From contig JAAXGQ010000015.1 in assembly GCA_012271265.1 (NCBI GenBank), forward strand, positions 6,153 through 70,152: a DNA stretch of 64,000 nucleotides, given 5' to 3'. Shown here piece after piece: positions 1-64,000 of this stretch; position 1 is the first letter of the stretch; every line of letters begins with the position of its first letter. The notes beneath the pieces were generated by a model. That model had not been told where the DNA came from, did not search any database, and saw nothing but the letters and a program-made list of their open reading frames with translations. Both the position numbers and the translations under genes were made by a program. This DNA comes from Vicinamibacteraceae bacterium. GTDB lineage: Bacteria > Acidobacteriota > Vicinamibacteria > Marinacidobacterales > Marinacidobacteraceae.

Positions 1-325
1 CCGCGCCCGGCTCCCCGGCCACGAGCACCGCGGACCCCGGCACCACGCCGCCGCCGAGGACCCGGTCGAGTTCGGAGATGCCCGAGGGGCGGCGGGGAGC
101 GGCGGCGGTGTCCACTTCCTTCCACCGGAGCGGCGCGCTGGCGCGGGCGCCGGAGATGTCCCGGAAGCCGCGCCACGCCCCGCGGCCTCCGGGAGGGGGG
201 GCGGGAGCAGGCTTCACCTCCACCAGCGGGTCCCGGGACCGGCAGGACGGGCAATAGCCCATCCAGCGGGAAAAGTCCTGCCCGCACTCGGGGCACGCGA
301 AGCGGACGGCCCGGCGTTTCGGCAC
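1..325 (-). CDS. radA: DNA repair protein RadA/Sms, N-terminal part (gene runs off window start)
   Basis: Minus-strand translation gives VPKRRAVRFACPECGQDFSRWMGYCPSC (C4 zinc ribbon), then ...ISELDRVLGGGVVPGSAVLVAGEPGA, the RadA ATPase entry motif. Probable GTG start at 325, a few nt after the dnaB stop. A 7-G homopolymer at 195-201 made me briefly suspect a frameshift, but the frame is continuous when the run is counted correctly. Confidence 0.6.
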   Translation of the reverse strand, partial: MPKRRAVRFACPECGQDFSRWMGYCPSCRSRDPLVEVKPAPAPPPGGRGAWRGFRDISGARASAPLRWKEVDTAAAPRRPSGISELDRVLGGGVVPGSAVLVAGEPGA

Positions 326-329
326 CGGC

Positions 330-1751
330 TCAGAAACCGGGCGTCGGAGGAATGTCGGAGGCGTCGTAGCCGCCGTAGGCTTCGGTCTCCCGAACCGCGA
401 CCATCGTCTCGAACCGGGTGTAGGTGTCGAGCCACGCGAATTCGACGTGGCCGGTCGGTCCGTTCCGGTTCTTGGCCACGATCACCGTGCGGACCGGGGG
501 GCCGTCCTCTTCCGCTTCCTCGTCCCGCCGGCGACTCCTCCTCTTCATCCGCCCCCGGTGGATCAGGAGCACGATGTCGGCGTCCTGCTCGAGCGCGCCG
601 GACTCCCGGAGGTCGGCGAGCCGGGGGCGGGCGAGGTCGCGTTTCGCGGGAGACCGGTTGAGCTGGGAAAGCGCGAGCACCGGGACTTCCAGCTCCTTCG
701 CCATGAGCTTCAGCGAACGGCTGATCTCGGCGACTTCCAGGTTCCGGTTTTCGAAGCGGCGGCTGCCGGCGGAGCTGACCTGCATGAGCTGGAGGTAGTC
801 CACGACGATCAGGTCGAGGTTTTTCTCTTCGTCCCCCTCACGGCTGAGCTGCCGCGCCTTGGACCGCAGTTCGGTCGGGTTGACGTTTGAGTCGTCCACA
901 AACAGCTGCATCCCGGAGACCACCGGCAGCGCCGCGGCCAGCCGCTGCCGGTCCGCCCGGCTCAGCCTTCCCGGTCGGTCCAGTTCCTTCGAATCCACCC
1001 GCGCCTGGGAGCAGATGAGCCGGAGGGCGATCTGGCGCCTCGGCATTTCGAGGCTGAAGATCAGCACGCGCCGGCGGGCGAGCCCGGCGGCGAGGGCGAA
1101 CTGCAGCCCCAGGCTGGTCTTGCCGTCGCCGGGCCGTCCGCCGACCAGAACCAGATCGGTGTCCCGGAGGCCGCCCATGATCCGGTCGAGGTCGGGAAGG
1201 CCGGTGCTGATCCCGCGCATGGCCTTCCGCTCCCTCTGCGCCTCCTCGACGATGTGGGCGAGTTCCGTGGCCAGCGCCGCCGGTCGCGCCTCGAAGGTGT
1301 GCTCGGCGATGCTGGACAGGTTCTCGGACGCCGCAGTCAGCACCTCCCGAGGATCGTCGCGGAGCGACTCCGTCAGGAGGCGCCTCCCGACCTGGTGGAG
1401 CTGGCGGCTGATCGCGTGCCGACGCACCACCCTGGCGTAGTCGACGGCGTTCGAGGAACGGGCAACGCCGTCGAAGAGCTCGGTGACGTAGGTCAGCCCG
1501 CCCACCGAGGCGAGCTTGCCGGCCCGCCGGAGTTCGTCGCGGACGGTGAGCGGGTCGATGCGGCGCTCCCCGGTCTCGTCGTCGAGGGCGCAGAACGCCG
1601 CGAAGATCGCCTCGTGGCGGCGATCATGAAAGTCCGTGGGACCGAGGACCTCGCGGATTCCGTCCAGCTGGACCTGGTCGACCAGGACCGCGCCGAGGAC
1701 GGCGCGTTCCGCCGAGGGGTCGTGCGGCAGACGGCCCGGGTCGTCCGGCAT
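330..1751 (-). CDS. dnaB: replicative DNA helicase DnaB
   Basis: 473-aa ORF with the DnaB N-terminal domain (AERAVLGAVL..), Walker A GGRPGDGKTSLGLQFA and RecA-like C-terminal motifs (DLIVVDYLQLM, ALSQLNR). Confidence 0.92.
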   Translation of the reverse strand: MPDDPGRLPHDPSAERAVLGAVLVDQVQLDGIREVLGPTDFHDRRHEAIFAAFCALDDETGERRIDPLTVRDELRRAGKLASVGGLTYVTELFDGVARSSNAVDYARVVRRHAISRQLHQVGRRLLTESLRDDPREVLTAASENLSSIAEHTFEARPAALATELAHIVEEAQRERKAMRGISTGLPDLDRIMGGLRDTDLVLVGGRPGDGKTSLGLQFALAAGLARRRVLIFSLEMPRRQIALRLICSQARVDSKELDRPGRLSRADRQRLAAALPVVSGMQLFVDDSNVNPTELRSKARQLSREGDEEKNLDLIVVDYLQLMQVSSAGSRRFENRNLEVAEISRSLKLMAKELEVPVLALSQLNRSPAKRDLARPRLADLRESGALEQDADIVLLIHRGRMKRRSRRRDEEAEEDGPPVRTVIVAKNRNGPTGHVEFAWLDTYTRFETMVAVRETEAYGGYDASDIPPTPGF

Positions 1752-1861
1752 GAGTGCGCGCCGGGTCAGCGGGTCAGGCGCCGGAAGTCAGGCGCTCCGA
1801 AAGACACGCCAGCGCGGCCGGCCGGAGCGAGACTTCGGATCCGTGGGGGATCAGTGGGGGA

Positions 1862-2410
1862 TCAGTCGGGCGCGGGGGCGTCCGCCGCTTCGTCGGGCGG
1901 GGTGTCCGGAACCGGCTCCGGGTCCACGACCACGACTTCCGGCTCCGTGCCGAGCGAGGTGGCCACCGGATGGACGGCGACGCGCACCTGGATCTCGATT
2001 TCCGCGTGGAGCCGGATCGTGACCTCGAACTCGCCGAGGCTCTTGATCGGGGCCGGGAGGAGGATGCGGCCTCGCGGCAGCGTGAATCCCGCCGCCGCCA
2101 GTTCGCGGGCGATGTCCGTCACCGAGACCGATCCGTAGAGATCCTCGGTGCCGGTCTTGACCCGGCGATCGAAGGAGAGCTCCCAGCCGGAGAGCGTCCC
2201 GGCGAGGGCGGCGGCGGCTTCGCGCTCCTTCTGGCGGCGCACCGCCCACTCCTGCCGGGCGCTCGCCACCTCGCGGCGGTTCTCCTCGGTGACCGGGACG
2301 GCGATGCGCCGGGGCAGGAGGTAGTTCCGCGCGTATCCCGGCCGCACGTTGACTTCGTCGCCGGGTTCTCCGAGCGACCGGACCGGCTCTCGCAGCAAGA
2401 GGCGCATCAC
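1862..2410 (-). CDS. rplI: 50S ribosomal protein L9
   Basis: N-terminal GDEVNVRPGYARNYLLP motif typical of L9; sits in the conserved rpsF-rpsR-rplI operon. Confidence 0.9.
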   Translation of the reverse strand: MMRLLLREPVRSLGEPGDEVNVRPGYARNYLLPRRIAVPVTEENRREVASARQEWAVRRQKEREAAAALAGTLSGWELSFDRRVKTGTEDLYGSVSVTDIARELAAAGFTLPRGRILLPAPIKSLGEFEVTIRLHAEIEIQVRVAVHPVATSLGTEPEVVVVDPEPVPDTPPDEAADAPAPD

Positions 2411-2417
2411 GGTCCTC

Positions 2418-2657
2418 CTACCGGTAGGGAAGCAGCGCCATCTGGCGGGCGCGCTTCACCGCCCGGCGGATCTGGCGCTGGAGGCGGGCCGGGGCGCGGG
2501 AGATCCGCCGCGGGGAGATCCGGGCCCGATCCCCGATGAACTCCTTGAGGAAGTCCACGTCCTTCCAGTCGATCCGGTCAACGCCGTTGAGGTTGGGGTT
2601 CACGCGGCGGCGCCGGCGCATCCGGCGGCGCATCGGCCGCGGCCTGTCAGGTGTCAT
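2418..2657 (-). CDS. rpsR: 30S ribosomal protein S18
   Basis: IDWKDVDFLKEFIGDRARISPRRISRAPARLQRQIRRAVKRARQMALLPY matches the S18 consensus; the Arg-rich N-terminus may use an internal start. Confidence 0.85.
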   Translation of the reverse strand: MTPDRPRPMRRRMRRRRRVNPNLNGVDRIDWKDVDFLKEFIGDRARISPRRISRAPARLQRQIRRAVKRARQMALLPYR

Positions 2658-2675
2658 GCGTCTTTCCTCCCGTCC

Positions 2676-3113
2676 CTACCGGCGCGCGGGCTTCGCCGGT
2701 TTCGCGGACTTTCCGCCACCGTCGGCCGCTTCGGCCTGGCTGGCGGCCGCGGCAGCCGCAGCAGCAGCCTTCGCGGCGCGTTCCTCCCGCCGGCGGTTGT
2801 CCGCCGCCTGGTCCCGCTTCCGGGTCTCCTTGTCGGTCACCAGGATCATGAAGCGGAGCACGCCCTCCGCCAGGCGGACCCGGCTCTCGATGGCCCGGAT
2901 CGCCGACGGCGGCGCGTCGAAGTAGCACAGCATGTAGAGGCCTTCGGTGCGTCCGTTGATCGGATAGGCCAGCCGCCGCCGTTCCCACGGCTTCAGGCTG
3001 ACGATGCTTCCGCCCTGGGCCTTGACGATCGCCTCGACGCGCTCGACCACCGCCAGCGAGGCGTCGTCGTCGAGCGTGGGGTCGAGGATGAACATGAACT
3101 CGTAGACGTTCAT
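2676..3113 (-). CDS. rpsF: 30S ribosomal protein S6
   Basis: MNVYEFMFILDP...EGLYMLCYFDAPPSAIRAIE matches S6, with an Ala/Lys-rich C-terminal tail. Confidence 0.9.
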   Translation of the reverse strand: MNVYEFMFILDPTLDDDASLAVVERVEAIVKAQGGSIVSLKPWERRRLAYPINGRTEGLYMLCYFDAPPSAIRAIESRVRLAEGVLRFMILVTDKETRKRDQAADNRRREERAAKAAAAAAAAASQAEAADGGGKSAKPAKPARR

Positions 3114-3159
3114 GCGATGGTGACTCCTCTGTCGCCGCGAATCGCGGGCATCCGGCGCA

Positions 3160-3798
3160 TCAGGCCGGGGTCCGGTTGTACCGGTTCATGGCGGCGTCGA
3201 GTCCGTTCCCGATCGCCGCCTCGATGGCCAGGGCGGCGCGCTCCAGCAGGTCCGCGACATCGTCGGTTTCGCGCTTCCCGAAGGGCGCGAGAACGTAGTC
3301 GGCCGGGTCCTCCCCCGCCGGCGGGGCGCCGATCCCCAGCCGCATCCGGGGCACGTCGGTGGTTCCCAGCGCTCCGAACACCGAGGCGAGGCCGTTGTGG
3401 CCGCCGTCGCTGCCCCGGCGCCGGGTCCGGATCGCACCGAGCGGAAGGGCGTAGTCGTCGCACACCACGAGGGTGTCGGCGGGGCGCAGGCGGCCACCGG
3501 CCAGGAAGCGCCGGACGGCGTCGCCGCTCCGGTTCATGTACCCGGTGGGACGCAGCAGCGAGACCCGCCGGCCGGAGAACTCGGCGTCCACCAGGATGCC
3601 CCCGTCGAAGTGCCGCGGCGCGAACGGCCGTTCGGCGAGTACCGCGGTCACCGCCTCGTAACCGATGTTGTGACGGGTCCCGTCGTAGCGGGCCCCCGGG
3701 TTGCCCAGCCCGACGACGAGCCCGATGCCGCGTTCCGTCGGCGTCCGCCAGGGGAGGATGGACGGCAGCCGCCGCGAGGCTTTCCGCAACAAGGCCAC
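3160..3798 (-). CDS. pth: peptidyl-tRNA hydrolase
   Basis: GLVVGLGNPGARYDGTRHNIGYEAV and GGHNGLASV motifs. The listed ORF start (3903) overlaps rplY; an in-frame GTG at 3798 just downstream of the rplY stop (3812-3814) is more plausible, but the start is uncertain. Confidence 0.75.
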   Translation of the reverse strand: MALLRKASRRLPSILPWRTPTERGIGLVVGLGNPGARYDGTRHNIGYEAVTAVLAERPFAPRHFDGGILVDAEFSGRRVSLLRPTGYMNRSGDAVRRFLAGGRLRPADTLVVCDDYALPLGAIRTRRRGSDGGHNGLASVFGALGTTDVPRMRLGIGAPPAGEDPADYVLAPFGKRETDDVADLLERAALAIEAAIGNGLDAAMNRYNRTPA

Positions 3799-3811
3799 AT
3801 CCGCCGGAGGA

Positions 3812-4426
3812 TCAGTCGATGACGTCCTCTTCGAGCTCTTCCGCCCCTTCCTCCTCTTCATCGGCCTTGACCTTGGGGGCCGCAACGTGGGCCACCACGA
3901 CATCGGGATCGGAAGCCAGGGTCAGCCTCGGGGGGAGCTCCACCGCGGAGGCACGGACGGTGTCCCCGTAATCCAGAGCGCTGATCTCGATGGGGAGGTT
4001 CTCGGGGATGTCGTGGGGACGGCAGATCACCGCAAGGCTCCGGGTGATGAAGTCGAGGTGCCCGCCGCGACGGACGCCCCGGGCGCTGCCCACGAGCCTG
4101 ACCGGCACGCGCCATTCCGCTTCCCGCTCGGGGTCCACCCGCATCAGGTCGGCATGGAGAACCGCGTGATCCAGCGGATGCAGCTGGTAGTCGTGGATCA
4201 TCACCTGCTCGGAGGCCTCGCCGGCCACGTCCAGCGCGAAGATGGTGTTCACGCCCCGCGCCGAACGGACGATCTCGACGATGTGGCCCGGGGCGAGAGA
4301 AAGAGCCACGGGGCCCTTGCTGCCTCCATAGACGACCGCCGGGATTTTCCCGCTGGCGCGGAGACGGCGGTTCGGACCCTTTCCGAAGGCCGTGCGCGGG
4401 GTCGCAGGAACGCTTGGCTGAGTCAT
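3812..4426 (-). CDS. rplY: 50S ribosomal protein L25/general stress protein Ctc
   Basis: KIPAVVYGG...HIVEIVRSARGVNTIFALDVAGE...DFITRSLAVICRPHDIPE is the L25/Ctc fold, with an acidic C-terminal tail. Confidence 0.85.
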   Translation of the reverse strand: MTQPSVPATPRTAFGKGPNRRLRASGKIPAVVYGGSKGPVALSLAPGHIVEIVRSARGVNTIFALDVAGEASEQVMIHDYQLHPLDHAVLHADLMRVDPEREAEWRVPVRLVGSARGVRRGGHLDFITRSLAVICRPHDIPENLPIEISALDYGDTVRASAVELPPRLTLASDPDVVVAHVAAPKVKADEEEEGAEELEEDVID

Positions 4427-4572
4427 GACGGAATAGGCAGCGCGAACGCAGGCGAGGCGAGCTGGCGAGCAGCGATGGGAAGAAACGACGGACCGGAACC
4501 GGGGCGCCTCGGAACAGGGCGCGGCAGTCTAGCAGCAGACACGGGCCGGAACCGGGCTGGCGGCGCCGGGAC

Positions 4573-5529
4573 TCAGGCGAACAGCCGGCTCACCGACGTT
4601 TCGCCGTGCACGCTCTCGATCGCCGTCGCGAGCAGCTGCGCGAGGGACACCACGTGGATCTTGCCGGTGCGGAGGCCCTCGTCCCGAACCGGGATCGTGT
4701 CGCCCACGATGACCATCTCGATCGGCCCGCCGGCGATCCGCTCGGGCGCCGGCGGGGAGAGGACGGCGTGGGTGCAGACCGCGAGGACCCGGGTCGCCCC
4801 CGCGCTGCGGAGGGCTCCGGCAGCCCGCACCAGGGTTCCCGCCGAATCCACCATGTCGTCCACGAGGACCGCCGCCCGGTCCCGGACCTCGCCGACCACG
4901 TGGATGGTCTCGACCTCGCCGTCGATCCCGCGCCGCTTGTCCATCACCGCGATGCCGACTCCGAGCTTCTTCCCGTAGACCCGCGCCCGCTCCACGCCGC
5001 CGGCGTCGGGGGACACGATGATCGGGCGCTCGAGGCCGAGGCTGCGGATGCAGTCCAGCATCACCGGAGTGGCGTAGAGGTGGTCCACCGGGATGTTGAA
5101 GTACCCCTGAATCTGCCCGGCGTGGAGGTCCATGGAGATGACCCGGTCCACCCCGGCGACCGTGAGCAGATCCGCCACCAGCTTCGCCGAGATCGGGACC
5201 CGGGAGCGATCCTTGCGGTCCTGGCGCCCGTAGCCGTAGTACGGGATCACCGCGTTGATCCGCGCCGCCGAGGCCCGCTTCAGGGCGTCCACCAGCAGCA
5301 GGAGCTCCATCAGGTGCTCGTTGACCGGCGGGCAGGTGGACTGGACGACGAACACGTCGGCGCCGCGCACGTTGTCCAGAACCTGCACCCGGATTTCGCC
5401 GTCGCGGAAGCGGTCGAGGGTCACCGAACCCAGACCGACGCCGAGATGACGGGCGATTTCCAGCCCCAGGCTCGGGTTGGAGTTCCCCGCAAACACCTTG
5501 AGCTGGCCGGAGAATCCGGAGGCGGTCAT
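4573..5529 (-). CDS. prs: ribose-phosphate pyrophosphokinase
   Basis: LKVFAGNSNPSLGLEIARHLG, DRVISMDLHAGQIQGYF, VLVDDMVDSAGTL (PRPP-binding loop). The internal Met at 5529 fits the canonical N-terminus better than the ORF-track start at 5583. Confidence 0.9.
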   Translation of the reverse strand: MTASGFSGQLKVFAGNSNPSLGLEIARHLGVGLGSVTLDRFRDGEIRVQVLDNVRGADVFVVQSTCPPVNEHLMELLLLVDALKRASAARINAVIPYYGYGRQDRKDRSRVPISAKLVADLLTVAGVDRVISMDLHAGQIQGYFNIPVDHLYATPVMLDCIRSLGLERPIIVSPDAGGVERARVYGKKLGVGIAVMDKRRGIDGEVETIHVVGEVRDRAAVLVDDMVDSAGTLVRAAGALRSAGATRVLAVCTHAVLSPPAPERIAGGPIEMVIVGDTIPVRDEGLRTGKIHVVSLAQLLATAIESVHGETSVSRLFA

Positions 5530-5632
5530 GTGATCGCGGGAGGCGGACTTCCCCCGGGGGCGCAGGGGCGCGGCGTCCGTCATGCGGCCCTTCCGGGGGC
5601 GGGGCTGCGGAGGCGGCGGGACCTCCCCGGCG

Positions 5633-5704
5633 CTGGGGCGGAAGGATTCGAACCCTCGTAGACCGGAACCAAAACCCGGCGCCTAGCCACTCGGCCACGC
5701 CCCA
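5633..5704 (-). tRNA. tRNA-Gln (anticodon UUG)
   Basis: Reverse complement reads TGGGGCGTGGCCGAGTGGCTAGGCGCCGGGTTTTGGTTCCGGTCTACGAGGGTTCGAATCCTTCCGCCCCAG. It folds as a cloverleaf: 7-bp acceptor stem, anticodon stem CCGGG/TCCGG, loop TTTTGGT (anticodon TTG), T-loop TTCGAAT. Architecture is very close to E. coli tRNA-Gln. Confidence 0.8.
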
Positions 5705-5719
5705 TCGGCCTGGAGGAGA

Positions 5720-6679
5720 TCACCATGCGGCGGCCTCCAACCGGCGCCCCCGGACCACGGTCTGGTGTTCGGCGCGGGAAAGGAGCCGCGTGGGGTGCGC
5801 CGTCCACTCCGGGCCGGCGAGAGCCCGGGCGGCCCGTGCCGCGGCGGTCTCGTCGGGGAAGATCCCGTACGTCGCCGATCCGCTTCCCGACATGGCCGCT
5901 CCCAGAGCGCCGGCAGTCGAGAGGGCGCGGCGCATTCTCGCGATCGAGTCTCCCGGTCGGGCGTCCCCGGTCCGGCTTGCCTGGAACACCCCGGAACGCT
6001 CCAGGTCGTTGTCGAGCATCCCTTCCACCGGCGCCCCCGGCGAGCGGCGCATTGTACCGGGGGGAACGCTTCTCGCGGAGCGGCGGCGGAGCGACCGGGG
6101 GAGCTTCCGGTAGGCGTCCGCGGTCGGCACGGAGAAGGTCGGAAGGAGGAGGACCACCGCGAGGGGCGGCCCGTCCGGGAAGGGGAACAGCCGGTCGCCG
6201 CGTCCCGTGGCGAGGGCCTCTCCCCCGTAGAGGAAGAAGGGGATGTCCATGCCGATCCGCGCCGCCGCCCGATGGAGCGCCGGGCGCGGCTGGCCGCAGC
6301 CGAAGAGGCGGTTCAGCGCGAGGAGCGTCACCGCGGCGTCGGAACTTCCGCCCCCGAGCCCGCGGCCCGGCGGGATGCGCTTGGTGAGCCGGACGCGGAC
6401 CGCGGGCAGACGCGCGCCCGCCAGGTCCTCGAACGCGGCGACGGCCCGCAACACCAGGTTCGTCCCGTCGGCGGGGACGTCGCGCGCGGCGCACTCGACT
6501 TCGTGCTCCCGGTCCCCGGGTTCGAAGCGCAGGGTGTCGTAGAGCGCGACCGAGGCCAGCACCGTCCGGATCTGGTGGTAGCCGTCCGGGCGTCGGCCAA
6601 GGACCCGGAGGCCCAGGTTCACCTTGGCCGGGGCGCGCGCGACGAGCGGCCGTGAGAAGGGGCGAAGGCGGGGGGTCAA
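5720..6679 (-). CDS. ispE: 4-diphosphocytidyl-2-C-methyl-D-erythritol kinase
   Basis: APAKVNLGLRVLGRRPDGYH, PPGRGLGGGSSDAAVTL (GHMP kinase ATP loop). The prs/pth/ispE neighbourhood is a conserved one. Confidence 0.85.
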   Translation of the reverse strand: MTPRLRPFSRPLVARAPAKVNLGLRVLGRRPDGYHQIRTVLASVALYDTLRFEPGDREHEVECAARDVPADGTNLVLRAVAAFEDLAGARLPAVRVRLTKRIPPGRGLGGGSSDAAVTLLALNRLFGCGQPRPALHRAAARIGMDIPFFLYGGEALATGRGDRLFPFPDGPPLAVVLLLPTFSVPTADAYRKLPRSLRRRSARSVPPGTMRRSPGAPVEGMLDNDLERSGVFQASRTGDARPGDSIARMRRALSTAGALGAAMSGSGSATYGIFPDETAAARAARALAGPEWTAHPTRLLSRAEHQTVVRGRRLEAAAW

Positions 6680-7557
6680 CGGCGGAAGGTGAGGACGCTC
6701 GCCCCGAATTCGGCGGCAGTGAGCCGGCGGTAGCCGGAGGAGATCCGCACCGCAAAGGAGTCCGGGTGGAGGGCGGCGTTCACCTGGAGCTCCTCGACGG
6801 CGAGGCGCGCCTCGATCGTCTCGGCCGTGACCTCGACCAGCCTGGGAACCGTGCCGGCGCCGGACCGGGCCGGATTCGGGTAGCGGACCTCGTACTCTCC
6901 CTTCCTGGCGCGCGCGACCCCGGGCCGCCCGCCGTCATCGAGCCCCCACCAGATTCGCGCCCCTCCGGGGAGGACCATCGCCATCCCGTTCGGATCGGGG
7001 CGCACCGGGCCCTCGGGAATGGGGACGCCCGTTCCCACGACCACAGCGGCGATGTCGTCCATCGCCAGGGGGATCCCGAGCAGCTCTTCGGTGAAACGGG
7101 CGAGCGTCGTTCCTTCGGCGTAGACCCGGTTCGCCGCGCTGACCACCCGCACGGCTTCGCCGGAGCCGGATCCGGGATCTTCCGAAGGAGAGCGTCGGGC
7201 CACGAGGATCCATCGGGCCCCCCCGACCGGTCCATAGGCCTCGAGGCGCAGCCGCGCCGGGGATCTCCGCGAAATCGTCTGGTCTCCCTGATCGAAGACG
7301 ACCACGAGGCGGCCGGAGAAGCGGCCCCGACGCCCCTCGCCCCGGACGCCGAGGACGCCCTGGTAGCGCTGCACCCCGGCCGCGGCCGAGGCGAGCTCCG
7401 CCACCGCGCGAGTGGCGTCGGCCGGCGAGAGCGGGAAGAACGGGGGCGGAAGCGGAGACCTTGAGGCGCAGCCGACGAGGAGCGCGGCCAGCGCGGGCAG
7501 AAGGGCCCTACTCGCGCCCGTCCCCCGCTTCCTCGATCTTGCGGACGACCTCGTCAC
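6676..7557 (-). CDS. outer-membrane lipoprotein, LolB-like/DUF4292 family
   Basis: Signal peptide with lipobox LLVGC; its position next to ispE matches the common lolB-ispE synteny. No strong motifs otherwise. Confidence 0.55.
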   Translation of the reverse strand: MTRSSARSRKRGTGASRALLPALAALLVGCASRSPLPPPFFPLSPADATRAVAELASAAAGVQRYQGVLGVRGEGRRGRFSGRLVVVFDQGDQTISRRSPARLRLEAYGPVGGARWILVARRSPSEDPGSGSGEAVRVVSAANRVYAEGTTLARFTEELLGIPLAMDDIAAVVVGTGVPIPEGPVRPDPNGMAMVLPGGARIWWGLDDGGRPGVARARKGEYEVRYPNPARSGAGTVPRLVEVTAETIEARLAVEELQVNAALHPDSFAVRISSGYRRLTAAEFGASVLTFRR

Positions 7558-9535
7558 GGCTCAGCTCTCCGCCGTCGTCGTGCCGGAGGGCCAGCCTCCA
7601 GAAACGCAGGGCCTGCTCCAGCTCCGCCTGGGCCCGGTAGAGATCCCCGAGATGGTCCAGGACGACCGCGTTCTCCGGCATGCACCGGTAGGCGTGGAGC
7701 AGGTTCGGTTCCGCCTCCTCGACCTGGCCCCGGCGGAACTGCACCCACCCGAGGCTGTCGCGGTAGGAGCCGCTCCAGGGGTCCTCGTCGAGCGCCCGGC
7801 GGATCAGGCCTTCGGCCTCGGCGAGCCGATCGGTCCGCTCGGCGAGCATGTAGCCCAGATAGTTCAGGGCCAGGTGGTGGTTCGGATCGGCGTCAATCAC
7901 CTGCCGGAACGCCGCCTCGGCGTCCTCGAACCGGTCCTGCTGTTCCAGCACCGCTCCCAGCTGGAAGCGGAAGAGCAGGTCATCCGGGCGGGCCTCCAGC
8001 CACTCCCGGACGCTCTGCTCCGCGAGCGTGAAGTCGCCGGTCTCGATGTGGTGGCGGACGACGGCGTGGGCGACCCCCGGTTCCTCGGGGTGCTTCTCCT
8101 GGAGGCCGCGCAGAATCGCGAGCGCTTCCTCGGCCCGGTCGGCTGCCCGGAGAGCGGAAGCCCGGAGCGAAAGGAGGCCGGGGTCCCCCGGGCGCTCCCC
8201 GAGCAGCCCCTCGACCATGCGCAGCGCCTCGTCCGGCTCGCCGGCGGTGAGGCGGTTGCGGATCAGCGCCGCCCGGAAACGGGTCTCGTCGCCGGTTCCT
8301 TCCGCGAGGCGGGCGGCCTGTTCGAGGGCCTCCCGGGCGGCCGCGCCTTCGCCGAGGCTTTCCCGCGCCTCCGAGAGCCGGACGAGGGCTTCCCGGCGGC
8401 GGGCGGGTCCGTACGCGTCCCGGGGCATTCTCACCAGTTCCTCGAACGTGCGCGCCGCGCGGTCGAATTCGCAGCGGGTGCTGAACACCTGGCCCAGCAT
8501 GAGGCGCGCGGGCACGCCCCTCGGGTTGATCGCGACGAGGCGCTCGAGCAGGGGCTCGGCCTCATCCAGCTGCAGCTGCTGGGCCCGGATCAGCGCGAGG
8601 CCGAGAAGCGCGTCCTCATGGTCGGGGTCCGAAGCGAGGAGGCGCTCGAAGGCGGCGACGGCCTCGGGGAGCCGCCTGAGCCGCGCCAGCGCGTCCGCAA
8701 GCGAGAGCCGAAGCTCGAGATCCTCCGGATGGCTCTCCGCCGCCGCTTCGTAGAGCTCGGCCACCGTCTCGAGCGCTTCCTGGCGGGACACGCCGGGAAT
8801 CTCGCGGGCGAGCAACTGGTCGAGCCGCTGGCGGACCTCGATCTGGCGCGGCTCGATACGGAGCGACTGCACCAGGTACTGGAATGCCTGCTCCGTGTCG
8901 CCGGCCGCGAGGCGCAGGCGCGCCAGCGTCGCGAGGGCGTCGTAAGCGTCCGGCGAACGCCGGACCAGCTCGCGCAGGTGGTCCGCCGCTTCTTCTTCGC
9001 GGCGGGCGGCGATCAGGAGCCGGGCGAGCGCGTCGCGGCTGGCGACGTCGTCGGGATCGAGCCGGACCGTCTCCCCGAAGGCGTGGATCGCTCCCTCGGC
9101 GAGGGCCTCTTCGCCCTCGGACCGGGAGTACCGGAACGCAAGCACCTGCCCCAGCATCCGATGGGCGGGCGCATAACCCGGATCCCGGGCGACCGCTTCC
9201 CGAGCCCAGCGCTCGGCGCCCTCCGCGTTGCGCGAGGAGGCGTCGAGCCCGGCGAGCGCGACGAGCGGCGCCGCGGAGGCGGGATCGAGCTCGGCGGCGC
9301 GGCGGTAGGCGGCGCGGGCCGCGTCGAAATCGCGGTCGCGCGCGGCGCGGAGGCCGTCGGAGAACAGGAGGTAGGCCTCGGCGACCGCGTCGTGGGGGGC
9401 GGGGGTCGCCGCAGCGGCCCCGGCCGGGTCCTGGCCGGCGGCGGCGCCATGCACGGTCGGCGAAAGGGCCGCTGCGGCGAGCAGAAGCCCCCCGAGCCGG
9501 CGACGGGCGGCGAGAGCCGGGAAGCGGAGCGGCAT
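7508..9535 (-). CDS. TPR-repeat protein, secreted
   Basis: Signal peptide MPLRFPALAARRRLGGLLLAAAAL, then many Ala/Leu/Arg-rich 34-residue TPR-like repeats (AxxYxxAlxxdP patterns). Start set at the Met at 9535, directly adjacent to the purH stop. Confidence 0.7.
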   Translation of the reverse strand: MPLRFPALAARRRLGGLLLAAAALSPTVHGAAAGQDPAGAAAATPAPHDAVAEAYLLFSDGLRAARDRDFDAARAAYRRAAELDPASAAPLVALAGLDASSRNAEGAERWAREAVARDPGYAPAHRMLGQVLAFRYSRSEGEEALAEGAIHAFGETVRLDPDDVASRDALARLLIAARREEEAADHLRELVRRSPDAYDALATLARLRLAAGDTEQAFQYLVQSLRIEPRQIEVRQRLDQLLAREIPGVSRQEALETVAELYEAAAESHPEDLELRLSLADALARLRRLPEAVAAFERLLASDPDHEDALLGLALIRAQQLQLDEAEPLLERLVAINPRGVPARLMLGQVFSTRCEFDRAARTFEELVRMPRDAYGPARRREALVRLSEARESLGEGAAAREALEQAARLAEGTGDETRFRAALIRNRLTAGEPDEALRMVEGLLGERPGDPGLLSLRASALRAADRAEEALAILRGLQEKHPEEPGVAHAVVRHHIETGDFTLAEQSVREWLEARPDDLLFRFQLGAVLEQQDRFEDAEAAFRQVIDADPNHHLALNYLGYMLAERTDRLAEAEGLIRRALDEDPWSGSYRDSLGWVQFRRGQVEEAEPNLLHAYRCMPENAVVLDHLGDLYRAQAELEQALRFWRLALRHDDGGELSRDEVVRKIEEAGDGRE

Positions 9536-11145
9536 CAGTGGCGGAAGTGGCGGGCTCCGGTGAACACCATCGCCAGGTTCCGGGCGTCGGCAGCCGCCAC
9601 CACCTCGGCGTCGCGCACCGAACCACCTGGCTGGATCACCGCGGCGATCCCGGCGTCGGCGAGCGCCTCGAGGCCGTCGGCGAAGGGGAAGAAGGCGTCG
9701 GAGGCGGCGACCGCGCCCTCGAGCGGGACCTGGGCCTTTTCGACCGCGAGCCGGCAGGAATCGAGCCGGCTCATCTGCCCGGCGCCCACGCCGAGAAGAG
9801 CGGAGCCCCGGGCTGCGACGATGGCGTTCGACTTGACGTGCTTCGCGACCCGCCAGGCGAAGCGGAGTCCCTCCCACTCCTCGGCGGTCGGCTGGCGACG
9901 TGTGGGAATCCCGCGCCCGGCCTGGTCCTCGAAGAGGTCGCGGTCCTGGAGGAGAAGGCCGCCGGTCACCTGGGCGAGACGGGGACCGCCGCCCCGGTAG
10001 GCGGATCCGTCGGGGATCTCGAGCAGACGGAGGTTCTTCTTGCGGCGCAGCCGACGGAGCGCCTTCGGTGTGAAGCCGGGCGCGGCGATGATTTCCAGGA
10101 ACACCGCGGCCAGCGACTTCGCCGCCGGAAGGTCCACCTCCCCGTTCAGCGCCACAACTCCGCCGAAGGCCGAGACCGGATCCGTGGCGCGGGCCGCCCT
10201 CCAGGCGTCCCGCGCGGTCGCCGCGATCGCGGCGCCGGCGGGATTCGAGTGCTTGATGACCACGGCCGCGACTCCGTCGGATGCGGCGTCCAGCCCTTCG
10301 AGATCGGCGGCCAGGCGGAGGGCGGCGTCCACGTCGAGGAGGTTGTTGTAGGAAAGCGCCTTGCCGTGGAGCTGGCGGGCTTCGGGAATGCCGCCGGTTT
10401 CGTGCGCGGAGCTGTAGAGCGCAGCCGCCTGGCGGGGGTTTTCTCCGTAGCGGAGCTCGGCGAGCCGGTCGAACTCGAGCCTCAGCGTGCTCGGGAAGGC
10501 GTCAGTCGAAGCGGCGGGGGATTCCCCGCTGATCCACCCCGAGATCGCCTGCTCGTAGGCGGCGGTGCGGGCAAACGCCCGCCCGGCGAGTTGGCGCCGC
10601 AGCCGGCGCGCGGCATCGGGATTCGCCTCGTCGAGCGCGCGGAGAGCGGCAGGGTAGTCGCCGGGGTCGGTGGCGACGACGACGCCGGGCCAGTTCTTGG
10701 CCGCCGCCCGAACGAGGCACGGGCCGCCGATGTCCACCTCTTCGAGCAGGTCGGACTCGGCGGCCCCTTCGGCCAGCGCCGCCTCGAAGGGGTAGAAGTT
10801 GACGGCGACCACGTCGATCGGCCGGATGCCCTGCGTGTCCAGGGCGGCGAGGTCTTCCGGATGGCCGCGACGGGCGAGGATGCCGCCGTGGATCGCCGGA
10901 TGCAGGGTCTTGACCCGTCCGTCGAGCATTTCGGGGTGACCGGTCACCTCGGAGACGCCGAGCACCGGAATCCCGGCGCTCCGCAGCGCGCGGGCGGTGC
11001 CGCCGCTGGCCACGATCTCGAAGCCGCGCCCGGTGAGCTCCCGGGCGAATTCGGCCACGCCGTCCTTGGAGCTCGTGCTGATGAGGGCCCGCCTCCGGAT
11101 CTCGCCCTCGTTACCCGCGTGGGGAGCCGCCACCGGAGTCGTCAT
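9535..11145 (-). CDS. purH: bifunctional AICAR transformylase/IMP cyclohydrolase
   Basis: MGS-like N-terminus RRALISTSSKDGVAEFARELTGRGFEIVASGGTA and C-terminal AICARFT motifs (IKHSNPAG, GGIAAVIQPGGSVRD). Confidence 0.92.
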   Translation of the reverse strand: MTTPVAAPHAGNEGEIRRRALISTSSKDGVAEFARELTGRGFEIVASGGTARALRSAGIPVLGVSEVTGHPEMLDGRVKTLHPAIHGGILARRGHPEDLAALDTQGIRPIDVVAVNFYPFEAALAEGAAESDLLEEVDIGGPCLVRAAAKNWPGVVVATDPGDYPAALRALDEANPDAARRLRRQLAGRAFARTAAYEQAISGWISGESPAASTDAFPSTLRLEFDRLAELRYGENPRQAAALYSSAHETGGIPEARQLHGKALSYNNLLDVDAALRLAADLEGLDAASDGVAAVVIKHSNPAGAAIAATARDAWRAARATDPVSAFGGVVALNGEVDLPAAKSLAAVFLEIIAAPGFTPKALRRLRRKKNLRLLEIPDGSAYRGGGPRLAQVTGGLLLQDRDLFEDQAGRGIPTRRQPTAEEWEGLRFAWRVAKHVKSNAIVAARGSALLGVGAGQMSRLDSCRLAVEKAQVPLEGAVAASDAFFPFADGLEALADAGIAAVIQPGGSVRDAEVVAAADARNLAMVFTGARHFRH

Positions 11146-11312
11146 GCGCCGCAGAACCGGCGGATCCTAGCAGCCTGTAGACGAGGTGACGCGGCATTCG
11201 AGCGGCGATCCATACGTGGCTGAACCAGGCCGCAAAGCGGCCTTCTGCGTTGCGCTCGCTCGGAATACGCCAGGTATTCCTCCCTCACGCGCCTTGTCAG
11301 CCACACGCCTCA

Positions 11313-11360
11313 CCACTCTCGGTGCTCACGCCACCTCGTCCACAGGCGGCTCGCAGCCTG
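11313..11360. repeat. about 48-bp direct repeat flanking the 54-bp tandem array (left copy)
   Basis: ccactctcggtgctcacgccacctcgtccacaggcggctcgcagcctg recurs with 2 mismatches at 11883-11930. Confidence 0.8.
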
Positions 11361-11389
11361 CAGACGAGGTGGGATGGAGGCCGATCTTC

Positions 11390-11855
11390 CGGCTCCGACG
11401 GTGCGGCGCAGGCCGGCGAGGACGCCGGCGCTCCATGGGGCCAGCGCTCCGACGGTGCGCCGCAGGCCGGCGAGGACGCCGGCGCTCCATGGGGCCAGTG
11501 CTCCGACGGTGCGCCGCAGGCCGGCGAGGACGCCGGCGCTCCATGGGGCCAGCGCTCCGACGGTGCGCCGCAGGCCGGCGAGGACGCCGGCGCTCCATGG
11601 GGCCAGTGCTCCGAAGGTGCGGCGCAGGCCGGCGAGGACGCCGGCGCTCCATGGGGCCAGTGCTCCGACGGTGTGGCGCAGGCCGGCGAGGACGCCGGCG
11701 CTCCATGGGGCCAGTGCTCCGACGGTGCGCCGCAGGCCGGCGAGGACGCCGGCGCTCCATGGGGCCAGTGCTCCGACGGTGCGGCGCAGGCCGGCGAGGA
11801 CGCCGGCGCTCCATGGGACCGGCGCTCCATGGGGCCGGCGCTCCATGGGGCGCCA
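11390..11855. repeat. tandem array of about 8 copies of a 54-bp unit belonging to the GC-rich palindromic repeat family
   Basis: Unit ccgacggtgcgccgcaggccggcgaggacgccggcgctccatggggccag[c/t]gct, repeated head-to-tail. Each unit contains the hairpin GCCGGCG-AGGA-CGCCGGC. Because the unit is 18 codons, all six frames hold spurious repeat-protein ORFs. Confidence 0.9.
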
Positions 11856-11882
11856 CCCCCCCACCTGGAGAACCGGGCCGCG

Positions 11883-11930
11883 CCACTCTCGGTGCTCACG
11901 CCACCTCATCCACAGGCGGCTCGCAGTCTG
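11883..11930. repeat. about 48-bp direct repeat flanking the 54-bp tandem array (right copy)
   Basis: cgccactctcggtgctcacgccacctcatccacaggcggctcgcagtctg, 38 bp upstream of the selA ATG. Confidence 0.8.
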
Positions 11931-11967
11931 ACCAGCGACCGATGGAAGGGCGGGGGGATGGAGCCGG

Positions 11968-13443
11968 ATGGTCGCGCGTGGCTATTCTTCGGCGGCTTTG
12001 GCGGGACGGGAGAGCAGCGCGGTGGAGCAGAGGGAGGCGCTCGGGAAGTTGCCGGCGGTGGGGGTGCTGATCGAGAGGGCGCCCTTCCGGGAGATGGCGG
12101 ACGAACACGGCCGGGGGCTGGTGGTGGAGGCGCTGCGCTCCGGGCTTCGAGAGCTGCGGCGGGCGATCCTCAATGGCGTGGCGCCGGCCCGGTGGACCGA
12201 CAATCCCGTCCGGCGGCTGGAAGCGGCGGTCGGGGAGCGCCTTCGGAGTCTCGGCGGGCCTCGGCTCAGGCGGGTGGTGAACGCCACCGGGATCATCGTG
12301 CACACGAATCTCGGGCGGGCCCCGCTCTCCGACGCCGCCCTCGTGGCCGTGGTCACAGCGGCCAGCGGCTACTCCAACCTCGAGTTCGACCTGGAGGCCG
12401 GCGCCCGAGGCAGCCGCCAGAGCCACGTCGAAACGCTGCTCGGGCAGATGTTCCCGGGCCGGTCCGCGCTGGTGGTGAACAACGCCGCGGGCGCGGTGCT
12501 GCTCGCCCTCGACGCCCTGGCGGCGGGACGGGAGGTCGTGGTCTCCCGGGGCGAGCTGGTCGAGATCGGGGGTTCCTTCCGCATCCCGGACATCCTGGAG
12601 AAGAGCGGCGCCCGACTCGTCGAGGTGGGGACCACGAACCGCACCCGGACCGCCGACTACCGCCGGGCGGTGACCCGGAACGGGGCCGACGTGGGGGCGC
12701 TCCTGCGGGTGCACCAGTCGAACTTCCGGATCGTCGGCTTCACCGAGGCCGCCCCGACGCGCGAACTCGTAGCTCTCGGGAGCGAATTCGGCATCCCGGT
12801 CATCGAGGACTTTGGCAGCGGGAACCTCCTGCCGTTGGCCGACTTCGGGGTCACCGGCGCGAACGCGGAGCCAACCCTCGCCGACCGGGTCGCGACGGGG
12901 ACGGACCTCCTCGTCTTCTCGGGAGACAAGCTGCTCGGCGGGCCGCAGGCCGGGATCCTGATCGGAACCGGGGAGGCCATCGCCCGGTGCCGGAACAACC
13001 CGCTGGCGCGGGCGCTCCGGGCCGACCGGATGCGGATCGCCGGCCTCCAGGCCACCCTCCGGAGCCACGTGCGCGGACGCGCCGCCCGGGATATTCCGGT
13101 GTGGCGGGCCATCGCCCGGCCGCTCGAAGAGGTCACCGAGGCTGCGACAGCCCTCCGGGAGCGGCTGGAGGAACGACGCGCTGCGGGGTGGACCCTGGAA
13201 ACGGTGGCGGCCACCTCGCGGGTCGGGGGCGGGGCGGCGCCCGGCGCCCGGCTGCCCACCCGCTGTCTGACGCTCTCCCATCCGGATCACCCGCCGACGG
13301 CGCTCCGGGCCCGACTGCTCCGGGGTGATCCGCCGGTGGCGGGGCGCATCGCCGAGGACCGCGTTCTCTTCGACCTGCGCACCGTTCCGCCGCACGAAAC
13401 AGCCGAGCTGGAGGCGGCGCTGGCGGGCCTGCTGGAATCCTGA
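11968..13443 (+). CDS. selA: L-seryl-tRNA(Sec) selenium transferase
   Basis: Full-length SelA-like PLP fold: N-terminal LPAVGVLIER, NATGIIVHTNLGRAPLS, and the Lys-containing region FSGDKLLGGPQAGIL. ATG at 11968. Confidence 0.8.
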   Translation: MVARGYSSAALAGRESSAVEQREALGKLPAVGVLIERAPFREMADEHGRGLVVEALRSGLRELRRAILNGVAPARWTDNPVRRLEAAVGERLRSLGGPRLRRVVNATGIIVHTNLGRAPLSDAALVAVVTAASGYSNLEFDLEAGARGSRQSHVETLLGQMFPGRSALVVNNAAGAVLLALDALAAGREVVVSRGELVEIGGSFRIPDILEKSGARLVEVGTTNRTRTADYRRAVTRNGADVGALLRVHQSNFRIVGFTEAAPTRELVALGSEFGIPVIEDFGSGNLLPLADFGVTGANAEPTLADRVATGTDLLVFSGDKLLGGPQAGILIGTGEAIARCRNNPLARALRADRMRIAGLQATLRSHVRGRAARDIPVWRAIARPLEEVTEAATALRERLEERRAAGWTLETVAATSRVGGGAAPGARLPTRCLTLSHPDHPPTALRARLLRGDPPVAGRIAEDRVLFDLRTVPPHETAELEAALAGLLES

Positions 13444-13534
13444 CCGGACGGTACCCTTCCCGCTCCCATGGCTCCTTCGCGCGACCCCGGGCCGCCTTCG
13501 CCGGCGCCTCTCCACGCCGAGGCGGGCGGCGCAG

Positions 13535-13598
13535 TGCAGACGCTGCGGCGCAGGCCGGCGAGGACGCCGGCGCTCCATGGGACCGGCGCTCCAACCGT
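13535..13598. repeat. solo copy of the GC-rich palindromic repeat (TIR-type core)
   Basis: ctgcggcgcaggccggcgaggacgccggcgctccatgggaccggcgctcc is the same core as the 54-bp array. Confidence 0.8.
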
Positions 13599-13800
13599 CA
13601 CCGCGCTCCTCGTGAACGGGGAGCCGCGCCCGCTGCCCGAGCCGCCTTCGGTGGCCGGCGCCCTCGCGGCGCTCGGGCTCACAACCCGACCGGTGGCCGT
13701 GGAAGTCAACGGCCAACTGATCCGGCGCCCGGACCATGCCGGCGCCCGCCTCGAGCCGGGCGACCGGGTCGAGATCGTTTCCTTCGTGGGAGGGGGATGA
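13597..13800 (+). CDS. thiS: sulfur-carrier protein ThiS
   Basis: C-terminal 66 aa (ALLVNGEPRPL...GDRVEIVSFVGGG) is a ThiS beta-grasp ending in GG. Its TGA overlaps the thiG ATG. The ORF-track N-terminus (from 13468) runs through the repeat copy and is probably not real; the true start is likely the in-frame GTG around 13612. Confidence 0.55.
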   Translation, partial: VTALLVNGEPRPLPEPPSVAGALAALGLTTRPVAVEVNGQLIRRPDHAGARLEPGDRVEIVSFVGGG

Positions 13801-14586
13801 ATGAGGAACCCCGCCCGGGACGCGCCGCTCGAACTGGGAGGGCGCTCCTTCCGGTCCCGGCTGATCCTGGGCACCGGGAAGTACGCGTCGTTCGAGCTGA
13901 TGCGCGACTGCCACGCCGCCTCGGGCTGCGAGATCGTCACCGTCGCCGTGCGCCGGGTGGACCTGAGCGCGAAGGAGACCCTGATCGACTACATCCCCCG
14001 CGACCGGCTCCTTCTGCTGCCGAACACCGCCGACTGCTACACGGCGGCGGCGGCGGTCCGGACCGCCCGCCTCGGCCGCGAGGCGGGGCTCTCGGACTGG
14101 GTGAAGCTGGAGGTGATCGGCGACCGCCGCACCCTCTACCCGGACACCGGCGAGCTGCTCCAGGCGACCCGGGAGCTGGTCGCCGAGGGGTTCCACGTCC
14201 TCCCCTACACGAGCGATGACGTGGTGGTGGCGAAGAAGCTCGAAGACGCCGGGGCCGCAGCGGTCATGCCGCTCGGAGCACCGATCGGCTCGGGCCTCGG
14301 GATTCAGAACCGCAACAACATCGCCCTGATCCGGGAGGCGGTGAGCGTTCCGGTCATTGTGGACGCGGGGGTCGGCACGGCTTCCGACGCGGCGGTGGCG
14401 ATGGAGCTGGGCGCGGACGGGGTGCTGATGAACACCGCGGTGGCGGAAGCGAAGGATCCGAGGCGGATGGCGCGGGCGATGCGGCTCGCGGTGGAGGGCG
14501 GCCGGCTGGCCTGGCTCGCGGGGCGCATGCCCCGCCGCCGCTACGCGAGCGCCTCGAGCCCGCCGGCGGACGCGCCGCTCGCCTGA
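13801..14586 (+). CDS. thiG: thiazole synthase
   Basis: [67 protein letters not shown] are the ThiG TIM-barrel motifs. Confidence 0.9.
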
Positions 14587-14604
14587 GCAGCCTGCTGAAG
14601 CGGG

Positions 14605-15351
14605 GTGGCGAAGAAGAAGAGGCGAAGGAGGGCCGCCGTGGCGGTCATGGATCCCGAGGCGCGGCGGGCGGAGAACCTGCTCAAACGGCGCGCGCGGCGG
14701 ATTGCGAAACGCCTCTCCGAGATGTATCCGGCCGCCGAGTGCGCGTTGACCCACAAGAGCGCGCTGCAACTCCTGGTGGCGACGATTCTCTCCGCCCAGT
14801 GTACCGATCGCCGGGTCAACATGGTGACTCCGGCGCTCTTCGCCCGCTACCCGGACGCGGCCGCCTTCGCCGCCGCCGACCCGGAAGAGCTGCAGCAGCT
14901 CATTCACTCCACCGGCTTCTTCCGGAACAAGACCCGCTCGATTCTCGGCGCCTGCCAGCGGATCGAAGACGAGTACGGCGGCAAAGTGCCGGACAATATG
15001 GAGGATCTGCTGACCCTCCCGGGGGTCGCCCGAAAGACCGCCAACGTGGTGCTCGGGACCTGGTTCGGAAAGAACGAAGGCGTCGTGGTGGACACCCACG
15101 TCTTCCGGATCACCTACCGGCTGGGGCTGACGCCGAAGAAAAACCCCGCCTTCACCGAGCGGCGGCTCATGGCGCTCCTGCCTCGGCCGGGCTGGACCGA
15201 CTTCAGCCACCGGGTCATCCTGCACGGGCGAGCCCTCTGCCCGGCGCGCAATCCGGCCTGCCGCTCCTGCGCGCTGGAGCGGATGTGCCGGAAGAACGGG
15301 GTGGAACCGGCTGCGCCGCCCGGGCGCCGCGCCCTGCAGCGAACGTCATGA
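14605..15351 (+). CDS. nth: endonuclease III (DNA glycosylase/AP lyase)
   Basis: HhH-GPD motif LLTLPGVARKTANVVL and the C-terminal 4Fe-4S cluster CPARNPACRSCALERMC. Confidence 0.88.
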   Translation: MAKKKRRRRAAVAVMDPEARRAENLLKRRARRIAKRLSEMYPAAECALTHKSALQLLVATILSAQCTDRRVNMVTPALFARYPDAAAFAAADPEELQQLIHSTGFFRNKTRSILGACQRIEDEYGGKVPDNMEDLLTLPGVARKTANVVLGTWFGKNEGVVVDTHVFRITYRLGLTPKKNPAFTERRLMALLPRPGWTDFSHRVILHGRALCPARNPACRSCALERMCRKNGVEPAAPPGRRALQRTS

Positions 15352-16388
15352 AGATCGGGCTGGAGATCGGGTACCTGACGCCGGGGTCGGGAGATCCGGT
15401 GGCGCTCGCGCGGGAGGCGGAGGCGGCCGGGTTCGATTCGGTGTGGGTCTCCGAGGCCTGGGGGTCGGATGCGGTCAGCGTGCTGGCGTGGATCGGGGCG
15501 CGCACCCGGCGGATCGGGCTGGGCACGGCGATCCTCCCGATCGGGTCGCGGACCCCGGCGCTTCTCGCGCAGACCGCCGCGACCCTCGACCTGCTCAGCG
15601 GCGGTCGGTTCCGGCTCGGGCTCGGCGTGTCCGGACCGCAGGTGATGGAGGGGTGGCACGGCGTCCCGTTCGCCCGGCCGGTCACGCGGCTTCGGGAAAC
15701 CGTCGCCGTGGTCCGCCGGATTCTCCGCCGGGCGGCCCCGCTCACGTTCTCCGGCGAGACGCTGCAGCTGCCGATGCCGGCGGGAACCGGGCTCGGCAAG
15801 CCGCTTCGGATCATGCTCCACCCGAGGCGGGCGGAGATCCCGATCTGGCTGGCGACGATCGGGCCCCAGGCCACGGAGCTCACGGCCGAGGTGGCGGACG
15901 GCTGGCTGCCCTTCCTCTATTCCCCGGAGCAGGCCGCCGCGGTGTGGGGGCCGGCGCTGGCCGCCGGCGCCGCGCGGCGGACCCGCCCCGATCCGCTGGA
16001 GATCGCCCCGATGGTGGACACGGCGCTCGGGGAGGACCTGCCCCGGCTGCGCGACCGGCTGCGTCCGGGGATCGCGCTCTACGTGGGCGGGATGGGCGCC
16101 CGCCGGAAGAACTTCTACAACGACCTGGTGAACCGCTACGGCTACCCCGACGCCGCCCGGGAGATCCAGGACTTCTACCTCGCGGGAAAGAAGCAGGACG
16201 CTGCCGCGGCGACGCCGGATGCGCTGGTGGACGAGCTGGCGCTGGTGGGGCCGGCGGCGCGGATCGCCGAGCGGGCCGCCGCCTACCGGGAGGCGGGGGT
16301 GACGACCCTCATCGTGGCCGCGCCAGTGAACGAGGAGGGTGGAGCCGTTCCCGGAGGCCTCGACGCGCTTCGCCGCGCCTGCGGCTGA
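15348..16388 (+). CDS. LLM-class (luciferase-like) F420/flavin-dependent oxidoreductase
   Basis: MKIGLEIGY...AGFDSVWVSEAWG...RFRLGLGVSGPQVMEGWHG is the TIM-barrel LLM family; start ATG at 15348. The overlapping 549-aa ORF in another frame is spurious. Confidence 0.75.
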   Translation: MKIGLEIGYLTPGSGDPVALAREAEAAGFDSVWVSEAWGSDAVSVLAWIGARTRRIGLGTAILPIGSRTPALLAQTAATLDLLSGGRFRLGLGVSGPQVMEGWHGVPFARPVTRLRETVAVVRRILRRAAPLTFSGETLQLPMPAGTGLGKPLRIMLHPRRAEIPIWLATIGPQATELTAEVADGWLPFLYSPEQAAAVWGPALAAGAARRTRPDPLEIAPMVDTALGEDLPRLRDRLRPGIALYVGGMGARRKNFYNDLVNRYGYPDAAREIQDFYLAGKKQDAAAATPDALVDELALVGPAARIAERAAAYREAGVTTLIVAAPVNEEGGAVPGGLDALRRACG

Positions 16389-16430
16389 GCTGGGGATCGC
16401 GCCCGTTCCCGGCGGGGCCGGGTGGGGCGG

Positions 16431-17252
16431 TCAGGGGAGTTCGGGGGGAAGGTCGAGGCGGCCTTCGTAGACGCGGGTCACGGGGCCTTCCATCCGGGGG
16501 CGGTCGGCGCCCAGATCCATGAGGATCCTGTCGCCGCTCTCCATGCGGACGGGAACGACGGGGGGCCAGCCGAAGTGGCGGCGGGCGACGGTTGCCGCCG
16601 CGGTAGCGCCGGTGCCGCAGGCCAGGCTCTCTTCCTCCACGCCACGCTCGAAGGTGCGAAGGTGGATCTCGCCCCGGTCCGCATCGAACGCGATGAAGTT
16701 GGCGTTCGCTCCGGCGGGAAAGGCCCGATGGCGGCGGATGGCGCTCCCTCGGCCGGCCACATCCACGGAGCGGACATCGGGCACCACTTCGATCGCGTGC
16801 GGCACGCCGACGCGGAGGGCGAACAGATCGGCGGGGCCGCCGGGAAGGTCCGCCACCGAGAGCCTTTCGGTGGGACCGGGCCGGACCATCGCGACCCGGA
16901 CGACCGCGCTCCCGCCGGATCGGAGGAGCGGCTCCACGATCCGGGCGCGGATCACCCCCGCAGGGGTGGTGAAGGCCTGCCTGCGCCCGGCAGCGCCGAT
17001 CTCCTCGGCGAAGACCGCAGCGCAGCGGGTCCCGTTCCCGCAGAGCTCGCCCTCACTCCCATCCGAGTTGAAGTACCGCATGGCGTAGTCGGCGTCCGAG
17101 CCGCGCGGCGGCGGTTCCACCAGAATCAGCCCGTCAGCGCCGACGCCCAGCCGGCGGCGGCAGACGCGCCGGGCGAGCGCCCCTTTTTCGGGTTCGGCGA
17201 AGACCGCGATGCGGTGGTCGATCACGACGAAGTCGTTCCCGGCGCCGGACAT
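16431..17252 (-). CDS. dapF: diaminopimelate epimerase
   Basis: MSGAGNDFVVIDHR, FNSDGSEGELCGNGTRC and ESLACGTGATAAA carry both catalytic Cys motifs. ATG at 17252; an alternative GTG at 17295 exists. Confidence 0.85.
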   Translation of the reverse strand: MSGAGNDFVVIDHRIAVFAEPEKGALARRVCRRRLGVGADGLILVEPPPRGSDADYAMRYFNSDGSEGELCGNGTRCAAVFAEEIGAAGRRQAFTTPAGVIRARIVEPLLRSGGSAVVRVAMVRPGPTERLSVADLPGGPADLFALRVGVPHAIEVVPDVRSVDVAGRGSAIRRHRAFPAGANANFIAFDADRGEIHLRTFERGVEEESLACGTGATAAATVARRHFGWPPVVPVRMESGDRILMDLGADRPRMEGPVTRVYEGRLDLPPELP

Positions 17253-17290
17253 CTTGACGAAGGGCACCGCCCGTCCGACTGTTTCCGCGT

Positions 17291-19570
17291 TCACCGGGCC
17301 ACCCTGACGACGGTGGCGACCGCCCCATCCGGCTGCCTCGGGATCACGGTCCCGATGCGGACGGCCGCCACCTGCCGCCGGTCGAGGCGGGCGCGGAAAT
17401 CGTCGGCCGCCGCATCCGGGACGCCGACCAGCAGGCCCCCGGCGGTTTGCGGGTCGAACAGCAGCTCGAAGCGCGGGTCGTCGGAAGCGCCGGGCTCGAC
17501 GCGGACGGCCCGGACGATCCGCCGGTTCTGCTCGTGCGCCGTGCTGCGAAGCCCGTCCGCGAGGAGCGCCTCGGCCCCGGGCAGGGCGGGCAGCGCCCTG
17601 ACATCGACCTCGGCGGAAACCCGGCTCGCCCGGAGCATCTCCGCGAGGTGAGTGAGGAGGCCGAAGCCCGTTACGTCCGTCGCCGCGCCGAGCCCCGCCG
17701 CCACCGCCGCCCGGGCCGCCGTCCGGTTCGGCCGCACCATCTGCCGGGTGGCCGCCAGGAGCCATTTTCCCCGCCCCCGCCCCAGCATGACGCCCCGCAG
17801 CACCACGCCGGTTCCCAGCCGCTTCGTCAGCCAGAGTCCGTCGCCGGGAGCGAGCCGGTCCACGGTCAGCAACCGCTCACCCAGCGGATGGCCCTCGACG
17901 CTGAATCCGACGGTCAGCTCGGGGCCGACCGTGGTGTGGCCGCCGAGGAGGGCCACTCCGAGCTCGTCAAGGAGCGAGCGGGCGCCGGCGAGGACCTGGT
18001 AGAGCGTCTCCTCCCGCTCCTCGGGCCCCTGCTCTTCCGGCAGGTTGACGAGCGCCATCGCGAAGCGGGGCGCGGCGCCGGTCGCGTACAGGTCGGAAAG
18101 AGCGTTCGCGGCAGCGACCTTGCCCACAAGCCAGTGGTCACCGCTGAAGGCCCGGAACCAGTCCACGCTCGACACCACGACATCGCCGGAGGGAGTCGCG
18201 AAGGCCGCGGCGTCGTCGGCGTGGGCGAGGCCGAGGCGGACCGCTGCTTCCTGTTCCGGGGGCCCGGAGCCGCGCTCCGCCGCGAGCCGCCCGAGCGCCC
18301 GGTCGAGCGTGGTCTGGCCGGCCTTCGCCGCGCAGCCGCCGCAAAGCATGGACTCCATCCCGCTGCTGTCCATCCGCAGGAACTCCGTGGCGGTGGCCCC
18401 GTCCTCGTCGAGCACCTGAAACTTCCGCATGAACTTCCGGTCGATCCGGTCCTTGAGCCGCATCATGGCGCGGCCGCCGAAGGAGGTTCCCCACTTGGCG
18501 CCGAGCGCCGTCCCGTCCCCCAGGTTCAGCAGCGTCAGGAAATCGGACTGCGGCCGGTAGCGCAGGAGGGGTCGGCCGGCGACGATGCGGCGGAGGTTCC
18601 GATCGAGGAACGGCCCCTGGCGGACGGCGTAGACGCCGGCCTTCGGCGTCTCCGGGTAGTCGCGGAGGGTGGCGCAGTCCCCCACCGCGAAGACGCGGTC
18701 GCTGCCCACTGTCTGGAGCGTGGGGCGGGTGAGCACGAAGCCCCGGTCGTCGAGGGGGAGCCCCGCATCGTGGAACACATCCAGGCTTCCGGCGCCGACG
18801 GCCCAGATCAGGGCATCCGCCGGCTCCCGCTCGCCGCTTGCGAGCAGGACGGCGTCGGCCTCGGCTTCGGCAACCATCTCGCCGGTGCGGATGCGGATGC
18901 CGCGCTCCGCCGCCTGGCTGCGGGCCCGCCGGGCGAGCGACGGGGGGAAGCCGGTCAGGATCTCGGGCAGGGCCTGGATCAGGGTGACCCGCAATTCCGG
19001 TCCCTGCCGCCCGGCGCGACGGGCCTCGCCGAGGAGCCGTTCCCGCACGGTGAAGGCGAGTTCAACCCCCCCGGCGCCGCCGCCGGCGATGACGATGACG
19101 AACGGGCGGGCGGGCGGGTGGGCGAGGAACCGGCGGGAGAGGCCGGCGATGCGGCGCACCAGGACGCCGATCGGGCGGGTCGCCAGCGCGTGCTGGCGGA
19201 CGCCGGGCAGCTGGAGGCCGGCAACGGTGCTCCCGATGTCGAACGAGGCGAAGTCGTAGGCGATCGGCGCCCGATCCTCGAGGAGGATGCGCCGCTTCTC
19301 CGGATTCACACCCACCGCGGGGGCGAGCACCACCTCGATCCCGGCCCGCCGTGCGAGCGGAACCACGTCGATCTCCAGCTCGGACCGGCGGTATTGGCCG
19401 GCGACGAAACCGGGAACCATCCCCGAATACACGGCAACCGGGACATCGAGGACCACCGTGAGCCGCGCCTCCGGCCACGGGCGCATCATTACCCGGCGCA
19501 GGACCTGGACGTGGGAGTGCCCGCCCCCGACGAGGACGATCCGGGGCTTCGGGGCAGCGGCGGGGAGCAT
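17291..19570 (-). CDS. selD: bifunctional FAD-dependent NADH dehydrogenase-like oxidoreductase / selenide, water dikinase (SelD fusion)
   Basis: N-terminal Rossmann fold RIVLVGGGHSHVQVL plus a second FAD/NAD motif (pyridine-nucleotide-disulfide oxidoreductase). C-terminal PurM-like SelD has the Gly-rich catalytic loop MLCGGCAAKAG, with Cys rather than Sec. Start at the Met at 19570. Confidence 0.8.
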   Translation of the reverse strand: MLPAAAPKPRIVLVGGGHSHVQVLRRVMMRPWPEARLTVVLDVPVAVYSGMVPGFVAGQYRRSELEIDVVPLARRAGIEVVLAPAVGVNPEKRRILLEDRAPIAYDFASFDIGSTVAGLQLPGVRQHALATRPIGVLVRRIAGLSRRFLAHPPARPFVIVIAGGGAGGVELAFTVRERLLGEARRAGRQGPELRVTLIQALPEILTGFPPSLARRARSQAAERGIRIRTGEMVAEAEADAVLLASGEREPADALIWAVGAGSLDVFHDAGLPLDDRGFVLTRPTLQTVGSDRVFAVGDCATLRDYPETPKAGVYAVRQGPFLDRNLRRIVAGRPLLRYRPQSDFLTLLNLGDGTALGAKWGTSFGGRAMMRLKDRIDRKFMRKFQVLDEDGATATEFLRMDSSGMESMLCGGCAAKAGQTTLDRALGRLAAERGSGPPEQEAAVRLGLAHADDAAAFATPSGDVVVSSVDWFRAFSGDHWLVGKVAAANALSDLYATGAAPRFAMALVNLPEEQGPEEREETLYQVLAGARSLLDELGVALLGGHTTVGPELTVGFSVEGHPLGERLLTVDRLAPGDGLWLTKRLGTGVVLRGVMLGRGRGKWLLAATRQMVRPNRTAARAAVAAGLGAATDVTGFGLLTHLAEMLRASRVSAEVDVRALPALPGAEALLADGLRSTAHEQNRRIVRAVRVEPGASDDPRFELLFDPQTAGGLLVGVPDAAADDFRARLDRRQVAAVRIGTVIPRQPDGAVATVVRVAR

Positions 19571-19674
19571 CGGGGGGGGCGGGAGCGGGCAGCGTAACCG
19601 CGCCGGCGGCCCGTTCGGCCTCCCCGCCCATAGAATCGCGGATCCGGCGTTCACCGGCGCCGGAGGAGACGACC

Positions 19675-21300
19675 ATGCCCGACCCACAGAACCACTTCCA
19701 AGCGCGCTCCCGCCTCACCCTGGGGCTGGCCGGCGGCGCCCTCCTCGCCCTCCTCGCGGCCTGCGCTCCCGCCGGCGAGGACGAGATGATGGAGCAACCC
19801 TGCACCGACGAGATGGACCTGAACGAGTGCCTCGTCTTCCGATCGGCGCAGTACGAGCTCGACACCGAGCGCGACGACCCGCCGCGCGGCCACCTCGATC
19901 CCGACGTGTTCATCGAGCACGAGGCGGCCGGATTCGCCAAGGTTCTCTGCTCGGCGGTGTTCCTGACCGGCCTCGACTTCGAAGCCGCCCAGGAGCAGAT
20001 CGGCGGCTTCACCGCCCGCTACCAGTATCGGGACCGGCTGCCCGGACGCGAGGTGGAAATGGACGAGCAGATGGTCCGGATCACGACGGACACCGGGGTG
20101 ACCCGGACGGCGGTCCTCCACGGCGACCAGGGCTGCGTGGCCCTGCCGATCGGTGAGGGCGCCCCGTTCTACGAGACGGTTCCCGTCACCTCGACGGTGA
20201 ACGTGGACGATCCCTGGCCGGCCGGCGATGTGCTTCCCGACGAGCCGCTGCCGGACGACGTGGACGCCGGGAAGCTCGAAGCGGCGGTGGACGCGGCGTT
20301 CGCCGAGGAAGCCATGACCCTTGCCTTTGTGGTGCTTCACCGGGGCCGGCTCGTGGCCGAGCGCTACCGCGAGGAAGACGGCATCACGAAGGACACGCCG
20401 CTCGAGAGCTGGTCCATGAACAAGAGCCTCTCGGCGACGCTGCTGGGGGTCCTCATCACCCAGGGCGACTACACCCTCGACCAGCCCGCCCCGATCGATG
20501 CCTGGCACGAGGACCCCGACGACGTGCGGGGCACGATCCGCATTCAGGACATCCTGCAGATGTCGAGCGGGCTGCGCTGCGTGAACGCCGGCGATCCGGA
20601 GTACGACGAGGCCACGATGGGGTACCCGGACCACCTCTACCTCTACACCAGCACCATCGATTCCCACGAATGGGCCACCCGGCGGCCGCCCCAGTGGGCG
20701 CCGAACACCGTCGGCCGCTACCGCAATTGCGACCCGATCCTCACGAACCACATCGTGCGGCTCGGCGTCGAGGCGCGGGGCGAGAACTACCACCAGTTCC
20801 CGCAGACGCACCTCTTCGACAGGATCGGCGCGTCCCGGTTCGTGGCGGAGGCCGATCCCCACGGCAACTTCCTCCTGAACGGCTACGGCTTCGGCAGCGG
20901 CCGCGCCTGGGCCCGGCTGGGGCAGCTCTACCTCGACGGGGGCGTCGGACTGAACGGGGAGCGGGTGCTCTCCGAAGAGTTCGTGGAGTTCGCGACCTCC
21001 GTGGCTCCCTCCTGGGAGGCCGACGGCCGGCCGATCTACGGCGGACTCATCTGGATCAACAACCCGGTTCGGGGCGGCGAGAAGCGGTTCCCGTCGCTGC
21101 CGAACAGCACCTACAGCTTCGCCGGAGCCGGCGGCCAGAGCACGATCATCGTGCCCGAGCACGAAATGGTGATCGCCCGGCTCGGGCTGTACCAGGGTTC
21201 GTTCGACGGCCATGCGAACCGGGCGCTCCAGGACGCGCTCGCGCTGCTCGTCGAGGCGATTCCCCACGTTTCCGAAGCGGAAGCAGGAGCTGACAACTGA
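19675..21300 (+). CDS. beta-lactamase-family serine hydrolase lipoprotein
   Basis: Lipoprotein signal LLAACAP and an SxxK active-site motif (SMNKS); overall class A/C beta-lactamase-related hydrolase architecture. Confidence 0.65.
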   Translation: MPDPQNHFQARSRLTLGLAGGALLALLAACAPAGEDEMMEQPCTDEMDLNECLVFRSAQYELDTERDDPPRGHLDPDVFIEHEAAGFAKVLCSAVFLTGLDFEAAQEQIGGFTARYQYRDRLPGREVEMDEQMVRITTDTGVTRTAVLHGDQGCVALPIGEGAPFYETVPVTSTVNVDDPWPAGDVLPDEPLPDDVDAGKLEAAVDAAFAEEAMTLAFVVLHRGRLVAERYREEDGITKDTPLESWSMNKSLSATLLGVLITQGDYTLDQPAPIDAWHEDPDDVRGTIRIQDILQMSSGLRCVNAGDPEYDEATMGYPDHLYLYTSTIDSHEWATRRPPQWAPNTVGRYRNCDPILTNHIVRLGVEARGENYHQFPQTHLFDRIGASRFVAEADPHGNFLLNGYGFGSGRAWARLGQLYLDGGVGLNGERVLSEEFVEFATSVAPSWEADGRPIYGGLIWINNPVRGGEKRFPSLPNSTYSFAGAGGQSTIIVPEHEMVIARLGLYQGSFDGHANRALQDALALLVEAIPHVSEAEAGADN

Positions 21301-22427
21301 TGTACAGAGCGGCAGCGGCGTTTTCCTTTCTGCTGGCGGCGGCGGCGGCGGCGCCCGCCCAGTCGGGGTTCGCCATGGGGCCGCTGCCGCTCGAAACGCT
21401 CACCCTGCCCCCGGGCTTCGAGATTTCGGTCTGGGGGCGCATTCCCGGAGCGCGGTCCCTGACCCGGGGCGACGACGGCACCATCTTCGTGGGCACCCGG
21501 GGCGCCTCGAGCAGCGTCTACGCCATCGCCGACCGGGACGGCGACCACGAGGCGGACGAGGTCCACACGCTCGTCGAGGGCCTCTTCATGCCGAACGGGG
21601 TCGCGTTTCGCGACGGCAGCCTTTATGTGGCGGAGGTGAACCGGATCCTCCGGTTCGACGACATCGAGGCGCGCCTCGCCGATCCGGGGGAGCCGGTGCT
21701 GGTCACCGACGAGCTTCCCGACATGCGGCACCACGGCTGGAAGTTCATCGACTTCGGCCCCGACGGAATGCTCTACGTGCCGGTGGGGGCGCCCTGCAAC
21801 CGCTGCGACTCGAAGAATCCGCTCTTCGCCTCGATCGCCCGGATGCAGCCCGACGGGTCGGACATCGAGGTGGCCGCGGCCGGGGTCCGCATGTCCGTCG
21901 GGTTCGACTGGCACCCGGAGACCGGGCAGATGTGGTTCACCGACAACAACCCCGACTGGCTCGGCGACGACAACCCGCCGGGCGAGATGAACATCCTCAC
22001 CGAGATCGGCCAGCACTTCGGCTATCCCTACTGCCACGGCGGGGATCGGCCGGACCCGTGGTTCGAGCGTGAGCGTTCCTGCGACGAGTTCGAGCCGCCG
22101 ACGCAGCAGCTCGGGCCGCACGTGGCCGCGATCGGGATGGCCTTCTACCGGGGGGACCAGTTCCCCGAGGAGTTCCGCGGCCAGGCGATCGTCGCCGAGC
22201 ACGGCTCCTGGAACCGGACCGAGCGGATCGGCTACCGGCTCACGCTGGTGCGGACCAAAGGCGGCGTCGCCGCCGGCTACGAGGACTTCGTCACCGGCTG
22301 GATCGGGAAGCCCGACGAGAGCCCCTGGGGCCGACCCGTGGATGTCCTCGAACTCCCCGCCGGCGACATCCTCGTGAGCGACGACCGCGCCGACGCCATC
22401 TACCGGATCTGGCATCCGGGAGGCTGA
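21300..22427 (+). CDS. PQQ-dependent sugar dehydrogenase (soluble aldose/sorbosone dehydrogenase family, beta-propeller)
   Basis: Signal peptide; GMLYVPVGAPCNRCD, WFTDNNPDWLGDD and HFGYPYCHG are hallmarks of the YliI/sGDH family. Confidence 0.8.
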   Translation: MYRAAAAFSFLLAAAAAAPAQSGFAMGPLPLETLTLPPGFEISVWGRIPGARSLTRGDDGTIFVGTRGASSSVYAIADRDGDHEADEVHTLVEGLFMPNGVAFRDGSLYVAEVNRILRFDDIEARLADPGEPVLVTDELPDMRHHGWKFIDFGPDGMLYVPVGAPCNRCDSKNPLFASIARMQPDGSDIEVAAAGVRMSVGFDWHPETGQMWFTDNNPDWLGDDNPPGEMNILTEIGQHFGYPYCHGGDRPDPWFERERSCDEFEPPTQQLGPHVAAIGMAFYRGDQFPEEFRGQAIVAEHGSWNRTERIGYRLTLVRTKGGVAAGYEDFVTGWIGKPDESPWGRPVDVLELPAGDILVSDDRADAIYRIWHPGG

Positions 22428-24376
22428 TGTTCCGTCCGTTTGCGGCGCTCCTGGCGCTGGCAGTCACCGGGGGGGCCTCCGCCGGCGGACAGCGCGTGGC
22501 GGGGGAGTGGCCGCATTACGCGGCGGATCTGGCTTCCACGCGGTACTCGCCGCTGGACCAGATCGACCGGCAGAACGTTCACGAGCTGGAGATCGTCTGG
22601 CGGTGGACCTCGCAGAACTACGGCCCCCGGCCGGACTTCAACCTGCGGACCACGCCGATCATGCTGGACAGGACGCTCTATGTGACCGCCGGCGCCCGAC
22701 GGGCAGCCGCCGCGATCGACGCGGCGACCGGGGAGACGCTGTGGACCTACCGCCTCGATGAGGGAAAGCGGGGCGAGTCGGCGCCTCGGGCGACCTCGGG
22801 GCGGGGGCTCGCGTTCTGGAGCGACGGAGAGTCGGCCCGGCTGTTCCTCGTGACCCCGGCCTACCGCCTCGTGGCCCTCGACGCCGCGAGCGGCAGGCCC
22901 ATCCCCGGCTTCGGGCTCGACGGCATGGTGGACCTCCGCCGCAACCTCGGCCGGGAAGTGAACCTGGAGACTGCCCGCATCGGAGCCGGGGCGCCTCCGA
23001 CGGTCGTCGGGGATGTCGTCGTGCTCGGGGCGGCGCTGGTCAGCGGCAGCGCGCCGCCGTCGCCGGAGAACGCGCCCTCGCCGGTCCGAGGTTACGACGC
23101 GCGGACGGGCGAGCTGCTTTGGACATTCCACACGATCCCCCGCGAGGGCGAATTCGGGAACGACACCTGGGAAAGCGACGCGTGGCGCACCACCGGCAAC
23201 ACCGGCGTCTGGGCGTGGATGAGCGCCGATCCGGAGCTCGGGCTGGTCTACCTGCCGACCGAAGCGCCGACCGGCGACTACTACGGCGGCCACCGCCCGG
23301 GGGACAACCTCTTCAGCCAGAGCGTGGTGGCGCTCGACGTGAGCACCGGAGAGCGCGTCTGGCACTTCCAGACGGTCCACCACCCCATCTGGGACTACGA
23401 CCTCCCCACCGCTCCGGTGCTGCTCGACCTCGTGGTGGACGCTCGGGAGATCCCTGCGCTCGCCCAGGTAACGAAGCAGGGCTTCACCTTCGTGTTCGAT
23501 CGCCGCACCGGCGAGCCCGTCTGGCCCATCGAGGAGCGCCCGGTGGCGGCGAGCGACGTGCCCGGCGAGAAGACCTCCCCGACGCAGCCGTTTCCGACGA
23601 AGCCCCCGCCGTTCCAGCGGCAGGGGGTGAGCGAAGACGACCTCCTCGATCTGACCCCCGATCTCCACGCCGAGGCGCGCGCCATCGCGAACTTCTACAC
23701 CCTGGGTCCGCTCTTCACCCCGCCGACGCTCATGGTGGAGCGCGGGAACCGGGGCACGCTCACCGTGCCGGGGGCGCTCGGCGGCGCGAACTGGCCGAGC
23801 GTGGCCGCCGATCCGGAGACCGGAGTCGTCTATGTCTCCTCCGGCCTCGACATGAACGTGCTCGGGCTCGAGAACGACCCCGAGCGCTCCACGATGGACT
23901 TCATCCAGGGGCGGGCCCGGGAGCTGCGTCTGCCGGAGGGGGGCGGACCGCAGGGGCTGCCGCTTCTGAAGCCGCCGTGGGGGCTCATCACCGCGCTCGA
24001 TCTGAACCGGGGCGAGATCCTCTGGCAGATCCCGAACAGCGACACGCCGGAGTGGGTGCGGGAGCACCCTGCCCTCGCCGGCGTCGAGCTCGGACGCACC
24101 GGCCAGCGCGACCGGGGCGGGCTGCTGGTGACCAGGACGCTGCTCTTCGCCGGGGAGGGGAGCGGAATGTTCGCCGCCTACGGCAGCGGCGGACCGATGT
24201 TCCGCGCCCACGACAAGGCGACCGGCGAGATCCTGTGGGAGACCGAGCTCCCCGCGAACCAGTCGGGGACACCGATGAGCTACCTGGTGGACGGCCGCCA
24301 GTTCATCGTGGTCGCGGTCGGCGCCCCGAACCACCCCGGCGAGTTCGTCGCGATGGCGCTGCCGGACGAACGATGA
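22427..24376 (+). CDS. PQQ-dependent quinoprotein dehydrogenase (8-bladed propeller)
   Basis: Signal peptide and repeated W-x-F/Y-D tryptophan-docking motifs (LWTYRLD, LLWTFHT, RVWHFQT, EILWQIP, EILWETELP). Paralog of 46340-48262. Confidence 0.82.
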   Translation: MFRPFAALLALAVTGGASAGGQRVAGEWPHYAADLASTRYSPLDQIDRQNVHELEIVWRWTSQNYGPRPDFNLRTTPIMLDRTLYVTAGARRAAAAIDAATGETLWTYRLDEGKRGESAPRATSGRGLAFWSDGESARLFLVTPAYRLVALDAASGRPIPGFGLDGMVDLRRNLGREVNLETARIGAGAPPTVVGDVVVLGAALVSGSAPPSPENAPSPVRGYDARTGELLWTFHTIPREGEFGNDTWESDAWRTTGNTGVWAWMSADPELGLVYLPTEAPTGDYYGGHRPGDNLFSQSVVALDVSTGERVWHFQTVHHPIWDYDLPTAPVLLDLVVDAREIPALAQVTKQGFTFVFDRRTGEPVWPIEERPVAASDVPGEKTSPTQPFPTKPPPFQRQGVSEDDLLDLTPDLHAEARAIANFYTLGPLFTPPTLMVERGNRGTLTVPGALGGANWPSVAADPETGVVYVSSGLDMNVLGLENDPERSTMDFIQGRARELRLPEGGGPQGLPLLKPPWGLITALDLNRGEILWQIPNSDTPEWVREHPALAGVELGRTGQRDRGGLLVTRTLLFAGEGSGMFAAYGSGGPMFRAHDKATGEILWETELPANQSGTPMSYLVDGRQFIVVAVGAPNHPGEFVAMALPDER

Positions 24377-24401
24377 CACTCCCGGATTCGAAGGTGATGC
24401 A

Positions 24402-24806
24402 ATGAAGAGTTTTCTGTCCGGCCACCGTGAAACCGCCTACGCGCTCCTGCGGATCGTCGCCGGGTTCGGCTTCCTCTGCCACGGGGTCGTGGCGGTGGGA
24501 TTCCTGCTCGGCGACGGCACGCCCTACTCCCCGGCGTGGCTCTACAACACCGCCGGCATCGTGGAGCTCGTGACCGGGGCGCTGATTCTGGTCGGCTACC
24601 AGGTCCGGATCGCCGCCTTCCTCGCCTCGGGGCAGATGGCGGTGGCCTACTTCTACCGCCACCAGCCGGAGGGCCTGCTCCCGATCGCCAACGACGGCGA
24701 ACTGGCGATGGTCTATTGCTTCGTCTTCCTCCTGCTCGCCACCGGCGGCGCCGGCAAATGGAGCATCGAGTCCTGCTGCCCGCCGAAGGGAGCGAAAGCG
24801 GCATGA
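24402..24806 (+). CDS. DoxX-family membrane protein
   Basis: 134 aa with 4 predicted TM helices; YALLRIVAGFGFLCHG is a DoxX-like N-terminus. Confidence 0.7.
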   Translation: MKSFLSGHRETAYALLRIVAGFGFLCHGVVAVGFLLGDGTPYSPAWLYNTAGIVELVTGALILVGYQVRIAAFLASGQMAVAYFYRHQPEGLLPIANDGELAMVYCFVFLLLATGGAGKWSIESCCPPKGAKAA

Positions 24807-25381
24807 ACCTGACGCGAGAGGAAGCCTGGGCGCACCTCACCGACTGGTGCGAAACGGAATCGCTGCGCAAACACGCGCGGGCGGTGGAGGTGGTCATGCG
24901 CGCCGCCGCCGCCCGTTACGGAGGTCCCGATGCCGACCCGGAGGTCTGGGGGATCGCCGGGATGCTCCACGACGCCGACTACGAGAAATGGCCGGAGGAA
25001 CACCCGAACCGGATCGTGGCCTGGCTGCGGGAGCGCGGTGAAGAGGAGCTCGCCCACGCCATCTCCGGCCACTACACGAAGTGGGGCGTCGAGCTGAAGT
25101 CGCCCCTGGACCGGGCTCTGCTCGCCTGCGACGAGCTCACCGGCTTCATCTGCGCCTGCTGCCTGGTCCGGCCCGACGGGGTGTCGACGCTCAAGGCGAA
25201 GAGCGTGAAGAAGAAGCTGAAGTCCCGGGGATTCGCCGCCAAGGTGGAGCGGCACGAATGCCGGGTGGGCGCGGAACTGCTCGAAGTGGAACTCGGCGAG
25301 CACATCACCTTCATCATCGGCGCCCTCCGTCCCCACGCCGATGAGCTCGGCATCACCGGCCGAAGACTTCCCCCTTCCTGA
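24803..25381 (+). CDS. HD-domain phosphohydrolase
   Basis: HARAVEVVMRAAA...AGMLHDADYEK gives the H...HD motif of HD-superfamily hydrolases; ATG at 24803 overlaps the DoxX stop. Its last about 130 bp are duplicated downstream at 27672-27808. Confidence 0.75.
   Translation: MNLTREEAWAHLTDWCETESLRKHARAVEVVMRAAAARYGGPDADPEVWGIAGMLHDADYEKWPEEHPNRIVAWLRERGEEELAHAISGHYTKWGVELKSPLDRALLACDELTGFICACCLVRPDGVSTLKAKSVKKKLKSRGFAAKVERHECRVGAELLEVELGEHITFIIGALRPHADELGITGRRLPPS
25222..25358. repeat. direct repeat A: intact 3' end of the HD gene, duplicated downstream of the inserted cassette
   Basis: attcgccgccaaggtggagcggcacgaatgccgggtgggcgcggaactgc...gagcacatcaccttcatcatcggcgccctcc...ctcggcatcacc is about 88% identical to 27672-27808. 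Confidence 0.85.
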
Positions 25382-26567
25382 CGCCGTGGACGCGGCCCGC
25401 CTCCGGGAACTCCTCGCCAGGAGGGAATCCGACCGGGTGGAATTCACGACTTCGTCGCCCGGGAGGACCGACAAGTTCGCGCAGGCAGCCTGCGCGTTCG
25501 CGAACGACCTGCCGGCGCACGGACGACCGGGGTTCATTGTGTTTGGCGTCCATGACACCGGGTCGCCGGCCGGGTGGACGGTCTCCGACCGGCTTCTGAA
25601 GCGGTTGGCCGGGCTGCGGTCCAATGTGAGCCTGGGACCGATCCCGTCTCTGGTGGTGCACAAGGTCGCTCTTGCCGAGGGTGACGTGGCCGTGGTCGAG
25701 GTTCAGCCCGCCGACTTTCCTCCGGTGCGCTACCGGGGACGCGTGTGGGTGCGGGTGGGGCCGACCCGGCGCGTGGCGACCAGGCAGGAAGAGCAGATTC
25801 TGACGGAAAGGCGCGCCTTCGGCCTGGCCACGTTCGACCTGCGGCCCGCCGCCGGCTCGTCCATCCACGACCTGGCGGAGGACCTGTTCCGGATCGGCTA
25901 TCTGCCGCACGCGGTGTCCCCCGATGTGCTCCTCGAGAACGACCGGGGCGTCAGGGAACAGCTCGCCTCCCTTCGGTTCTTCGACCTCCGGCACGGATGT
26001 CCGACCTATGCGGCGCTCCTGCTGTTCGCCCGGGATCCGTTGCGCTGGATCCCCGGCGCATGGATCCAGTTCGTGCAGTGGGCGGGAACGTCGCTGGCAA
26101 GCGAACCCATCCGCAGCCGTACGGTCGCCGGCGACCTGCTGACCGTTCTGCGCGAGGTGGATCTGCTCGCGTCCCTTCCCACCGACGCCCGGCCGGTCCC
26201 GGAGACGACGCTTCGGGAACGACACGAGCGGCGCTATCCGAAAGCCGCGATTCGGGAACTCCTGCTGAACGCCGTCATGCACCGGCTCTACGAATCGACC
26301 GCGCCCGTTCGCTTCAACTGGTTCACGGACCGCCTCGAGATCCAGAATCCGGGCGGCCTCTACGGGATCGCGCCGGCGGACTTTCCCCATCGGACAAGCT
26401 ATCGGAATCCGGTCATCGCCGAGGCGATGGCGACCCTTGGATACGTGAACCGGTTCGGACGTGGAGTCCTGGCGGCTCAGGCAGCGTTGCGGGCCAACAG
26501 GAATCCGGACGCGGAGTTCCAGTTCGATCCGGCGCACGTCCTGGTGACGATGCGGGCGCGGCCATGA
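25341..26567 (+). CDS. Schlafen/AlbA_2 DNA-binding domain + HATPase_c_4 (RecG-C-terminal-like) protein, often annotated as putative transcriptional regulator/ATP-binding protein
   Basis: N-terminal AlbA_2 signature ESDRVEFTTS...AACAFANDLPAHGRPGFIVFGVHDTG. C-terminal HATPase_c_4 signature IRELLLNAVMHRLYES...RLEIQNPGGLYGI...YRNPVIAEAMATLGYVNRFGRGV. Sits inside the DR-flanked insertion; the start may be slightly downstream of 25341, since that start overlaps the HD gene. Confidence 0.7.
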   Translation: MSSASPAEDFPLPDAVDAARLRELLARRESDRVEFTTSSPGRTDKFAQAACAFANDLPAHGRPGFIVFGVHDTGSPAGWTVSDRLLKRLAGLRSNVSLGPIPSLVVHKVALAEGDVAVVEVQPADFPPVRYRGRVWVRVGPTRRVATRQEEQILTERRAFGLATFDLRPAAGSSIHDLAEDLFRIGYLPHAVSPDVLLENDRGVREQLASLRFFDLRHGCPTYAALLLFARDPLRWIPGAWIQFVQWAGTSLASEPIRSRTVAGDLLTVLREVDLLASLPTDARPVPETTLRERHERRYPKAAIRELLLNAVMHRLYESTAPVRFNWFTDRLEIQNPGGLYGIAPADFPHRTSYRNPVIAEAMATLGYVNRFGRGVLAAQAALRANRNPDAEFQFDPAHVLVTMRARP

Positions 26568-27562
26568 AGACGATCGCGTTCTTCAACAACAAGGGCGGCG
26601 TGGGGAAGACCACGATTGCGTATCACCTCGCGTGGATGTACGCCGACACGGGCCTGAGCGTCGTCGCCGCCGACCTCGACCCTCAGGCCAATTTGACGGC
26701 CATGTTCCTGGACGACAGCAGGTTGGAAGAGGTCTGGCCGGACGATGCCGACCATCCCTTGAGCATTCTCGGCGCCGTGGAGCCGATCCTGCGCGGCATA
26801 GGCGACATCAACCCCGCGCACGGAGAACGCGTTGAGGACCACCTGACGGTGGTGGTCGGAGACCTGGGCCTTTCTCGGTTCGAGGCCCGGCTTGCCACTT
26901 CGTGGCCCGAGTGCATGAACCGGGACGAGGCCGCCTTTCGCGCCCAGTCGGCGTTCTACCGCATCCTTTCGGGCGTAGCGGCGCGTCGGCATGCTGATGT
27001 CGTGTTGATGGATGTCGGCCCGAATCTCGGCGCCATCAATCGCGCTGCCTTGCTCGCAGCGGACTTCGTGGTCTTCCCCCTTGGTCCCGATCTGTTTTCC
27101 CTCCAGGGGCTAAGGAACCTCGGGCCGACGCTCAGCGAATGGCGAGCGGGCTGGCAGGACCGTCTGGACCGCCGCCCGACGGGGCCGGACCTTGCTCTGC
27201 CGGACGGGGGCCCGCATCCCGCCGGCTACGTGGTGATGCAGCATGCGGTCCGGGCGAACCGGCCGGTGCACGCCTGCGAACAGTGGATTCGGCGAATTCC
27301 AGGCGTCTACCGAGTGGAAATCTGCGGCGACGCCGCACCCGCTCCCGCGTCAGGTGCGGACGATCCCTACTGTCTCGGGACACTGAAGCACTACCGGAGC
27401 CTGATTCCGATGGCGCAGGAGGCGCGCAAGCCGGTGTTCGCTCTGAGGGCGGCGGACGGCGCGCTGGGCGGCCATTACTACGCGGTCATGGACTGCCGCG
27501 AAGACTTCGAGAGGCTGGCGCGTTCGATCGCGGACAGTTGCGGCATCGCGGTCCCGGAGTAG
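26564..27562 (+). CDS. ParA/MinD-family (AAA_31/CbiA-like) ATPase with extended C-terminal domain
   Basis: Deviant Walker A FFNNKGGVGKTTIAYHLA and Walker B VLMDVGP. Its ATG overlaps the upstream stop (ATGA), indicating translational coupling. No parB and no centromere-like repeats are nearby. Confidence 0.75.
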   Translation: MKTIAFFNNKGGVGKTTIAYHLAWMYADTGLSVVAADLDPQANLTAMFLDDSRLEEVWPDDADHPLSILGAVEPILRGIGDINPAHGERVEDHLTVVVGDLGLSRFEARLATSWPECMNRDEAAFRAQSAFYRILSGVAARRHADVVLMDVGPNLGAINRAALLAADFVVFPLGPDLFSLQGLRNLGPTLSEWRAGWQDRLDRRPTGPDLALPDGGPHPAGYVVMQHAVRANRPVHACEQWIRRIPGVYRVEICGDAAPAPASGADDPYCLGTLKHYRSLIPMAQEARKPVFALRAADGALGGHYYAVMDCREDFERLARSIADSCGIAVPE

Positions 27563-27671
27563 CCCTGCGGGGCTCGGGGCCTTCCCGCAAGCCGCTGGCA
27601 CGTGTGCGCTTGAGCAGCTGCCGCGACAAACCCGCAGCCGTCGCTCGCGGGGGAGGAAGGACGTAGCTGGA

Positions 27672-27808
27672 GTCCAGGGCGTTCGCCGCCAGAGTGGAGC
27701 GGCACGAATGCCGGGTGGGCGCGGAACTGCCCGGAGCGGAACTCGGCGAGCACATCACCTTCATCATCGGCGCCCTCCTTCCCCAGGGCCGAGGAACTCG
27801 GCATCACC
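27672..27808. repeat. direct repeat B: diverged displaced copy of the HD-gene 3' end (right boundary of the insertion)
   Basis: gttcgccgccagagtggagcggcacgaatgccgggtgggcgcggaactgcccggagcggaactcggcgagcacatcaccttcatcatcggcgccctcc...ctcggcatcacc; it would encode VERHECRVGAEL...EHITFIIGAL, like the HD C-terminus. Confidence 0.85.
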
Positions 27809-27899
27809 TGCCGCCGCCTCCACCGCTGAGCCCCGCGACGCTCGGCACATCCGGGCCGAGGCAGCCGTGCTCTCCCCGGCGAGCTGCGCGAGCTGGTCG

Positions 27900-27957
27900 T
27901 CTGCCCTGTCTGGAGATATATTCCAGATATCTGTAGAAGGGAGAACGCAATGCCGCT
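27900..27957 (+). promoter_or_regulatory. AT-rich promoter/operator region upstream of mazE, with inverted repeat AGATAT-N7-ATATCT
   Basis: ctggagatatattccagatatctgtagaagggagaacgcaATG. GC drops sharply here against the 70% background. The palindrome spans 27914-27932 and a GGGAG RBS lies 8 nt before the ATG. Confidence 0.5.
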
Positions 27958-28189
27958 GACGACGCAGGTGGTTCGCTGGGGAGCGAGCCTCGCAGTACGG
28001 ATCCCGAAGCCAGTCGCCGAACACTGGGGCGTTCGGGAAGGCGTCGTCGTGGACCTCGTGCCCGGTCGCAACCAGGTGATCCTGCGCAAGAAACGTTACG
28101 AATTGAAGGCGCTGGTCGCGGGCATCACGCCGACAAACCGCCATGGGGAAACCGACTGGGGCGATGCGAAGGGCGCCGAGGCGTGGTGA
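27958..28189 (+). CDS. mazE: AbrB/MazE-family (SpoVT/AbrB fold) antitoxin
   Basis: VRWGASLAVRIPKPVAEHWGVREGVVVDLV is a swapped-hairpin AbrB/MazE fold. A toxin gene lies directly downstream and overlaps it. Confidence 0.75.
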
Positions 28190-28524
28190 CCGACCTCCAT
28201 ATGCCCGACCGGGGCGACCTGGTGTGGCTCAACTTCACCCCCCACGCGGGACATGAACAGGCGGGCCATCGTCCGGCACTGGTGGTGAGCCCGAAGGAAT
28301 ACAACTCGAAGTCCAGCCTTGCCCTCTTGTGCCCTGTCACATCCGCGACCCGGGGCTATCCCTTCGAGGTGGCACTGCCCACGAGTGGACCCATCAGCGG
28401 TGTGGTGCTCGCCGATCAGATCCGCAGCCTGGATTGGCGGGCGCGGGGTCTTCGGTTCGCCGCCAAGGCCCCGCCGCGAGTCGTTGCAGAGGTGCTCGGC
28501 AAGGTGTCTACGCTGGTGGGCTGA
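28183..28524 (+). CDS. mazF: MazF/PemK-family endoribonuclease toxin
   Basis: PDRGDLVWLNFTPHAGHEQAGHRPALVVS...LLCPVTS matches the MazF/Kid consensus. The ATG at 28201 is the likely true start. Confidence 0.8.
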   Translation: MVTDLHMPDRGDLVWLNFTPHAGHEQAGHRPALVVSPKEYNSKSSLALLCPVTSATRGYPFEVALPTSGPISGVVLADQIRSLDWRARGLRFAAKAPPRVVAEVLGKVSTLVG

Positions 28525-28542
28525 ACGGAATCACTCGCCACC

Positions 28543-29265
28543 ATGCGGCGCGTCTGGCGGGCCGCAGGGCTCGACAGGAAACTCCGGGACCACCTGGCGG
28601 TACTGATCCAGCGGACCGCCGGCATCCGCGGGATCCGGTTGCGCACCGAGCTGTTCGACCGCGTGCAGATCCACCGCAACAACCAGATCTACCGGTTTCT
28701 TCTGCGGGTGTGCCGGCTGGTTCATGAAGAGGCCATCCCCGAAGCGGATGGGGACGATTTCGACTTCCCCGACTACGACCTCGGCGACGCCGAGACCGGC
28801 GTACTCTTCGAGACCGCGGTCCGCAACGTCCTCCGGATCGAAGCCCCCGACCTCCGCGTTCCGCCCGGCAACACGCAGATTCACTGGCGAGACGCGACGG
28901 CCCCCGAAGGACCCGGCCTCCCGCTGATGTACGCCGACATCGCGGTCCGCCGCAAAGGACCGGATCCGGTCCTCGTCGAAATCAAGTGCGTGAGGGAACC
29001 GTTCACGCAGGGGAAGCTCCGCTCGGGCCACCTGCACCAGGTGTTCGCCTACCTGAAGAACTACCCGGGCGGCGGTCCGCCGATTCCCGGCTGGCTCCTC
29101 TACGCCACCGTCGGCGACAGCTTCCGCTACTCCGGCGCCCTCGACGGACACCCGCTGCACGTTCGGTCGCTCGACCTCGCGAGACCCTGGCCAGGAGTCG
29201 CTGCCGGCCTCCGTCGGTTCGCGAAGGAATTGAGACGCCCACCGGATGGCGCCGGCGCCGCCTGA
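28543..29265 (+). CDS. PD-(D/E)xK nuclease, McrC-like (orphan, possibly N-terminally truncated)
   Basis: VLFETAVRNVL resembles the McrC LFExFV element, and YADIAV...VLVEIKCV is a D...E-x-K catalytic triad arrangement. At 240 aa it is shorter than canonical McrC, and no McrB-like GTPase is adjacent. Confidence 0.45.
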   Translation: MRRVWRAAGLDRKLRDHLAVLIQRTAGIRGIRLRTELFDRVQIHRNNQIYRFLLRVCRLVHEEAIPEADGDDFDFPDYDLGDAETGVLFETAVRNVLRIEAPDLRVPPGNTQIHWRDATAPEGPGLPLMYADIAVRRKGPDPVLVEIKCVREPFTQGKLRSGHLHQVFAYLKNYPGGGPPIPGWLLYATVGDSFRYSGALDGHPLHVRSLDLARPWPGVAAGLRRFAKELRRPPDGAGAA

Positions 29266-29362
29266 CCGGCTGGCTGGTGAAGCGAGGCGCGGCGCGCGAC
29301 GACGTGGGATGGCCTTCACCAGGTAGCCCGTTGGGCTTCCTGCGGCGCGCACGAGGACGCAT

Positions 29363-29500
29363 GTCCAGATCCGGAACGTTCCCGTCGAGCTGCACCGTCG
29401 CCTGAAGGCGCGGGCTGCGATGGAGGGGCTGTCCGGTTCCGTCTTCGTCCGTCGGTTGATCGAAAGCGTCGGTCAACCGCCCCAACCAGGCAGAGATGGG
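29363..29500 (+). pseudogene. degraded ribbon-helix-helix antitoxin (VapB/FitA-like, COG4423 type)
   Basis: Frame translation VQIRNVPVELHRRLKARAAMEGLSGSVFVRRLIE is a textbook RHH antitoxin N-terminus. There is no in-frame start codon upstream (a stop lies at 29324-29326), and no cognate VapC-like toxin follows. Confidence 0.4.
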
Positions 29501-29559
29501 GATCATCGACGCCCTCGCCGCCCCGCCTCCGGTGGAGAGGGGAGGTTCTGCGGCGGAGG

Positions 29560-29618
29560 TCCATGACCGCCTGCGGCGGTGGCCGGTGAGGACACCGGCG
29601 CTCCAGGCGGGCAGGGCG
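29560..29618. repeat. solo copy of the GC-rich palindromic repeat
   Basis: ggccggtgaggacaccggcgctccaggcgggcagggcgg is the TIR-R-type variant seen in the 39.1-40.3 kb array. Confidence 0.7.
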
Positions 29619-29640
29619 GGTGGCGATGGGCGGGTGGGGA

Positions 29641-32343
29641 TCAGAAAGAGGGGGCGAAGAGGACGGCGTTCAGAAAGAGCCGGGTGAGGCCGTCCCAGAA
29701 GAGGCGGAAGTTCGGGTCGTCGAGAAAAAGGACCACCCGGCCGGCGCCGACGCGCTCCGTCACGACGTAGGGCGTGCCGGCGAGGCGTTCGAGGGAGTCG
29801 GGGAAGGCAAAGCCGCTGCCGAGGAGCGCGGCGGGATCGTCGGGGAAGCGGGCCCCGGCGGCGACCATCGGGTCCGGCTCGAAGGCGAGGCTCGACCAGA
29901 CCATGACCGGGAACGGTTCCGGGTAGCCGAAGCTGAGGAAGCTCTCGGGATTCGGCAGGACCCGGAGGATGGCGCCGGGGATCACCTCCGCGGCCAGGTC
30001 GGACGGAGCCGCGTCGGACGGGGGATCGTCGGGGCGGCCGCCGTCGGTCATGAACGACGACTTCGCCGCGACGCCGGGCTGGAGCCGCGAACGGGTCCAC
30101 TCCACGTTTTCCCCCGCGAGCCAGGCCGAGGCGCCGCGCATCGCGACGAGGGTTCCCCCGCCCCGAACCCAGGCGCCGAGGTGGTCGAGGATCGACGCGG
30201 CGGCTGGATCGCTGGCGGGGTCGGGGAAGCCTCCGTCGGGCAGAACAAGCACCCGGTAGCGGCGCAGGTCCGTCGCGGCGAGTCGACCCCACGGGAGCGC
30301 GGTGAACGGCAACCGGACGCGCCGCTCGAAGAGATGCCAGGCGTGGCCGTAGGCGGAGGGACGGATGGGGCCGTCCATGACCATCGCGACCGCGCCGGTG
30401 CGCACCGGGACGAAGCGGTCGGAGCCGAGGTGGGGTCCGGCGGCGGTCAACGGGTCGTCCACGCCGGTGATCCGGGCCCCCGAAGCGGCGAGGTCGGCGA
30501 GTCCGGATCGCAGGCTGCCGGGGTCCGGGGCTTCCCCGGCCAGGACGAGCAGCGAGCCTCGGTCGTAGTCGCGCCCGTCCTTTTCGAAGGACGCGGTGGC
30601 GGCGCGGAACGGAACCTCGTTGTTCCGCAGCCAGACGGCCGCCCGGGCGGCGTGATCCGAATCGCCCCGGACCAGGAAGGCGAACGCGGCGTCCGGCCGC
30701 TCGAAGGCGCCGGAGGTGGGTGACGGCTCGGCGACCGGATCGGTCGGAAACGGGAGGAGGTCCGACGCACTCTCCGGAGGCAGGCCGGCGGCGTCCGCGA
30801 CGACCCACGCGGGGAGGCGGTACGTCAGCGGGACCGACCACGCGGTGATGTCGTAGAAGGCGTCGGCGGTGGTCCAGATGTCCGGGTGGGCGAAGCCCGG
30901 GTCGCGGCGACGCTCCCGATGCTCGTCCACCTGGTCCAGGAACGCCTCGCTGAACCGGGCGTCCTCTTCGAGGAACACCTGCGCCAGCCGCCCCTCGGGC
31001 TGGTCGCGGGCAACGACCAGGCTGCCCGCCGGCAGGCGGACCTCGCCGGCCGGGCCCCGGGCCGGGAACATGGGCCGGGCGCCGGCCAGCACCGCTTCCG
31101 CGGTGGTCCGGCGGACCTCCACCCCGGCACGCAGCAGGAGGCCCCGCACGGCATCGAGCCGGGCCGGGTCGGCGTCGCCGGAAACCACCCACCCGGCCGG
31201 CTCTCCGGCGCCGTCGAGCACGTCGCGGCGGTAGGCGAGGTAGTCGTTGAGGCGCCGCTCCCGGCGCTCCGCGGTGAAGGCGAGGAGGCTGCGGTCGGCG
31301 ACCAGGTGCTGCTCGATCCCGTCGCGCAGCGTGTATTCGCCGCCGCCGGGCTTTTCGATGCGCAGCCCGCGCCAGCCGCCGCCGGTCGTCTCCAGGGTGA
31401 AGCCGATGGACCCGGTGAAGTTCGGCAGGGTGTCCCAGTAGCCGGGATCGAACTGGCCGAACTCCCAGGCGCTGTAGGGGTACCCGGCAGCGGCGAAATC
31501 GCGCGCCATCCGGGCGCCGAATTCCCGGAGCCAGCCGCGCTGGTTTGCGGTCAGGACAGCGTGCAGCGGCTCCACCATCCACGGGCCGATGTAGGAGTCC
31601 GTCTCGCCGTGGTGATCCACGAAGACCATGGGGCGGGTTTCGAGGTAGAGCCGGAGGAGCGCCCGGTTTTCCGGCTGGGTGCTCCAGACGGAATCCCGGT
31701 TCAGGTTGATCTGGTAGTGGTTGTTGTTCGTCGAAAGGCCCCAGGGGGCGCGGTGCTCGGCGGCGTTCGGGTCGGGGTCGCCGTCCGGCCAGCGGGCGGT
31801 GGCCTTGAACCAGGCAGCGAACCGTTCGTGGCTGTCCGGGTTCGACGCGGGGACGATGTAGACCACGGTGTCGTCCAGAAGGCTGTCGTAGCGTCCGTCG
31901 AGGAGCTCCCACGCCATCCAGAGCGCCGCCTCGAAGGCCGCGGACTCGTTGCCGTCATTGCCGTAGTTCAGGAACACGCCGGCAGGCGTGCGGGCGATGA
32001 TGGCCTCCGCTTCCTCGTCGCCGAGGTCCCGGGGGTCGGCGAGGCGCCGGGTGTCGGCCTGGATCTCGTTCAGCCTTGCCAGGTTGCCCGGGGTGCTGAT
32101 CGTCAGCAGGATCAGCTCACGATGCTCGAGGCTTTCGCCGAAGGTCGAGATCCTCAGGCGCCCCGAGTGCCGGATCGCGTCGAGGTAGCGGTAGAGCCCG
32201 TCGTAGGTGGTCAGCGACGCGCCCATCGGAAACCCGAGCACGTCTTCGGGCGACGGGATCGCCGCATCGTCCTGGGCCTCTACCGAGGGGATGTTCGCGA
32301 GTCCCAGCACGAGGAGCGAACGAATCAGGCCACGGGAAATCAT
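29641..32343 (-). CDS. M14-family zinc carboxypeptidase with large C-terminal extension, secreted
   Basis: Signal peptide MISRGLIRSLLVLGLANIPSVEA; M14 zinc-ligand region LILLTISTPGN...IVPASNPDSHE...FVDHHGE (HxxE...H). Start at the Met at 32343; the upstream extension in the ORF track runs through a repeat copy. Confidence 0.8.
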   Translation of the reverse strand: MISRGLIRSLLVLGLANIPSVEAQDDAAIPSPEDVLGFPMGASLTTYDGLYRYLDAIRHSGRLRISTFGESLEHRELILLTISTPGNLARLNEIQADTRRLADPRDLGDEEAEAIIARTPAGVFLNYGNDGNESAAFEAALWMAWELLDGRYDSLLDDTVVYIVPASNPDSHERFAAWFKATARWPDGDPDPNAAEHRAPWGLSTNNNHYQINLNRDSVWSTQPENRALLRLYLETRPMVFVDHHGETDSYIGPWMVEPLHAVLTANQRGWLREFGARMARDFAAAGYPYSAWEFGQFDPGYWDTLPNFTGSIGFTLETTGGGWRGLRIEKPGGGEYTLRDGIEQHLVADRSLLAFTAERRERRLNDYLAYRRDVLDGAGEPAGWVVSGDADPARLDAVRGLLLRAGVEVRRTTAEAVLAGARPMFPARGPAGEVRLPAGSLVVARDQPEGRLAQVFLEEDARFSEAFLDQVDEHRERRRDPGFAHPDIWTTADAFYDITAWSVPLTYRLPAWVVADAAGLPPESASDLLPFPTDPVAEPSPTSGAFERPDAAFAFLVRGDSDHAARAAVWLRNNEVPFRAATASFEKDGRDYDRGSLLVLAGEAPDPGSLRSGLADLAASGARITGVDDPLTAAGPHLGSDRFVPVRTGAVAMVMDGPIRPSAYGHAWHLFERRVRLPFTALPWGRLAATDLRRYRVLVLPDGGFPDPASDPAAASILDHLGAWVRGGGTLVAMRGASAWLAGENVEWTRSRLQPGVAAKSSFMTDGGRPDDPPSDAAPSDLAAEVIPGAILRVLPNPESFLSFGYPEPFPVMVWSSLAFEPDPMVAAGARFPDDPAALLGSGFAFPDSLERLAGTPYVVTERVGAGRVVLFLDDPNFRLFWDGLTRLFLNAVLFAPSF

Positions 32344-32397
32344 GCGGGCGGGCCTCCGCTGCAAGGAACGAGTAAAGAGCGGCACGACCCGCGCGGA

Positions 32398-32468
32398 ACC
32401 CCCGCGCCCACCTGGAGCGCCGGCGTCCTCGCCGGCCTGCGCCGCACCGTCCGAGGACGCCGGCGCTC
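32398..32468. repeat. minimal palindromic repeat element (both inverted termini with a short spacer)
   Basis: ggagcgccggcgtcctcgccggcctgcgccgcaccgtccgaggacgccggcgctcc has the two TIR cores in inverted orientation separated by about 12 bp. Confidence 0.8.
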
Positions 32469-32844
32469 CATAGGGCGTCGCGATGGCTGGCGGGATGCGC
32501 CTCCCGCCAGCTCGATTGCGCCAATATTCGGATTGACATGAATGAAACGTGACTTGTTGGTGACAATACGACGACTTTCCGGCCGACTCCATGTTCCGTG
32601 GCTTGCGTCCCAGGTTCACGGTTGCCCCGAGACGATCCCGACCGTTCTAATGGCGTTGACGGATGCGATGTGAACCAGATGGCTCTCGTGAGCTGCTCGC
32701 TCTTTGTGGATTCTGCTTGGCAGTCCCCGGTCACCCGACCTCCGGATGGACGGTGACGGCGAACCATCGGAACGCGCCGTCGCGCGTTCCGGACGACTTC
32801 TCAACCCCACGATCGTTCTCTCAGCAAGGAGGGTAGTTCGTACC

Positions 32845-35700
32845 ATGCAGCCAGCACGACAACGACTTCGCATGGCGCCGCTCGCCGCGCTTCTTTCTGC
32901 CGGAGCCCTGGTCGCTCTACCCGGCGCGGCCGCGGCCCAGGTCGTTGGTGGAAACATCGCGGGCACGGTGGCGGATGGACAGGGGGGAGCGCTTCCCGGA
33001 GCCACCGTCACGGTCCTGAACACCGGGACCGGATTCGCGCAGGTGCTCACGACCGGCTCCTCCGGCTCCTTCCGCGCGGTGGCGCTCCAACCGGGGCTCT
33101 ACGAGGTCACGGCAGAACTCTCCGGATTCGCCACCCAGCGACAGGAGATCGAGCTGCTCATGGGCTACGAGGTCGAGACCGAGTTCGTTCTCGATCTCGC
33201 CGGGGTCGAAGAGACCGTGACCATCACGGCGGAGGCGCCGCTGGTCGAGCTCACGAAGGCGCAGCCGTCTTCGGTGGTGACGAACGAACAGGTGGAGGAT
33301 CTTCCGGTGCTGAACCGGAATTTCCTGGCCCTTGCGACGATCATGCCGGGCGCCACCCCGCACTACCAGAAATTCGCGGCGGTGAAGTTCGGAGGAGCGG
33401 CCGACCAGCGGAACGCCTATTCGACCCTGATCGACGGTGGCGACATCGACGACGCCATCTGGGGGAACCCCTCGATCAACATCGCGCAGGATGCGGTGCA
33501 GGAGTTCAAGGTCTATCGAAACCAGTTCGATGCGCAGTACGGCGCCGCCCTCACCGCGGTGGTGACGACGCTGACCAAGTCGGGGACGAACGACCTGAGC
33601 GGCACCGGCTACGTCTTCGCCCGCGACGAGCGGTTCAGCTCGAAGAACGAGTTTGCCGACGAGAAGCCTCCCTTTGACGAGCGGCGCCTTGGCGCCACGC
33701 TGGGCGGCCCGGTCGTGCGTGACCGGACCCACTTCTTCGGCAGCGTGGAGTACCACAGCGTGGCGAACAGCCGGATCATTTCCCTCCCGCCCAGCAATCC
33801 GTTCTCGGCGCGCGAGAACGGCGTGTTCGAGGCCGGAACGACGAAGCAACTCGCTCTCGCGAAGCTTGATCACCGCTTCAACGCCGACAACGCTCTCTTC
33901 ATCCGGTATTCGCTCGACAACTACAACGGCGAGCGGACGAACACGCCAACCTCGGCGACCCAGTTCGTGGACGATCACACCCGGGCCCACAGCGTGGTCG
34001 TGGAGGACAACTGGATTCTGTCGGCGGACACCGTGAACACCGTCCGCTTCCACTACCTGAATCACAACGTCGAAACGACGCCCCACAGCTTCGATCCGGG
34101 CATCAACCGCCCGTCGGTGACCACCGGACAGAACTTCACGCTTCCGCAGTTCTTCCCCCGGGAGCGTTTCTCGTTCTACGAGACCTTGTACATCAACAAG
34201 GCGAACCACAACATCAAGATCGGCGGCGACTTCACCACCGCAACCCATGAGTTCGAGGCGCACTTCAACGAGAGCGGGCAGTGGCACTTCGATACCGACG
34301 CTCCGTTCGACCCGAACGATCCGGCAACCCATCCCTACGCCTTCGTCAAGCAGACGCCGGGCTTCTACGAATACAACTCGAACCAGATCGGCCTCTATCT
34401 GCAGGATGACTGGCAGGCGGCGGACAACGTGCAGATGAACCTCGGTCTTCGTTACGACCTCGACACGAACATCCGCCTCAATGACACCTACGACGAAATC
34501 CGGGCCAACCCGGCGTACAGCGGGATCGACAATTTCGTCAGCGCGAACCGGGGCACCGACGCCAACAACATCCAGCCGAGGGTGGGGCTCACCTGGGACG
34601 TCGGCGGGCGGGGAACGTTCGTCGTACGCGGCGGGGTCGGACAGTACGTGACCCGGAACCGTCCCTGGTTCCAGCTCACCACGCAGGACCGGCTGGTCGG
34701 GACCGCGGTTCGGATCGGCGATCCGGCGCTGCTCGCCAACTACCCGGATCAGAACGCGACGCTCGGCGGCAAGAGCCTCGAGGAATTCGTGTTGGGCGGC
34801 GCCCGGTCGGTGTTCCTCATTGACGACGACTACCAGCTTCCCCAGTCCCTCACGGCGACGGTCGGCTTCGGATGGCAGATGAACCCGCAGACGTCGCTCG
34901 ACGTGGACCTCGTCCACAGTTACGCGGACAAGCAGCTCGGGGCCCTCGACTACAACCTGCCGGCGGCCGGGCGCATCAGCGCCGACAACCCGCGCCCGAT
35001 CAGCGGATTCAGCGAGGTGAAGGTCATGACGAACTTCACCGAGACCTGGTACAACGCCGTGGAGGTCCAGCTTCGACGGCGCGTGCGCGGCGGCGACAGC
35101 CTCCAGGCGTCCTACACGCTGTCGCGGAGCTACCGCAACGGGGTGGGCCACTATCAGTGGTATCCCGGAACCATGCGGGACTTCATGAGCGGAGCCCGCA
35201 ACGAAGAGGGCTACAGCGACCTCGACAACCGCCACAACCTCACCCTCGCGGGGTCCACGATCCTTCCCTGGGACATCCAGGTGAGCGGCATCTTCCGCAT
35301 CCTGAGCGGACAGCCGGTGCGCGCCGAAGCGGGCTTCGACATCGATGGCGACAACCAGCGCCAGCACGACAAGCCGCCCGGGCTCGAACACACTGTGGGC
35401 CGGAGCAACGTGAATGAGGCGCTCGGGATCATCAACGATCTCAGAGCGACCCGCGGCCTCAGTCCCATCGACGGTTCGCTGCTCGACCTCGATACCTTCG
35501 TCACCCTGGACTTCCGGCTCACGAAGATCTTCCCGTTCGGCGCGGCCCAGCAACTCGAGCTCTTCCTCGAGGGCTACAACCTGACGAACCACGTGAACTA
35601 CTACGGGTCGAACCGGAACATCATTTCCGGTTCGTTCATGGTGCGCCGTCGCGCGCGCGACGCCCGGCAGTTCCAGGGAGGAATCCGGTACCGGTTCTAG
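32845..35700 (+). CDS. TonB-dependent receptor with N-terminal carboxypeptidase-regulatory-like domain
   Basis: Signal peptide; CarbopepD_reg-like stretch GTVADGQGGALPGATVTVLNTGTG...SFRAVALQPGLYEV; plug-domain motifs; C-terminal beta-barrel ending in aromatic RYRF. Strong RBS AAGGAGGG before the ATG at 32845. Confidence 0.85.
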   Translation: MQPARQRLRMAPLAALLSAGALVALPGAAAAQVVGGNIAGTVADGQGGALPGATVTVLNTGTGFAQVLTTGSSGSFRAVALQPGLYEVTAELSGFATQRQEIELLMGYEVETEFVLDLAGVEETVTITAEAPLVELTKAQPSSVVTNEQVEDLPVLNRNFLALATIMPGATPHYQKFAAVKFGGAADQRNAYSTLIDGGDIDDAIWGNPSINIAQDAVQEFKVYRNQFDAQYGAALTAVVTTLTKSGTNDLSGTGYVFARDERFSSKNEFADEKPPFDERRLGATLGGPVVRDRTHFFGSVEYHSVANSRIISLPPSNPFSARENGVFEAGTTKQLALAKLDHRFNADNALFIRYSLDNYNGERTNTPTSATQFVDDHTRAHSVVVEDNWILSADTVNTVRFHYLNHNVETTPHSFDPGINRPSVTTGQNFTLPQFFPRERFSFYETLYINKANHNIKIGGDFTTATHEFEAHFNESGQWHFDTDAPFDPNDPATHPYAFVKQTPGFYEYNSNQIGLYLQDDWQAADNVQMNLGLRYDLDTNIRLNDTYDEIRANPAYSGIDNFVSANRGTDANNIQPRVGLTWDVGGRGTFVVRGGVGQYVTRNRPWFQLTTQDRLVGTAVRIGDPALLANYPDQNATLGGKSLEEFVLGGARSVFLIDDDYQLPQSLTATVGFGWQMNPQTSLDVDLVHSYADKQLGALDYNLPAAGRISADNPRPISGFSEVKVMTNFTETWYNAVEVQLRRRVRGGDSLQASYTLSRSYRNGVGHYQWYPGTMRDFMSGARNEEGYSDLDNRHNLTLAGSTILPWDIQVSGIFRILSGQPVRAEAGFDIDGDNQRQHDKPPGLEHTVGRSNVNEALGIINDLRATRGLSPIDGSLLDLDTFVTLDFRLTKIFPFGAAQQLELFLEGYNLTNHVNYYGSNRNIISGSFMVRRRARDARQFQGGIRYRF

Positions 35701-35819
35701 ACCGCCGGTCGACCGATGGCGGGGCTCGCCGCCGCCCGCCCGCGCGGCGGCGGCCCGATTCCCAAGCCGCCGACCGTCCGCGTCCGGTTCGCGGGTCGGC
35801 GGCGGGAAGGAGAGGTGAC

Positions 35820-37193
35820 GTGAGTCAAAGAACTTGGGGGCTTTCGTTCCCGATCCCGGGCGCGGCGGCGCTCGCGCTCGTCCTCGCCGCGGCCGGAGCG
35901 GCGGCGCAGAACCGGCTCGCCCTCGTCGGCGGGATGCTGCTCGACGGCTACGAAGTCCCACCGCTCCATCACGCGGCGGTGCTCATCGAGGGCGACCGCA
36001 TCGTCCGGGTGGGACGGGCGGCGGAAGTCGAGATCCCCGCCGACTACGAGGTGGTGGATACCAGCGGCCGGACGATGTTGCCGGGACTGATCGATCTCCA
36101 CGCCCATCTGGTGATCCTGGGACACGGGTCCTACGGCGAGTGGTTCCCGTGGATGGAGGAGCGCGGCCGGGAAGAGACGATCGACGAGGTGATGGCCATC
36201 TCGGCGAAGCAGTTGCTGATGGCCGGGGTGACCACCGCGATGGACCTCGGCGGACCGCTCCGCGGCAGCCTGAACGTCCGCGACCGGGTCAACGCGGGGG
36301 AGATTCCGGGGCCGAGGCTGTGGATGAGCGGGCCGTGGCTCGCGCGCCGGGTCGGAGTCTTTCCGGAGGATTACCAGATCGAGGTCACCAGCCCCGCGGG
36401 GGCGGCTGCGTCCGCGGACGAGCTCGCCCGCGCCGGCGTGGACGTGATCAAGGCCCACTCGGGGTTGATCCTCGAGGACTACCGGGCCATCGTCGAAGTA
36501 GCCCACCGGCATGGCCTCAAGGTCCATGCCCACGTCTACGCGCCGGAGGACGTCCGGAACGCGTTCGAGGGCGGCGTGGACGTCCTGACCCACGCCGGCT
36601 CGGCGGGGACTCCGCCCTACCCGCCGGAGCTACTCCGCGACATCGTCGTCCGCGGAGTCCCGGTGGTGATCACCGGAGCCCACCGGGTGTGGGTCTTTCC
36701 CGCGACCGTGGCGTTCCCCGAACGGCTCCAGGACCCGAGGCTGAACGCGGACTTTCCCCCGGACATGTACGCCGAGGTCCAGCGCTCCCTCGAGAACTTC
36801 CACACGCTGCGGTACTTCCGCACCACCCCGCGTCAGATGTTCTTCGGGGATGCCTCGCTCGGCCAGTTCATCGACGCCGGAGCGGTCATGGGGATGGGCA
36901 CCGACTCGGGGACGCCGATGAACTTCCACACCGAAGCGATGTGGAGGGAGATCAAGTCCCACGTGGATCTCGGGATGTCTCCCCAGCGAGCCATCTCCGC
37001 GAGCACCCGGATCAACGCGCGGATCCTCGGCGTCGCCTCGGACCTGGGCACCATCGAGGCCGGCAAGCTCGCCGACATCATCGTGGTCCGCGGGGATCCG
37101 CTCTTCAACATCATGGCGCTCGCCGATGTGGAGACCGTCGTCAAGGGCGGGAGAGTCTTCAAGGGTGGCTCGGCCTCGGCCGTGAGGCCCTGA
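35820..37193 (+). CDS. amidohydrolase-family metallo-hydrolase, secreted (paralog 1)
   Basis: Signal peptide; metal-binding LIDLHAHL (HxH), VHAHVYAPED, and the terminal D in GMGTDSG. 60-65% identical at protein level to 37649-38974. Confidence 0.8.
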   Translation: MSQRTWGLSFPIPGAAALALVLAAAGAAAQNRLALVGGMLLDGYEVPPLHHAAVLIEGDRIVRVGRAAEVEIPADYEVVDTSGRTMLPGLIDLHAHLVILGHGSYGEWFPWMEERGREETIDEVMAISAKQLLMAGVTTAMDLGGPLRGSLNVRDRVNAGEIPGPRLWMSGPWLARRVGVFPEDYQIEVTSPAGAAASADELARAGVDVIKAHSGLILEDYRAIVEVAHRHGLKVHAHVYAPEDVRNAFEGGVDVLTHAGSAGTPPYPPELLRDIVVRGVPVVITGAHRVWVFPATVAFPERLQDPRLNADFPPDMYAEVQRSLENFHTLRYFRTTPRQMFFGDASLGQFIDAGAVMGMGTDSGTPMNFHTEAMWREIKSHVDLGMSPQRAISASTRINARILGVASDLGTIEAGKLADIIVVRGDPLFNIMALADVETVVKGGRVFKGGSASAVRP

Positions 37194-37232
37194 GTCCCCA
37201 GGATCCGACGCAGAGCGCGGAGGCCACAACTC

Positions 37233-37571
37233 ATGACGCGACGCCTGGTGGTCCGCTGGGCCCTTTCCCTGCTGGCGCTCGCGCCTTTTGCGCGCGTCCG
37301 GCTCTTCGCCCAGGCCCGGAGTCTTGATGAGGGGGACCGCGCAACCCTCCGCGCCCTGGCGAGAGTGGCGCTGCCGAGTCCACTCGGCGACGACGGCGCA
37401 AGGCGTGTCCTGGGAGTGTTCGGCAGGCTCGCCGGTGACGGCGCCATCCTGGACACCCAATCGTTGACGTTCTCTGCGCTCACGCTGCGTTCGGCGGAAG
37501 AGACCGGGCATGATCTCGGTTGGACGCCGGCGGCGACGGAACTCCCCCTTCCCGGATCGGAGGCGCCGTGA
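37233..37571 (+). CDS. hypothetical small secreted protein
   Basis: 112-aa ORF with a signal-peptide-like N-terminus in the 450-bp gap between the amidohydrolase paralogs; no recognisable motifs, so coding status is uncertain. Confidence 0.3.
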   Translation: MTRRLVVRWALSLLALAPFARVRLFAQARSLDEGDRATLRALARVALPSPLGDDGARRVLGVFGRLAGDGAILDTQSLTFSALTLRSAEETGHDLGWTPAATELPLPGSEAP

Positions 37572-37648
37572 ACCCGGTGGGGGACGCCGCCCGGTCCGCC
37601 CGCCCGCCGAAAGCGGCAGTGGATTCCTGCACTCGGGAGGTAAGCCTC

Positions 37649-38974
37649 ATGGGGCTCCGTGGAACGAAATCCACGCTGGTGGTGCTCGGGCTGGCGCTCG
37701 CGGCGCCCGCGGGCGCGCAGCAGCGACTCGCCCTGGTGGGCGGGATGCTGCTCGACGGGTACGAGGTTCCCCCTGTGCACCACGCCGCGGTCGTGATCGA
37801 GGGCGCCCGGATCGTCGCCGTCGGCCGGGCCGCCGAGATCGAGATTCCGGACGACGCGGAAGTGATCGATACGAGCGGGCGGGTCATGCTGCCGGGCCTG
37901 ATCGACCTCCACGCCCACTTGGCCATCCTCGGACACGGCTCCTACGGCCGCTGGTTTCCCTGGCTCGAGGAGGAGGGCATCTCCATCGAAGAGGTCATGG
38001 AAATCTCGGCGAAGCAGCTTCTTCTCGCCGGCGTGACCACCGCCGTGGATCTGGCGGCCCCGCTCGAGGCCAGCATCTCGCTGCGGGACCGGATCGCGCG
38101 CGGAGAAATCCCCGGCGCCCGGATGCTGATGAGCGGTCCCTGGATCACCAGCGCGGTCCGGTTCTGGCCGCCGGAGTTTCAGATCGGTGTGTCGTCTCCC
38201 GAGGAAGCGTCCGAGGCGGTGGAGCGTCTCGCCGCTGCGGGCGTGGACGTGATCAAGGCGTGGGCCGGCCTCACCCGAGAGGACTACCAGGCAATCGCGG
38301 ACACCGCGCACGAACACGGCCTGCGGGTACACGCTCATGTCTACGGGCCGGAGGAGGTCAGGAACGCGCTCGAGACTGGTATCGACGTGCTGACCCACGC
38401 CGGATCGGCCGGCACGCCCCCCTATGAGCCGGAGCTGGTCCGCGACATCGTGGTCGCCGGCCGGCCGGTCGTGATCACCGGCGCCCACCGCGTCTGGGTG
38501 TTCCCGGCGACGGTGCAGTTCCCCGAGCGCCTCCAGGATCCGAGGCTCCGCCAGGACCTGCCGGCGGTGATGTACGAGGAGTTCCAGCGCAGCTTCGAGA
38601 ACTTCCACACCCTCGGCTACTTCCAGACCACGCCCCGGCAGATGTTCTTCGGCGACGCCTCCCTCGGCCAGTTCATCGACGCCGGGGCGGTCATGGGGAT
38701 GGGCACCGATTCGGGGACGCCGCTGAACTTCCACACCGAGGCGCTCTGGCGCGAGATCAAGGCCCATGTGGACCTCGGGATGGCGCCGCTGGACGCCATC
38801 GCCGCAGCGACCCGCATCAACGCCCGGATTCTGGGCATGGGCGACGAGCTGGGAACGATCGAGGTCGGCAAGCTCGCGGACATCATCGTGATCGACGGCG
38901 ATCCTCGGTTCGACATCATGGCCCTCGACGACCCCGTGCTGGTCGTCAAGGATGGCCGCCCGTACCGGCGCTGA
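37649..38974 (+). CDS. amidohydrolase-family metallo-hydrolase, secreted (paralog 2)
   Basis: Signal peptide MGLRGTKSTLVVLGLALAAPAGAQ; the same HxH / HAHVYGPEE / GMGTDSG motifs as paralog 1. Confidence 0.8.
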   Translation: MGLRGTKSTLVVLGLALAAPAGAQQRLALVGGMLLDGYEVPPVHHAAVVIEGARIVAVGRAAEIEIPDDAEVIDTSGRVMLPGLIDLHAHLAILGHGSYGRWFPWLEEEGISIEEVMEISAKQLLLAGVTTAVDLAAPLEASISLRDRIARGEIPGARMLMSGPWITSAVRFWPPEFQIGVSSPEEASEAVERLAAAGVDVIKAWAGLTREDYQAIADTAHEHGLRVHAHVYGPEEVRNALETGIDVLTHAGSAGTPPYEPELVRDIVVAGRPVVITGAHRVWVFPATVQFPERLQDPRLRQDLPAVMYEEFQRSFENFHTLGYFQTTPRQMFFGDASLGQFIDAGAVMGMGTDSGTPLNFHTEALWREIKAHVDLGMAPLDAIAAATRINARILGMGDELGTIEVGKLADIIVIDGDPRFDIMALDDPVLVVKDGRPYRR

Positions 38975-38994
38975 CCGGCGAGGGAGCAAGAACG

Positions 38995-39070
38995 ATGAGG
39001 CTCGTGAGAACCGCGTTCGGCGTTGCGGCGGCGACGCTGCCGTTGCCCGTTTCCGCCACGCACGGGTTCA
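38995..39070 (+). pseudogene. 5' remnant of a PQQ-dehydrogenase gene, truncated by the repeat array
   Basis: ATGaggctcgtgagaaccgcgttcggcgttgcggcggcgacgctg encodes MRLVRTAFGVAAATL. This equals the first 15 codons of the intact PQQ-DH at 46340 (MKLVRTAFGVAVATL), then the sequence runs into the repeat array. Confidence 0.7.
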
Positions 39071-39144
39071 GCGGATTGCTGCGGAGCGAGTGAGGTGGCG
39101 CCGGTTTTCTGGACAGGTCGTCAAGGTGGATTCCACGAACTGGT

Positions 39145-40262
39145 GGAGCGCCGGCTCCATGGAGCGCCGGCGTCCTCGCCGGCCTGCGCCTTGCCTGCGA
39201 CGATCCACAGTCCGGGCGGACGGACGCTCCATGGAGCGCCGGCGTCCTCGCCGGCCTGCGCGCAACTTCCGTCCCCGCGGCAGTCTCGCGTCCACAGCGC
39301 CGCCGTGCCGACTCATCCGTGGGCCGGTGAGGACACCGGCGCTCCAGGCGGGCCGGTGAGGACGCCGGCGCTCCAGAACTGACCCCCCTGACGTATCCAC
39401 CCCCTGAACTATCCGCCCCCTGAACTATCGAGCGCCGGCTCCATGGAGCGCCGGCGTCCTCGCCGGCCTGCGCGCAAACTCCGTCCCCGCGGCAGTCTCG
39501 CGCCTGTAGCGCCGCCGTGCCGACTCATCCGTGGGCCGGTGAGGACACCGGCGCTCCAGGACGGAGAGGACGCCGGCGCTCCAGAACTGACCCCCCTGAC
39601 GTATCCACCCCCTGACCTATCCGCCCCCTGAACTGTCGAGCGCCGGCTCCATGGAGCGCCGGCGTCCTCGCCGGCCTGCGCGCAACTTCCGTCCCTGCGG
39701 CAGTCTCGCACCTGCAGCGCCGCCGTGCCGACTCATCCGTGGGCCGGTGAGGACACCGGCGCTCCAGGCGGGCCAGTGAGGACGCCGGCGCTCCAGAACT
39801 GACCCCCCTGACGTATCCACCCCCTGAACTATCCGCCCCCTGAACTATCGAGCGCCGGCTCCATGGAGCGCCGGCGTCCTCGCCGGCCTGCGCGCAACTT
39901 CCGTCCCTGCGGCAGTCTCGCGCCTGTAGCGCCGCCGTGCCGACTCATCCGTGGGCCGGTGAGGACACCGGCGCTCCAGGCGGGCCGGTGAGGACGCCGG
40001 CGCTCCAGAACTGACCCCCCTGACCTATCCGCCCCCTGAACTAGCGTGCGCCGGCTCCATGGAGCGCCGGCGTCCTCGCCGGCCTGCGCGCAACTTCCGT
40101 CCCTGCGGCAGTCTCGCGCCTGCAGCGCCGCCGTGCCGACGGACCCGTGGGCCGAGAGGCCCACGGACCATTGCCCGCCTGCGGCGGGGGCCGGTGAGGA
40201 CACCGGCGCTCCAGGCGGGCCGGTGAGGATGCCGGCGCTCCAGAACTGACCCCCCTGACGTA
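39145..40262. repeat. five tandem about 210-bp units of a MITE-like element with 24-bp terminal inverted repeats
   Basis: Period about 210 bp, with unit starts near 39145, 39427, 39636, 39847 and 40044. Each unit is bounded by GGAGCGCCGGCGTCCTCGCCGGCC and GGCCGGTGAGGACGCCGGCGCTCC, which are imperfect reverse complements of each other. The interior carries C-rich short repeats (cccccctga). Units are more than 90% identical and there are no unique spacers. Confidence 0.9.
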
Positions 40263-40301
40263 TCGGCGCCCGCGCCGTCATCCCATCGGCGCCCTCTGCC
40301 G

Positions 40302-42395
40302 TCATCTGATCGGCGTCCGTTCCCGGGAGCCGCTTCCGAGCTGTCTCAGACGCTCCCGAACATCGTCCTGATCCGGCAGGAGTTCGAGGGAACGCTCCAG
40401 GTACCCGATCGCCCTCCGGACGTTCCCCAGCTCGGCCTCACAGGAAGCGAGCAGGTTGAGGACCTGCGGTTCGGCGCCGCGGAGGCGGACCGCCTGCTCG
40501 AGAAACCGAACCGCCCGGGCGGCCTGCCCCACTCGCTGGTAGGCCTCGCCGAGGACCACGACGGCATCGTAGCTCTCCGAGTTGTCCCGATACGCCGGCT
40601 CGAGAAGGGCGATGGCGGCGGAGGCATCGCCGCCCTCGAGGTGGAGGCGGGCGAGCGGCGCCCGGGCCGCCGCGAGGTCGGGCCGCCGCTCCAGCGCCCG
40701 CCCGAAGAGCTCCATCGCCCGCCGCCGATCGCCCTTCCCCTCGTACTGACTGCCGAGGACGGCGAGCACGGAGGCCGGGTCCGCGAAATCGGTCGCGCCG
40801 TACATCGCCCACGGACGGGCCACGGCCCCGCGCGGACTCACGTCGAAGTCGGAGACCTGGCTCGAGGCGGCCTCGCCCGACGCATTGACGAGCTCGATCC
40901 GAAGCCGGTAACGACCACCCACGGATACCGGCAGCTCCGTCATCTCCAGGACCGGACGGGTCCGGTACTTCGCAAGCGGGATCGTTTCGGACGCGAGCGG
41001 CGCCGCGTCGTCGCCGGCGGAAAGGACCCGGAAGCGGAGTTCGCCACCCTCGGAGGCGCCGCGGACGGGAACGTGGACGCGCAGCGGCTCTCCGATGGCG
41101 TAAACCCGCTTCGCATTGGGATGCAGGACGAGGCCGGAAACGACGTAGCTGCGATTCCCGCGCCTCGGCGCCGGCCCGGCCGGTTCTTCGGCGTTGTAGA
41201 GCAGCACCGGCTCCCCCAGAAACGGCTCGCCGTCCGGCAATTCGGGGACCCGCAAGCCGCCGTCGAACGACGTGTAGTCGCTGCGGGCCCGATTCTTGAA
41301 CACGATGCGCAACCGGTAGTCGCCCGGGACCAGCGGAAACAGGCTCCGGTAGGCGAAGGGGAGGCGCCCGACCCGCCGGAGCTCCGAGGGTCCGAGCTGC
41401 AGATACTCGATTCTGGACAGGGTATGAACGACCTCCCCGCCCGGCGAACTGACCTCGGCGTACACCTCGAAAGCCGTGTAGAAGCGGTTCTCCTCCTGCA
41501 TCAGGGTGAGATGCTGCGGGTCGATCTCGATGCTGAAATGAACCAGGCTTCCTCCCGCGGGGCCGGGGAGAACGTGCGCCGACACCGAACTCGGCATGAA
41601 GTTGAACAGGTACTCCGCCTCCACCATGCCGCGCGCACTCCTGGCGGCGTCTATGTAGCTCGTGTCCATGCGGCGCCAGGGCGACTCGTGGATGGTCGCG
41701 AGCACCTGGCCCGAGTCCAGGGCCCCGGCCTCGACCCCGGTCGAGAGCGAATACCCGCCCTGATCGGCCCGCATGGACATCGCGGCGTTGGCCAGCTCCG
41801 GAGAAATCTCCTGCAGGCGGACATAGGCCTCGGAGACGTCGTCGGCCAGAACGCCCATCCCCGGGATCAGGCTTTGCGGCCGATCGATGAAGTGGTTGTA
41901 GAGGCGCAACGCCCCGACGCCTCCGGGCTGAAAGAAGAGCAGGTAGAGAGGCGGCAGTCCGACGCGCGGATCGCCGTCATAGAACCACACCTCGGCGGGA
42001 TAGATGCCGCCGACGTTCCGGAAACCGGACCGGTCGCGGGGCTCCCCCAGCGTGATGTACATGCGTCCCCGATCGGTCTTCCAGCCGGGTATCGCCGCCT
42101 CGCCGCCGAGCCGGTGATTCGCATAGGCGATCCGGCGGTCATGCTCTTCGCGGAACTCGTTGATTTCGGTGAGGGGATCCGGGTCGCGGCGCCGCCAGAA
42201 GGCGGCGACGAAAGCGTCGCGTTCTTCCATGGTCCCGAGCTCGAGGAAGAAGTCCTTTTCGCGCTCGCTGATGATGTAGACGACTTCTTCAACAAGCCAT
42301 TTCCGGAATCTTTCCGGCAGCCGCTCGATGCGTTCGTCGGCAGCGGCCGCACCGGGCCCGAGGACGAGCGCGGCAAGGGAAAGGAAGCGAAGCAT
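40302..42395 (-). CDS. GWxTD-domain protein with C-terminal TPR repeats, secreted
   Basis: Signal peptide; IPGWKTDRGRMYITLGEP is the GWxTD signature (TIGR04514-like); C-terminal TPR region. Paralog of 48273-50369. Confidence 0.8.
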   Translation of the reverse strand: MLRFLSLAALVLGPGAAAADERIERLPERFRKWLVEEVVYIISEREKDFFLELGTMEERDAFVAAFWRRRDPDPLTEINEFREEHDRRIAYANHRLGGEAAIPGWKTDRGRMYITLGEPRDRSGFRNVGGIYPAEVWFYDGDPRVGLPPLYLLFFQPGGVGALRLYNHFIDRPQSLIPGMGVLADDVSEAYVRLQEISPELANAAMSMRADQGGYSLSTGVEAGALDSGQVLATIHESPWRRMDTSYIDAARSARGMVEAEYLFNFMPSSVSAHVLPGPAGGSLVHFSIEIDPQHLTLMQEENRFYTAFEVYAEVSSPGGEVVHTLSRIEYLQLGPSELRRVGRLPFAYRSLFPLVPGDYRLRIVFKNRARSDYTSFDGGLRVPELPDGEPFLGEPVLLYNAEEPAGPAPRRGNRSYVVSGLVLHPNAKRVYAIGEPLRVHVPVRGASEGGELRFRVLSAGDDAAPLASETIPLAKYRTRPVLEMTELPVSVGGRYRLRIELVNASGEAASSQVSDFDVSPRGAVARPWAMYGATDFADPASVLAVLGSQYEGKGDRRRAMELFGRALERRPDLAAARAPLARLHLEGGDASAAIALLEPAYRDNSESYDAVVVLGEAYQRVGQAARAVRFLEQAVRLRGAEPQVLNLLASCEAELGNVRRAIGYLERSLELLPDQDDVRERLRQLGSGSRERTPIR

Positions 42396-42827
42396 GGAAG
42401 TTCCGGGACTTATCTGACCACCGCCCCCCTCGGGAAGTCAACTCCCACGGCCCCGAAACTCACGCGCGCGGGCGGAACCGTTCCGTCGGGTTGGATCGCG
42501 GATACGGGGATTTGGATCAGGGGCCGCCCGCTTGCCGAAACGGAGCCCGTCGTACGGTATATCCTGTGATTTTTGAATGAGATACGGTGCATCGCGGGCA
42601 GACCGTCCGGGGCACCGGATTTGCATAGTGCAATGCACGCTGCAGTCGGGTTCGTTCCTTTGCGGGCCTTTGCGGGCCCGCGCAGCGGACCGCCTCTCGG
42701 ACCTACTCAGGAGGTGCCTATCGAGACCATGGCGCCGAGTCGTTGACGGGAGGGACGGCCCGGCCGCCGGCCCCTCCCCGGACGCCTCGCCCATTCAGCA
42801 ACACAACAGGAAGGGAGGACTGGCCCC

Positions 42828-45797
42828 ATGCCGAGTTTCATTCTTCGGACCCTCGCTGCGAGCACGATCCTGCTCGTCGCGGCCGCCCCGGCCCTGGCCC
42901 AGGGACAGGGGACGCTGACCGGGAGAATCACCGATCCCGAAGGATTGGCCCTCCCCGGGGTCGTCGTAACCGCCGAGAGCGATTCCATGCTGGGAACGCG
43001 CTCGGCGGTTTCCGACGGGGAAGGCGGCTACCGCCTAACCTCCCTCCCGCCCGGCATGTACACGCTGCTGGCGGAACTCTCGGGTTTCGCCCCGCTCCGG
43101 CGCGAAAACATCCAGGTCCGCACCGGCTCGAACTTCCGGGTCGACCTGCAGATGGCTCTCGGAAACGTCGAAGAGACCGTCACGGTCACGGCGGAGAGCC
43201 CCATGATCGAGATGAAGAAGCCGGGCCAGGTGATCACGATCGACGGAGACTTCCAGCGTGACGTCCCCGTCCAGGCGAGAAAGAACTGGACCGACTTCGT
43301 CGAACTCACTCCCGGGGTGAACGCCCGCAACTGGGACGACGGGAGCGGCCGGATGACGTTCTTCGGACATGGAACCGAGCACTTCCACCACGTGATGCAG
43401 CTCGAGGGACAGATCGCGAGCGCCTACGACGACAGTCAGTTGCCCTACATCCAGTTGACCACCGAAGCGATCGCCGACGCCGAGATCAAGACGGTGGGAG
43501 CGTCCGCCGCCGACCCGATGGGCAACGGCCTCATCATCAACATCATCACGAAGAGCGGCGGCAACGAGTTCGACGGCTCGGTCGGGATCGGCTACCAGCC
43601 CATCGACTGGAACAGCGACAACACCGGGGGCAAGGTCAGCTACAGCGACGACGTCGAGCGTTTCTTCAACCAGGACGAGCTTCCCTCGGCGGCGGGAACC
43701 CCGACGCTCCAGGAGGTGCAGCAGTTCGATTACGCCGTCGGCGGGCCCCTCGCCCGGGACAGGGCATGGTTCTTCCATACCGGCCGGCTGGCGCGGAACT
43801 CCGCCGAGATCAGCCGTACCGGGCGCGAGGTGGAGATTCTCGAATCGTTCGCGCCGGGGGTGGACCTCTTCCCGAACGTGTTCGAAGGTTTCTGGCCTTA
43901 CACGAAGGTCACGGCGCAGCTCGGGGCAAACCACAATTTCTCCGGCTATCACCAGTTCGACGTCGCCCACCTTTCGAGCGCCCGCGAGTACCACACCGTC
44001 AATTACAACTTCAACAAGACCGGCGGCCACCTGCTCGGCGGCAAGGTGACCTCGGTCTGGGGCCCGACGCTGACCTCCGACATCACCGTATCCATCAACG
44101 ACAAGCGCTCCGAGACCTCCATTGACACGATCAACGATCTGGGACTTTCGGGACCGCAGATGACGATCCACGAGGAAGCGCTCCCCTCGGCTGGAGTGCT
44201 CGTGGGCAGCGGCCGGATCCTGGAGATCGGAAACCGGACGACCTACGGCGAGGATCCCTCCTCCATGCTGGTCATCCGGACGGATTTCACGCTCTACCGG
44301 GGCAGTCACGAAATCCAGACCGGAATCTTCGCGGCGCCCCGCAACCGCCGGACGAGTTACACGCAGTACCTGAACGGGGGCCACAATCAGGAAAACCACT
44401 ACCTGGTGGACCCGAACGATCCCGGCGGCGGACACCTGCCCTTCCACCGGCGCATCTATGACACCACGGAAATCAAGAGCCGGGAGGCGCGGGACCGGAA
44501 CATCGCCTTCTACCTCCAGGACGCCTGGAGCATCACCGACCGCCTGAACATCACTGCCGGCCTCCGCGTGGACTTCGTGAACCGTTATGACGCGATCAAC
44601 GGAATCACCCGGATGAACAGCACCGAGCTGGGGCCGCGGGTGGGCTTCTCCTGGTCCGTGACCGAGGACGCCCGGAACGTGGTGCGCGCCAGTTTCTCCC
44701 GGGTGCACGAGCAGGTGAACGGCCGCGATGCGGTGACGAGCTTCGGCTCCTCGGCCCGCGTCGGGTGGCGTGACGAGTACGACGTGGACTTCGACGGTGT
44801 CTTCGAGACCGTGGTGGCGACGCCGCCGCGGGCCGGAGAAATCGCGAACTACGAGTTCGACCCGACCCTGCGCCAGCCGCGCACCGACGAGTTCGTGGCC
44901 GGCTACCGCCGTCAGTTCGAGGGCGAGCTGGCGCTCGATGTGGCCTACATCTACCGGAACATCAGCGACGGCTACGCCACCGTCGACGTCAACGGCATCT
45001 ATCCCAGCGGACCCTACATGCCCTTCGGGGGATACGGGCTCATTGATCCCAACCGGGGTCAGCTCAACCAGTTGACGAACAACACCTGGATGGACCTCGT
45101 CTATCACGCCCTGGAGGTCGTGGTCGCGAAGCGGATGTCCAACAACTGGCAGTTCATGGGGAGCTTCAGCCGGCAGTTTCACCATCAGGCCGGCACCTGG
45201 AACCCGACGGATCGCGCCGGATTCATTCAGCCGGACGCCTTCGAGAACACGAAGTGCATCTGGATGCCGCGCGGCCTGCGCGACGACAACAGCTACCAGC
45301 TCGGCTCGAACTCCACCTATTGCCCCACCTGGCGGGATTACTCGCTCCGCCTGGGCGCCACCTACCAGGCGCCCTTTGACGTCCTGCTGACGGGTTCCTA
45401 CACCCACCAGGCGGGTCCCTGGTCGGGCGCTATCTTCACCCGGATCGACGAGCCCGACCCGACGTTCGGGCCCGCGAGGGTGACGCTCGCGAACGGCAGC
45501 ACCCAGCCGAACCCGCTGGCGGACCGGACCCGCTTCATGTTCGACACGAGGGACATCGGCCAGGTCAAGCTCGGAGACACCAGGCGTTTCTCGGTCAAGG
45601 TGGCGAAGATCTTCGACATCATGGGACCGAATCAGAACATCGAGCTCTCGCTCCAGGTCTTCAACCTCCTGAACCTGGGAGACTTCCAGCAGTACACCTA
45701 CAACGGGGCGAACGCGGTGTTCAATCCGAACTTCCTGCAGCCCCGGAACCGGCAGTCCGGACGCGGTCTCCAGTTCAACGCCATGTTCCGCTTCTAG
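42828..45797 (+). CDS. TonB-dependent receptor with carboxypeptidase-regulatory-like N-terminal domain (paralog 2)
   Basis: Signal peptide and GTLTGRITDPEGLALPGVVVTAES...YRLTSLPPGMYTL (CarbopepD_reg-like); the beta-barrel ends in FRF. Confidence 0.85.
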   Translation: MPSFILRTLAASTILLVAAAPALAQGQGTLTGRITDPEGLALPGVVVTAESDSMLGTRSAVSDGEGGYRLTSLPPGMYTLLAELSGFAPLRRENIQVRTGSNFRVDLQMALGNVEETVTVTAESPMIEMKKPGQVITIDGDFQRDVPVQARKNWTDFVELTPGVNARNWDDGSGRMTFFGHGTEHFHHVMQLEGQIASAYDDSQLPYIQLTTEAIADAEIKTVGASAADPMGNGLIINIITKSGGNEFDGSVGIGYQPIDWNSDNTGGKVSYSDDVERFFNQDELPSAAGTPTLQEVQQFDYAVGGPLARDRAWFFHTGRLARNSAEISRTGREVEILESFAPGVDLFPNVFEGFWPYTKVTAQLGANHNFSGYHQFDVAHLSSAREYHTVNYNFNKTGGHLLGGKVTSVWGPTLTSDITVSINDKRSETSIDTINDLGLSGPQMTIHEEALPSAGVLVGSGRILEIGNRTTYGEDPSSMLVIRTDFTLYRGSHEIQTGIFAAPRNRRTSYTQYLNGGHNQENHYLVDPNDPGGGHLPFHRRIYDTTEIKSREARDRNIAFYLQDAWSITDRLNITAGLRVDFVNRYDAINGITRMNSTELGPRVGFSWSVTEDARNVVRASFSRVHEQVNGRDAVTSFGSSARVGWRDEYDVDFDGVFETVVATPPRAGEIANYEFDPTLRQPRTDEFVAGYRRQFEGELALDVAYIYRNISDGYATVDVNGIYPSGPYMPFGGYGLIDPNRGQLNQLTNNTWMDLVYHALEVVVAKRMSNNWQFMGSFSRQFHHQAGTWNPTDRAGFIQPDAFENTKCIWMPRGLRDDNSYQLGSNSTYCPTWRDYSLRLGATYQAPFDVLLTGSYTHQAGPWSGAIFTRIDEPDPTFGPARVTLANGSTQPNPLADRTRFMFDTRDIGQVKLGDTRRFSVKVAKIFDIMGPNQNIELSLQVFNLLNLGDFQQYTYNGANAVFNPNFLQPRNRQSGRGLQFNAMFRF

Positions 45798-45831
45798 ATC
45801 GCCAGGTCGCGAACGATCCCGTGTGAACGCG

Positions 45832-45876
45832 AAGGCCCGTGCGCCGTCAGCCGGCGGCGCGCGGGTCCCTTTTTTG
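45832..45876 (+). terminator. rho-independent terminator after the TonB-dependent receptor
   Basis: GC-rich imperfect hairpin gcccgtgcgccgtcagccggcggcgcgcgggtccc followed by TTTTTT, 35 nt after the stop codon. Confidence 0.6.
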
Positions 45877-46149
45877 AGGCGAATTCCATGCCTGGTGGCG
45901 CAACAGGTCCGGATCGCCTGCGGCGTCCGCGTTTCCGCGAACTGACAGGATGTGTTCGGCGATGGCCGCAGGATGGAAAGCACGTCGTACTGGGTGCTTC
46001 TGCTCGTGCTGCCGGCTGTGTTGGAACTGAATCCCGAACTCATCGTGGAAAGAAGATGCAGGGCGCGTATCGTGGGACTCACCATCAGCATCACGTTTCC
46101 CTGATTGCCAGCGTGCTGTGGTGGGTGCGGGCGGGATAGCGGCTCGGAC

Positions 46150-46320
46150 GGCGGCGAGCGGGCGATCTCCGGCGCCCGGAGCGGGCTTCCTGGGCGGGCG
46201 CCGTCGAGGCGGGCGGGCTCGCGGACATAATCGTCATCTCCGGCGATACCCGGCTCGACATCATGGCCCTCGACGACCCCGTGCTGGTGGTCAAGGACGG
46301 CCGGCCGTACCGGCGCTGAC
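46150..46320 (+). pseudogene. 3' remnant of an amidohydrolase gene (segmental duplication fragment)
   Basis: Translates to ...AVEAGGLADIIVISGDTRLDIMALDDPVLVVKDGRPYRR*, matching the C-terminus of 37649-38974 (..IEVGKLADIIVIDGDPRFDIMALDDPVLVVKDGRPYRR*); upstream sequence is degenerate. Confidence 0.75.
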
Positions 46321-46339
46321 GAGTGAGGGAGGGAGAACC

Positions 46340-48262
46340 ATGAAGCTCGTGAGAACCGCGTTCGGGGTCGCGGTGGCGACGCTGCTGCTTTCCGTCTCCG
46401 ACGCCCACGCCCAGCGGGCCGACTGGGAAACCCACGGCGGCGATCCGGGGGGGATGAAGTACTCGTGGCTCGACGAGATCAACCGGGACAACGTGGACCG
46501 GCTCGAAGTCGCGTGGACCTGGGAGACCGGGGAGGAACCCCTCTCCATGGCCAGCTCTCCCATCCGGGGCGAACAGGTCGCGCCCGGGAAGTTTCAGGGG
46601 ACTCCGGTCGTCCTGGACGGGGTCATGTACGTCAGCACCTCCTACAGCCGCGTGGCTGCGCTCGACGCGGCCACCGGAGAGGAGCTCTGGGCCTACGACC
46701 CCCGCGCCTACGAGTGGGGGAATCTCCCGCGCGGCTGCCGTTTCTGCCACCGAGGCGTCGCCGTGTGGACCGACGGCGAGGAGCGGCGCGTCTTCATCAA
46801 CAGCCGCTGGATGCTGGTCGCGCTCGATGCGCTGACCGGGGAACCGATCGCGTCGTTCGGCAGCGGCGGGGTCGCGGACCTCACCGAAAACCTCATGTGG
46901 GAGACGAACCGGCTCCTGTACACGAACACCTCACCGCCGGTGGTCTACAAGGACCTCGTCATCGTCGGCAGCGGTGTTCCCGACAACCGGATCTTCCGGA
47001 GGAACCCGCCGGGCGACGTACAGGCGTTCCACGCCCGCACCGGGGAGTTCGTCTGGAGCTTCCACACGATTCCCCAAGAGGGGGAATACGGCAACGACAC
47101 CTGGGAGGACGGCTCGGCGTCCTACACGGGATCGGCCAACGTCTGGGCGCCCTTCACCGTGGACGCCGAGCGCGGACTCGTCTATCTGCCGGTCAGCACG
47201 CCGAACAACGACTACTACGGCGGCCATCGAAAGGGGGACAACCTCTTCGCGGAGTCCATCGTCTGTCTCGACGCCAACACCGGCAGGCGGGTCTGGCACT
47301 TCCAGACCGTGCGTCACGGCATCTGGGACTACGACCTTCCGGCGCCGCCCAACCTGATCACCATCGAGGTGGACGGCAGGACGATCGACGCGGTGGCGGT
47401 CGTGGGGAAAACCGGATTCGTCTACGTCTTCGACCGGGTCACCGGCGAGCCGGTGTGGCCGATCGAGGACCGCCCGGTTCCGGCCAGCGACGTGCCCGGC
47501 GAGCGCGCCGCGACGACCCAGCCCTACCCCACGAAGCCGCCGCCGTTCGGCCGGCAGGGGTTCACCACGGACGATCTGATGGACTTCACCCCCCAACTGA
47601 AGGCGAGGGCGCTCGAGGTCGTCAAGGACTATCGCCTGGGCGCCATGTTCACCCCGCCCTCGCTGGAAGGGACGGTCATCCTGCCGGGAATCTGGGGCGC
47701 CGGGAACTGGGGCGGAGCGGCGTTCGATCCGGGTACCGGGACGCTCTACGTCAAGGCGACCAACTGGCCCTCGGTGTTCCGGGTGGCGCCGCCCGATTCG
47801 CCTCTGGTGGAGGCCGACTACCGGGGCTCCGGCTTCGGCGCCCGGCTGGAACTCGTCCGTGGCGTCCCGGTGCACAAGCCCCCCTACGCCACCCTCACCG
47901 CCCTCGACCTGAACGCCGGCGAGCTGCTCTGGCAGATCACCCTCGGCGATTCGCCCCAGATCCGCAATCACCCGTTGCTGAGGAACCTGGATCTTCCGCA
48001 GCTCGGGGTGGCGCCGCCGCAGCACGGACAGTCCGCGGCGCTCGTGACCGAAGGGGGACTCCTCTTCATCAGCGCCGCGAGCGACCATCTCTACATCTTC
48101 GACAAGGCGGACGGCGCGTTGCTCCGGGAGATCCCGCTGGGCGGCGGCGGGTTCGGCAACCCGGTCACCTACCTCGCCGGTGGACGCCAACTGGTGTCGA
48201 TCGCGACATCGCAGTCGGACGGATCCGAAGCGAAGATCCTCACCTTCCAGTTGCCCCGGTAG
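46340..48262 (+). CDS. PQQ-dependent quinoprotein dehydrogenase (paralog 2)
   Basis: Signal peptide MKLVRTAFGVAVATLLLSVSDAHA and the same tryptophan-docking repeats (ELWAYDP, FVWSFHT, RVWHFQT, ELLWQIT); about 60% identical to 22427-24376. Confidence 0.85.
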   Translation: MKLVRTAFGVAVATLLLSVSDAHAQRADWETHGGDPGGMKYSWLDEINRDNVDRLEVAWTWETGEEPLSMASSPIRGEQVAPGKFQGTPVVLDGVMYVSTSYSRVAALDAATGEELWAYDPRAYEWGNLPRGCRFCHRGVAVWTDGEERRVFINSRWMLVALDALTGEPIASFGSGGVADLTENLMWETNRLLYTNTSPPVVYKDLVIVGSGVPDNRIFRRNPPGDVQAFHARTGEFVWSFHTIPQEGEYGNDTWEDGSASYTGSANVWAPFTVDAERGLVYLPVSTPNNDYYGGHRKGDNLFAESIVCLDANTGRRVWHFQTVRHGIWDYDLPAPPNLITIEVDGRTIDAVAVVGKTGFVYVFDRVTGEPVWPIEDRPVPASDVPGERAATTQPYPTKPPPFGRQGFTTDDLMDFTPQLKARALEVVKDYRLGAMFTPPSLEGTVILPGIWGAGNWGGAAFDPGTGTLYVKATNWPSVFRVAPPDSPLVEADYRGSGFGARLELVRGVPVHKPPYATLTALDLNAGELLWQITLGDSPQIRNHPLLRNLDLPQLGVAPPQHGQSAALVTEGGLLFISAASDHLYIFDKADGALLREIPLGGGGFGNPVTYLAGGRQLVSIATSQSDGSEAKILTFQLPR

Positions 48263-48272
48263 GGAGCCCGTC

Positions 48273-50369
48273 GTGAGCGCCTCGAGGGCACGCCGCGCCG
48301 GAGTCCGTGTCCTGGCGGGTTCGATTCTGGCCGCAGGGCTCGCGGCGCCGCTCGCGGCCCAGACCGAGGAGGAACGGCTCGCGCGTCTGACCCCCGAGCA
48401 CCGGGCGTGGGTGGAAGAGGAAGTCGTCTACATCATGACCGACGCGGAGCGGGAGTTCTTCCTGACGCTGGAGACCCTCGATGAGCGGCAGCGCTTCATC
48501 GAAGCGTTCTGGCGGAAGCGGGACCCGGATCCGGCGAGTCCGGCAAACGAGGCCGAAGAAGAACACTACCGGCGTCTCGCGTTTGCGAACCTCTCGCTGG
48601 CGGACGACACCACCCGCCCCGGCTGGATGACGGATCGGGGCCGCATGTTCATCCTCCTGGGCGAGCCCCGGGAACGGCAGCGCTTCGACGGACTCAACGA
48701 GATCGTTTCGACCGAGCTCTGGTTCTACCAGAGCGAGGCCGGGGTGGGGCTGCCGTCGTTCTTCTACCTGGTCTTCTTCCGGCCGCGCGACATCGGCGAA
48801 TACCGGCTCTATCATCCGGCGCTGGACGGTCCGAGAAGCCTGTTGCGAGGCCGCTACGCCTCGCTGGACACCACCGACCCGGCGCAGATCGTCGTGACGC
48901 TGGGGGACATCTCCCCCGAACTCAGCCGCGCGTCCCTGTCCCTGGATCCCAGCGATCCGGGTGACCTCATCAGCGGCCGGGCGTCGCTCGGGACCGACAT
49001 CCTGCTGGACCGTATCTGGGAGGCGCCGCGGCGGCGCATTCGCACCGACTATCTCGATGCCGCCCGCCGGTATGGCGACCGGGTCAGCGCGGACTACTCC
49101 TTCAACTTCGTGCCGAATCGAAGTGTCTTTCGGGTGCTGCTCGCCCCGGACGCCAGCGCGCTCGTCCACTACTCGGTCGAACTCGACCCGCAGGACATGG
49201 CGCTTCAGGGCGACGAGGCGCAGGCCCGGTTCTACACGATCATGGACCTGAGCGTGGAGGCGCGCGATCGGGCGGGCCGCCTTGTCCACGCCGAGGATCG
49301 CGAACTCGTCGTGGATCTCTCCGCCGCGCAGATGGAAGCGGCGCAGGCCTCACCGTTTGCTTTTCAGGGCAGCTTCCCCCTCATCCCGGGAGACTTTGAT
49401 GCGAGCGTGGTCCTCCGGAACCGAGTGATGAGACGGTTCACCGTCGCTGAAGCCACGGTTTCCGTCCCGGAACCGGACCGAGGCGCCCCGGTCATGAGCG
49501 ATCCGGTGCTCGCCTTCGCGGTGCAGCTCCAGGAAGACCAGGTGACTGCGTTCGCGGGTGGAGGTCGTCGTTTCCGGCCCGCCGCCGATCATCTCTTCTC
49601 GCTCGGGGACCCCCTCACCGCCGGGGTGCAGGTCACGGGCGCGGCAAGCGGCTGGACGGTCCGGCTCACGCTGGGCGCGGGTGAGACGACGCTGCGCGAA
49701 CGCGTCCTCCCCGCTGCCGATTTCGGGAACGGCGGGGGCTACGCGGAGTTCGACCTCGCGGGTCTGGGAACCGGGACGCACTGGTTTCGCGCCGAACTCC
49801 ACGACCCCCAGGGGACGGTGGCGATGGTTCGCGACAGTGCGTTCCAGCTCATCCCGAGGACGGCGCCGCGCGCGGGCTACGTCCACCGAAGCGGCGCGGA
49901 TGCCGCGACGGCGGGCATGCTCGCCTGGACGCGAGGAAATCAGTTTCTCGCTCTGGGCCGGCTCGAAGCGGCGCGCGCGGAGCTCAAGCGGGCGGTCGCG
50001 GCCCATCCCGAGCTGGCCGAGGCGCGCTGGAGGCTTGCCGGCGTGTACCTGAGAACGGAGGATGCGGACCGGGCGCTGGAACTCCTGACCCCCCTGGAAG
50101 CCGAACACGGAGACCAGTACGAAGTGGTCGCCGGAATGGGGTTTGCCCACTACTTCAGGCAACAGTTCGAGGACGCCGCGCGCTATCTCGAGCGGGCCGT
50201 GGCGCTTCGGCCGCCAGGGACCGTGCTGTTGAACGCGCTGGGCGAAGCCCATGAACAGTCCGGCGACCTCGAACGGGCCGGCGCCGCCTTCCAGCGTTCC
50301 CTGGCGCTGGAACCGAATCAGCCGGTCATCGTAGAGCGCCTGGCCGATCTAAAGGCTAGACAGCCGTAG
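48273..50369 (+). CDS. GWxTD-domain protein with C-terminal TPR repeats (paralog 2)
   Basis: RPGWMTDRGRMFILLGEP GWxTD motif. GTG start at 48273, 11 nt after the PQQ-DH stop. Confidence 0.8.
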   Translation: MSASRARRAGVRVLAGSILAAGLAAPLAAQTEEERLARLTPEHRAWVEEEVVYIMTDAEREFFLTLETLDERQRFIEAFWRKRDPDPASPANEAEEEHYRRLAFANLSLADDTTRPGWMTDRGRMFILLGEPRERQRFDGLNEIVSTELWFYQSEAGVGLPSFFYLVFFRPRDIGEYRLYHPALDGPRSLLRGRYASLDTTDPAQIVVTLGDISPELSRASLSLDPSDPGDLISGRASLGTDILLDRIWEAPRRRIRTDYLDAARRYGDRVSADYSFNFVPNRSVFRVLLAPDASALVHYSVELDPQDMALQGDEAQARFYTIMDLSVEARDRAGRLVHAEDRELVVDLSAAQMEAAQASPFAFQGSFPLIPGDFDASVVLRNRVMRRFTVAEATVSVPEPDRGAPVMSDPVLAFAVQLQEDQVTAFAGGGRRFRPAADHLFSLGDPLTAGVQVTGAASGWTVRLTLGAGETTLRERVLPAADFGNGGGYAEFDLAGLGTGTHWFRAELHDPQGTVAMVRDSAFQLIPRTAPRAGYVHRSGADAATAGMLAWTRGNQFLALGRLEAARAELKRAVAAHPELAEARWRLAGVYLRTEDADRALELLTPLEAEHGDQYEVVAGMGFAHYFRQQFEDAARYLERAVALRPPGTVLLNALGEAHEQSGDLERAGAAFQRSLALEPNQPVIVERLADLKARQP

Positions 50370-50376
50370 CGAGCCT

Positions 50377-52092
50377 TCAGCGCTCGCGGTTGAGCCGGGC
50401 GAGCGCCTCCGAGGCCGGTGCGAATCCGGGCTCGACGCGCAGGCTTGCTTCGAAAGCGGTCCGCGCGGCCGTCCGATCGCCGCTGGCCGCGAGGAAGACC
50501 CCCAGGCGGTAGTGCGCCTCCGCATCTCCTGGCCGCGCGGCCACGACCCGCGTCTGGACCTCGATCGCGGCGCCGTGTTCTCGCGCAAGATGGCGAGTGT
50601 GGGCGAGCTCGGCAAGCAGGTCGGCGTTTTCGGGGAATCGGATCCGCGCCGCTTCGAGGCTCTCCAAGGCCTCGGCCAGATCCCCGGTTTCCCGCAGCAG
50701 CAATCCCAGCGTGTAGCGGGCCGTCCCGAGCAGATCGGCATGGCCAGCCGCCTCGGCAAGCGCGATGGCGAGCCGTTCCTGCTCCAGGGCTGCTGCGGGG
50801 TCACCGAGCCGGAAGAGGGCCACCGACAGGAGGTGGCGCGCCTCTCCCGACTCCGGCGCCAGGACGGTGGCTTTCCGGAGGTGGGAAAGGGCATCCTCGA
50901 GCTCGCCGGCCTCGCCCAGCAGGACGCCGAGACGAAGATGGGCCCGCCCCCGCGACGGGTCGCGCGCCAGGGCGTCCCGGAACGCCGCCGCGGCAGCGGC
51001 CGGGTGGCCGCGCGCCTCCAGCGCGGCGCCGAGGGCGATGTGGACGTCAGCCTGCCCCGGATCGAGCCGGGCCGCTGCTTCGAGGTGCAGCACCGCTCCG
51101 TCGAGGTCTCCGAGGCGGCCGAGCAGGACCCCCAGATTCGCTCGCGCCGTGGCGAGATCCGGTTCCAGCGCCACGGCGCGCTGGTAGTGAAGCCGGGCGT
51201 CCTCCGGGTGGCCCGCCTGTTCGAGCGCGGCGCCGAGGGCGTTGTGGGCGTCGGCGGATCCGGGGTCGGTGTCCACGGCCTCCCTCAGGGCCCGGACCGC
51301 CGCTTCGTAACGGCCCTGGTCCAGGAGTTCCGTCCCCGCCGCGAGGGCCGCGCGGGAACCCCGTCCGCGCCGGGCGAGGATCTCCGGCGGCGCCTCGATC
51401 GCAGGTCGACGCGCCGGGCCGCGACGCGACGCGGCGAGGTGTTGCCGGGCCCGCTCGCTGTCTCCCAGGCGCTCGAATGCGAGGGCGGCGGTGTAATGCA
51501 GATTCGGGTCGTCCGGGCGCGCCGCAAGGGCCTTTTCCACGAACACCACGGCTTCCGCGTGGGCGCCGCGGCGGAGGGCGAGGGTCGCCATGCCCCGAAG
51601 CGCCGGGGCGTTGTCTCCGTCCCGTCCCAGAGCCGCCTGGAAATGACGCCGGGACTCGTCAAGCCGCCCCCGGCGCAGCTCGAGTTCCGCGAGAGTGGCG
51701 CGCGCCGCGACGGATCGCGCGTCGGCTTCGACGGCCCGTCGCGCCTTCGCCAGTGCCTGCGTTTCATCTCCCGCCTCGGCCGCGCGGTGCGCGTCGAGCC
51801 GATACCAGCGGGCGTCGTCGGGAGCAAGAGCCTGGGCATTGCGGTAGGAGGTCGCGGCCGCCTCCAGGAAGCCGTGGGCGTGGAGCAGCATGGCGAGCCG
51901 ACCGTGCGCCTCGGGGTCCTGAGGGCGCGCGCGGAGCGCCTCGCGGGCGGACGCGAGCTGGGTCCGGGCCGATGGCTCGATCGATGCGAGCCGTTCCTCG
52001 GCAACGGCGGGGCCGATTGCCTCGGGGGGTCCCTCCGCACAATCGAGGCCGCCAAGGCAGGCCGCAACCGCCAGCAGAGTTCTTGCCGTCAT
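50377..52092 (-). CDS. TPR-repeat lipoprotein
   Basis: Lipoprotein signal LLAVAACLGGLDC, then about 14 consecutive TPR-like 34-mers (Ala-rich, AxxxxxALxxxP patterns). Confidence 0.7.
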   Translation of the reverse strand: MTARTLLAVAACLGGLDCAEGPPEAIGPAVAEERLASIEPSARTQLASAREALRARPQDPEAHGRLAMLLHAHGFLEAAATSYRNAQALAPDDARWYRLDAHRAAEAGDETQALAKARRAVEADARSVAARATLAELELRRGRLDESRRHFQAALGRDGDNAPALRGMATLALRRGAHAEAVVFVEKALAARPDDPNLHYTAALAFERLGDSERARQHLAASRRGPARRPAIEAPPEILARRGRGSRAALAAGTELLDQGRYEAAVRALREAVDTDPGSADAHNALGAALEQAGHPEDARLHYQRAVALEPDLATARANLGVLLGRLGDLDGAVLHLEAAARLDPGQADVHIALGAALEARGHPAAAAAAFRDALARDPSRGRAHLRLGVLLGEAGELEDALSHLRKATVLAPESGEARHLLSVALFRLGDPAAALEQERLAIALAEAAGHADLLGTARYTLGLLLRETGDLAEALESLEAARIRFPENADLLAELAHTRHLAREHGAAIEVQTRVVAARPGDAEAHYRLGVFLAASGDRTAARTAFEASLRVEPGFAPASEALARLNRER

Positions 52093-52099
52093 CGCGCCT

Positions 52100-53800
52100 T
52101 CACCGGCCGGACCCGGCGCCCTCGACGAGTTCGTTCTCCCGATTCACGACCAGGTCCTGGAAGAACTCCGTGGCGGCGTCCGGCCAGATGACCTCCACTC
52201 CGGAGACCTCGGTGTCGGCATCGAGCCCGAAGTGGAGGCGGGGATCGCTCGCGCTGGCGTAGCTGCCGTCGCTCCCCACGACCTTCTCCACCCGTTCTCC
52301 CCCCTGCCGGACCAGGGTGACCCGGGCGCCGAACGCGCGCGGCTCCCCCTGGCTGCGTTGCAGCTTGATCGAGATCCAGTGGCGGCGCGCCCCGACCTGG
52401 TTCAGGAGCAGCCGGGTCGGTCCCTCGTTGTTGGAGACCAGCACGTCCACATCGCCGTCGCCGTCCACATCGCCGAAGGCGGCGCCACGGCTTACTTCGA
52501 CGAGTGCCGCCGTCGGGCCGGAAATCATCGGGACCGCCTCGAAGCGGCTCCCGTCCCCACGGAAGAGCTGGTTGGGCTCGGCGTAGCGAGAGACGCCGGT
52601 CCGCTCCGGCGGTCCAAGCGCCACGGCGCCGTTCGCCACGAACAGATCCGGGAACCCGTCGTTGTCGAAATCGAGCCACTGCACGCCGAACGCGGTCGCG
52701 GCGAGGCTCGGATACCCCAGTCCCCGAGGGAAGGTCGCGTCCTCGAACCAACCGCCTCCCTGATTTTCATAGAGCGTGTTGGTCTCCTCGCGAAGGTGGG
52801 TGACGAAGATGTCGGGATCGCCATCCCGGTCGAAATCGTCCACCGCGATCCCCATCCCGGCCTCGGCGGCCCCGTCGCCGTTGAGCGCGACGCCGGCGAA
52901 CAGCGCCACGTCTTCGAAGCCGCCGTTCCCCCGGTTCCGCCAAAGCTGATTCTCGTTTCCGTCGTTCGCCACGTAGATGTCGAGCCAGCCGTCGCCATCG
53001 AAGTCCACGGCCGCGACGCCGAGTCCGCTTCCGTAGGCCCGATCGATGCCCGCGGCGCCGGTGACGTCGACGAAAGTCCCATCGCCCCGGTTGCGGTAGA
53101 GGATGTCCACCTGCGGGTCGAAATTGTCAGGGTGGCAATAGTCCCGCTCCCCGGTGGGGCGGCAGACCGGATTCTCGCTGACCCGAAACTCCACGTAGTT
53201 GGCGACAAAGAGATCGAGATGGCCGTCGCGGTCGAAATCGAAAAAGGCCGCGCTGGTCCCCCAGCGGTCGTCATCCACGCCGGCGGCGCTTCCGACTTCG
53301 CTGAAGGAGCCGTCGCCGTCGTTCCGGTAGAGGGCGTTCGGGCCGAAGTTCGTCACGAAGAGGTCGAGGAAGCCGTCGTTGTTGTAGTCGCCGGTGGCGA
53401 CGCCCATGCCGTATCCCCGGTGGCCGACGCCGGCGCTGGCGGTCACGTCCGCGAAGATCGGCGGCCTCCCGGCCGCGCCCGGGAGCAGGGCGTTCCGGTA
53501 CAGGCGATTCTCCGCTGTTGCCCCGGATTCGAGGGAGCCGCTCTGCACCAGATAGATGTCCAGGTCCCCGTCGTTGTCGTAGTCCACGAGGGCGCCCCCA
53601 CTTCCCATGATCTCGGGCAGGCGGAACTCTCCGGCGGCGCCGCTCCGGTGCATGAAATCGAGTCCCGCTTCGGCGGACACATCGCGAAAGACGGAAGCGC
53701 CGCCGGCGTCCGACGAAGGTCCTTCCGCCTGTCGTCCCGGATCGTCCCCGCATGCGGCCATCGCCAGCCATCCGAGAAAGACGGGACGAAGCGCCGACAC
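52100..53800 (-). CDS. CRTAC1-family protein (FG-GAP/VCBS repeats + ASPIC/UnbV domain), lipoprotein
   Basis: Repeated DxDxDGxxD calcium-binding FG-GAP motifs (DYDNDGDLDIYL, DYNNDGFLDLFV, DFDRDGHLDLFV, DFDGDGWLDIYV, DFDRDGDPDIFV, DFDNDGFPDLFV, DVDGDGDVDVLV) plus a C-terminal UnbV/ASPIC domain. Confidence 0.78.
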   Translation of the reverse strand: MSALRPVFLGWLAMAACGDDPGRQAEGPSSDAGGASVFRDVSAEAGLDFMHRSGAAGEFRLPEIMGSGGALVDYDNDGDLDIYLVQSGSLESGATAENRLYRNALLPGAAGRPPIFADVTASAGVGHRGYGMGVATGDYNNDGFLDLFVTNFGPNALYRNDGDGSFSEVGSAAGVDDDRWGTSAAFFDFDRDGHLDLFVANYVEFRVSENPVCRPTGERDYCHPDNFDPQVDILYRNRGDGTFVDVTGAAGIDRAYGSGLGVAAVDFDGDGWLDIYVANDGNENQLWRNRGNGGFEDVALFAGVALNGDGAAEAGMGIAVDDFDRDGDPDIFVTHLREETNTLYENQGGGWFEDATFPRGLGYPSLAATAFGVQWLDFDNDGFPDLFVANGAVALGPPERTGVSRYAEPNQLFRGDGSRFEAVPMISGPTAALVEVSRGAAFGDVDGDGDVDVLVSNNEGPTRLLLNQVGARRHWISIKLQRSQGEPRAFGARVTLVRQGGERVEKVVGSDGSYASASDPRLHFGLDADTEVSGVEVIWPDAATEFFQDLVVNRENELVEGAGSGR

Positions 53801-53850
53801 GGGAGGAACGTCCGGCCGGACTCCCAGGTCGCTCCGCCTACGGTTGACGA

Positions 53851-54063
53851 ATGCGGTTCAGGAAGAGATGGAACCGGATATCTGCCAAAGCACCATGCCG
53901 CCGACGCACGCGGGGGCGGCGACGTCGCCCCCGGGGCCGACGAAGCGCCGGGCGCAGGCGATCGTGGAGACACCGACGATGCCGCCTTCCGGCAGCTCGC
54001 GGTCGGGCGGCTCCTGCACCTCCGCCGGCGCCCCGAACGCCAGAAGACAGGCCAGCGGCAGCT
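53851..54063 (-). CDS. hypothetical small Cys-containing protein (71 aa)
   Basis: Intergenic ORF MQELPLACLLAFGAPAEV... with hydrophobic N-terminus, 4 Cys and very high GC3, consistent with coding; no homolog recognised. Confidence 0.3.
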
Positions 54064-54256
54064 CCTGCATCGTCCGTCCTCCCCTTCGCGAAAGGGAGCG
54101 TACACGCCGCCGGCGCGGGCGGCAGGCGGGTTCCTCGGGGCGGCGGCGACCGCCACTTCCGGCGGGGACGGAAAGCCCATATAGTTGCGAACCCGTCACG
54201 GTCCGGTGACAGATCCGTTTCCTCGACGAATCCACAAACCAAAGGGAGCACAAGCA

Positions 54257-55621
54257 ATGCGCGCAGGTGTCTGGCTCAATCGCAGGGCATTCCTGAGAGG
54301 GGCCGGGACGGCCGCTCTCGCTGGCGCGGCGACCTCGGGAGCGTCGCTGTGGACTCCGGGCCGCGCCGCGGCGTCGCCGAGGCAGGACGGCTCGGGCGTG
54401 TTCGATTTCGACACGCCCTACGACCGGATAGGCACCGACTGCTCGAAGTGGGACACGATCATCGAGCGCCACGGCGCCGAGAACATCCAGGTGGCGATGG
54501 GCGTCGCGGACATGGATTTCCGCTGCGCCCCGGCCATCACCGAGGCCCTGGCGGAGCGCGTCCGCCACGAGAACTGGGGCTACCTCAAGATGCCGGAGGA
54601 CTTCTTCCCGGCGATCGTTGACTGGAACAGGAAGCGGCACGGCCTGGAAATCAATCCGGACCTGATGGCGCTCTCCGACGGTGTCCACCCGGCCCTCATC
54701 GCAGCGCTCAAGGCGTTCGCGCGGCCGGGCAGCAAGGTGCTTCTGACCACCTCGACCTACAGCGGCTTCTACATGGACCTGCGCGAGTCCCACACGCTCG
54801 CCGAGGAGAGCCCGCTGATCATCGAGAACGGGGTGCACCGGCTGGACTTCGACGACCTGGAGTCCCGGATCTCGCAGGAGACCGACGCCCTGATCCTCTG
54901 CAACCCGCAGAACCCCACGGGGAACTGCTGGTCGCCGGAAGACCTGATGCGGCTCGGCCAGCTCTGCCTCGAACGGCGGGTCGTGGTGCTCGCCGACGAG
55001 ATCCACTGCGACTTCGTGACGAAGGGCAACAAGTACACGCCGTTCGCCACCCTGCCGGACCAGGCGGTCGTGGACAACAGCGTCACGTTCCAGTCGGGCA
55101 GCAAGACCTTCAGCCTGGCGGCGATGAAGGTGGCCTGGTTCCATTCGACGAATCCGGAGTACTTCGCGAAGGTCCAGGCCCAGCACATGGCGCAGACGAA
55201 CACCCTCGGGGTCGTCGCCCACCACGCCGCGCTTCGAGGCGGCGGGGAGTGGCTGGATCAGCTCCTGGCCTATCTCGACGGCAACCACGATTTCGTCGAG
55301 CAGTACCTGCGGGAGCGGATCCCCGCGATCCAGTACACCAAGGCTCAGGGCACCTACCTGGCGTGGTTGAACGTCAGCCAGATCGGCGAGGCGATCGGCG
55401 CGGCGGAGAAGGCCGCGACGGCCAGCGAAACCGAGGAGGACGAGGTGACGCCGGAGGACATCGTGGTCCGCTGGCTGGTCGAAAACGCCGGCGTCTACAC
55501 CAACCCGGGTTCCAACTACGGGCCGGGTGGCGAGGGCTGGGTGCGCATGAACCTGGGGACCTCGCGACGGCTCATCCAGCTCGCGCTCGACAACATCGCC
55601 GAGGCGGTGGCGGACCTCTAG
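54257..55621 (+). CDS. PatB/MalY-family PLP-dependent C-S lyase (cystathionine beta-lyase-like) with Tat signal
   Basis: Twin-arginine signal MRAGVWLNRRAFLRGAGTAALAGAA; aminotransferase class I/II fold with the Lys region VTFQSGSKTFSLAAMKVAW. Confidence 0.8.
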   Translation: MRAGVWLNRRAFLRGAGTAALAGAATSGASLWTPGRAAASPRQDGSGVFDFDTPYDRIGTDCSKWDTIIERHGAENIQVAMGVADMDFRCAPAITEALAERVRHENWGYLKMPEDFFPAIVDWNRKRHGLEINPDLMALSDGVHPALIAALKAFARPGSKVLLTTSTYSGFYMDLRESHTLAEESPLIIENGVHRLDFDDLESRISQETDALILCNPQNPTGNCWSPEDLMRLGQLCLERRVVVLADEIHCDFVTKGNKYTPFATLPDQAVVDNSVTFQSGSKTFSLAAMKVAWFHSTNPEYFAKVQAQHMAQTNTLGVVAHHAALRGGGEWLDQLLAYLDGNHDFVEQYLRERIPAIQYTKAQGTYLAWLNVSQIGEAIGAAEKAATASETEEDEVTPEDIVVRWLVENAGVYTNPGSNYGPGGEGWVRMNLGTSRRLIQLALDNIAEAVADL

Positions 55622-55658
55622 GCGCTGGCCGGGTGCGCGAGTTGAGGTCGCGAGGCTG

Positions 55659-55934
55659 ATGCGCCGTCGGGACTTCGCGGCGCTGGCGGCCTCGGGCGCG
55701 GCCGCCGCACTCTGGCAGCAGGCCTGTCGGGAGGTGGAGGACACGGGATCCCTCTCGGCGGCCACGGTGGGCACCCTCCTCGATCACCAGGGACCTCGCG
55801 GGATCTACGAGGATCCGGCGGAACTCGAGCGGCTGCGGCGGGCCGTCGAGAACATGGTCGGAGTGCAGCGGACGCTTCGGGACTTTCCCCTGGACCCCGA
55901 CGAGCCGCCGGCGACGATCTTCCCGAGGGGCTGA
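55659..55934 (+). CDS. small twin-arginine-signal protein (91 aa), putative Tat-partner subunit for the downstream amidase
   Basis: MRRRDFAALAASGAAAALW carries an RRxF Tat motif. Its stop lies 4 nt before the amidase start, and the amidase itself has no signal peptide. Confidence 0.5.
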   Translation: MRRRDFAALAASGAAAALWQQACREVEDTGSLSAATVGTLLDHQGPRGIYEDPAELERLRRAVENMVGVQRTLRDFPLDPDEPPATIFPRG

Positions 55935-55937
55935 GCC

Positions 55938-57407
55938 TTGGAAGAATCCGACCTGTTCCGGACGGTCGCGGAACTGGCGGCGGGGCTGCGCGACGGGTCC
56001 TTCCGTTCCGTCGAGCTGACCGAGGCGTATCTCGATCGGGCGGAGGAACTCGATGTCCCTCCCTTCGATCTGCCGAGCGAGCCCCGCGAAGACCACGGCG
56101 GCAAGCTGGCCACGATGGTCACGATCGCGCGCGACCACGCTCTCGAAGCAGCGGAGCGCGCCGACCGTGAGCTTGCCGCCGGGCAGGCGCGAAGCCTCCT
56201 CCACGGAATCCCCTACGGAGTCAAGGACCTGCTCGACACCCGGGACATCCGCACGACGTGGGGATCCGGCATCTTCCGGGACCGTATACCAGACCGAAAC
56301 GCCGCGGTCGTGGATCGGCTCGAAGAGGCCGGCGCCGTGATGATGGCCAAGAACTCTCTCGGGGAGTTCGCCGGCGGCAACACCAGCTCGGCGCTGAACC
56401 CCTGGAAGCTGGACCGGACCAGCTTCGGGTCGTCGAGCGGGACCGTCTCCGCGGCGGTCGCCGGCCTCATCGGGTTCGGGATCGGGACGGAGACCGGCGG
56501 CTCCATCGTCTTTCCCGCGTCCGCGGTCGGAGCGTCCGGACTCCGGCCGACCTTTGGGCGGGTGAGCCGGTTCGGGTGCATGGCGCTTTCCTGGAGCCTC
56601 GACAAGATCGGGCCGGTGGGGCGCTCCGCCGAGGACTGCGGGCACGTGCTCGAGATCATCGCCGGGAGGGATCCCCGAGACACCTCGACCGCCGACCGGC
56701 CCTTTGTCTTCCGGGCCGATCCCGGAGCGATGCGGGGCCGGCGGCTGGGAGTGCACCGGGCCGAGTTCCTGCTGTCGCAGTCGGAGACGACCCGCCGGGT
56801 GTTCCAGGAGGCGCTGGATGCCTTCGCCGCGATGGGCGTGGAGATCGAGGACATCGAGCTGCCGCGCTTTCCGACCGGAGCGCTCTTCACCACGATCGTC
56901 ACCGTCGAGAGCGGCACGAACTTCCGCTCGCTGTTCGACGACGGACGCGCAGCGGAGATGTTCTCGTTCAACGAGGACCGGCGGGCCGGCTGGATGGCGG
57001 GCCGGATGCTGCCGGCGGCGGACTACCTCACCGCCCAGCGGATCCGCAACCAGCTCGTCCGGGAGGCTGACGAGATCCTCTCCCGCTACGACGCGGTGAT
57101 CGCCCCAACCTGGCCAAACGGGGCGGCGCTCCGGGTGGTGCGGGACGGGTGGCCGATCCCGGCGCGCGACGAGTGGGAGCCGCCGGACGAGGTGAGCGGG
57201 GCGACGCCGCGGCTCAACTACATCGCGAACCTGGTCGGGCACCCCGGCCTCGCTATCCCGTGCGGGTTCGACGAGGACGGGCTCCCGCTTTCTCTCCAGA
57301 TCGTCGGCTCCCCGATGGATGACCAGGCAGTGCTGGACTTCGGCATGGCGTTCCAGCGCGAAACCGACTGGCACCGGCGCCGCCCCTCGTTCCCGTGGCG
57401 GGAATGA
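55938..57407 (+). CDS. amidase-signature (AS) family amidase
   Basis: GIPYGVKDLLDTRDIRTTWGS and the Gly/Ser-rich AS motif GGSSSGTVSAAVAGLIGFGIGTETGGSI with the Ser-cisSer-Lys catalytic arrangement. TTG start at 55938. Confidence 0.85.
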   Translation: MEESDLFRTVAELAAGLRDGSFRSVELTEAYLDRAEELDVPPFDLPSEPREDHGGKLATMVTIARDHALEAAERADRELAAGQARSLLHGIPYGVKDLLDTRDIRTTWGSGIFRDRIPDRNAAVVDRLEEAGAVMMAKNSLGEFAGGNTSSALNPWKLDRTSFGSSSGTVSAAVAGLIGFGIGTETGGSIVFPASAVGASGLRPTFGRVSRFGCMALSWSLDKIGPVGRSAEDCGHVLEIIAGRDPRDTSTADRPFVFRADPGAMRGRRLGVHRAEFLLSQSETTRRVFQEALDAFAAMGVEIEDIELPRFPTGALFTTIVTVESGTNFRSLFDDGRAAEMFSFNEDRRAGWMAGRMLPAADYLTAQRIRNQLVREADEILSRYDAVIAPTWPNGAALRVVRDGWPIPARDEWEPPDEVSGATPRLNYIANLVGHPGLAIPCGFDEDGLPLSLQIVGSPMDDQAVLDFGMAFQRETDWHRRRPSFPWRE

Positions 57408-57916
57408 AGAGCGCGGCCCCATCCGGGACGCGGCGGCTCGCGACGGCGGCGGTGCTCGGCTGTTACACGCTGCTGCTGGGCCTCATCGCCCTCAACAACA
57501 TCACCGATCCGGGGACCAACTGGCCCTTCGTCCAGCACGTGCTGGCGATGGACACCACCTTCGAGAGTCCACGGCTGACGTGGCGGGCGATCACGAACCC
57601 GATGCTGCAGGGGCTGGCCTACGCGGCGATCATCGCGACGCAGGCGGTCGCCGCCGGCCTGTGCGCGGTGGGGTTCGTCCGTCTCCTGCGACGGCGCGCG
57701 AGGCCCGGCGGCGAGTTCGAACGCGCCAAACGCGCGGCGATCCTGGGCGTCACGCTGTCGCTCGTCCTCTGGCTGGGGGGTTTCCTGGCCATCGGGGCCG
57801 AGTGGTTCGCGATGTGGCAATCGGAACGCTGGAACAGCTCCGAACCGGCGACCCGCTATCTGATCGCCGGCGGGATCGCCCTGCTGCTCCTCTTCCAGCG
57901 CGACGACCGCGCCTGA
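57404..57916 (+). CDS. DUF2165-like small integral membrane protein
   Basis: About 170 aa with 4 TM helices; its ATG overlaps the amidase stop (ATGA). Confidence 0.55.
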   Translation: MKSAAPSGTRRLATAAVLGCYTLLLGLIALNNITDPGTNWPFVQHVLAMDTTFESPRLTWRAITNPMLQGLAYAAIIATQAVAAGLCAVGFVRLLRRRARPGGEFERAKRAAILGVTLSLVLWLGGFLAIGAEWFAMWQSERWNSSEPATRYLIAGGIALLLLFQRDDRA

Positions 57917-57989
57917 GGCGCGGCCGGCTGCCGGTTGCACTCGTGCCGGATCAGGTCATAGGCTCCGGCGCGATCAGGAAGAGAGTCCC

Positions 57990-59315
57990 ATGACCGGACC
58001 GAAGGACGGGTTCACCCGGCGCGAGCTGTTGGCCGGCGCGGCCGGGTTTTCGCTGGCCTGCGCGGCTCGCTCGGCGAGCGAGCCCGAGTTCGACCTGCTG
58101 CTCCAGGGCGGCCACCTGATCGATCCCCGAAACGGGTTGAGCGCGGTCCGCGACGTGGCCGTGCACGAAGGCAGAGTGGCCGCGGTCGGGGAGGTCATCG
58201 ACCCCGGCCGGGCCTTCAAGGTCGTGAACTGCGAGGGGCTCCACGTCACGCCGGGGTTGTTCGACATGCACGTCCATGTGTTCGCGGGGACCAACGAACC
58301 GGGATCGCTGGTCGGCGACAGCAGCCTCTATCCGGACGGCCACACCTTCCACTCGGGCGTCACAACCGTTCTCGACGCCGGGTGCGCTGGCTGGCGGGAC
58401 TTCGAGGTCTTCCGGGAGACCGTCATCAGCCGCGCCCGGACGCGCGTGCTGGCGCTCCTCAACATCGTCGGCCGCGGGATGCGGGGCGGAGAGATCGAGC
58501 AGAACCGGAGCGACATGGAGGCCGCGCCGACCGCGGCTCTCGCGCGCGATCACGCCGATGTCATCGTCGGAATCAAGACCGCTCACTACGCGGCCCCGGA
58601 CTGGTTTGCGGTGGACGAATCGCTTCGGGCCGGAGACGCGGCGGGGCTTCCCCTGATGGTGGACTTCGGGGACGATCACCCGGAGCGCCCGCTCGAAGCC
58701 CTGCTCGGTGAGAAGCTCCGTCGGGGAGACATCTACACCCACTGTTACGCGGGGAACCGACGCGAGCTGCTCGCGGATGGCACGCCGAACCCGGGCCTCT
58801 TCGCCGGCCGCGAACGAGGCGTGCTCTTCGATGTGGGGCACGGCGGCCGCAGCTTCCGGTGGAGCGTGGCGGCGCGCTGTCTCGAAGCCGGTCTCCCGCC
58901 GGACGCGATTTCGACGGACCTCCACATCGGGTCGATGAACTCCGGCATGCACGATCAGATCACGACCATGAGCAAGTTCCTGGCGCTCGGGGAGACCCTG
59001 GAAGATGTGATCGCGCAATCCACCTGGAAGCCGGCCCTCGCTGTCGGACGCGAAGACATCGGACACCTGTCGGTCGGCGCGACAGCGGACATCGCGGTGC
59101 TCCAGAAAGAGACCGGCAACTTCGGTTACGTGGACAGCTTCGGCGCGCGCCAGGCCGGATCCGAACGACTGGCGGCGGAAATGACGTTCAAGGACGGCCG
59201 GCTCGAGTGGGACCGAAACGGGCGAGCCCGTGGGGACTGGCGCGAGCTCCCGCACGATTACGGAGAGCAGGGCGACGCGCGCTGGGACGGCATCCTCTAC
59301 CGCCAACGTTCGTAA
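57990..59315 (+). CDS. amidohydrolase-superfamily metallo-hydrolase (dihydroorotase/deacetylase-like) with Tat signal
   Basis: Tat motif TRRELLAGAAGFSLACA; GLFDMHVHVF (HxH) and further His/Asp ligands (DFGDDH, FDVGHGG). Confidence 0.78.
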   Translation: MTGPKDGFTRRELLAGAAGFSLACAARSASEPEFDLLLQGGHLIDPRNGLSAVRDVAVHEGRVAAVGEVIDPGRAFKVVNCEGLHVTPGLFDMHVHVFAGTNEPGSLVGDSSLYPDGHTFHSGVTTVLDAGCAGWRDFEVFRETVISRARTRVLALLNIVGRGMRGGEIEQNRSDMEAAPTAALARDHADVIVGIKTAHYAAPDWFAVDESLRAGDAAGLPLMVDFGDDHPERPLEALLGEKLRRGDIYTHCYAGNRRELLADGTPNPGLFAGRERGVLFDVGHGGRSFRWSVAARCLEAGLPPDAISTDLHIGSMNSGMHDQITTMSKFLALGETLEDVIAQSTWKPALAVGREDIGHLSVGATADIAVLQKETGNFGYVDSFGARQAGSERLAAEMTFKDGRLEWDRNGRARGDWRELPHDYGEQGDARWDGILYRQRS

Positions 59316-59331
59316 AGGGGAGGACGGAAAC

Positions 59332-60531
59332 ATGCCTGTGAAGATGACCCGGCGGCGCGTGCTGCAAGGCGGCGCCTCCGCCGCGGTGCTTGGAGCCGCG
59401 GCCTGCGGATCCGGGTCCGGGCCCGACGCCCCCGCAGCGCCGGAGGAGGTCTACCGGCGGCTGGGAATCGAGCCGGTGATCAACGGCATCGGCACGGTGA
59501 CAGTCCTGGGCGGGTCCATCATGCCGCCCGAAGTCACCGACGCCATGGTCGGGGCGTCCCGCAGCTTCGTGCCGCTTCCCGAGCTCCAGGAACGGGCGGG
59601 CGACCACATTGCCCGGCTGATCGGGGCGCCGGCCGCCATGATCTCGGCCGGGGCCGCCTCCGCGATGACCTGCGGGACTGCGGCGGCGATCGCCGGCGAC
59701 GACGACGGGAGGCTGCGGATGCTTCCGAACACCACGGGGATGAAGAACGAAGTGATCCAGCAGCGGGCCCACCTCACCGGCTACCAGGCCCAGATGGAAC
59801 TCGTTGGGGCGAAGATCGTCTGGGTGGAGACCCGCGGGGAACTGGAAGCGGCGATCAACGAGCGGACGGCCATGATGTTCTTTCTGAACTTCGCCGACCC
59901 TCGGGGCGAGATCGGCCGCGCCGAGTGGATCGAGGTGGCGCGGGCGCACGGCGTGCCCACCATGAACGACGCCGCCGCCGACATCCCGCCTCCGGAGCGT
60001 CTCCGCACCTACGTCGAAGAGGGGTTCGACATGGTCGCCTTCTCGGGTGGCAAGGGCCTCCGCGGCCCGCAGGCAACGGGACTCCTGCTCGGACGCCCCG
60101 ATCTGATCCAGGCTGCGCGCAGGGCGATCAGCCCGTTCGGCGGTATCGGCCGCGGCATGAAGGTGGGCAAGGAGGAGATCGTCGGCCTGGTGGCGGCGGT
60201 CGAGCGCTACGTCTCCCTCGACCACGACGCGGAGCGGCGCGAACTGGACGCTCGCGCCGCGTTGATTTCGGGGGTCCTGGGGAGCGTGAGCGGCGTCTCC
60301 CTCGAGACCCACGTGCCGGAGATCGCCAACCACGTCCCCCACGTGGTGGTGAGCTGGAGCGAGGGCGATCTGGGCGTGACGTCGGAAGAGGCGGTCGCCC
60401 GACTTCTGGAAGGGGATCCGCCGATCGCGGTCTCCCGTTCGGGAGAAGGACAGCTCCGCATCTCGACGTGGATGCTCCGTTCCGGCGAGGACGCGGTGGT
60501 CGCCGAGCGGGTCAAGGCCCTGCTCGGATAA
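59332..60531 (+). CDS. SelA-like / DgaE-family PLP-dependent enzyme with Tat/lipoprotein signal
   Basis: MTRRRVLQGGASAAVLGAAACGS combines a Tat motif and a lipobox. GIEPVINGIGTVTVLGGSIMPPEV and VAFSGGKGLRGPQATGLL (PLP Lys) are typical of the SelA-like DgaE (glucosaminate-6-P ammonia-lyase) family. Confidence 0.72.
   Translation: MPVKMTRRRVLQGGASAAVLGAAACGSGSGPDAPAAPEEVYRRLGIEPVINGIGTVTVLGGSIMPPEVTDAMVGASRSFVPLPELQERAGDHIARLIGAPAAMISAGAASAMTCGTAAAIAGDDDGRLRMLPNTTGMKNEVIQQRAHLTGYQAQMELVGAKIVWVETRGELEAAINERTAMMFFLNFADPRGEIGRAEWIEVARAHGVPTMNDAAADIPPPERLRTYVEEGFDMVAFSGGKGLRGPQATGLLLGRPDLIQAARRAISPFGGIGRGMKVGKEEIVGLVAAVERYVSLDHDAERRELDARAALISGVLGSVSGVSLETHVPEIANHVPHVVVSWSEGDLGVTSEEAVARLLEGDPPIAVSRSGEGQLRISTWMLRSGEDAVVAERVKALLG
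60431..60531. repeat. direct repeat A': intact 3' end of the SelA-like gene, duplicated after the second insertion
   Basis: tctcccgttcgggagaaggacagctccgcatctcgacgtggatgc...gagcgggtcaaggccctgctcggataa is about 85% identical to 61991-62090. Confidence 0.8.
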
Positions 60532-60694
60532 GGACGGAGCGCCGGTCCCGTCGAGCCGACCCTTCGAGGTCCGGCGTGTTCCTTGATGTGGACCGGCGGC
60601 TTGCGGTGGGCGCCACCCTCGGCCGGCCGGGCTGAAGACGGGCGCTCCTGCGGACGCTCCCGACGTTGGGAACGCCACCGAGTGCACGGAATGT

Positions 60695-60719
60695 CGTCAT
60701 TTTACGGCGTAAAATGACG
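60695..60719. promoter_or_regulatory. 25-bp perfect palindrome CGTCATTTTACG-G-CGTAAAATGACG immediately upstream of the AAA+/DUF4143 gene
   Basis: Read directly from sequence. It is AT-rich relative to background and lies 2-17 nt before the candidate starts (GTG 60722 / ATG 60737). Confidence 0.6.
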
Positions 60720-60721
60720 GG

Positions 60722-61885
60722 GTGCTCTACAAAAGGATGACGCGTGTTCCGCGCCAGAGTTTCTTCCTGTTCGGGGTTCGCGGCGTAGGCAAGAGCACCT
60801 GGGCCCGGAAGATGCTGCCCGATGCGCAGCACTTCGACCTCCTCGACGAGCGGTTGTTTCACGACCTCCTGGCGGACCTCGGACTGTTCGCCCGGCTCGC
60901 GCGCGCCTCGCCGCCGCAGCGGTGGATCGTGGTGGACGAGGTGCAGCGGCTGCCCCCGCTCCTGAACGAGGTCCACCGGCTCATCGCGGAGGGCCGGCGG
61001 GTCGCGCTTCTCGGATCGAGCGCCCGAAAGCTGCGGGCCGCCGGGGTGAACCTGCTCGCCGGGAGGGCGCTCTGGAAGCAGATGTTCCCCCTTCTCCCGG
61101 AGGAGCTGGCGGGGGACTTCCGGGTGGAGGAAGTCCTTCGGCACGGCTCGATCCCGGTCGTGTGGACGGCCGACGACCGGGCGGAGACGCTGGAAAGCTA
61201 CGTGCGGCTCTACCTGCGGGAAGAGATCCGGGCGGAATCGAGCCTCCGGAACCTCCCCGCCTTCGCGCGCTTCCTGCCGGTGGCGGCGGTGAGGCATGGC
61301 CAGAAGGTGAACGTCGCGGGGCTCTCCCGGGATGCGGGAGTCGCCCGGACCACGGTCTCGGGTTATCTCGAGGTGCTCGAAGACACGCTCGTGGCCTGGC
61401 GCCTCCCGGCCTTCGAGGCGAAGCTGCGGGTCCGGGAACGCCGCAAGCCCAAGCTCTACTGGGTGGACCCCGGTCTGGTGCGGGCGGCCCGCCGCCGGCT
61501 CGGTCCGGTGGGGAGCGAGGAACGGGGCCCACTCTTCGAGGGCTGGGTGCTCGGTCTGCTGCGGGCGTGCCGGGAGCGGGAGCGCCTCTACGACGACCTC
61601 CGCTACTGGGCCGCCGCCGGCTCCCGCATCGAAGTGGACGCGGTGCTGCTCCGCGGCAGCGAGCGCCTCGCCATCGAGGTCAAGGCCGCGCGGCGGTTCC
61701 ACTCTTCGCAGGTCCGCGGCCTCCAGGCGATTTCCGAACTGCCGGGGCTGGTGCGGCGGGTGCTCGTGTACATGGGAGACCACCGTTTCCGGACGCCCGG
61801 AGGCATCGAGGTCTGGCCGGTCCGCGACTTCACCGGCGCGCTGGAAACGAACACCCTCTGGCCCTCTTCCGGCCGCGGCGGGTGA
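60722..61885 (+). CDS. AAA+ ATPase with DUF4143 C-terminal domain
   Basis: Walker A FGVRGVGKST, Walker B WIVVDEVQRL, and a C-terminal DUF4143-like region (restriction-endonuclease-like fold in this family). Confidence 0.75.
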   Translation: MLYKRMTRVPRQSFFLFGVRGVGKSTWARKMLPDAQHFDLLDERLFHDLLADLGLFARLARASPPQRWIVVDEVQRLPPLLNEVHRLIAEGRRVALLGSSARKLRAAGVNLLAGRALWKQMFPLLPEELAGDFRVEEVLRHGSIPVVWTADDRAETLESYVRLYLREEIRAESSLRNLPAFARFLPVAAVRHGQKVNVAGLSRDAGVARTTVSGYLEVLEDTLVAWRLPAFEAKLRVRERRKPKLYWVDPGLVRAARRRLGPVGSEERGPLFEGWVLGLLRACRERERLYDDLRYWAAAGSRIEVDAVLLRGSERLAIEVKAARRFHSSQVRGLQAISELPGLVRRVLVYMGDHRFRTPGGIEVWPVRDFTGALETNTLWPSSGRGG

Positions 61886-61990
61886 CCCCCGGCTGAGGGA
61901 CGAGGATCGCGGTCCCTTTGGGGCCCTCAGTCCCCCTCCCGCCGGGCTTCGTCGAGCCCACACTCGCAGCCAGGAAAGCGAGGAGAGCAG

Positions 61991-62090
61991 TCTCCCGTTC
62001 GGGAGAAGGGCCGCTCCGCATCTCGACCTGGATGCCGCTCCCGGTGAGGACGGCGTGGTGGCGGAGCGGGTGCAGTCGCTCTTCGTCTGA
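61991..62090. repeat. direct repeat B': displaced copy of the SelA-like gene 3' end (right boundary of the second insertion)
   Basis: tctcccgttcgggagaagggccgctccgcatctcgacctggatgc...gagcgggtgcagtcgctcttcgtctga, encoding ..RISTWMP..VAERVQSLFV*. Confidence 0.8.
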
Positions 62091-62125
62091 GCCCAGGCGC
62101 GCGGAGAGGGCGTCGCCGGACTGCT

Positions 62126-62518
62126 CTATCCATTCGACGCCTCGTTCAGGGCGCCACCCACCTGCCCCAACAGCGACTCGATGGCGGCGAGCGGCTCGGC
62201 GCGACGTACAGGACCGTCGTCAGGGTTCACACCTTCATAGCGGAACGTCACCGCGTACGGAGTGTAGGCGGCGAGCTGTCGGAAGGAGTCCACGTCCACA
62301 CCACGGGTCGTGAGCAGGTCGAGCAGCGCCGCGATGTCGTGGGTGAGCGGATAGGTCTCGCCCAGAACGGCGATCCACGCCTTCAGCCCCTTCTCCGCAG
62401 CCTGTTGCACGTGGAACCCGAACACTTCATCCGACCCCCGATCGCCCATCAGCCGCAGCGCCTCGAGATCCCGTCCTGCAGCTTCGAGCAGCATGCGGGC
62501 ACACTTAGGGTCGCTCAT
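62126..62518 (-). CDS. HEPN-domain protein (toxin component of a HEPN-MNT module)
   Basis: 130 aa; helical HEPN fold with an R-x4-6-H-like region (RYEGVNP...) and a HEPN-like N-terminus; its start overlaps the MNT stop. Confidence 0.65.
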   Translation of the reverse strand: MSDPKCARMLLEAAGRDLEALRLMGDRGSDEVFGFHVQQAAEKGLKAWIAVLGETYPLTHDIAALLDLLTTRGVDVDSFRQLAAYTPYAVTFRYEGVNPDDGPVRRAEPLAAIESLLGQVGGALNEASNG

Positions 62519-62861
62519 AGAGCACCCTTCCCTCCCTCAGAGCGCGAGCGAGCACATGATTCAGGGAGTCCCGCCAGTACTCCACATCCTCCTGCGAGTA
62601 GACCAGCAAGTCGGCAGGCACACGAAAACCGCTCAGGAGCCCGTAGAGGCGCGCCATCTCACGCCGGCGGCTCCGTCCCGGTCCGAAGGGTTCGGCCTCG
62701 ATCACGATCAGATCCACGTCCGAATGGTCGTGATGGTCGCCGCGCCCCCGCGATCCGAACAGAATCACCTGCTCGGGGTCCACTTCGTCGACGATGGTCC
62801 GCACCATGCGGTCCAGCAGGTCTTCGGTAATCGCCGTGACGAGGTGGAAAGCCTGCTTCAT
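62505..62861 (-). CDS. minimal nucleotidyltransferase (MNT) domain protein
   Basis: GSRGRGDHHDHSDVDL is the G[SG]x9-13DhD polymerase-beta-type NTase motif; likely Met start at 62861. Confidence 0.7.
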   Translation of the reverse strand: MKQAFHLVTAITEDLLDRMVRTIVDEVDPEQVILFGSRGRGDHHDHSDVDLIVIEAEPFGPGRSRRREMARLYGLLSGFRVPADLLVYSQEDVEYWRDSLNHVLARALREGRVLYERP

Positions 62862-62966
62862 CCCGATGGACCGTCGGTTCCCGTCACCCTCACCGTAGGA
62901 CAACGCGAGGACAGCGAGTCGGGGAGGCGGTGCGGCTGCACCCGGTCGCCATGCCCCACGTGGTGG

Positions 62967-64000
62967 TCAGGAGCCGCCCGAGGTCCGCTGGATGAACCCG
63001 CCGACGTCCTCCCGCCACTGCGGCAGCAGCGATTCCTCGACGTACATCATGTGGCCGGCGGCGAAGTCGGCCCGTTCGATGTTGGACCGGAGCTCCGGCG
63101 GGAGGCCCATCTGCTCCACGGACCACATCGCGGCGAAGTAGGGGGTGGCGAGGTCGTAGATCCCGTTGACCAGCAGGACCTTCAGGTCGGGGTTCCGCTT
63201 CATGGCCTGCGCGAGGTCGGGCGCCACGTTGGGCGTCCCGCCGCCCCGGGCGAAGAAACCTCCGCCGCCCAGCCGGCCCCAGTTCCAGTTCCGGGTGGCG
63301 CCGCTGGGCACGTACTCCCGGTCACCGTCGTAGCCGAGTTCACCGCGCAGGTAGCTGTTGAACGCCGAGGTGTAGGCCGAGCTGATCGCGGTGGACTGGG
63401 GGTCATGCGAAGGACGGCCGCCCAGCACGTCGCCCGCGGGTCCGGTGAAGCGGGCGTCGAGCCGTCCCACGATGCGTCCCTCGTCGCGGAGCAGCTCGGC
63501 CTCGAAGGCAGGAGCGGTCACGCGGAGGTTCGACTTGTCGATGAAGTCCCTGCCGAGGCCGGTGTAGAGGTGCATCTGGTCGATCACCCGGGCGCGCTTC
63601 TCCGGATCGAGGGTGGTGCCGGCGAGGAGCGCCGTCGCGTACTCGTTCAGCGACCACGCCTCCACTTCGGCCATGAAGGCGTCCAGGTCGTCGGGAGACC
63701 CGCCGGGGAGGCGGTCCAGGTAGCGCGCGGTGATGGCGTAGGACGGAAGGTTGACGATGTAGGGGATGTCGTCACCGGGCGCGAACTGGATGGTGTTGAA
63801 CTGGAGGACCACCGAGACGAGCACGATGCCGTTCAGGTCGATGTTGGCGCGCTGCAGATGTCGGGCGAGGACCGCGGAGCGGGTCGTCCCGTAGCTTTCG
63901 CCGAGCAGATACCGCGGCGAGTTCCAGCGGTCGTACTCGCTCAGAAAGCGCCGGACGAATTGCGCGAGCGAACGGGCGTCCTCGTCGATGCCCCAGTAGT
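62967..64000 (-). CDS. S10-family serine carboxypeptidase (C-terminal part; gene continues past window end)
   Basis: Translation upstream of the listed Met continues in frame to the window edge and contains GESYG (S10 catalytic-Ser motif), then later D and H regions (..DLATPY.., ..AGHMMY). Confidence 0.72.
   Translation of the reverse strand, partial: YWGIDEDARSLAQFVRRFLSEYDRWNSPRYLLGESYGTTRSAVLARHLQRANIDLNGIVLVSVVLQFNTIQFAPGDDIPYIVNLPSYAITARYLDRLPGGSPDDLDAFMAEVEAWSLNEYATALLAGTTLDPEKRARVIDQMHLYTGLGRDFIDKSNLRVTAPAFEAELLRDEGRIVGRLDARFTGPAGDVLGGRPSHDPQSTAISSAYTSAFNSYLRGELGYDGDREYVPSGATRNWNWGRLGGGGFFARGGGTPNVAPDLAQAMKRNPDLKVLLVNGIYDLATPYFAAMWSVEQMGLPPELRSNIERADFAAGHMMYVEESLLPQWREDVGGFIQRTSGGS

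What the first reader, a model, noticed from the sequence alone, without database searches (positions are those of the whole stretch)
25222..27808. DR-flanked two-gene cassette: Schlafen/AlbA_2-HATPase_c_4 protein coupled to a ParA/MinD-like ATPase, a candidate undescribed defense or regulatory module
A 2.3-kb insertion is bounded by about 130-bp imperfect direct repeats. The left repeat is the functional 3' end of the HD-domain gene; the right repeat is a displaced, diverged copy. This is the classic footprint of an element that integrated into the 3' end of a gene and carried a replacement gene end. The cargo is exactly two genes with a 4-nt ATGA overlap. The first is an AlbA_2 (Schlafen-like DNA/RNA-binding) plus HATPase_c_4 protein. 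The second is a deviant-Walker-A ParA/MinD-type ATPase with an about 100-aa C-terminal extension. No ParB or centromere is present, so this is not a partition locus. It sits directly next to mazEF, an McrC-like nuclease and a VapB remnant, typical defense-island context. To my knowledge the AlbA_2/HATPase_c_4 + ParA pairing is not a named defense system. Both components have precedents in defense: Schlafen-like nucleic-acid sensors, and ParA-like ATPases as filament or sensor modules.
Basis: partly seen in the sequence, partly recalled or inferred. Interest (0 to 1): 0.8.

Follow-up and report, generated by a model that had tools for sequence, protein, structure and literature searches.

The report
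Schlafen-ATPase plus ParA-like defence cassette
A real, repeat-flanked two-gene cassette: a Schlafen-type nuclease/ATPase tightly coupled to an unusual ParA-like ATPase, conserved as a pair in hundreds of bacterial species and most likely an unnamed anti-phage module.

Summary
A roughly 170-bp imperfect direct repeat (90% identical) brackets exactly two genes that overlap by ATGA. The left copy is the working 3' end of an HD-hydrolase gene. The right copy is a frameshifted remnant.

Gene 1 is a "Schlatpase": a Schlafen/AlbA_2 nuclease domain plus a GHKL ATPase. Gene 2 is a deviant-Walker-A ParA/MinD ATPase with a conserved C-terminal extension of about 135 aa.

- **Pair conservation:** gene 2's family was found in at least 585 species-level genomes. 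Gene 1 lies directly upstream in 79 of the 80 loci examined.
- **Physical link:** a natural in-frame fusion of both proteins recurs on 15 contigs.
- **Not partition:** no ParB or other conserved third gene, and no close homologue in 72,556 plasmids.
- **Defence context:** the pair sits inside Hma helicase-methylase-ATPase systems in 15-25% of loci. Distant relatives of the ParA-like protein pair or fuse with SIR2 and RES NADase effectors, or occupy prophage moron slots.
- **Novelty:** no system-specific PADLOC v2 model and no paper in the searched library describes the pair.
- **Insertion:** there is no integrase. The repeat fits "insertion with long target duplication", and the same footprint recurs at unrelated sites elsewhere.

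Defence function and mechanism remain inferred.

The parts
24803..25381 (+). HD-domain hydrolase gene (192 aa), the conserved backbone gene that serves as the insertion target
   Evidence: Pfam HD 5.4e-05. There are thousands of full-length homologues of about 190 aa. The backbone beta-lactamase-GSDH-PQQ-DoxX-HD is syntenic in L130, L131 and L132.
25210..25381 (+). Left direct-repeat copy: the functional last 57 codons plus stop of the HD gene
25386..26567 (+). Gene 1, a 'Schlatpase' of 393 aa: an N-terminal Schlafen/AlbA_2 nuclease-like domain plus a C-terminal GHKL (HATPase_c_4) ATPase. The ORF is open from ATG 25341, but homologues support a GTG start at 25386.
   Evidence: Pfam. The pAgo and Aga Schlafen-region models of PADLOC hit it. 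Motifs E14-x4-E19-x-T21, the C36-A-F-A-N-D box and E291-x3-N295 are conserved. The AF2 model's best PDB hit is 3lmm (DIP2311), followed by human SLFN14/11/5/13, the SAMD9 tRNase and histidine-kinase CA domains.
26564..27562 (+). Gene 2, an extended ParA/MinD-type ATPase of 332 aa. It has the deviant Walker A motif KGGVGKT and a conserved C-terminal extension of about 135 aa. It overlaps gene 1 by ATGA.
   Evidence: Pfam AAA_31 3.8e-26 and NCBIfam ParA-family hits all below their cut-offs. Invariant motifs hold across 80 sequences. It matches PDB 3pg5 (DIP2308) over its full length, E = 6e-31.
27563..27659 (.). 97-nt spacer between the gene 2 stop and the right repeat, with no recognisable feature
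   Evidence: No terminator, promoter or Rfam match.
27660..27828 (+). Right direct-repeat copy: a displaced, frameshifted remnant of the HD gene 3' end
   Evidence: The alignment with L132 runs 13 nt past the aligned stop codon.
27950..28524 (+). Context: the mazE (27950-28189) and mazF (28183-28524) toxin-antitoxin pair in the same variable islet
   Evidence: Pfam MazE_antitoxin 1.8e-10 and PemK_toxin 1.9e-25.
28543..29265 (+). Context: an orphan, N-terminally truncated McrC-like ORF. The conserved right flank, peptidase M14 on the minus strand, starts at 29641.
   Evidence: NCBIfam PRK09736 1.5e-31, profile positions 119-350 of 353. Peptidase_M14 is the conserved flank in L001 and L131.

Best explanation
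The cassette is a horizontally mobile two-gene immune module of the prokaryotic Schlafen class.

Gene 1 is the probable effector. It carries a Schlafen/AlbA_2 nuclease-like domain and a GHKL ATPase. By analogy with the SLFN-Argonaute RzAgo, the GHKL domain binds ATP and drives assembly of an active nuclease oligomer that cuts tRNA or other RNA and arrests the infected cell.

Gene 2 is a dedicated ParA/MinD-type ATPase that is translationally coupled to gene 1. I propose it is the sensor or switch. As an ATP-dependent dimer, probably on DNA, it would hold the Schlatpase inactive or license it when a phage cue disturbs it.

The cassette carries no mobility gene. It entered a small variable islet downstream of a conserved HD gene by recombination that duplicated about 170 bp of the target ('insertion with long target duplication').

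Shown here:
- the domains and motifs of both proteins;
- pair conservation and the gene overlap;
- a natural fusion of the two proteins;
- the genomic contexts;
- other effector partners in relatives of the ParA-like protein;
- decay of the cassette in a relative.

Inferred, not shown:
- anti-phage activity;
- RNA as the target;
- which protein senses the phage;
- the direction of control between the two proteins.
For: **The pair is a unit.**
- Gene 1 lies immediately upstream on the same strand in 79 of 80 species-level loci from more than 10 phyla and one archaeon. The genes are typically 0-30 nt apart or overlapping.
- Both close homologues found on viral contigs also have the pair.
- Identities of the two proteins to the window copies co-vary (r = 0.53, n = 73).
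- A full-length in-frame Schlatpase-ParA fusion (P0377, 731 aa) is seen with identical sequence on 15 contigs from several sources.

**Gene 1 is a Schlatpase.**
- Pfam SLFN_AlbA_2 and HATPase_c_4 both hit.
- The E/E acidic pair, the CAFAN Schlafen box and the GHKL E-x3-N box are conserved.
- The fold matches 3lmm, human SLFN nuclease domains and histidine-kinase CA domains.
- Published work shows that pSlfn proteins defend by cutting tRNA, and that GHKL ATP binding assembles the active SLFN nuclease (PMC13056530; bioRxiv 10.64898/2026.05.29.728809).

**Defence context.**
- HmaA is the upstream neighbour in 11 of 75 loci and HmaB the downstream neighbour in 6 of 70. Other neighbours include BrxC, AbiLi, AriA and PbeA.
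- Hma-like genes lie within the flanks in 12 of 80 genome loci and 20 of 80 metagenome loci.
- Hma itself is rare: 1,485 distinct systems in more than 230,000 genomes. Genes embedded in it are strongly enriched for defence (bioRxiv 10.1101/2024.01.29.577857).
- AAA_21 and RloB genes sit directly upstream in L003-L009.
- In the window the cassette shares its islet with mazEF and an McrC fragment.

**The ParA-like family behaves like a swappable defence module.**
- Full-length relatives at 25-37% identity form overlapping operons with ThsA/LmuA-like SIR2_2 genes in Burkholderia, Spirosoma and Vibrio.
- One relative is fused to a RES domain (P0437).
- Another sits next to a small serine recombinase and a type I R-M system.
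- Others occupy moron positions in P22-like and Pf1-like prophages.

**Accessory character.**
- The syntenic relatives L130 and L132 lack the cassette.
- L131 carries a decayed, divergent remnant at the same site.
Against: - No experiment exists for this pair.
- The clade present in the window has Thr instead of the Lys of the catalytic E-x4-(E/D)-x-K motif (40 of 73 family members). Nuclease activity is therefore not assured.
- Slfn-HisKinase fusions were among the seven systems tested in E. coli in PMC13056530. Only the DUF262-Slfn and Ig-like-Slfn systems gave protection.
- Most loci are flanked by ordinary housekeeping genes, not defence genes.
- Schlatpases of the same clade exist without the ParA-like gene. 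The ParA-like protein is therefore not essential to that protein family.
- Sequence conservation is unusually high for a defence system: 55-69% identity across phyla for gene 2.
- PADLOC-DB v2 dates from 2023. I could not run DefenseFinder or newer releases, so a recent name for the pair may exist.
Confidence: 0.55

Rival explanations
1. A selfish toxin-antitoxin-like addiction module with no immune role. One protein, probably the Schlatpase, is toxic and the other neutralises it. The cassette persists and spreads through post-segregational killing and horizontal transfer.
For: - It is a compact two-gene operon with translational coupling.
- It is distributed sporadically across phyla by horizontal transfer.
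- It moves without mobility genes, as R-M and TA cassettes do.
- In the gene2-selected loci, gene 1 is the partner found truncated or missing (L018, L065, L073, L084, L086) while gene 2 stays intact.
Against: - Gene 1 of the same clade exists intact without gene 2, including two isolated cases inside paired clades (L148, L180).
- Gene 2 survives without an intact gene 1.
- Neither protein is therefore strictly dependent on the other.
- Neither protein resembles a known antitoxin.
- Most TA-like systems with these contexts turn out to be abortive-infection systems, so this rival overlaps the main explanation.
Confidence: 0.15
2. A regulatory module. The AlbA_2/HATPase_c_4 protein (COG2865, usually annotated as a transcriptional regulator) together with the ParA-like ATPase controls expression of neighbouring genes, for example Hma or R-M genes.
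For: - Sister forms of gene 1 carry a C-terminal wHTH tail.
- Solo COG2865 proteins are the second most common family embedded in type I R-M, BREX and DISARM systems.
- Regulators are commonly embedded in defence operons.
Against: - The paired form lacks any HTH.
- The neighbours are unrelated from locus to locus and are mostly housekeeping genes. No constant target operon exists.
- The nuclease acidic residues and the GHKL ATP-binding box are under strict conservation.
Confidence: 0.1
3. A ParA-driven partition or positioning system. The Schlatpase acts as an unconventional adaptor in place of ParB, segregating a chromosome region, a genomic island or a cellular cargo.
For: - Gene 2 has every ParA/MinD ATPase motif.
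- Its nearest characterised structural neighbours are Soj, pSM19035 delta and pNOB8 ParA.
Against: - None of the 72,556 PLSDB plasmids carries a close homologue. The best hit is 37% identical and has no Schlatpase beside it.
- Plasmids that carry distant relatives have their own separate ParA and ParB.
- No ParB or other conserved third gene is present.
- The cassette is embedded inside defence operons and is lost or decayed in close relatives.
Confidence: 0.03
4. The two proteins themselves promote the cassette's insertion. A nuclease plus an ATPase would act as a minimal mobility machine, which would explain the recurrent long target duplications.
For: - Long flanking repeats of unrelated host sequence recur at independent loci with no transposase or integrase: L019, L033, L053, L074, L146 and the window.
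Against: - The same footprint is documented for many unrelated R-M cassettes (PMC2853133), so it does not need cassette-specific proteins.
- Most loci (about 65 of 75) show no such repeat.
- Characterised Schlafen domains act on RNA.
Confidence: 0.04

Closest known systems
Prokaryotic Schlafen (pSlfn) defence proteins and the 'Schlatpase' supradomain (SLFN_AlbA_2 + PF13749 GHKL ATPase), e.g. RorSlfn5, EcoSlfn7 and the SLFN-Argonaute RzAgo
   Same: - The same two domains occur in the same order.
- The acidic E...E pair, the SAFAN-type box (CAFAN here) and the GHKL E-x3-N ATP box are conserved.
- The fold matches human SLFN nuclease domains.
- Distribution is by horizontal transfer and is linked to defence contexts (PMC13056530; 10.64898/2026.05.29.728809).
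   Different: - No sensor domain (Ig-like, DUF262, pAgo, NACHT or HTH) is fused. Instead a separate, translationally coupled ParA-like ATPase is present.
- The window's clade has Thr in place of the motif Lys.
- No member of this clade has been tested.
COG2865 proteins (AlbA_2-HATPase_c_4-wHTH, about 470 aa) embedded in type I R-M, BREX and DISARM loci; PDB 3lmm (DIP2311)
   Same: - The Schlatpase core is homologous. 3lmm is the best structural match over both domains.
- A sister clade of gene 1 has exactly this wHTH tail.
   Different: Gene 1 lacks the wHTH tail and is followed by the ParA-like gene.
ParA/MinD (SIMIBI) ATPases of partition and positioning systems (Soj, ParF, delta of pSM19035, pNOB8 ParA, McdA, MipZ, FlhG, BcsQ)
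   Same: The deviant Walker A with signature lysine, Walker A' (D37, D39), Walker B (D150) and the overall fold are all present.
   Different: - It has no ParB, adaptor or centromere, and it is absent from plasmids.
- It carries a conserved C-terminal extension of about 135 aa, shared only with the uncharacterised 3pg5 (DIP2308).
- All NCBIfam ParA-family models score far below their cut-offs (65.8 bits against 180 for ParA_partition).
Two-gene nuclease + NTPase defence systems (Gabija, PARIS, Septu; the Hma-embedded candidates HEC-01 to HEC-03)
   Same: - The logic is the same: an NTPase paired with a nuclease-type effector.
- It is frequently embedded in Hma, and it also occurs on its own.
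   Different: - The NTPase is a ParA/MinD type, not an ABC or AAA type.
- The effector carries a second ATPase of its own (GHKL).
- No PADLOC model for those systems matches either protein.
Restriction-modification cassettes inserted 'with long target duplication' (Nobusato 2000; Furuta 2010, PMC2853133)
   Same: - The cassette has no mobility gene.
- It is flanked by direct repeats of tens to hundreds of bp that are duplicated target sequence, variable in length and in sequence.
   Different: - The cargo is not an R-M system.
- The repeats here are older and more diverged (77-90% identity), and one copy has decayed.

Membership tests
Prokaryotic Schlafen (pSlfn) nucleases | SLFN_AlbA_2 (PF04326) domain with a Schlafen fold | tested here: met
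   Pfam 1e-14, residues 29-144 of the 408-aa ORF. The AF2 N-terminal domain has pLDDT 80-90 and hits human SLFN14/11/5/12/13 and the SAMD9 tRNase.
Prokaryotic Schlafen (pSlfn) nucleases | Catalytic E-x4-(E/D)-x-K motif | tested here: not met
   The window protein has E14-S-D-R-V-E19-F-T21. Of 73 family members, 40 have Thr and 33 have Lys at this position. Both Glu residues are invariant.
Prokaryotic Schlafen (pSlfn) nucleases | SAFAN 'Schlafen box' followed by a Gly/hydrophobic core | tested here: met
   C36-A-F-A-N40-D41 and G54 are (near-)invariant.
Prokaryotic Schlafen (pSlfn) nucleases | Phage-triggered tRNA cleavage and anti-phage protection | not testable with these tools
   Needs phage assays and RNA-end sequencing.
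Schlatpase supradomain (SLFN + GHKL ATPase) | PF13749 GHKL domain C-terminal to SLFN in one polypeptide, with the ATP/Mg-binding E-x3-N box | tested here: met
   HATPase_c_4 2.3e-15. In the window's clade E291 and N295 are invariant. The sister clade has Q-x3-N. The fold hits histidine-kinase CA and PDK domains.
ParA/MinD deviant-Walker-A ATPases | KGGxxGK[ST] with signature lysine, Walker A' aspartates and Walker B aspartate | tested here: met
   K10-G-G-V-G-K15-T, D37, D39-P-Q-A-N and D150 are conserved in 77-81 of 81 sequences.
ParABS-type partition systems | A cognate ParB or adaptor gene and centromere; occurrence on plasmids or at chromosomal origins | tested here: not met
   No conserved third gene in 80 loci. 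No close homologue in 72,556 plasmids. NCBIfam ParA_partition scores 65.8 bits against a cut-off of 180.
Named or candidate defence systems in PADLOC-DB v2.0.0 (including HEC and PDC candidates) | A match to a system-specific protein model over most of its length | tested here: not met
   Gene 1 hits only the Schlafen/GHKL region of the pAgo and Aga_SIR2-PNTD models. Gene 2 hits only a 38-residue P-loop segment of PDC-M28B.
Hma-embedded defence candidates (guilt by embedding, Payne et al. 2024) | Cassette found between hma genes in several systems and also widespread outside Hma | tested here: met
   HmaA is upstream in 11 of 75 loci and HmaB downstream in 6 of 70. Hma-like genes lie in the flanks of 12 of 80 and 20 of 80 loci. 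The window copy itself is not in an Hma locus.
   The cassette holds only the two genes. Flanking repeats at different loci share no sequence.
Insertion with long target duplication (R-M cassettes) | No mobility gene; direct repeats longer than 30 bp that are duplicated target sequence; an empty site in a relative | tested here: inconclusive
   The first two features are met. Relatives L130 and L132 lack the cassette but carry other genes there. L131 has a decayed cassette. No clean empty site was found.

The most novel reading that the evidence does not exclude
The extended ParA/MinD-type ATPase (the 3pg5/DIP2308 family) is a previously unrecognised class of immune sensor or switch. It is a nucleoid- or DNA-associated ATP-dimer that licenses interchangeable abortive-infection effectors. 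In the large clade seen here the effector is a Schlafen-GHKL 'Schlatpase' nuclease, linked as an operon and, in one lineage, as a fusion. In other clades the effector is a SIR2 NADase (operon) or a RES NADase (fusion). Solo copies serve as prophage exclusion morons. The cassette spreads between phyla without mobility genes, by long-target-duplication insertion.
Probability: 0.4. Interest if true: 0.8.

Novelty: new variant of a known kind. Interest (0 to 1): 0.64.

Why it matters
Schlafen nucleases were shown to be bacterial antiviral effectors only in 2025-2026. The commonest architecture, Slfn plus a GHKL ATPase, still has no known trigger.

This cassette offers a widespread and very well conserved version in which the missing 'sensor' is a separate ParA/MinD-type ATPase. 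That protein class is known for positioning DNA and organelles. No paper in the searched library links it to immunity.

If confirmed, three things would follow:
- It would add a new kind of NTPase switch to bacterial immunity.
- It would link Schlafen, SIR2 and RES effectors through one shared partner.
- It would give a tractable system for asking how Schlatpases are activated, with clear point mutants and a natural fusion protein to work from.

The repeat footprint also extends 'insertion with long target duplication' beyond restriction-modification cassettes.

Tried and rejected
- **PADLOC scan of both proteins.** It gave no system-level match.
- **Promoter, terminator and Rfam scans of 24-30 kb.** They found nothing useful.
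- **AF2 model of the ParA-like protein.** With a 20-sequence alignment it was poor (pLDDT 57). I used it only to retrieve PDB neighbours, and it should not be over-read.
- **Search for an empty site.** All contigs carrying the identical MazE are the same haplotype as the window. L002 differs from the window only by scaffold Ns. No clean empty site was found.
- **P0471, an apparent second Schlatpase-ParA fusion.** I rejected it as a frameshift artefact because its middle is junk sequence and the GHKL part is missing.
- **Perfect T21/E291 versus K21/Q291 covariation in gene 1.** It reflects a single clade split, so I do not count it as functional coupling.
- **Integrase-type integration.** I considered and rejected it: there is no recombinase and no shared att sequence between loci.
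I did not find it by eye, but I did not run a profile search.
- **Payne et al. 2024 shortlist of 17 Hma-embedded cassettes.** Whether the pair is one of the untested ones could not be settled. The figure is not held, and Table S1 is truncated.

Full report
**1. What is in the window**

The repeat finder reports a 126-nt direct repeat (25210-25335 / 27660-27785, 90%) with an adjoining 37-nt piece. Aligned, the two pieces form one repeat, 25210-25381 against 27660-27828. Both copies end at an aligned TGA, and the right copy carries a 1-nt insertion and a 3-nt deletion. blastn gives 149 nt at 89.9%, E = 2e-49.

The left copy is the last 57 codons of an HD-domain gene (24803-25381, Pfam HD). That gene is full length compared with thousands of homologues of about 190 aa. 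The right copy is frameshifted and non-coding.

Exactly two genes lie between the copies. Gene 1 is open from ATG 25341, but its homologues are 393-394 aa and begin at the position of GTG 25386, 4 nt after the HD stop. Gene 2 (26564-27562) overlaps gene 1 by ATGA. G+C dips slightly inside the cassette, to 0.64-0.67 against 0.68-0.73 in the flanks.

Downstream lie mazE, mazF and an N-terminally truncated orphan McrC-like ORF. After these comes a conserved peptidase M14 gene on the other strand.

**2. The two proteins**

Gene 1 has SLFN_AlbA_2 (1e-14) and HATPase_c_4 (2.3e-15) domains. In PADLOC it matches only the Schlafen/GHKL portion of the pAgo and Aga models. This is the 'Schlatpase' supradomain named in bioRxiv 10.64898/2026.05.29.728809. 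Its AF2 model has mean pLDDT 70, with 80-90 in the Schlafen domain. The PDB hits, in order, are 3lmm (DIP2311 of C. diphtheriae) over both domains, then human SLFN14/11/5/12/13 and the SAMD9 tRNase, then histidine-kinase CA and PDK domains.

The following features are conserved in gene 1:
- the two Glu of the nuclease motif;
- the CAFAN(D) Schlafen box;
- the GHKL E291-x3-N295 box, H299-R300, P322-G323 and G358/G360.

The published catalytic motif is E-x4-(E/D)-x-K (PMC13056530). Here the Lys is Thr.

Across 73 family members there are two clades with perfect covariation:

| Clade | Members | Nuclease motif | GHKL box |
|---|---|---|---|
| Window's clade | 40 | E-x4-E-x-T | E-x3-N |
| Sister clade | 33 | canonical E-x4-E-x-K | Q-x3-N |

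This is a single phylogenetic split, so I record it as an observation and not as evidence of coupling.

Gene 2 is a ParA/MinD ATPase by Pfam and NCBIfam, although every NCBIfam equivalog scores far below its cut-off. Walker A with the signature lysine, D37, D39-PQAN and D150 are near-invariant. So are motifs in the C-terminal extension of about 135 aa: GY(I/V)VMQH and KP.F.L..ADGA.GGH. The only solved relative over the full length is the uncharacterised 3pg5 (DIP2308 of C. diphtheriae; E = 6e-31). The next structural neighbours are pSM19035 delta, Soj and pNOB8 ParA.

The best PDB relatives of both partners thus come from one genome, with locus tags three apart. This hints that the linkage is old. 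I could not inspect that locus.

**3. Is the pair conserved?**

Gene 2 has thousands of 90%-identity clusters at 65-70% identity and about 330 aa. Gene 1 has thousands at 58-64% identity and 394 aa. Many of these share contigs.

They include Acidobacteriota, Verrucomicrobiota, Planctomycetota, Cyanobacteria, Proteobacteria, Actinobacteria, Chloroflexi, Nitrospirae, Chlorobi and one Methanosarcinales archaeon.

In 79 of the 80 best loci a gene 1 homologue lies directly upstream on the same strand. A few of these copies are truncated. No third gene is conserved and no ParB is present.

The reciprocal test used gene1-selected metagenome loci. It shows the dependency is one-sided: 38 of 69 loci have the ParA-like gene. 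The rest fall into three groups:
- solo short forms;
- forms with a wHTH tail of about 95 aa;
- forms with a divergent ParA-like gene.

In a neighbour-joining ordering the solo and wHTH forms make one block, and there are two isolated losses elsewhere.

A profile search of 1.84 billion representative proteins gives 686 family representatives at E <= 1e-30. Among them P0377 is an in-frame fusion of a complete Schlatpase and a complete ParA-like protein. Its exact sequence is found on 15 contigs, between proS and a yhdP-like gene.

**4. Context**

Immediate neighbours are mostly unrelated housekeeping genes. The one recurrent context is embedding in Hma systems. HmaA is the upstream neighbour in 11 of 75 loci and HmaB the downstream neighbour in 6 of 70. 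HmaC, BrxC, AbiLi, AriA and PbeA appear in others. Hma-like genes lie within the flanks in 12 of 80 genome loci and 20 of 80 metagenome loci.

Hma is rare, and genes embedded in it proved to be defence systems in 7 of 9 tests (10.1101/2024.01.29.577857). The pair is not among the HEC or PDC models of that work.

The pair is absent from 72,556 plasmids; the best hit is 37% identical. It is very rare on viral contigs, with 2 of 2.9 million.

Distant full-length relatives of the ParA-like protein are informative:
- overlapping operons with ThsA/LmuA-like SIR2_2 genes in three genera;
- a fusion to a RES domain;
- a copy beside a small serine recombinase and a type I R-M system;
- solo copies between c2 and gp24 of P22-like phages and at the variable end of a Pf1-like prophage.

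**5. The insertion**

Related genomes share the backbone beta-lactamase-GSDH-PQQ-DoxX-HD. What follows the HD gene differs:

| Locus | What follows the HD gene |
|---|---|
| L101 (94% DNA identity to the window) | the same HD-cassette junction |
| L130, L132 | no cassette; other genes |
| L131 | a decayed remnant right after the HD stop |

The L131 remnant consists of gene 1 residues 4-166 joined to gene 2 residues 278-329. It has no right repeat. It is only 53-57% identical to the window's gene 1, as distant as cross-phylum homologues, although the HD proteins are 82% identical. This points to independent acquisition or allelic replacement at a hotspot.

Long imperfect direct repeats also flank the pair elsewhere:

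| Locus | Repeat length | Identity | What the repeat is |
|---|---|---|---|
| L019 | 146 nt | 85% | 5' end of the downstream kinase gene |
| L033 | 182 nt | 77% | 3' end of the Hma helicase |
| L053 | 83 nt | 90% | 5' end of the DUF1156 methylase |
| L074 | 366 nt | 88.5% | end of an upstream gene and start of the DUF1156 methylase |
| L146 | 146 nt | 86% | not examined |

These repeats share no sequence with each other. They are therefore duplicated target sequence, not element ends, and no recombinase is present. This matches 'insertion with long target duplication', described for R-M cassettes with repeats of 46-423 bp (PMC2853133).

Which copy in the window is resident is not settled. The right copy shares two residues with L101's functional copy. 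Its alignment to L132 runs 13 nt past the stop. This weakly favours the right copy as the resident one.

**6. Interpretation**

The best-supported reading is a mobile two-gene immune module. A Schlatpase is the effector and a dedicated ParA-like ATPase is its sensor or switch.

The evidence is comparative:
- strict co-inheritance of the two genes;
- translational coupling;
- a natural fusion;
- embedding in defence operons;
- other effector partners in relatives;
- turnover in close relatives;
- exclusion of a partition role.

The biochemical steps are borrowed from RzAgo and RorSlfn5 and are inferred: ATP-driven oligomerisation, RNA cleavage and abortive infection. The Thr variant of the catalytic motif is a real caveat. 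So is the negative result for the Slfn-HisKinase proteins tested in E. coli.

The rivals are less well supported but not excluded. They are a pure addiction module, a regulator, a partition system and self-mobilisation.

**7. Novelty**

Gene 1 belongs to a known kind. The obligate ParA-like partner, and the wider pattern of this ParA-like family pairing with Schlafen, SIR2 and RES effectors, appear in no paper of the searched library. No system-specific PADLOC v2 model covers the pair either. I rate it a new variant of a known kind.

Noticed in passing
window 11392-11828; 39226-40154; also about 32400-32460: There is a tandem array of a 54-bp unit (8.1 copies, 96% matches) and a second array of a 212-bp unit (4.5 copies). 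They share a G+C-rich, partly palindromic motif (...GAGGACGCCGGCGCTCCATGG...). Single copies also occur upstream of the peptidase M14 gene. They look like a REP-like intergenic repeat family.
   Followed up: partly
gene 1 family (window 25386-26567 and loci L010-L089): The family splits into two clades with perfect covariation: E-x4-E-x-T with GHKL E-x3-N (n = 40, including the window), and canonical E-x4-E-x-K with GHKL Q-x3-N (n = 33). Each clade appears to have altered one of the two catalytic centres.
   Followed up: partly
L094:5001-6889, L095:5001-6856, L093:4977-6846: Distant full-length relatives of the ParA-like ATPase (28-33% identity) form overlapping two-gene operons with ThsA/LmuA-like SIR2_2 genes. 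The carriers are Spirosoma and Vibrio ponticus plasmids and a Burkholderia replicon. No PADLOC model covers the ParA-like partner.
   Followed up: partly
P0437 (545 aa) and P0377 (731 aa; L213:6001-8196): These are natural fusions of the extended ParA-like ATPase: one to a RES (NADase toxin) domain and one to a complete Schlatpase. Each is seen on several independent contigs.
   Followed up: yes
L091:4995-6068 (Salmonella phage ST160; also SE1 and ST-32); L092:4073-5026 (Pf1-like prophage): A solo relative of the ParA-like ATPase (25-28% identity over its full length) occupies accessory 'moron' positions. In P22-like phages it lies between repressor c2 and antiterminator gp24, next to a DUF3024 gene. 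In a Pf1-like prophage it lies at the variable end near att.
   Followed up: no
PDB 3pg5 (DIP2308) and 3lmm (DIP2311): The best solved-structure relatives of gene 2 and of gene 1 are both uncharacterised structural-genomics proteins of Corynebacterium diphtheriae, with locus tags three apart. This suggests a distant version of the same linkage. The locus could not be inspected.
   Followed up: partly
L131:6590-7314: A relative with the same gene backbone carries a decayed remnant of the cassette at exactly the same site after the HD stop. It has internal deletions that join the gene 1 N-terminus to the gene 2 C-terminus. It is as divergent from the window's cassette as cross-phylum homologues are.
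   Followed up: yes
L132:2288-4015: In another relative, a GmrSD_N gene and a HEPN_RiboL-PSP gene are inserted between the GSDH and PQQ genes of the same conserved backbone. This is a second small defence hotspot a few kb upstream of the HD site.
   Followed up: no
window 28543-29265: The McrC-like ORF matches only positions 119-350 of the 353-position McrC model, and no McrB was seen. It is probably a remnant of a decayed McrBC system in the same islet.
   Followed up: partly
L003-L009 (e.g. L003:4883-8993): In a Verrucomicrobiota lineage from digesters the pair is the distal half of a four-gene string, AAA_21-RloB-Schlatpase-ParA-like, lying after an integrase-like gene. The RloB gene overlaps the start of gene 1.
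   Followed up: no

Follow-up and report, generated by a model that had tools for sequence, protein, structure and literature searches.

REPs (repetitive extragenic palindromes), short repeats known from bacteria as junk or regulatory DNA, are single-stranded DNA substrates of the REP-associated tyrosine transposases (RAYT/TnpA_REP), Y1 HUH enzymes by which they are cut and rejoined in trans, and the substrates of Y1 tyrosine transposases are hairpins, not terminal inverted repeats (TIRs). REPIN-RAYT systems are usually regarded as vertically inherited. RAYT genes flanked by REPs are known as REPtrons, and REPs have been described as species-specific (PMC6006769). Furthermore, tyrosine transposase genes accompanied by inverted repeats that are unrelated to GTAG REPs, the TIRtrons/TIRYT, are known, and one acidobacterial group among them is sharply delimited (Di Nocera et al. 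2013, PMC3733652; subclass 2.1, PMC6006769).

In this study, a tandem array of 1.1 kb was analysed within a stretch of acidobacterial DNA of 64,000 nucleotides (64 kb), which is referred to below as the window. A preliminary description had regarded the array as five copies of a MITE-like element. Our analysis indicates that the array is very probably a REP/BIME/REPIN-type cluster, that is, an inverted REP set which has been tandemly reiterated together with a piece of the local flank.

Structure of the array and its palindrome

The basic element is a palindrome of approximately 25-30 nt, consisting of a 5' foot, (T/C)GGGAGC, followed by the hairpin GCCGGCG-TCCT-CGCCGGC with a 7-bp stem and a 4-nt loop. 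On the opposite strand, folding gave the hairpin GCCGGCG-AGGA-CGCCGGC with an unpaired and conserved GCTCC tail. The element is thus a short imperfect palindrome able to form a hairpin, within the 20-40 nt usual for a REP. Its foot, however, is GGAG, located 1 nt from the stem, where a REP would have GT[AG]G within 0-2 nt of the hairpin foot, and it is a variant of this tag. The GGAG foot is kept in the window and across the loci of other genomes described below (at least 93). When the 24-mer was searched with up to three mismatches, 27 copies were observed in the window as compared with 0.01 expected from shuffled sequences. These copies are spread over five intergenic sites, with 16 in the array and the remainder at four other sites (Table 1). 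One of the latter is a second cluster with a 54-bp unit, which lies between divergent genes and is bordered by a direct duplication of approximately 80 bp (11307-11385 and 11877-11955).

Alignment resolved the array into a leading solo REP and five tandem composite units of 196-235 bp each. Tandem Repeats Finder gave a period of 212 with 4.5 copies and 92% matches (39226-40154), and periods of 29 and 16 nt were nested inside every unit. Each unit is composed of one minus-strand REP, a conserved spacer of approximately 65 nt, two plus-strand REPs, and two or three C-rich 16-nt subrepeats. The units are 92-99% alike (1-8% different), and all six minus-strand REPs of the array are identical over approximately 36 nt, with variable spacers. 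In unit 5, the stretch 40165-40220 showed a 93% match to the solo copy at 29558-29612. The joint between units, CTGAACTATCGAGCGCCGGCTCC, is similar to the left flank that the array had originally, ACGAACTGGTGGAGCGCCGGCTCC, in agreement with an expansion of the REP set together with local flank.

Table 1 Features of the array, its surroundings, and the other palindrome copies (positions in the window)
Feature	Position	Strand	Basis or remark
Second REP cluster, eight head-to-tail copies, 54-bp unit	11392-11851	+	Located in the purH-selA spacer; also present in independent contig L095
Solo REP downstream of selA	13553-13576	+	
Solo REP carrying the T-A stem pair, 3' end of an M14 peptidase gene	29581-29604	+	
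REP doublet, second copy truncated	32414-32470	.	Flanked by the genes of the M14 peptidase and a TonB-type outer-membrane protein
Left junction copy: true amidohydrolase 3' end (stop 38974) and 46-nt PQQ start relic	38859-39040	+	
Lineage-specific 7.15-kb insertion	39041-46203	.	Missing in L100 and L101
Whole REP cluster	39145-40262	.	Tandem Repeats Finder, repeat families D1-D3, unit alignment
Leading solo REP (u0), followed by a different spacer	39143-39189	-	Family D3 copy 1, alignment
Unit 1, 212 bp	39215-39426	.	Alignment
Unit 2, 208 bp; second plus-strand REP degraded (GGACGGAGAGGACGCCGGCGCTCC, 4-nt deletion)	39427-39634	.	Alignment
Unit 3, 212 bp; long REPIN-like hairpin, minus REP paired with distal plus REP	39635-39846	.	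RNA and DNA fold
Unit 4, 196 bp; one 16-nt subrepeat fewer	39847-40042	.	Alignment
Unit 5; contains 39 inserted nt with another, dissimilar hairpin; C-rich tail largely missing	40043-40262	.	
Extra hairpin of unit 5, CCGTGGGCC-GAGA-GGCCCACGG	40145-40166		Within the 39-nt insertion
Minus-strand REP, example (GGCCGGCGAGGACGCCGGCGCTCC on the minus strand)	39233-39256	-	Others at 39161, 39445, 39653, 39865, 40061
Plus-strand REP pair, example: GGCCGGTGAGGACACCGGCGCTCC (both arms changed, T-A pair) and GGCCGGTGAGGACGCCGGCGCTCC (T-G)	39322-39374	+	
Further plus-strand REP pairs	Starts 39534/39559, 39742/39771, 39954/39983, 40189/40218	+	
C-rich 16-nt subrepeats (CCCCCTGAACTATCCR), two or three per unit	39384-39429; also 39592-39631, 39804-39849	+	
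Right junction copy: amidohydrolase 3' relic (46204-46319, 116 nt) and true PQQ start (ATG 46340)	46204-46385	+	
PQQ dehydrogenase gene, intact	46340-48262	+	Pfam PF01011, 635 bits; 86% DNA identity and order kept with L100/L101

These results bear out the tandem array of five units of approximately 210 bp that had been described previously, on the basis of Tandem Repeats Finder, the alignment, and the independent contig mentioned below. The internal organisation is different from that proposed. Each unit had been considered to carry 24-bp TIRs, one in each orientation, enclosing a core and the C-rich repeats. Both 24-mers do occur as inverted copies in each unit, and the inverted 24-28-bp repeats are 89-93% complementary. 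The supposed TIR, however, is itself the self-complementary REP hairpin, which is also found solo, in doublets, and in the same orientation, and of its three copies in a unit, one is on the minus strand and two are on the plus strand. The 7-bp-stem hairpin GCCGGCG-AGGA-CGCCGGC, formerly assigned to the core, lies inside this sequence, and the C-rich repeats are located outside the inverted pair. In the sequence and alignment of the array, no target-site duplications were found around the units, and the outer flanks (...GGCTCCA/TGGAGC and GCTCCA/GAACTGA) have no common direct repeat.

In each unit, the minus-strand REP and the distal plus-strand REP constitute an inverted pair with a pairing of approximately 28 bp, as is characteristic of REPINs. 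The mosaic (-)(+)(+) with conserved linkers, reiterated five times, is the arrangement of a BIME-type cluster. Indeed, the RNA fold that had been suggested as a check gave a long stable hairpin: the RNA of unit 3 folded at -109.4 kcal/mol with a z of -5.3, the DNA fold gave a z of -4.7, and none of 200 shuffled sequences was as stable. A promoter and terminator scan detected no promoters, terminator-like sites, or T-runs in the array. With Rfam at the gathering thresholds, tRNA-Gln was the sole match in the whole window, and a permissive Rfam search of both arrays returned only far-sub-threshold plant miRNA hairpins, i.e., chance matches to long hairpins. The cluster is located between the convergent 3' ends of an amidohydrolase gene (+) and a GWxTD/TPR gene (-), as assigned by Pfam. 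By analogy with the REPs of E. coli, the cluster may have a role at transcript ends; the likeliest effect of the array on its flanking genes would be 3'-end stabilisation or termination of the two convergent transcripts.

The array is not an assembly artefact, because it is reproduced in an independent assembly. The ENA contig L094 is 99.95% identical to the window over 12,750 bp, covering the last 656 bp of the array (39646-40301). This short-read contig originates from another sample and ends within the array. The strain is contained in the samples ERZ27298222, ERZ27298220, and ERZ23495086/058. Short-read assemblies stop at repeats, and the array explains the breaks of such assemblies at this locus. 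Long ORFs also span the array, the G+C content of the genome being 70%, and in contig L095 a gene caller annotated an ORF of 178 aa across the 54-bp array. REP arrays carry spurious ORFs from gene callers.

History of the locus

The truncated start of a PQQ dehydrogenase gene that had been noticed ahead of the array was confirmed: the ORF MRLVRTAFGVAAATL... is located at 38995-39093, and its first 46 nt match the PQQ dehydrogenase start at 46340. The array had consequently been considered to have replaced the body of this gene, with the gene at 46340 as a paralog. Comparison with the near-complete relatives L100 and L101 leads to a different view. There, a close homolog of the window's amidohydrolase gene is followed, after a gap of 13 bp, by a gene for a PQQ dehydrogenase (640 aa), and then by genes for another amidohydrolase and a GWxTD/TPR protein. 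This contiguous DNA maps to 37691-38971 of the window (to 39054 in L101) and then to 46201-48286. Because the DNA of the relatives is contiguous where the window is split, a block of 7.15 kb was inserted, with a 182-bp duplication of the junction. The inserted block contains, in this order, 100 bp, the REP cluster, the GWxTD/TPR gene (40302-42395, -), a TonB-type outer-membrane protein gene (42828-45797, +), and 400 bp. The two junction copies (38859-39040 and 46204-46385) are 87% identical over 182 bp. Judged by identity and gene order, the gene at 46340 is the intact syntenic ortholog of the relatives' gene and not a paralog, and the false call of a gene replaced by a MITE is thereby removed. 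For the PQQ dehydrogenase protein itself, an exact look-up gave no identical product.

Subsequently, the origin of the inserted genes was considered. The pair of a GWxTD/TPR gene and a TonB-type gene was found in another context, free of REPs, in L108 and L109. An import of the array together with these genes is unsupported, as the gene pair in L108 and L109 is without any REP. It was also rejected that the inserted genes stem from a recent local duplication, as the GWxTD/TPR gene and the TonB-type gene show an identity to their neighbouring counterparts of only 36% (TPR_a and TPR_b) and 27% (TBDR_b and TBDR_a), respectively. Since the array is missing in the relatives from both the recipient site and the donor-like site, it arose at the new joint in the source lineage. 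Furthermore, the junction copies have diverged by 13% as compared with 1-8% among the array units, which indicates that the amplification, or its homogenisation, is younger than the insertion. The recent amplification proposed in the preliminary description is in agreement with these values, in the sense of a fairly recent one (units 92-99% alike, the copies of the older junction duplication 87%). As a case of a REP cluster born at the joint of a lineage-specific insertion, the locus is clean and datable, and relatives provide empty sites corresponding to the recipient locus as well as to the donor-like one.

The palindrome in other genomes and its association with RAYT genes

We scanned one genome per species with the pattern GCCGGYGAGGAYRCCGGCGCTCC, and at least 93 stretches with the exact 23-mer were obtained. 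By their labels, the genomes concerned belong to about eight phyla or more; the labels are record titles, those of MAGs being a caveat. Among the matches listed were Acidobacteriota (mainly Thermoanaerobaculia), several verrucomicrobial genera, Planctomycetota, Chloroflexota (Sphaerobacter), Caulobacterales-type Alphaproteobacteria, Competibacteraceae, Sumerlaeota, Sericytochromatia, Kiritimatiellia, and others. The loci differ in their flanks and in their G+C content (46-74%), and they are therefore not derived from one contaminant. Many of the listed matches are inverted doublets with a spacing of 9-95 nt and the GGGAGC feet directed outward. At the free stem position, the pairs among the matches listed were C-G in 96, T-A in 10, T-G in 1, and C-A in 1, and a search anchored on the loop and tail alone recovered more stems with both arms changed at several other positions. 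Since the stem changes are mostly compensatory, the hairpin is under selection.

Phages were rejected as a vehicle of the palindrome, as only 2 matches were found in 2.9 million viral contigs. In a text search the motif string was absent from the literature, in which REP consensus sequences appear in figures. Approximately 110 kb of DNA from the nearest relatives (L100-L102, L108, and L109; 84-90% identical) contained zero copies of the palindrome, and the evidence for its abundance in the source lineage is therefore that of the window.

Next to the palindrome, a single protein family was conspicuous. All ORFs in the 23-mer loci were clustered in an unsupervised manner and with no prior assumption; among the listed loci, the sole family directly against the motif in several phyla was a Y1 transposase of 170-200 aa. 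This family matches NCBIfam NF047646 (REP-associated tyrosine transposase) at 103, 88, and 73 bits, the cut-off being 80, and also Pfam Y1_Tnp. REP copies are located approximately 20-170 bp from the RAYT genes, on one or both sides. In the reverse test, three RAYT homologs were picked by protein alone, the homologs forming more than 5,400 clusters, and all three had the 23-mer, with 0-1 mismatch, 8-135 bp away. Including these three, RAYT genes flanked by the palindrome were observed at nine loci of other genomes, and in three assemblies a flanked RAYT gene was accompanied by motif copies on other contigs. RAYT genes bordered by the 23-mer are found in genomes that carry the labels Acidobacteriota, Chloroflexota, Planctomycetota, Verrucomicrobiota, and Alphaproteobacteria. 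This adjacency of palindrome and RAYT gene is the REPtron arrangement.

The RAYT proteins found here consist of 170-208 aa and have the motifs NHVH ... WQREY ... YI[HEI][AND]NP; NHVH, WQREY, and YI..NP are class-2 signatures (PMC6006769). Across phyla, the motif-flanked RAYTs are mutually 36-53% identical. In the Thermoanaerobaculia-like genomes, the RAYT gene lies beside the same dynamin-like GTPase gene at one chromosomal position, and this fixed position indicates vertical descent of the RAYT within these genomes. In the 64-kb window, no RAYT was found by tblastn (best E = 0.09); the cognate RAYT is probably encoded outside the window in the source genome.

Interpretation and comparison with known systems

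We propose the following course of events. The REP hairpins, as single strands, would be substrates of a RAYT encoded elsewhere, and would in this way have seeded the joint. A composite of 212 bp would then have comprised a minus REP, a spacer of approximately 65 nt, two plus REPs, and a piece of the original flank, from which the present 16-nt C-rich subrepeats may be derived. Unequal recombination between REP copies, or slippage of replication between them, would have reiterated this composite five times. The cluster lies at the left edge of the 7.15-kb block, in the gap between the convergent genes. The amplification was probably recombinational. It should be added that tandem amplification in itself requires no transposase. 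The transposable origin in the preliminary description holds in so far as the sequence of which the repeat is composed is dispersed, non-autonomous, and probably mobilisable, but the MITE reading does not, target-site duplications being absent; the remark made there that a head-to-tail array is odd for a MITE proved to be the right clue.

According to the MITE reading, a deletion derivative of a DDE-type IS with 24-bp TIRs was inserted repeatedly head to tail. The units are indeed short and mutually very similar, and each has inverted repeats of 24-28 bp with 89-93% complementarity. Nevertheless, this origin is highly improbable: besides the lack of target-site duplications, the supposed TIR is itself palindromic, occurs alone and in same-orientation arrays, and is present in three copies per unit instead of two. 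The unit interior is unique in the window, and the spacer 22-mer gave two chance matches in metagenome contigs, where the source lineage is seemingly missing. Moreover, the motif is linked elsewhere to a Y1 tyrosine transposase and not to a DDE enzyme, and no other transposase is linked to it. We also consider it improbable that the array is a purely local satellite, expanded by intergenic slippage from a non-mobile origin, in which the palindrome would be incidental. Local tandem reiteration, a unit joint resembling the original left flank, relatives without the array, and a spacer and 16-nt tail that were not found elsewhere in the window or the metagenome scan would all agree with a satellite. 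The palindrome, however, recurs at four other sites of the window, in at least 93 stretches of many labelled phyla, and beside RAYT genes, and slippage accounts for the copy number but leaves the source of the seed unexplained. That the array is a coding repeat or resembles a CRISPR array is hardly conceivable in spite of the long ORFs through the array and the 178-aa ORF annotated on the 54-bp array, because unit lengths of 196, 208, 212, and approximately 220 bp are not multiples of three, so that the frame is lost between units; in addition, the motif lies on both strands, and the sequences between the palindromes, which would be the CRISPR spacers, are conserved and not unique.

Another explanation, which we regard as rather doubtful but to be reckoned with, is a host-selected structured element. 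It would act either as an RNA hairpin module ending or stabilising the convergent transcripts, or as an array of DNA sites for a host protein, e.g., gyrase or IHF, a role that has been proposed for the BIMEs of E. coli. The link with the transposase would then be merely historical, and this explanation is compatible with the reading as a REP cluster. The position between convergent 3' ends, the very stable fold, the six minus-strand REPs identical over approximately 36 nt despite variable spacers, and the T-G variant, which pairs in plus-strand RNA only, are in its favour. On the other hand, T-runs and terminator-like sites are lacking, Rfam gave no match above chance, the identity of the REPs may equally have resulted from recent amplification or gene conversion, and the other cluster (11392-11851) sits between divergent genes.

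Returning to the REP cluster, the same 23-mer and GGAG foot occur with RAYTs of several phyla, and we tentatively consider that the palindrome may represent a REP family of unusually wide reach. If so, a REP-RAYT pair could hold its DNA specificity unchanged through phylum-level transfers and could newly colonise a lineage, which would contradict the current view of species-specific and strictly vertically inherited REPIN-RAYT systems. The cross-phylum sharing of the palindrome, which is based on MAG labels and at least 93 stretches, merits a dedicated analysis. Through the palindrome, access is gained to a RAYT/REP family beyond Proteobacteria that seemingly keeps one recognition sequence across phyla; direct tests of how specific domesticated tyrosine transposases are, and of how they spread horizontally, would thereby become possible.

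Among known systems, MITEs of the Correia/NEMIS, RUP, and ERIC type share with the array short, non-coding, repeated sequences with inverted repeats and a stable fold. Unlike MITEs, the array lacks target-site duplications and, in the window and the metagenome scan, dispersed full-length copies, its ends are self-palindromic and also occur alone, and the enzyme is Y1 and not DDE. The nearest alternative label for the element is TIRYT/TIRtron: in both cases there are Y1 transposase relatives in Acidobacteria and non-GTAG inverted repeats that occur as moderately abundant families and in dimers or clusters. However, the common TIR motif published for TIRYT, GGGGWSAS, does not fit the palindrome, and whereas subclass 2.1 has a median of 238 aa and the motif YIELNP / Y[IV]HLNP, the proteins found here have 170-208 aa and YI[HEI][AND]NP. 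Judged by the described length and Y-motif, these RAYTs appear closer to subclasses 2.4-2.7.

The REP/BIME/REPIN and RAYT systems of E. coli, Pseudomonas, and Stenotrophomonas (PMC3116915, PMC3733652, PMC6006769) are different in that their REPs have the foot GT[AG]G (PMC6006769, PMC3733652), in place of GGAG(C). Unlike the described families, the present one has an uncultured acidobacterium as its host, a long spacer (65-95 nt) between inverted copies, and a long unit (212 bp), and while REPs are described as species-specific (PMC6006769), the identical 23-mer is common to genomes of many labelled phyla. In common with these systems, the element forms a short hairpin, rich in G+C, whose foot is unpaired and conserved; it is extragenic and occurs as solo copies, inverted doublets, and tandem clusters taking in flanking DNA; and its inverted pairs form long hairpins. 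Furthermore, in other genomes a single gene for a Y1/HUH tyrosine transposase is bordered by this sequence, and in one clade the chromosomal position of the gene is fixed. Taken together, in most tested respects the element is a REP/BIME cluster.

Gene-cluster differences and inserts between duplicated gene ends

The amidohydrolase gene cluster was compared with that of the relative L100. In the relatives, a GMC-oxidoreductase gene and small ORFs lie between the two amidohydrolase genes; the window has none of these. Furthermore, the third amidohydrolase gene, located in the relatives between the PQQ dehydrogenase gene and the GWxTD/TPR gene, is missing. Judging from these gene differences, the cluster has been remodelled several times.

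An HD-domain gene has its 3' end duplicated (149 bp, 90% identity), and the two copies are separated by a block of approximately 2.4 kb. A ParA-like ATPase and an AlbA_2/HATPase_c_4 protein are encoded in this block. The arrangement, an insert bounded by a duplicated gene end, matches that of the 7.15-kb insertion, where the duplicated copies start at 38859 and 46204. The repetition of the pattern suggests a recurrent insertion mechanism in the source genome. Another pair of gene 3' ends, 1.5 kb apart, shows 85% identity over approximately 86-100 bp, and both members continue into a stop codon; these could be either tandem paralogs or a further junction duplication.

Coordinates of the compared features (window positions unless a locus is named)
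Feature	Position	Context
Amidohydrolase cluster	35820-38974; L100 6318-11350	
HD-domain gene 3' ends	25215-25362; 27665-27813	
Similar gene 3' ends	60427-60512; 61987-62071	
REP array, 54 bp x 8	11392-11851	between purH and selA
~80-bp direct duplication	11307-11385; 11877-11955	both sides of 54-bp array
10-bp-stem hairpin	within 11307-11955	inside ~80-bp duplication
Two-hairpin module	40145-40212	array unit 5
RAYT + dynamin-like GTPase gene	L024 5212-7546; L105, L106, L107 1165-3627	

Hairpins associated with the REP

A second hairpin frequently lies just ahead of the REP in Acidobacteriota (loci L018, L031, L035, L037, L040, L047, L067, L091, L093 and others), and the stem of this hairpin co-varies (GGCGGCG/CGCCGCC, GCAGGCG/CGCCTGC and GCGGGCG/CGCCCAC). 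Its apex is GGGA or GAGA, and it is linked to the REP by GGCCA or CGACA. The same two-hairpin module is present in unit 5 of the tandem REP composite array.

The copies of the direct duplication flanking the 54-bp REP array show 93% identity over a 54-bp core, and the hairpin inside the duplication is formed by CCACCTCGTC...GACGAGGTGG. The annotation of the independent contig L095 includes a 178-aa ORF, set on the 54-bp array by a gene caller.

Unexpected taxa and the position of the RAYT

Single matches to the REP 23-mer were observed in two Akkermansia MAGs (L002, L085), a Bacteroidales MAG (L066), Frankia (L019) and Myxococcales (L063), with taxon labels subject to possible mis-binning. In Frankia and Myxococcales the 23-mer shows the stem combinations that do not pair, and these two matches may be due to chance or to coding sequence. 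The matches in Akkermansia have REP-like neighbours, namely a second GCCGGC hairpin.

In four Thermoanaerobaculia-like genomes (L024, L105-L107), the RAYT adjoins the same dynamin-like GTPase gene, with its orientation relative to that gene inverted in L024. The GTPases share 80-87% amino acid identity, whereas the adjoining RAYTs share merely 60-67%.

Follow-up and report, generated by a model that had tools for sequence, protein, structure and literature searches.

This locus raises the question of how an amidase with no signal peptide of its own could act beside enzymes bearing twin-arginine (Tat) signals, and whether a 91-aa protein encoded directly before it might carry it out of the cell. 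Within the window (the whole stretch of 64,000 nucleotides that was analysed), ORF calls and family searches place six co-oriented genes on the plus strand at 54257-60531:

54257-55621, + strand: PatB/MalY-like PLP C-S lyase (PF00155, E 3e-34) with the N-terminal twin-arginine motif NRRAFLRG
55659-55934, + strand: 91-aa small RR-signal protein, with no Pfam or NCBIfam family
55932-55940, + strand: junction TGA-GCC-TTG between the small ORF and the amidase, from direct reading of the sequence
55938-57407, + strand: amidase-signature (GatA-like) amidase of 489 aa (PF01425, 270.6 bits)
57395-57916, + strand: DUF2165 small integral membrane protein (PF09933, E 1e-53)
57990-59315, + strand: PRK09237-family amidohydrolase/deacetylase (NF006689) with Tat motif TRRELLAG and lipobox FSLAC
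59332-60531, + strand: SelA/DgaE-superfamily PLP enzyme (TIGR01437, below cut-off) with Tat motif TRRRVLQG and lipobox LGAAAC

All the genes described in a first-pass annotation of the cluster are present where it placed them, although there are six and not five. The tight stop-start spacing that it described also stands, but not at 4 nt: the small ORF ends with TGA (55932-55934), which is followed by one GCC codon and the amidase TTG at 55938, giving 3 intervening nt, with 4 being the coordinate difference. The cluster region including this junction was found again in an independent metagenome run with zero differences, and a contig of that run over 54991-56393 confirms both the junction and the stop of the small ORF. 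A scan for sigma-70 promoters and intrinsic terminators gave no signal above chance, while three RNA-Seq raw-read runs carrying the host's label placed 0 reads on the stretch and are uninformative on expression.

The amidase is matched to the amidase signature family at ten times the bit score required (cut-off 27), and its catalytic triad is, on alignment, intact, with K96, S165/S166 and S189 (Lys/cis-Ser/Ser) invariant in 46 sequences. Its best PDB relatives were found to be GatA (E 2e-56), a peptide amidase and AtzE (6c62). It had been proposed to have no signal of its own, and this is upheld: an in-frame TGA located 3 nt before its start leaves no room for an upstream extension, and the N-terminus aligns at the same place, signal-less, in 14/14 orthologues, which together rule out a cryptic upstream start.

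The small gene lies immediately 5' of the amidase, in the same orientation, in 20/20 loci of related genomes and directly before it in 67/67 loci with labels from three phyla in a genome-collection scan, the latter loci being close relatives because the scan was queried with the close family alignment only, and the two counts, whose genome sets overlap, are of non-independent events since the loci share kinship. The pairing is also kept in distant relatives whose small proteins show 44-50% identity. Among relatives, the two ORFs overlap by as much as 4 nt or lie up to 41 nt apart, most loci having either the 4-nt overlap or a gap of 3 nt. The small ORF, then, adjoins an amidase at every locus examined, as had been expected if the two belong together.

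Judged by its homologues, the small protein represents a real family that is unannotated in Pfam and NCBIfam. It had no Pfam match even at E up to 10, the GatC/AtzG family PF02686 included, and no NCBIfam match; nor was any significant match returned when Pfam, NCBIfam and the PDB (including the GatC and AtzG chains) were searched by HMMER with the protein and with the profile of its family. A protein atlas search returned unnamed 'hypothetical protein' clusters only. In total, 82 close homologues were identified, and the family falls into 60 clusters when grouped at 50% identity, almost all of them free-standing proteins of 85-110 aa. The sub-threshold HMMER matches of the small protein were to Tat-signal peptides (NapA, FdhA) only.

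Two parts can be distinguished in this protein, a predicted Tat signal (residues 1 to about 23) and a GatC-like domain (about 29-91). The twin arginines are encoded at codons 3-4 and Cys23 lies within LWQQAC. Among the close homologues, RRx[FL] is present in 65/66 and Cys23 in 66/66. The WQQAC box of the window fails a PROSITE PS51257-style lipobox rule at position -3, as do the boxes of 51/66 close homologues. Over 39 diverse members, with a mean column identity of 28%, F6 and F88 are nearly invariant. The genome encodes TatC (224 bits) and two TatA/B proteins, as well as Lgt and LspA.

The GatC-like identity of the mature part was reached through a group of ~570-aa Tat-signal amidases, annotated 'amidase', which occur naturally and of which one is present in this genome (L033:102-1799, RRNFL...ALWAC). 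Like the pair in the window, they have a Tat signal with 'LW', a GatC-like domain and an amidase domain; unlike them, the window has the first two modules as a separate gene, and the amidase domains are about 35-38% identical. By hhalign, the small family aligned with the N-domain of these fused amidases with Prob 95.1, E 3.1e-8 and a score of 43.1 (control maximum 14.8), and that N-domain aligned with GatC with Prob 96.9, E 1.4e-10 and a score of 55.5 (control maximum 17.7). The direct alignment of the small family with GatC gave Prob 41.5, E 2.7e-4 and a score of 26.8, a score reached by 0/100 column shuffles (maximum 17.2), with reversed profiles at ~13. This link required the fused N-domains to be aligned in depth, a profile giving a weak match (Prob 7%) against one fused sequence; the GatC alignment did not include L056 (G107), and none of the claims draws on the unpublished genomes G107 and G083. 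The mature part aligns with GatC in the expected register, and through this transitive step via the fused amidases it is most likely a GatC-like domain.

Complex prediction for the small protein with the amidase gave an ipSAE of 0.57, with the best control at 0.00; the ipSAE mark is reached by 58/80 solved complexes and 2/110 mismatched pairs, and at 0.60 or below it takes in 7/80 solved complexes and both of the passing mismatches. Because this band holds few solved complexes and both of those mismatches, the verdict is 'weak support', and the modelled binding of the small protein to the amidase is accordingly put forward as weakly supported. Solved complexes of the GatCA type exist and likeness to them may therefore add to the ipSAE. 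The runs share at least 94% of contacts, and the small protein has a pLDDT of at least 75 beside the amidase, compared with 37 beside an unrelated protein. The homology to the GatC clamp, as deduced from the profiles, supports a complex of carrier and passenger.

An escort of the signal-less amidase by the small Tat protein had been suggested in the first-pass annotation, and the suggestion has been strengthened by universal adjacency, the exclusion of a cryptic start and the GatC-like identity. As a small Tat/GatC-like protein is always found just before a signal-less amidase, its most likely task is to take the folded enzyme across the membrane, and we consider it probable that the amidase is exported by the small protein as a GatC/AtzG-type heterocomplex through a Tat hitchhiker mechanism. 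The small protein would be a two-part adaptor, with an N-terminal twin-arginine signal and a GatC/AtzG-like clamp, translated just ahead of the GatA-like enzyme. In the cytoplasm the clamp domain would wrap around the amidase as it folds, in the manner of GatC on GatA and of AtzG on AtzE, and TatBC would recognise the assembled heterocomplex via the signal of the small subunit and export it whole. AtzE is insoluble in the absence of AtzG, a subunit that derives from GatC and has no catalytic function (PMC6219798), and an amidase of this kind would therefore need to be exported already folded. In the periplasm the complex would join three enzymes from the same operon that bear Tat signals of their own, and Cys23 may tether it. 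Export, lipidation and substrate are what we infer for this locus, and the likely role is periplasmic deamidation, turning an organic amide into a carboxylate and ammonia, within nitrogen or sulfur scavenging.

Should the small protein instead be a GatC-like subunit of a complex that stays on the cytoplasmic side, its RR-containing N-terminus would be an uncleaved membrane tether or the non-functional relic of a signal, with the amidase acting in the cytoplasm. The known GatC/AtzG complexes are indeed cytoplasmic (PMC6219798), and the curated Tat-signal HMM TIGR01409 gave no match to the small protein, whose short hydrophobic region contains many alanines. However, R3, R4 and P84 are the sole invariant residues across the 39 divergent members, and a relic would not be expected to keep invariant twin arginines. 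Short, alanine-rich hydrophobic regions are typical of Tat signals and not of membrane anchors, so that this region fits a Tat signal better than an anchor. Furthermore, the homologous fused amidases bear the same type of signal and three neighbouring enzymes appear to be Tat-targeted. A cytoplasmic complex is therefore judged unlikely.

The Tat signals proposed for these three neighbours were supported by conservation of the motifs in orthologues. The C-S lyase scored 323.9 bits with TIGR04350 PatB (cut-off 340) in a full-length alignment and 16.4 bits with TIGR01409 (cut-off 16.7), and NRRxFL[KR]G is present in 10/10 orthologues; its gene lies directly 5' of the small gene in 10/11 same-family genomes. 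The amidohydrolase scored 384.9 bits with NF006689/PRK09237 (cut-off 371), had no match to TIGR01409 and passes the PROSITE-style lipobox rule. Seven of its eight orthologues have [ST]RRx[LF]LAG and the eighth has TRREVLIG, with RR in 8/8 and the lipobox Cys in 6/8. For the SelA/DgaE-like enzyme, TRRxxL[QR]G and a lipobox occur in 7/7 orthologues, the copy in the window passing the lipobox rule, and the TIGR01409 score was 12.2 bits. With 180.8 bits against 385.3 for TIGR01437, 173.7 against 600 for NF047797 and 28.6 bits for PF03841, this enzyme is, by profile scores, a relative within the SelA superfamily only and falls outside the DgaE family cut-off to which it had been assigned.

This score also bears on the earlier view of one dedicated pathway across the region, in which the cluster and the M14/S10 peptidases and TonB receptors upstream of it would together handle a peptide containing sulfur or an amino sugar. 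Two TonB-type receptors and an M14 peptidase do lie upstream of the cluster (8.5-21 kb away), together with two further amidohydrolases in the window, and enzymes that cleave C-S and C-N bonds are encoded in the cluster itself. TPR and FG-GAP genes on the opposite strand nonetheless separate the cluster from the upstream peptidase and receptors, and none of the upstream genes was syntenic with it in 11 same-family genomes. Moreover, the context of C-S lyase, amidohydrolase and DgaE-like enzyme is limited to loci labelled Acidobacteria/Acidobacteriota, Vicinamibacteria or Ca. Marinacidobacterium, and beyond this lineage only the pair of small gene and amidase is common, often with a TRAP transporter; Longimicrobiales loci encode a DctP binding protein, for example L106:327-1379. 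With the DgaE-like score also far under the family cut-off, a single pathway of this extent is improbable, and the substrates named for it, lanthionine/cystathionine peptides or glucosaminate, are unsupported.

Export of the small protein alone, for an unrelated periplasmic role and with adjacency reflecting co-regulation only, would be consistent with its lack of an annotated family, and its binding to the amidase is a prediction from models. It is nevertheless made very unlikely by the GatC-like homology, by the tight coupling and adjacency at all 67 loci, and by modelling in which the small protein is ordered only next to the amidase. Equally little is to be said for a split gene, in which the ribosome passes over the TGA, or the TGA arose recently by nonsense mutation, and the product is one fused Tat-signal amidase: the two ORFs of the window share a frame with only the TGA and one codon between them, the gap length is divisible by 3 in 37/56 loci, TGA is the stop in 60/66 relatives and fused Tat-signal amidases occur naturally, but the reading was rejected on variable frames (different in 19/56 loci, 4-nt overlaps included) and varied stop codons (TAA 3, TAG 3), with further evidence against it from homologues at 63-87% identity that all terminate at the same residue, a Shine-Dalgarno-like GAGGGG within the end of the small ORF ahead of the amidase start, the stop confirmed in the independent run, and the absence by HMMER of any fused member of the small-protein family among 1.8 billion proteins.

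Among known systems, AtzG-AtzE (1-carboxybiuret hydrolase, Pseudomonas sp. ADP) likewise has a small GatC-derived gene directly upstream of a GatA-like enzyme, and AtzE, one of the PDB relatives of the window amidase, acts on a small-molecule amide and not on tRNA (PMC6219798). The AtzEG complex forms a heterotetramer. This system differs in that no export is reported in PMC6219798, whereas the family found here has an invariant twin-arginine and usually a Cys after it; the window amidase also scored 197-207 bits with the NCBIfam AtzE models, far under their cut-offs of 426-461, and the small protein had no AtzG match in the PDB. GatC-GatA of GatCAB is similar in that GatA is the nearest solved relative of the amidase and the small protein aligns in the GatC register. 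Here, however, no GatB was found among the neighbouring genes, there is no Pfam GatC match and the operon is one of exported catabolic enzymes; a GatCAB transamidosome was ruled out by the lack of a GatB neighbour and by this context. The Tat hitchhiker pairs HybO-HybC (hydrogenase 2), DmsAB and PaoABC also combine one RR-signalled subunit with a signal-less partner, and are assembled before they are exported (PMC4273604; Rodrigue et al. 1999). Unlike in those pairs, the passenger here would be a cofactor-free hydrolase and the carrier a clamp of ~65 residues with no evident catalytic role. To our knowledge, the hitchhikers described so far are redox enzymes with complex cofactors that force cytoplasmic folding, and the signal subunit is itself a functional cofactor protein. 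No publication on a Tat-signal, GatC-like carrier of an amidase was found.

Tat hitchhiking by the small protein, if true, would point to a second reason for use of the Tat pathway, namely an obligate clamp subunit assembled before transport, and to a minimal carrier of ~65 residues whose sole roles are binding and targeting. On a wider reading, towards which the balance tips slightly when all its parts are taken together, the family would be a widespread unannotated class of Tat carriers, each with a GatC-derived clamp and a twin-arginine, possibly lipoprotein, signal. Cofactor-free amidase-signature hydrolases would be obligate passengers because they fold around the clamp in the cytoplasm, and horizontal transfer would have carried the two-gene module between Acidobacteriota, Gemmatimonadota and Gammaproteobacteria that are marine and probably host-associated. 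A testable function is thereby offered for a 'hypothetical protein' family of about 60 clusters, many amidases annotated 'GatA' would probably be periplasmic catabolic enzymes, and the small protein may provide a compact tag of natural origin for exporting folded partners.

When 14 related genomes were compared at the syntenic locus, the DUF2165 gene had no match, only the pair of small gene and amidase being universal. It was seen at the locus in this window only, where it overlaps the 3' end of the amidase gene by 13 nt.

The G+C content of the window is approximately 70% and spurious ORFs are therefore numerous. Despite this, the six plus-strand genes described in the first-pass annotation were all found to be real on the basis of gene models and Pfam/NCBIfam matches:

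54257-55621, + strand: PatB/MalY-like C-S lyase (PF00155; TIGR04350, 323.9 bits versus a cut-off of 340)
55659-55934, + strand: 91-aa protein of no family
55938-57407, + strand: amidase-signature amidase (PF01425, 270.6 bits)
57395-57916, + strand: DUF2165 membrane protein (PF09933, E 1e-53), overlapping the 3' end of the amidase gene by 13 nt
57990-59315, + strand: PRK09237 amidohydrolase (384.9 bits versus a cut-off of 371)
59332-60531, + strand: SelA/DgaE-like PLP enzyme (TIGR01437, 180.8 bits versus a cut-off of 385)

The genes directly upstream (50377-53800) encode TPR and FG-GAP/ASPIC proteins and run on the opposite strand, which indicates that the cluster starts its own unit. The Tat motifs reported for the C-S lyase, amidohydrolase and DgaE-like enzyme are kept in their orthologues; the latter two proteins satisfy the lipobox rule, and TatC, two TatA/B proteins, Lgt and LspA are encoded in the genome. 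Of 11 same-family genomes, 10 carry the C-S lyase, small gene and amidase as a group, with the amidohydrolase present in the fetched region of 8/11 and the DgaE-like gene in 7/11. The DUF2165 gene was found only in the window, being absent from the syntenic locus of the 14 relatives examined, and looks like a lineage-specific insertion. The upstream M14 peptidase and TonB-type receptors, initially assigned to the same locus, lie 8.5-21 kb away and are not syntenic with the cluster. The two TonB-type receptors of the window, at 32704-35700 and 42828-45797, contain CarboxypepD_reg domains. The window also encodes two full-length PQQ-dependent dehydrogenases (22427-24376 and 46118-48262; PF01011, ~630 bits each) and two further amidohydrolases (35820-37193 and 37520-38974).

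The 91-aa protein has 82 close homologues of similar length (~91 aa), and no annotation for the family was found in Pfam, NCBIfam or the protein atlas. When 1.8 billion representatives were searched exhaustively with HMMER, 60 clusters were found (E up to 0.001), nearly all free-standing and 85-110 aa in length, with no amidase fusion among them. Mean column identity across 39 diverse members is 28%; only R3, R4 and P84 are invariant, with F6 and F88 nearly so. This is a genuine family, defined by its Tat motif. The curated Tat-signal HMM gave no match to the small protein, and the weak PDB matches of its N-terminus are to NapA and FdhA, in their Tat signal peptides. The cysteine of 'WQQAC' is invariant in close homologues (66/66) and a cysteine is found in this region in only 16 of the 39 broad-family members; 'WQQAC' itself breaks the lipobox rule at position -3. 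Two longer database proteins, P0258 (323 aa) and P0234 (161 aa), consist of unrelated sequence that ends in no more of the small protein than its final 30-45 residues, and probably represent misassemblies or chimeric gene calls.

The small ORF was found to be kept next to amidases elsewhere, with an amidase following it at 20/20 loci in related genomes and 67/67 loci in a scan of species-representative genomes, these sets sharing genomes and consisting of mutually related loci, so that the counts are not independent events. An amidase also follows in distant relatives, with small proteins either 44-50% identical (L021 and L022) or recognised by the family profile (L024-L026, E ~1e-13). As proposed earlier, the amidase lacks its own signal, its N-terminus being signal-free throughout the orthologues; it keeps K96, S165/S166 and S189. 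In a sub-family (L027-L031) the order is reversed, a signal-less amidase preceding a Tat-signal protein of 90 aa ('SRRELF...YTAC'). An ORF with a serine-recombinase-like reading (by eye) comes next in L028.

Labels in the 67-locus scan comprise Acidobacteriota/Vicinamibacteria ('Ca. Marinacidobacterium'), Gemmatimonadota/Longimicrobiales and Gammaproteobacteria, and many of the isolate names appear to resemble those of sponge-associated bins. The stretch itself occurs in sequencing runs that bear the label of a coded host organism and in coral-reef metagenomes of a second study. The occurrence of the pair at 60-87% identity in MAGs carrying these three phylum labels (L078-L144) suggests horizontal spread within one habitat; the distribution may instead reflect mis-binning of the MAGs.

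The small ORF ends in TGA (55932-55934), separated by one codon from the TTG start of the amidase (55938), which has a GAGGGG motif 7 nt upstream. Both lie in one reading frame in the window, for which reason a split or read-through gene was considered. Among the 20 related-genome loci the spacer lies between an ATGA overlap and 19 nt; the ORFs vary in relative frame, and all three stop codons are seen. In the wider scan (66 loci) the stops are TGA (60), TAA (3) and TAG (3) and most junctions have either a 3-nt gap (35 loci) or a 4-nt overlap (10 loci), with the frame the same in 37/56 loci and different in 19/56. This variation in frame and stop codon argues against a single split or read-through gene, and the ORFs are two coupled genes. 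The junction was reproduced without differences in an independent metagenome run, showing that the stop is no assembly error. The common frame and predominance of TGA would fit a pair that arose when a fused Tat-signal amidase underwent fission, or else read-through on occasion.

One-chain amidases of ~570 aa were found in related genomes and in the window's own genome (L022:2188-3960; L033:102-1799), with their own RR signal, a hydrophobic region, an 'LW' motif, a GatC-like segment and the amidase domain in that order. Profile comparisons were as follows.

hhalign comparisons (reversed-profile controls score ~9-13)
Small family, mature part, versus 56 fused N-domains: Prob 95.1%, E 3.1e-8, score 43.1, highest control 14.8
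Fused N-domains versus 28 bona fide GatC: Prob 96.9%, E 1.4e-10, score 55.5, highest control 17.7
Small family versus GatC directly: Prob 41.5%, E 2.7e-4, score 26.8, highest control 17.2

The direct small family-GatC score was reached by 0/100 column shuffles. As the small protein failed the direct Pfam GatC test, it is termed GatC-like, on profile similarity, and not placed in PF02686. The paralogue in the window's own genome (L033:102-1799, minus strand, contig C237) is 566 aa long, with an RRNFL Tat motif, 'ALWAC', a GatC-like segment (16.3 bits, E 0.036 against Pfam GatC) and an amidase domain; more than 100 proteins of ~570 aa resemble it and are annotated only as amidase or GatA. L022:2188-4906 encodes, in this order, a fused 591-aa Tat-signal amidase, a Cys-less small-protein homologue and an amidase shortened to 205 aa, with a transposase-like ORF (read by eye) ~300 nt further downstream.

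The predicted complex of small protein and amidase gave an ipSAE of 0.57 versus 0.00 for the best control, with contact agreement of at least 94% among three runs and a partner pLDDT of at least 75 with the amidase versus 37 beside an unrelated protein. The ipSAE mark is reached by 58/80 solved complexes and 2/110 mismatched pairs, but only seven of those 80 complexes pass at 0.60 or below, where both passing mismatches lie, hence the tool verdict of 'weak support'. Since GatCA-type complexes have been solved, part of the score may stem from resemblance to these.

Tat hitchhiker export, by the signal of one subunit, is the best-supported interpretation. The signal-bearing GatC-derived clamp and the amidase would assemble in the cytoplasm, and Tat would then transport their complex whole. 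AtzE is insoluble without AtzG (PMC6219798), which explains why such an amidase would need an export route for folded proteins. Both Tat hitchhiking and amidase partners of GatC-like type have been described separately; a literature search found no publication joining the two.

Gemmatimonadota- and Gammaproteobacteria-labelled loci have only the small-gene/amidase pair in common with the cluster. At 18 of these 42 loci not labelled Acidobacteria the pair has a DctQM (TRAP transporter) homologue within 3.5 kb, and at 14/42 a PALP enzyme. The frequent TRAP context would fit an amide being turned into a carboxylate in the periplasm, after which the carboxylate would be imported. In a Longimicrobiales locus, a TRAP transporter (DctP, DctQM; L106:327-3345, plus strand) lies just upstream of the pair, with a convergent PALP-family PLP enzyme downstream (L106:5254-6264, minus strand).
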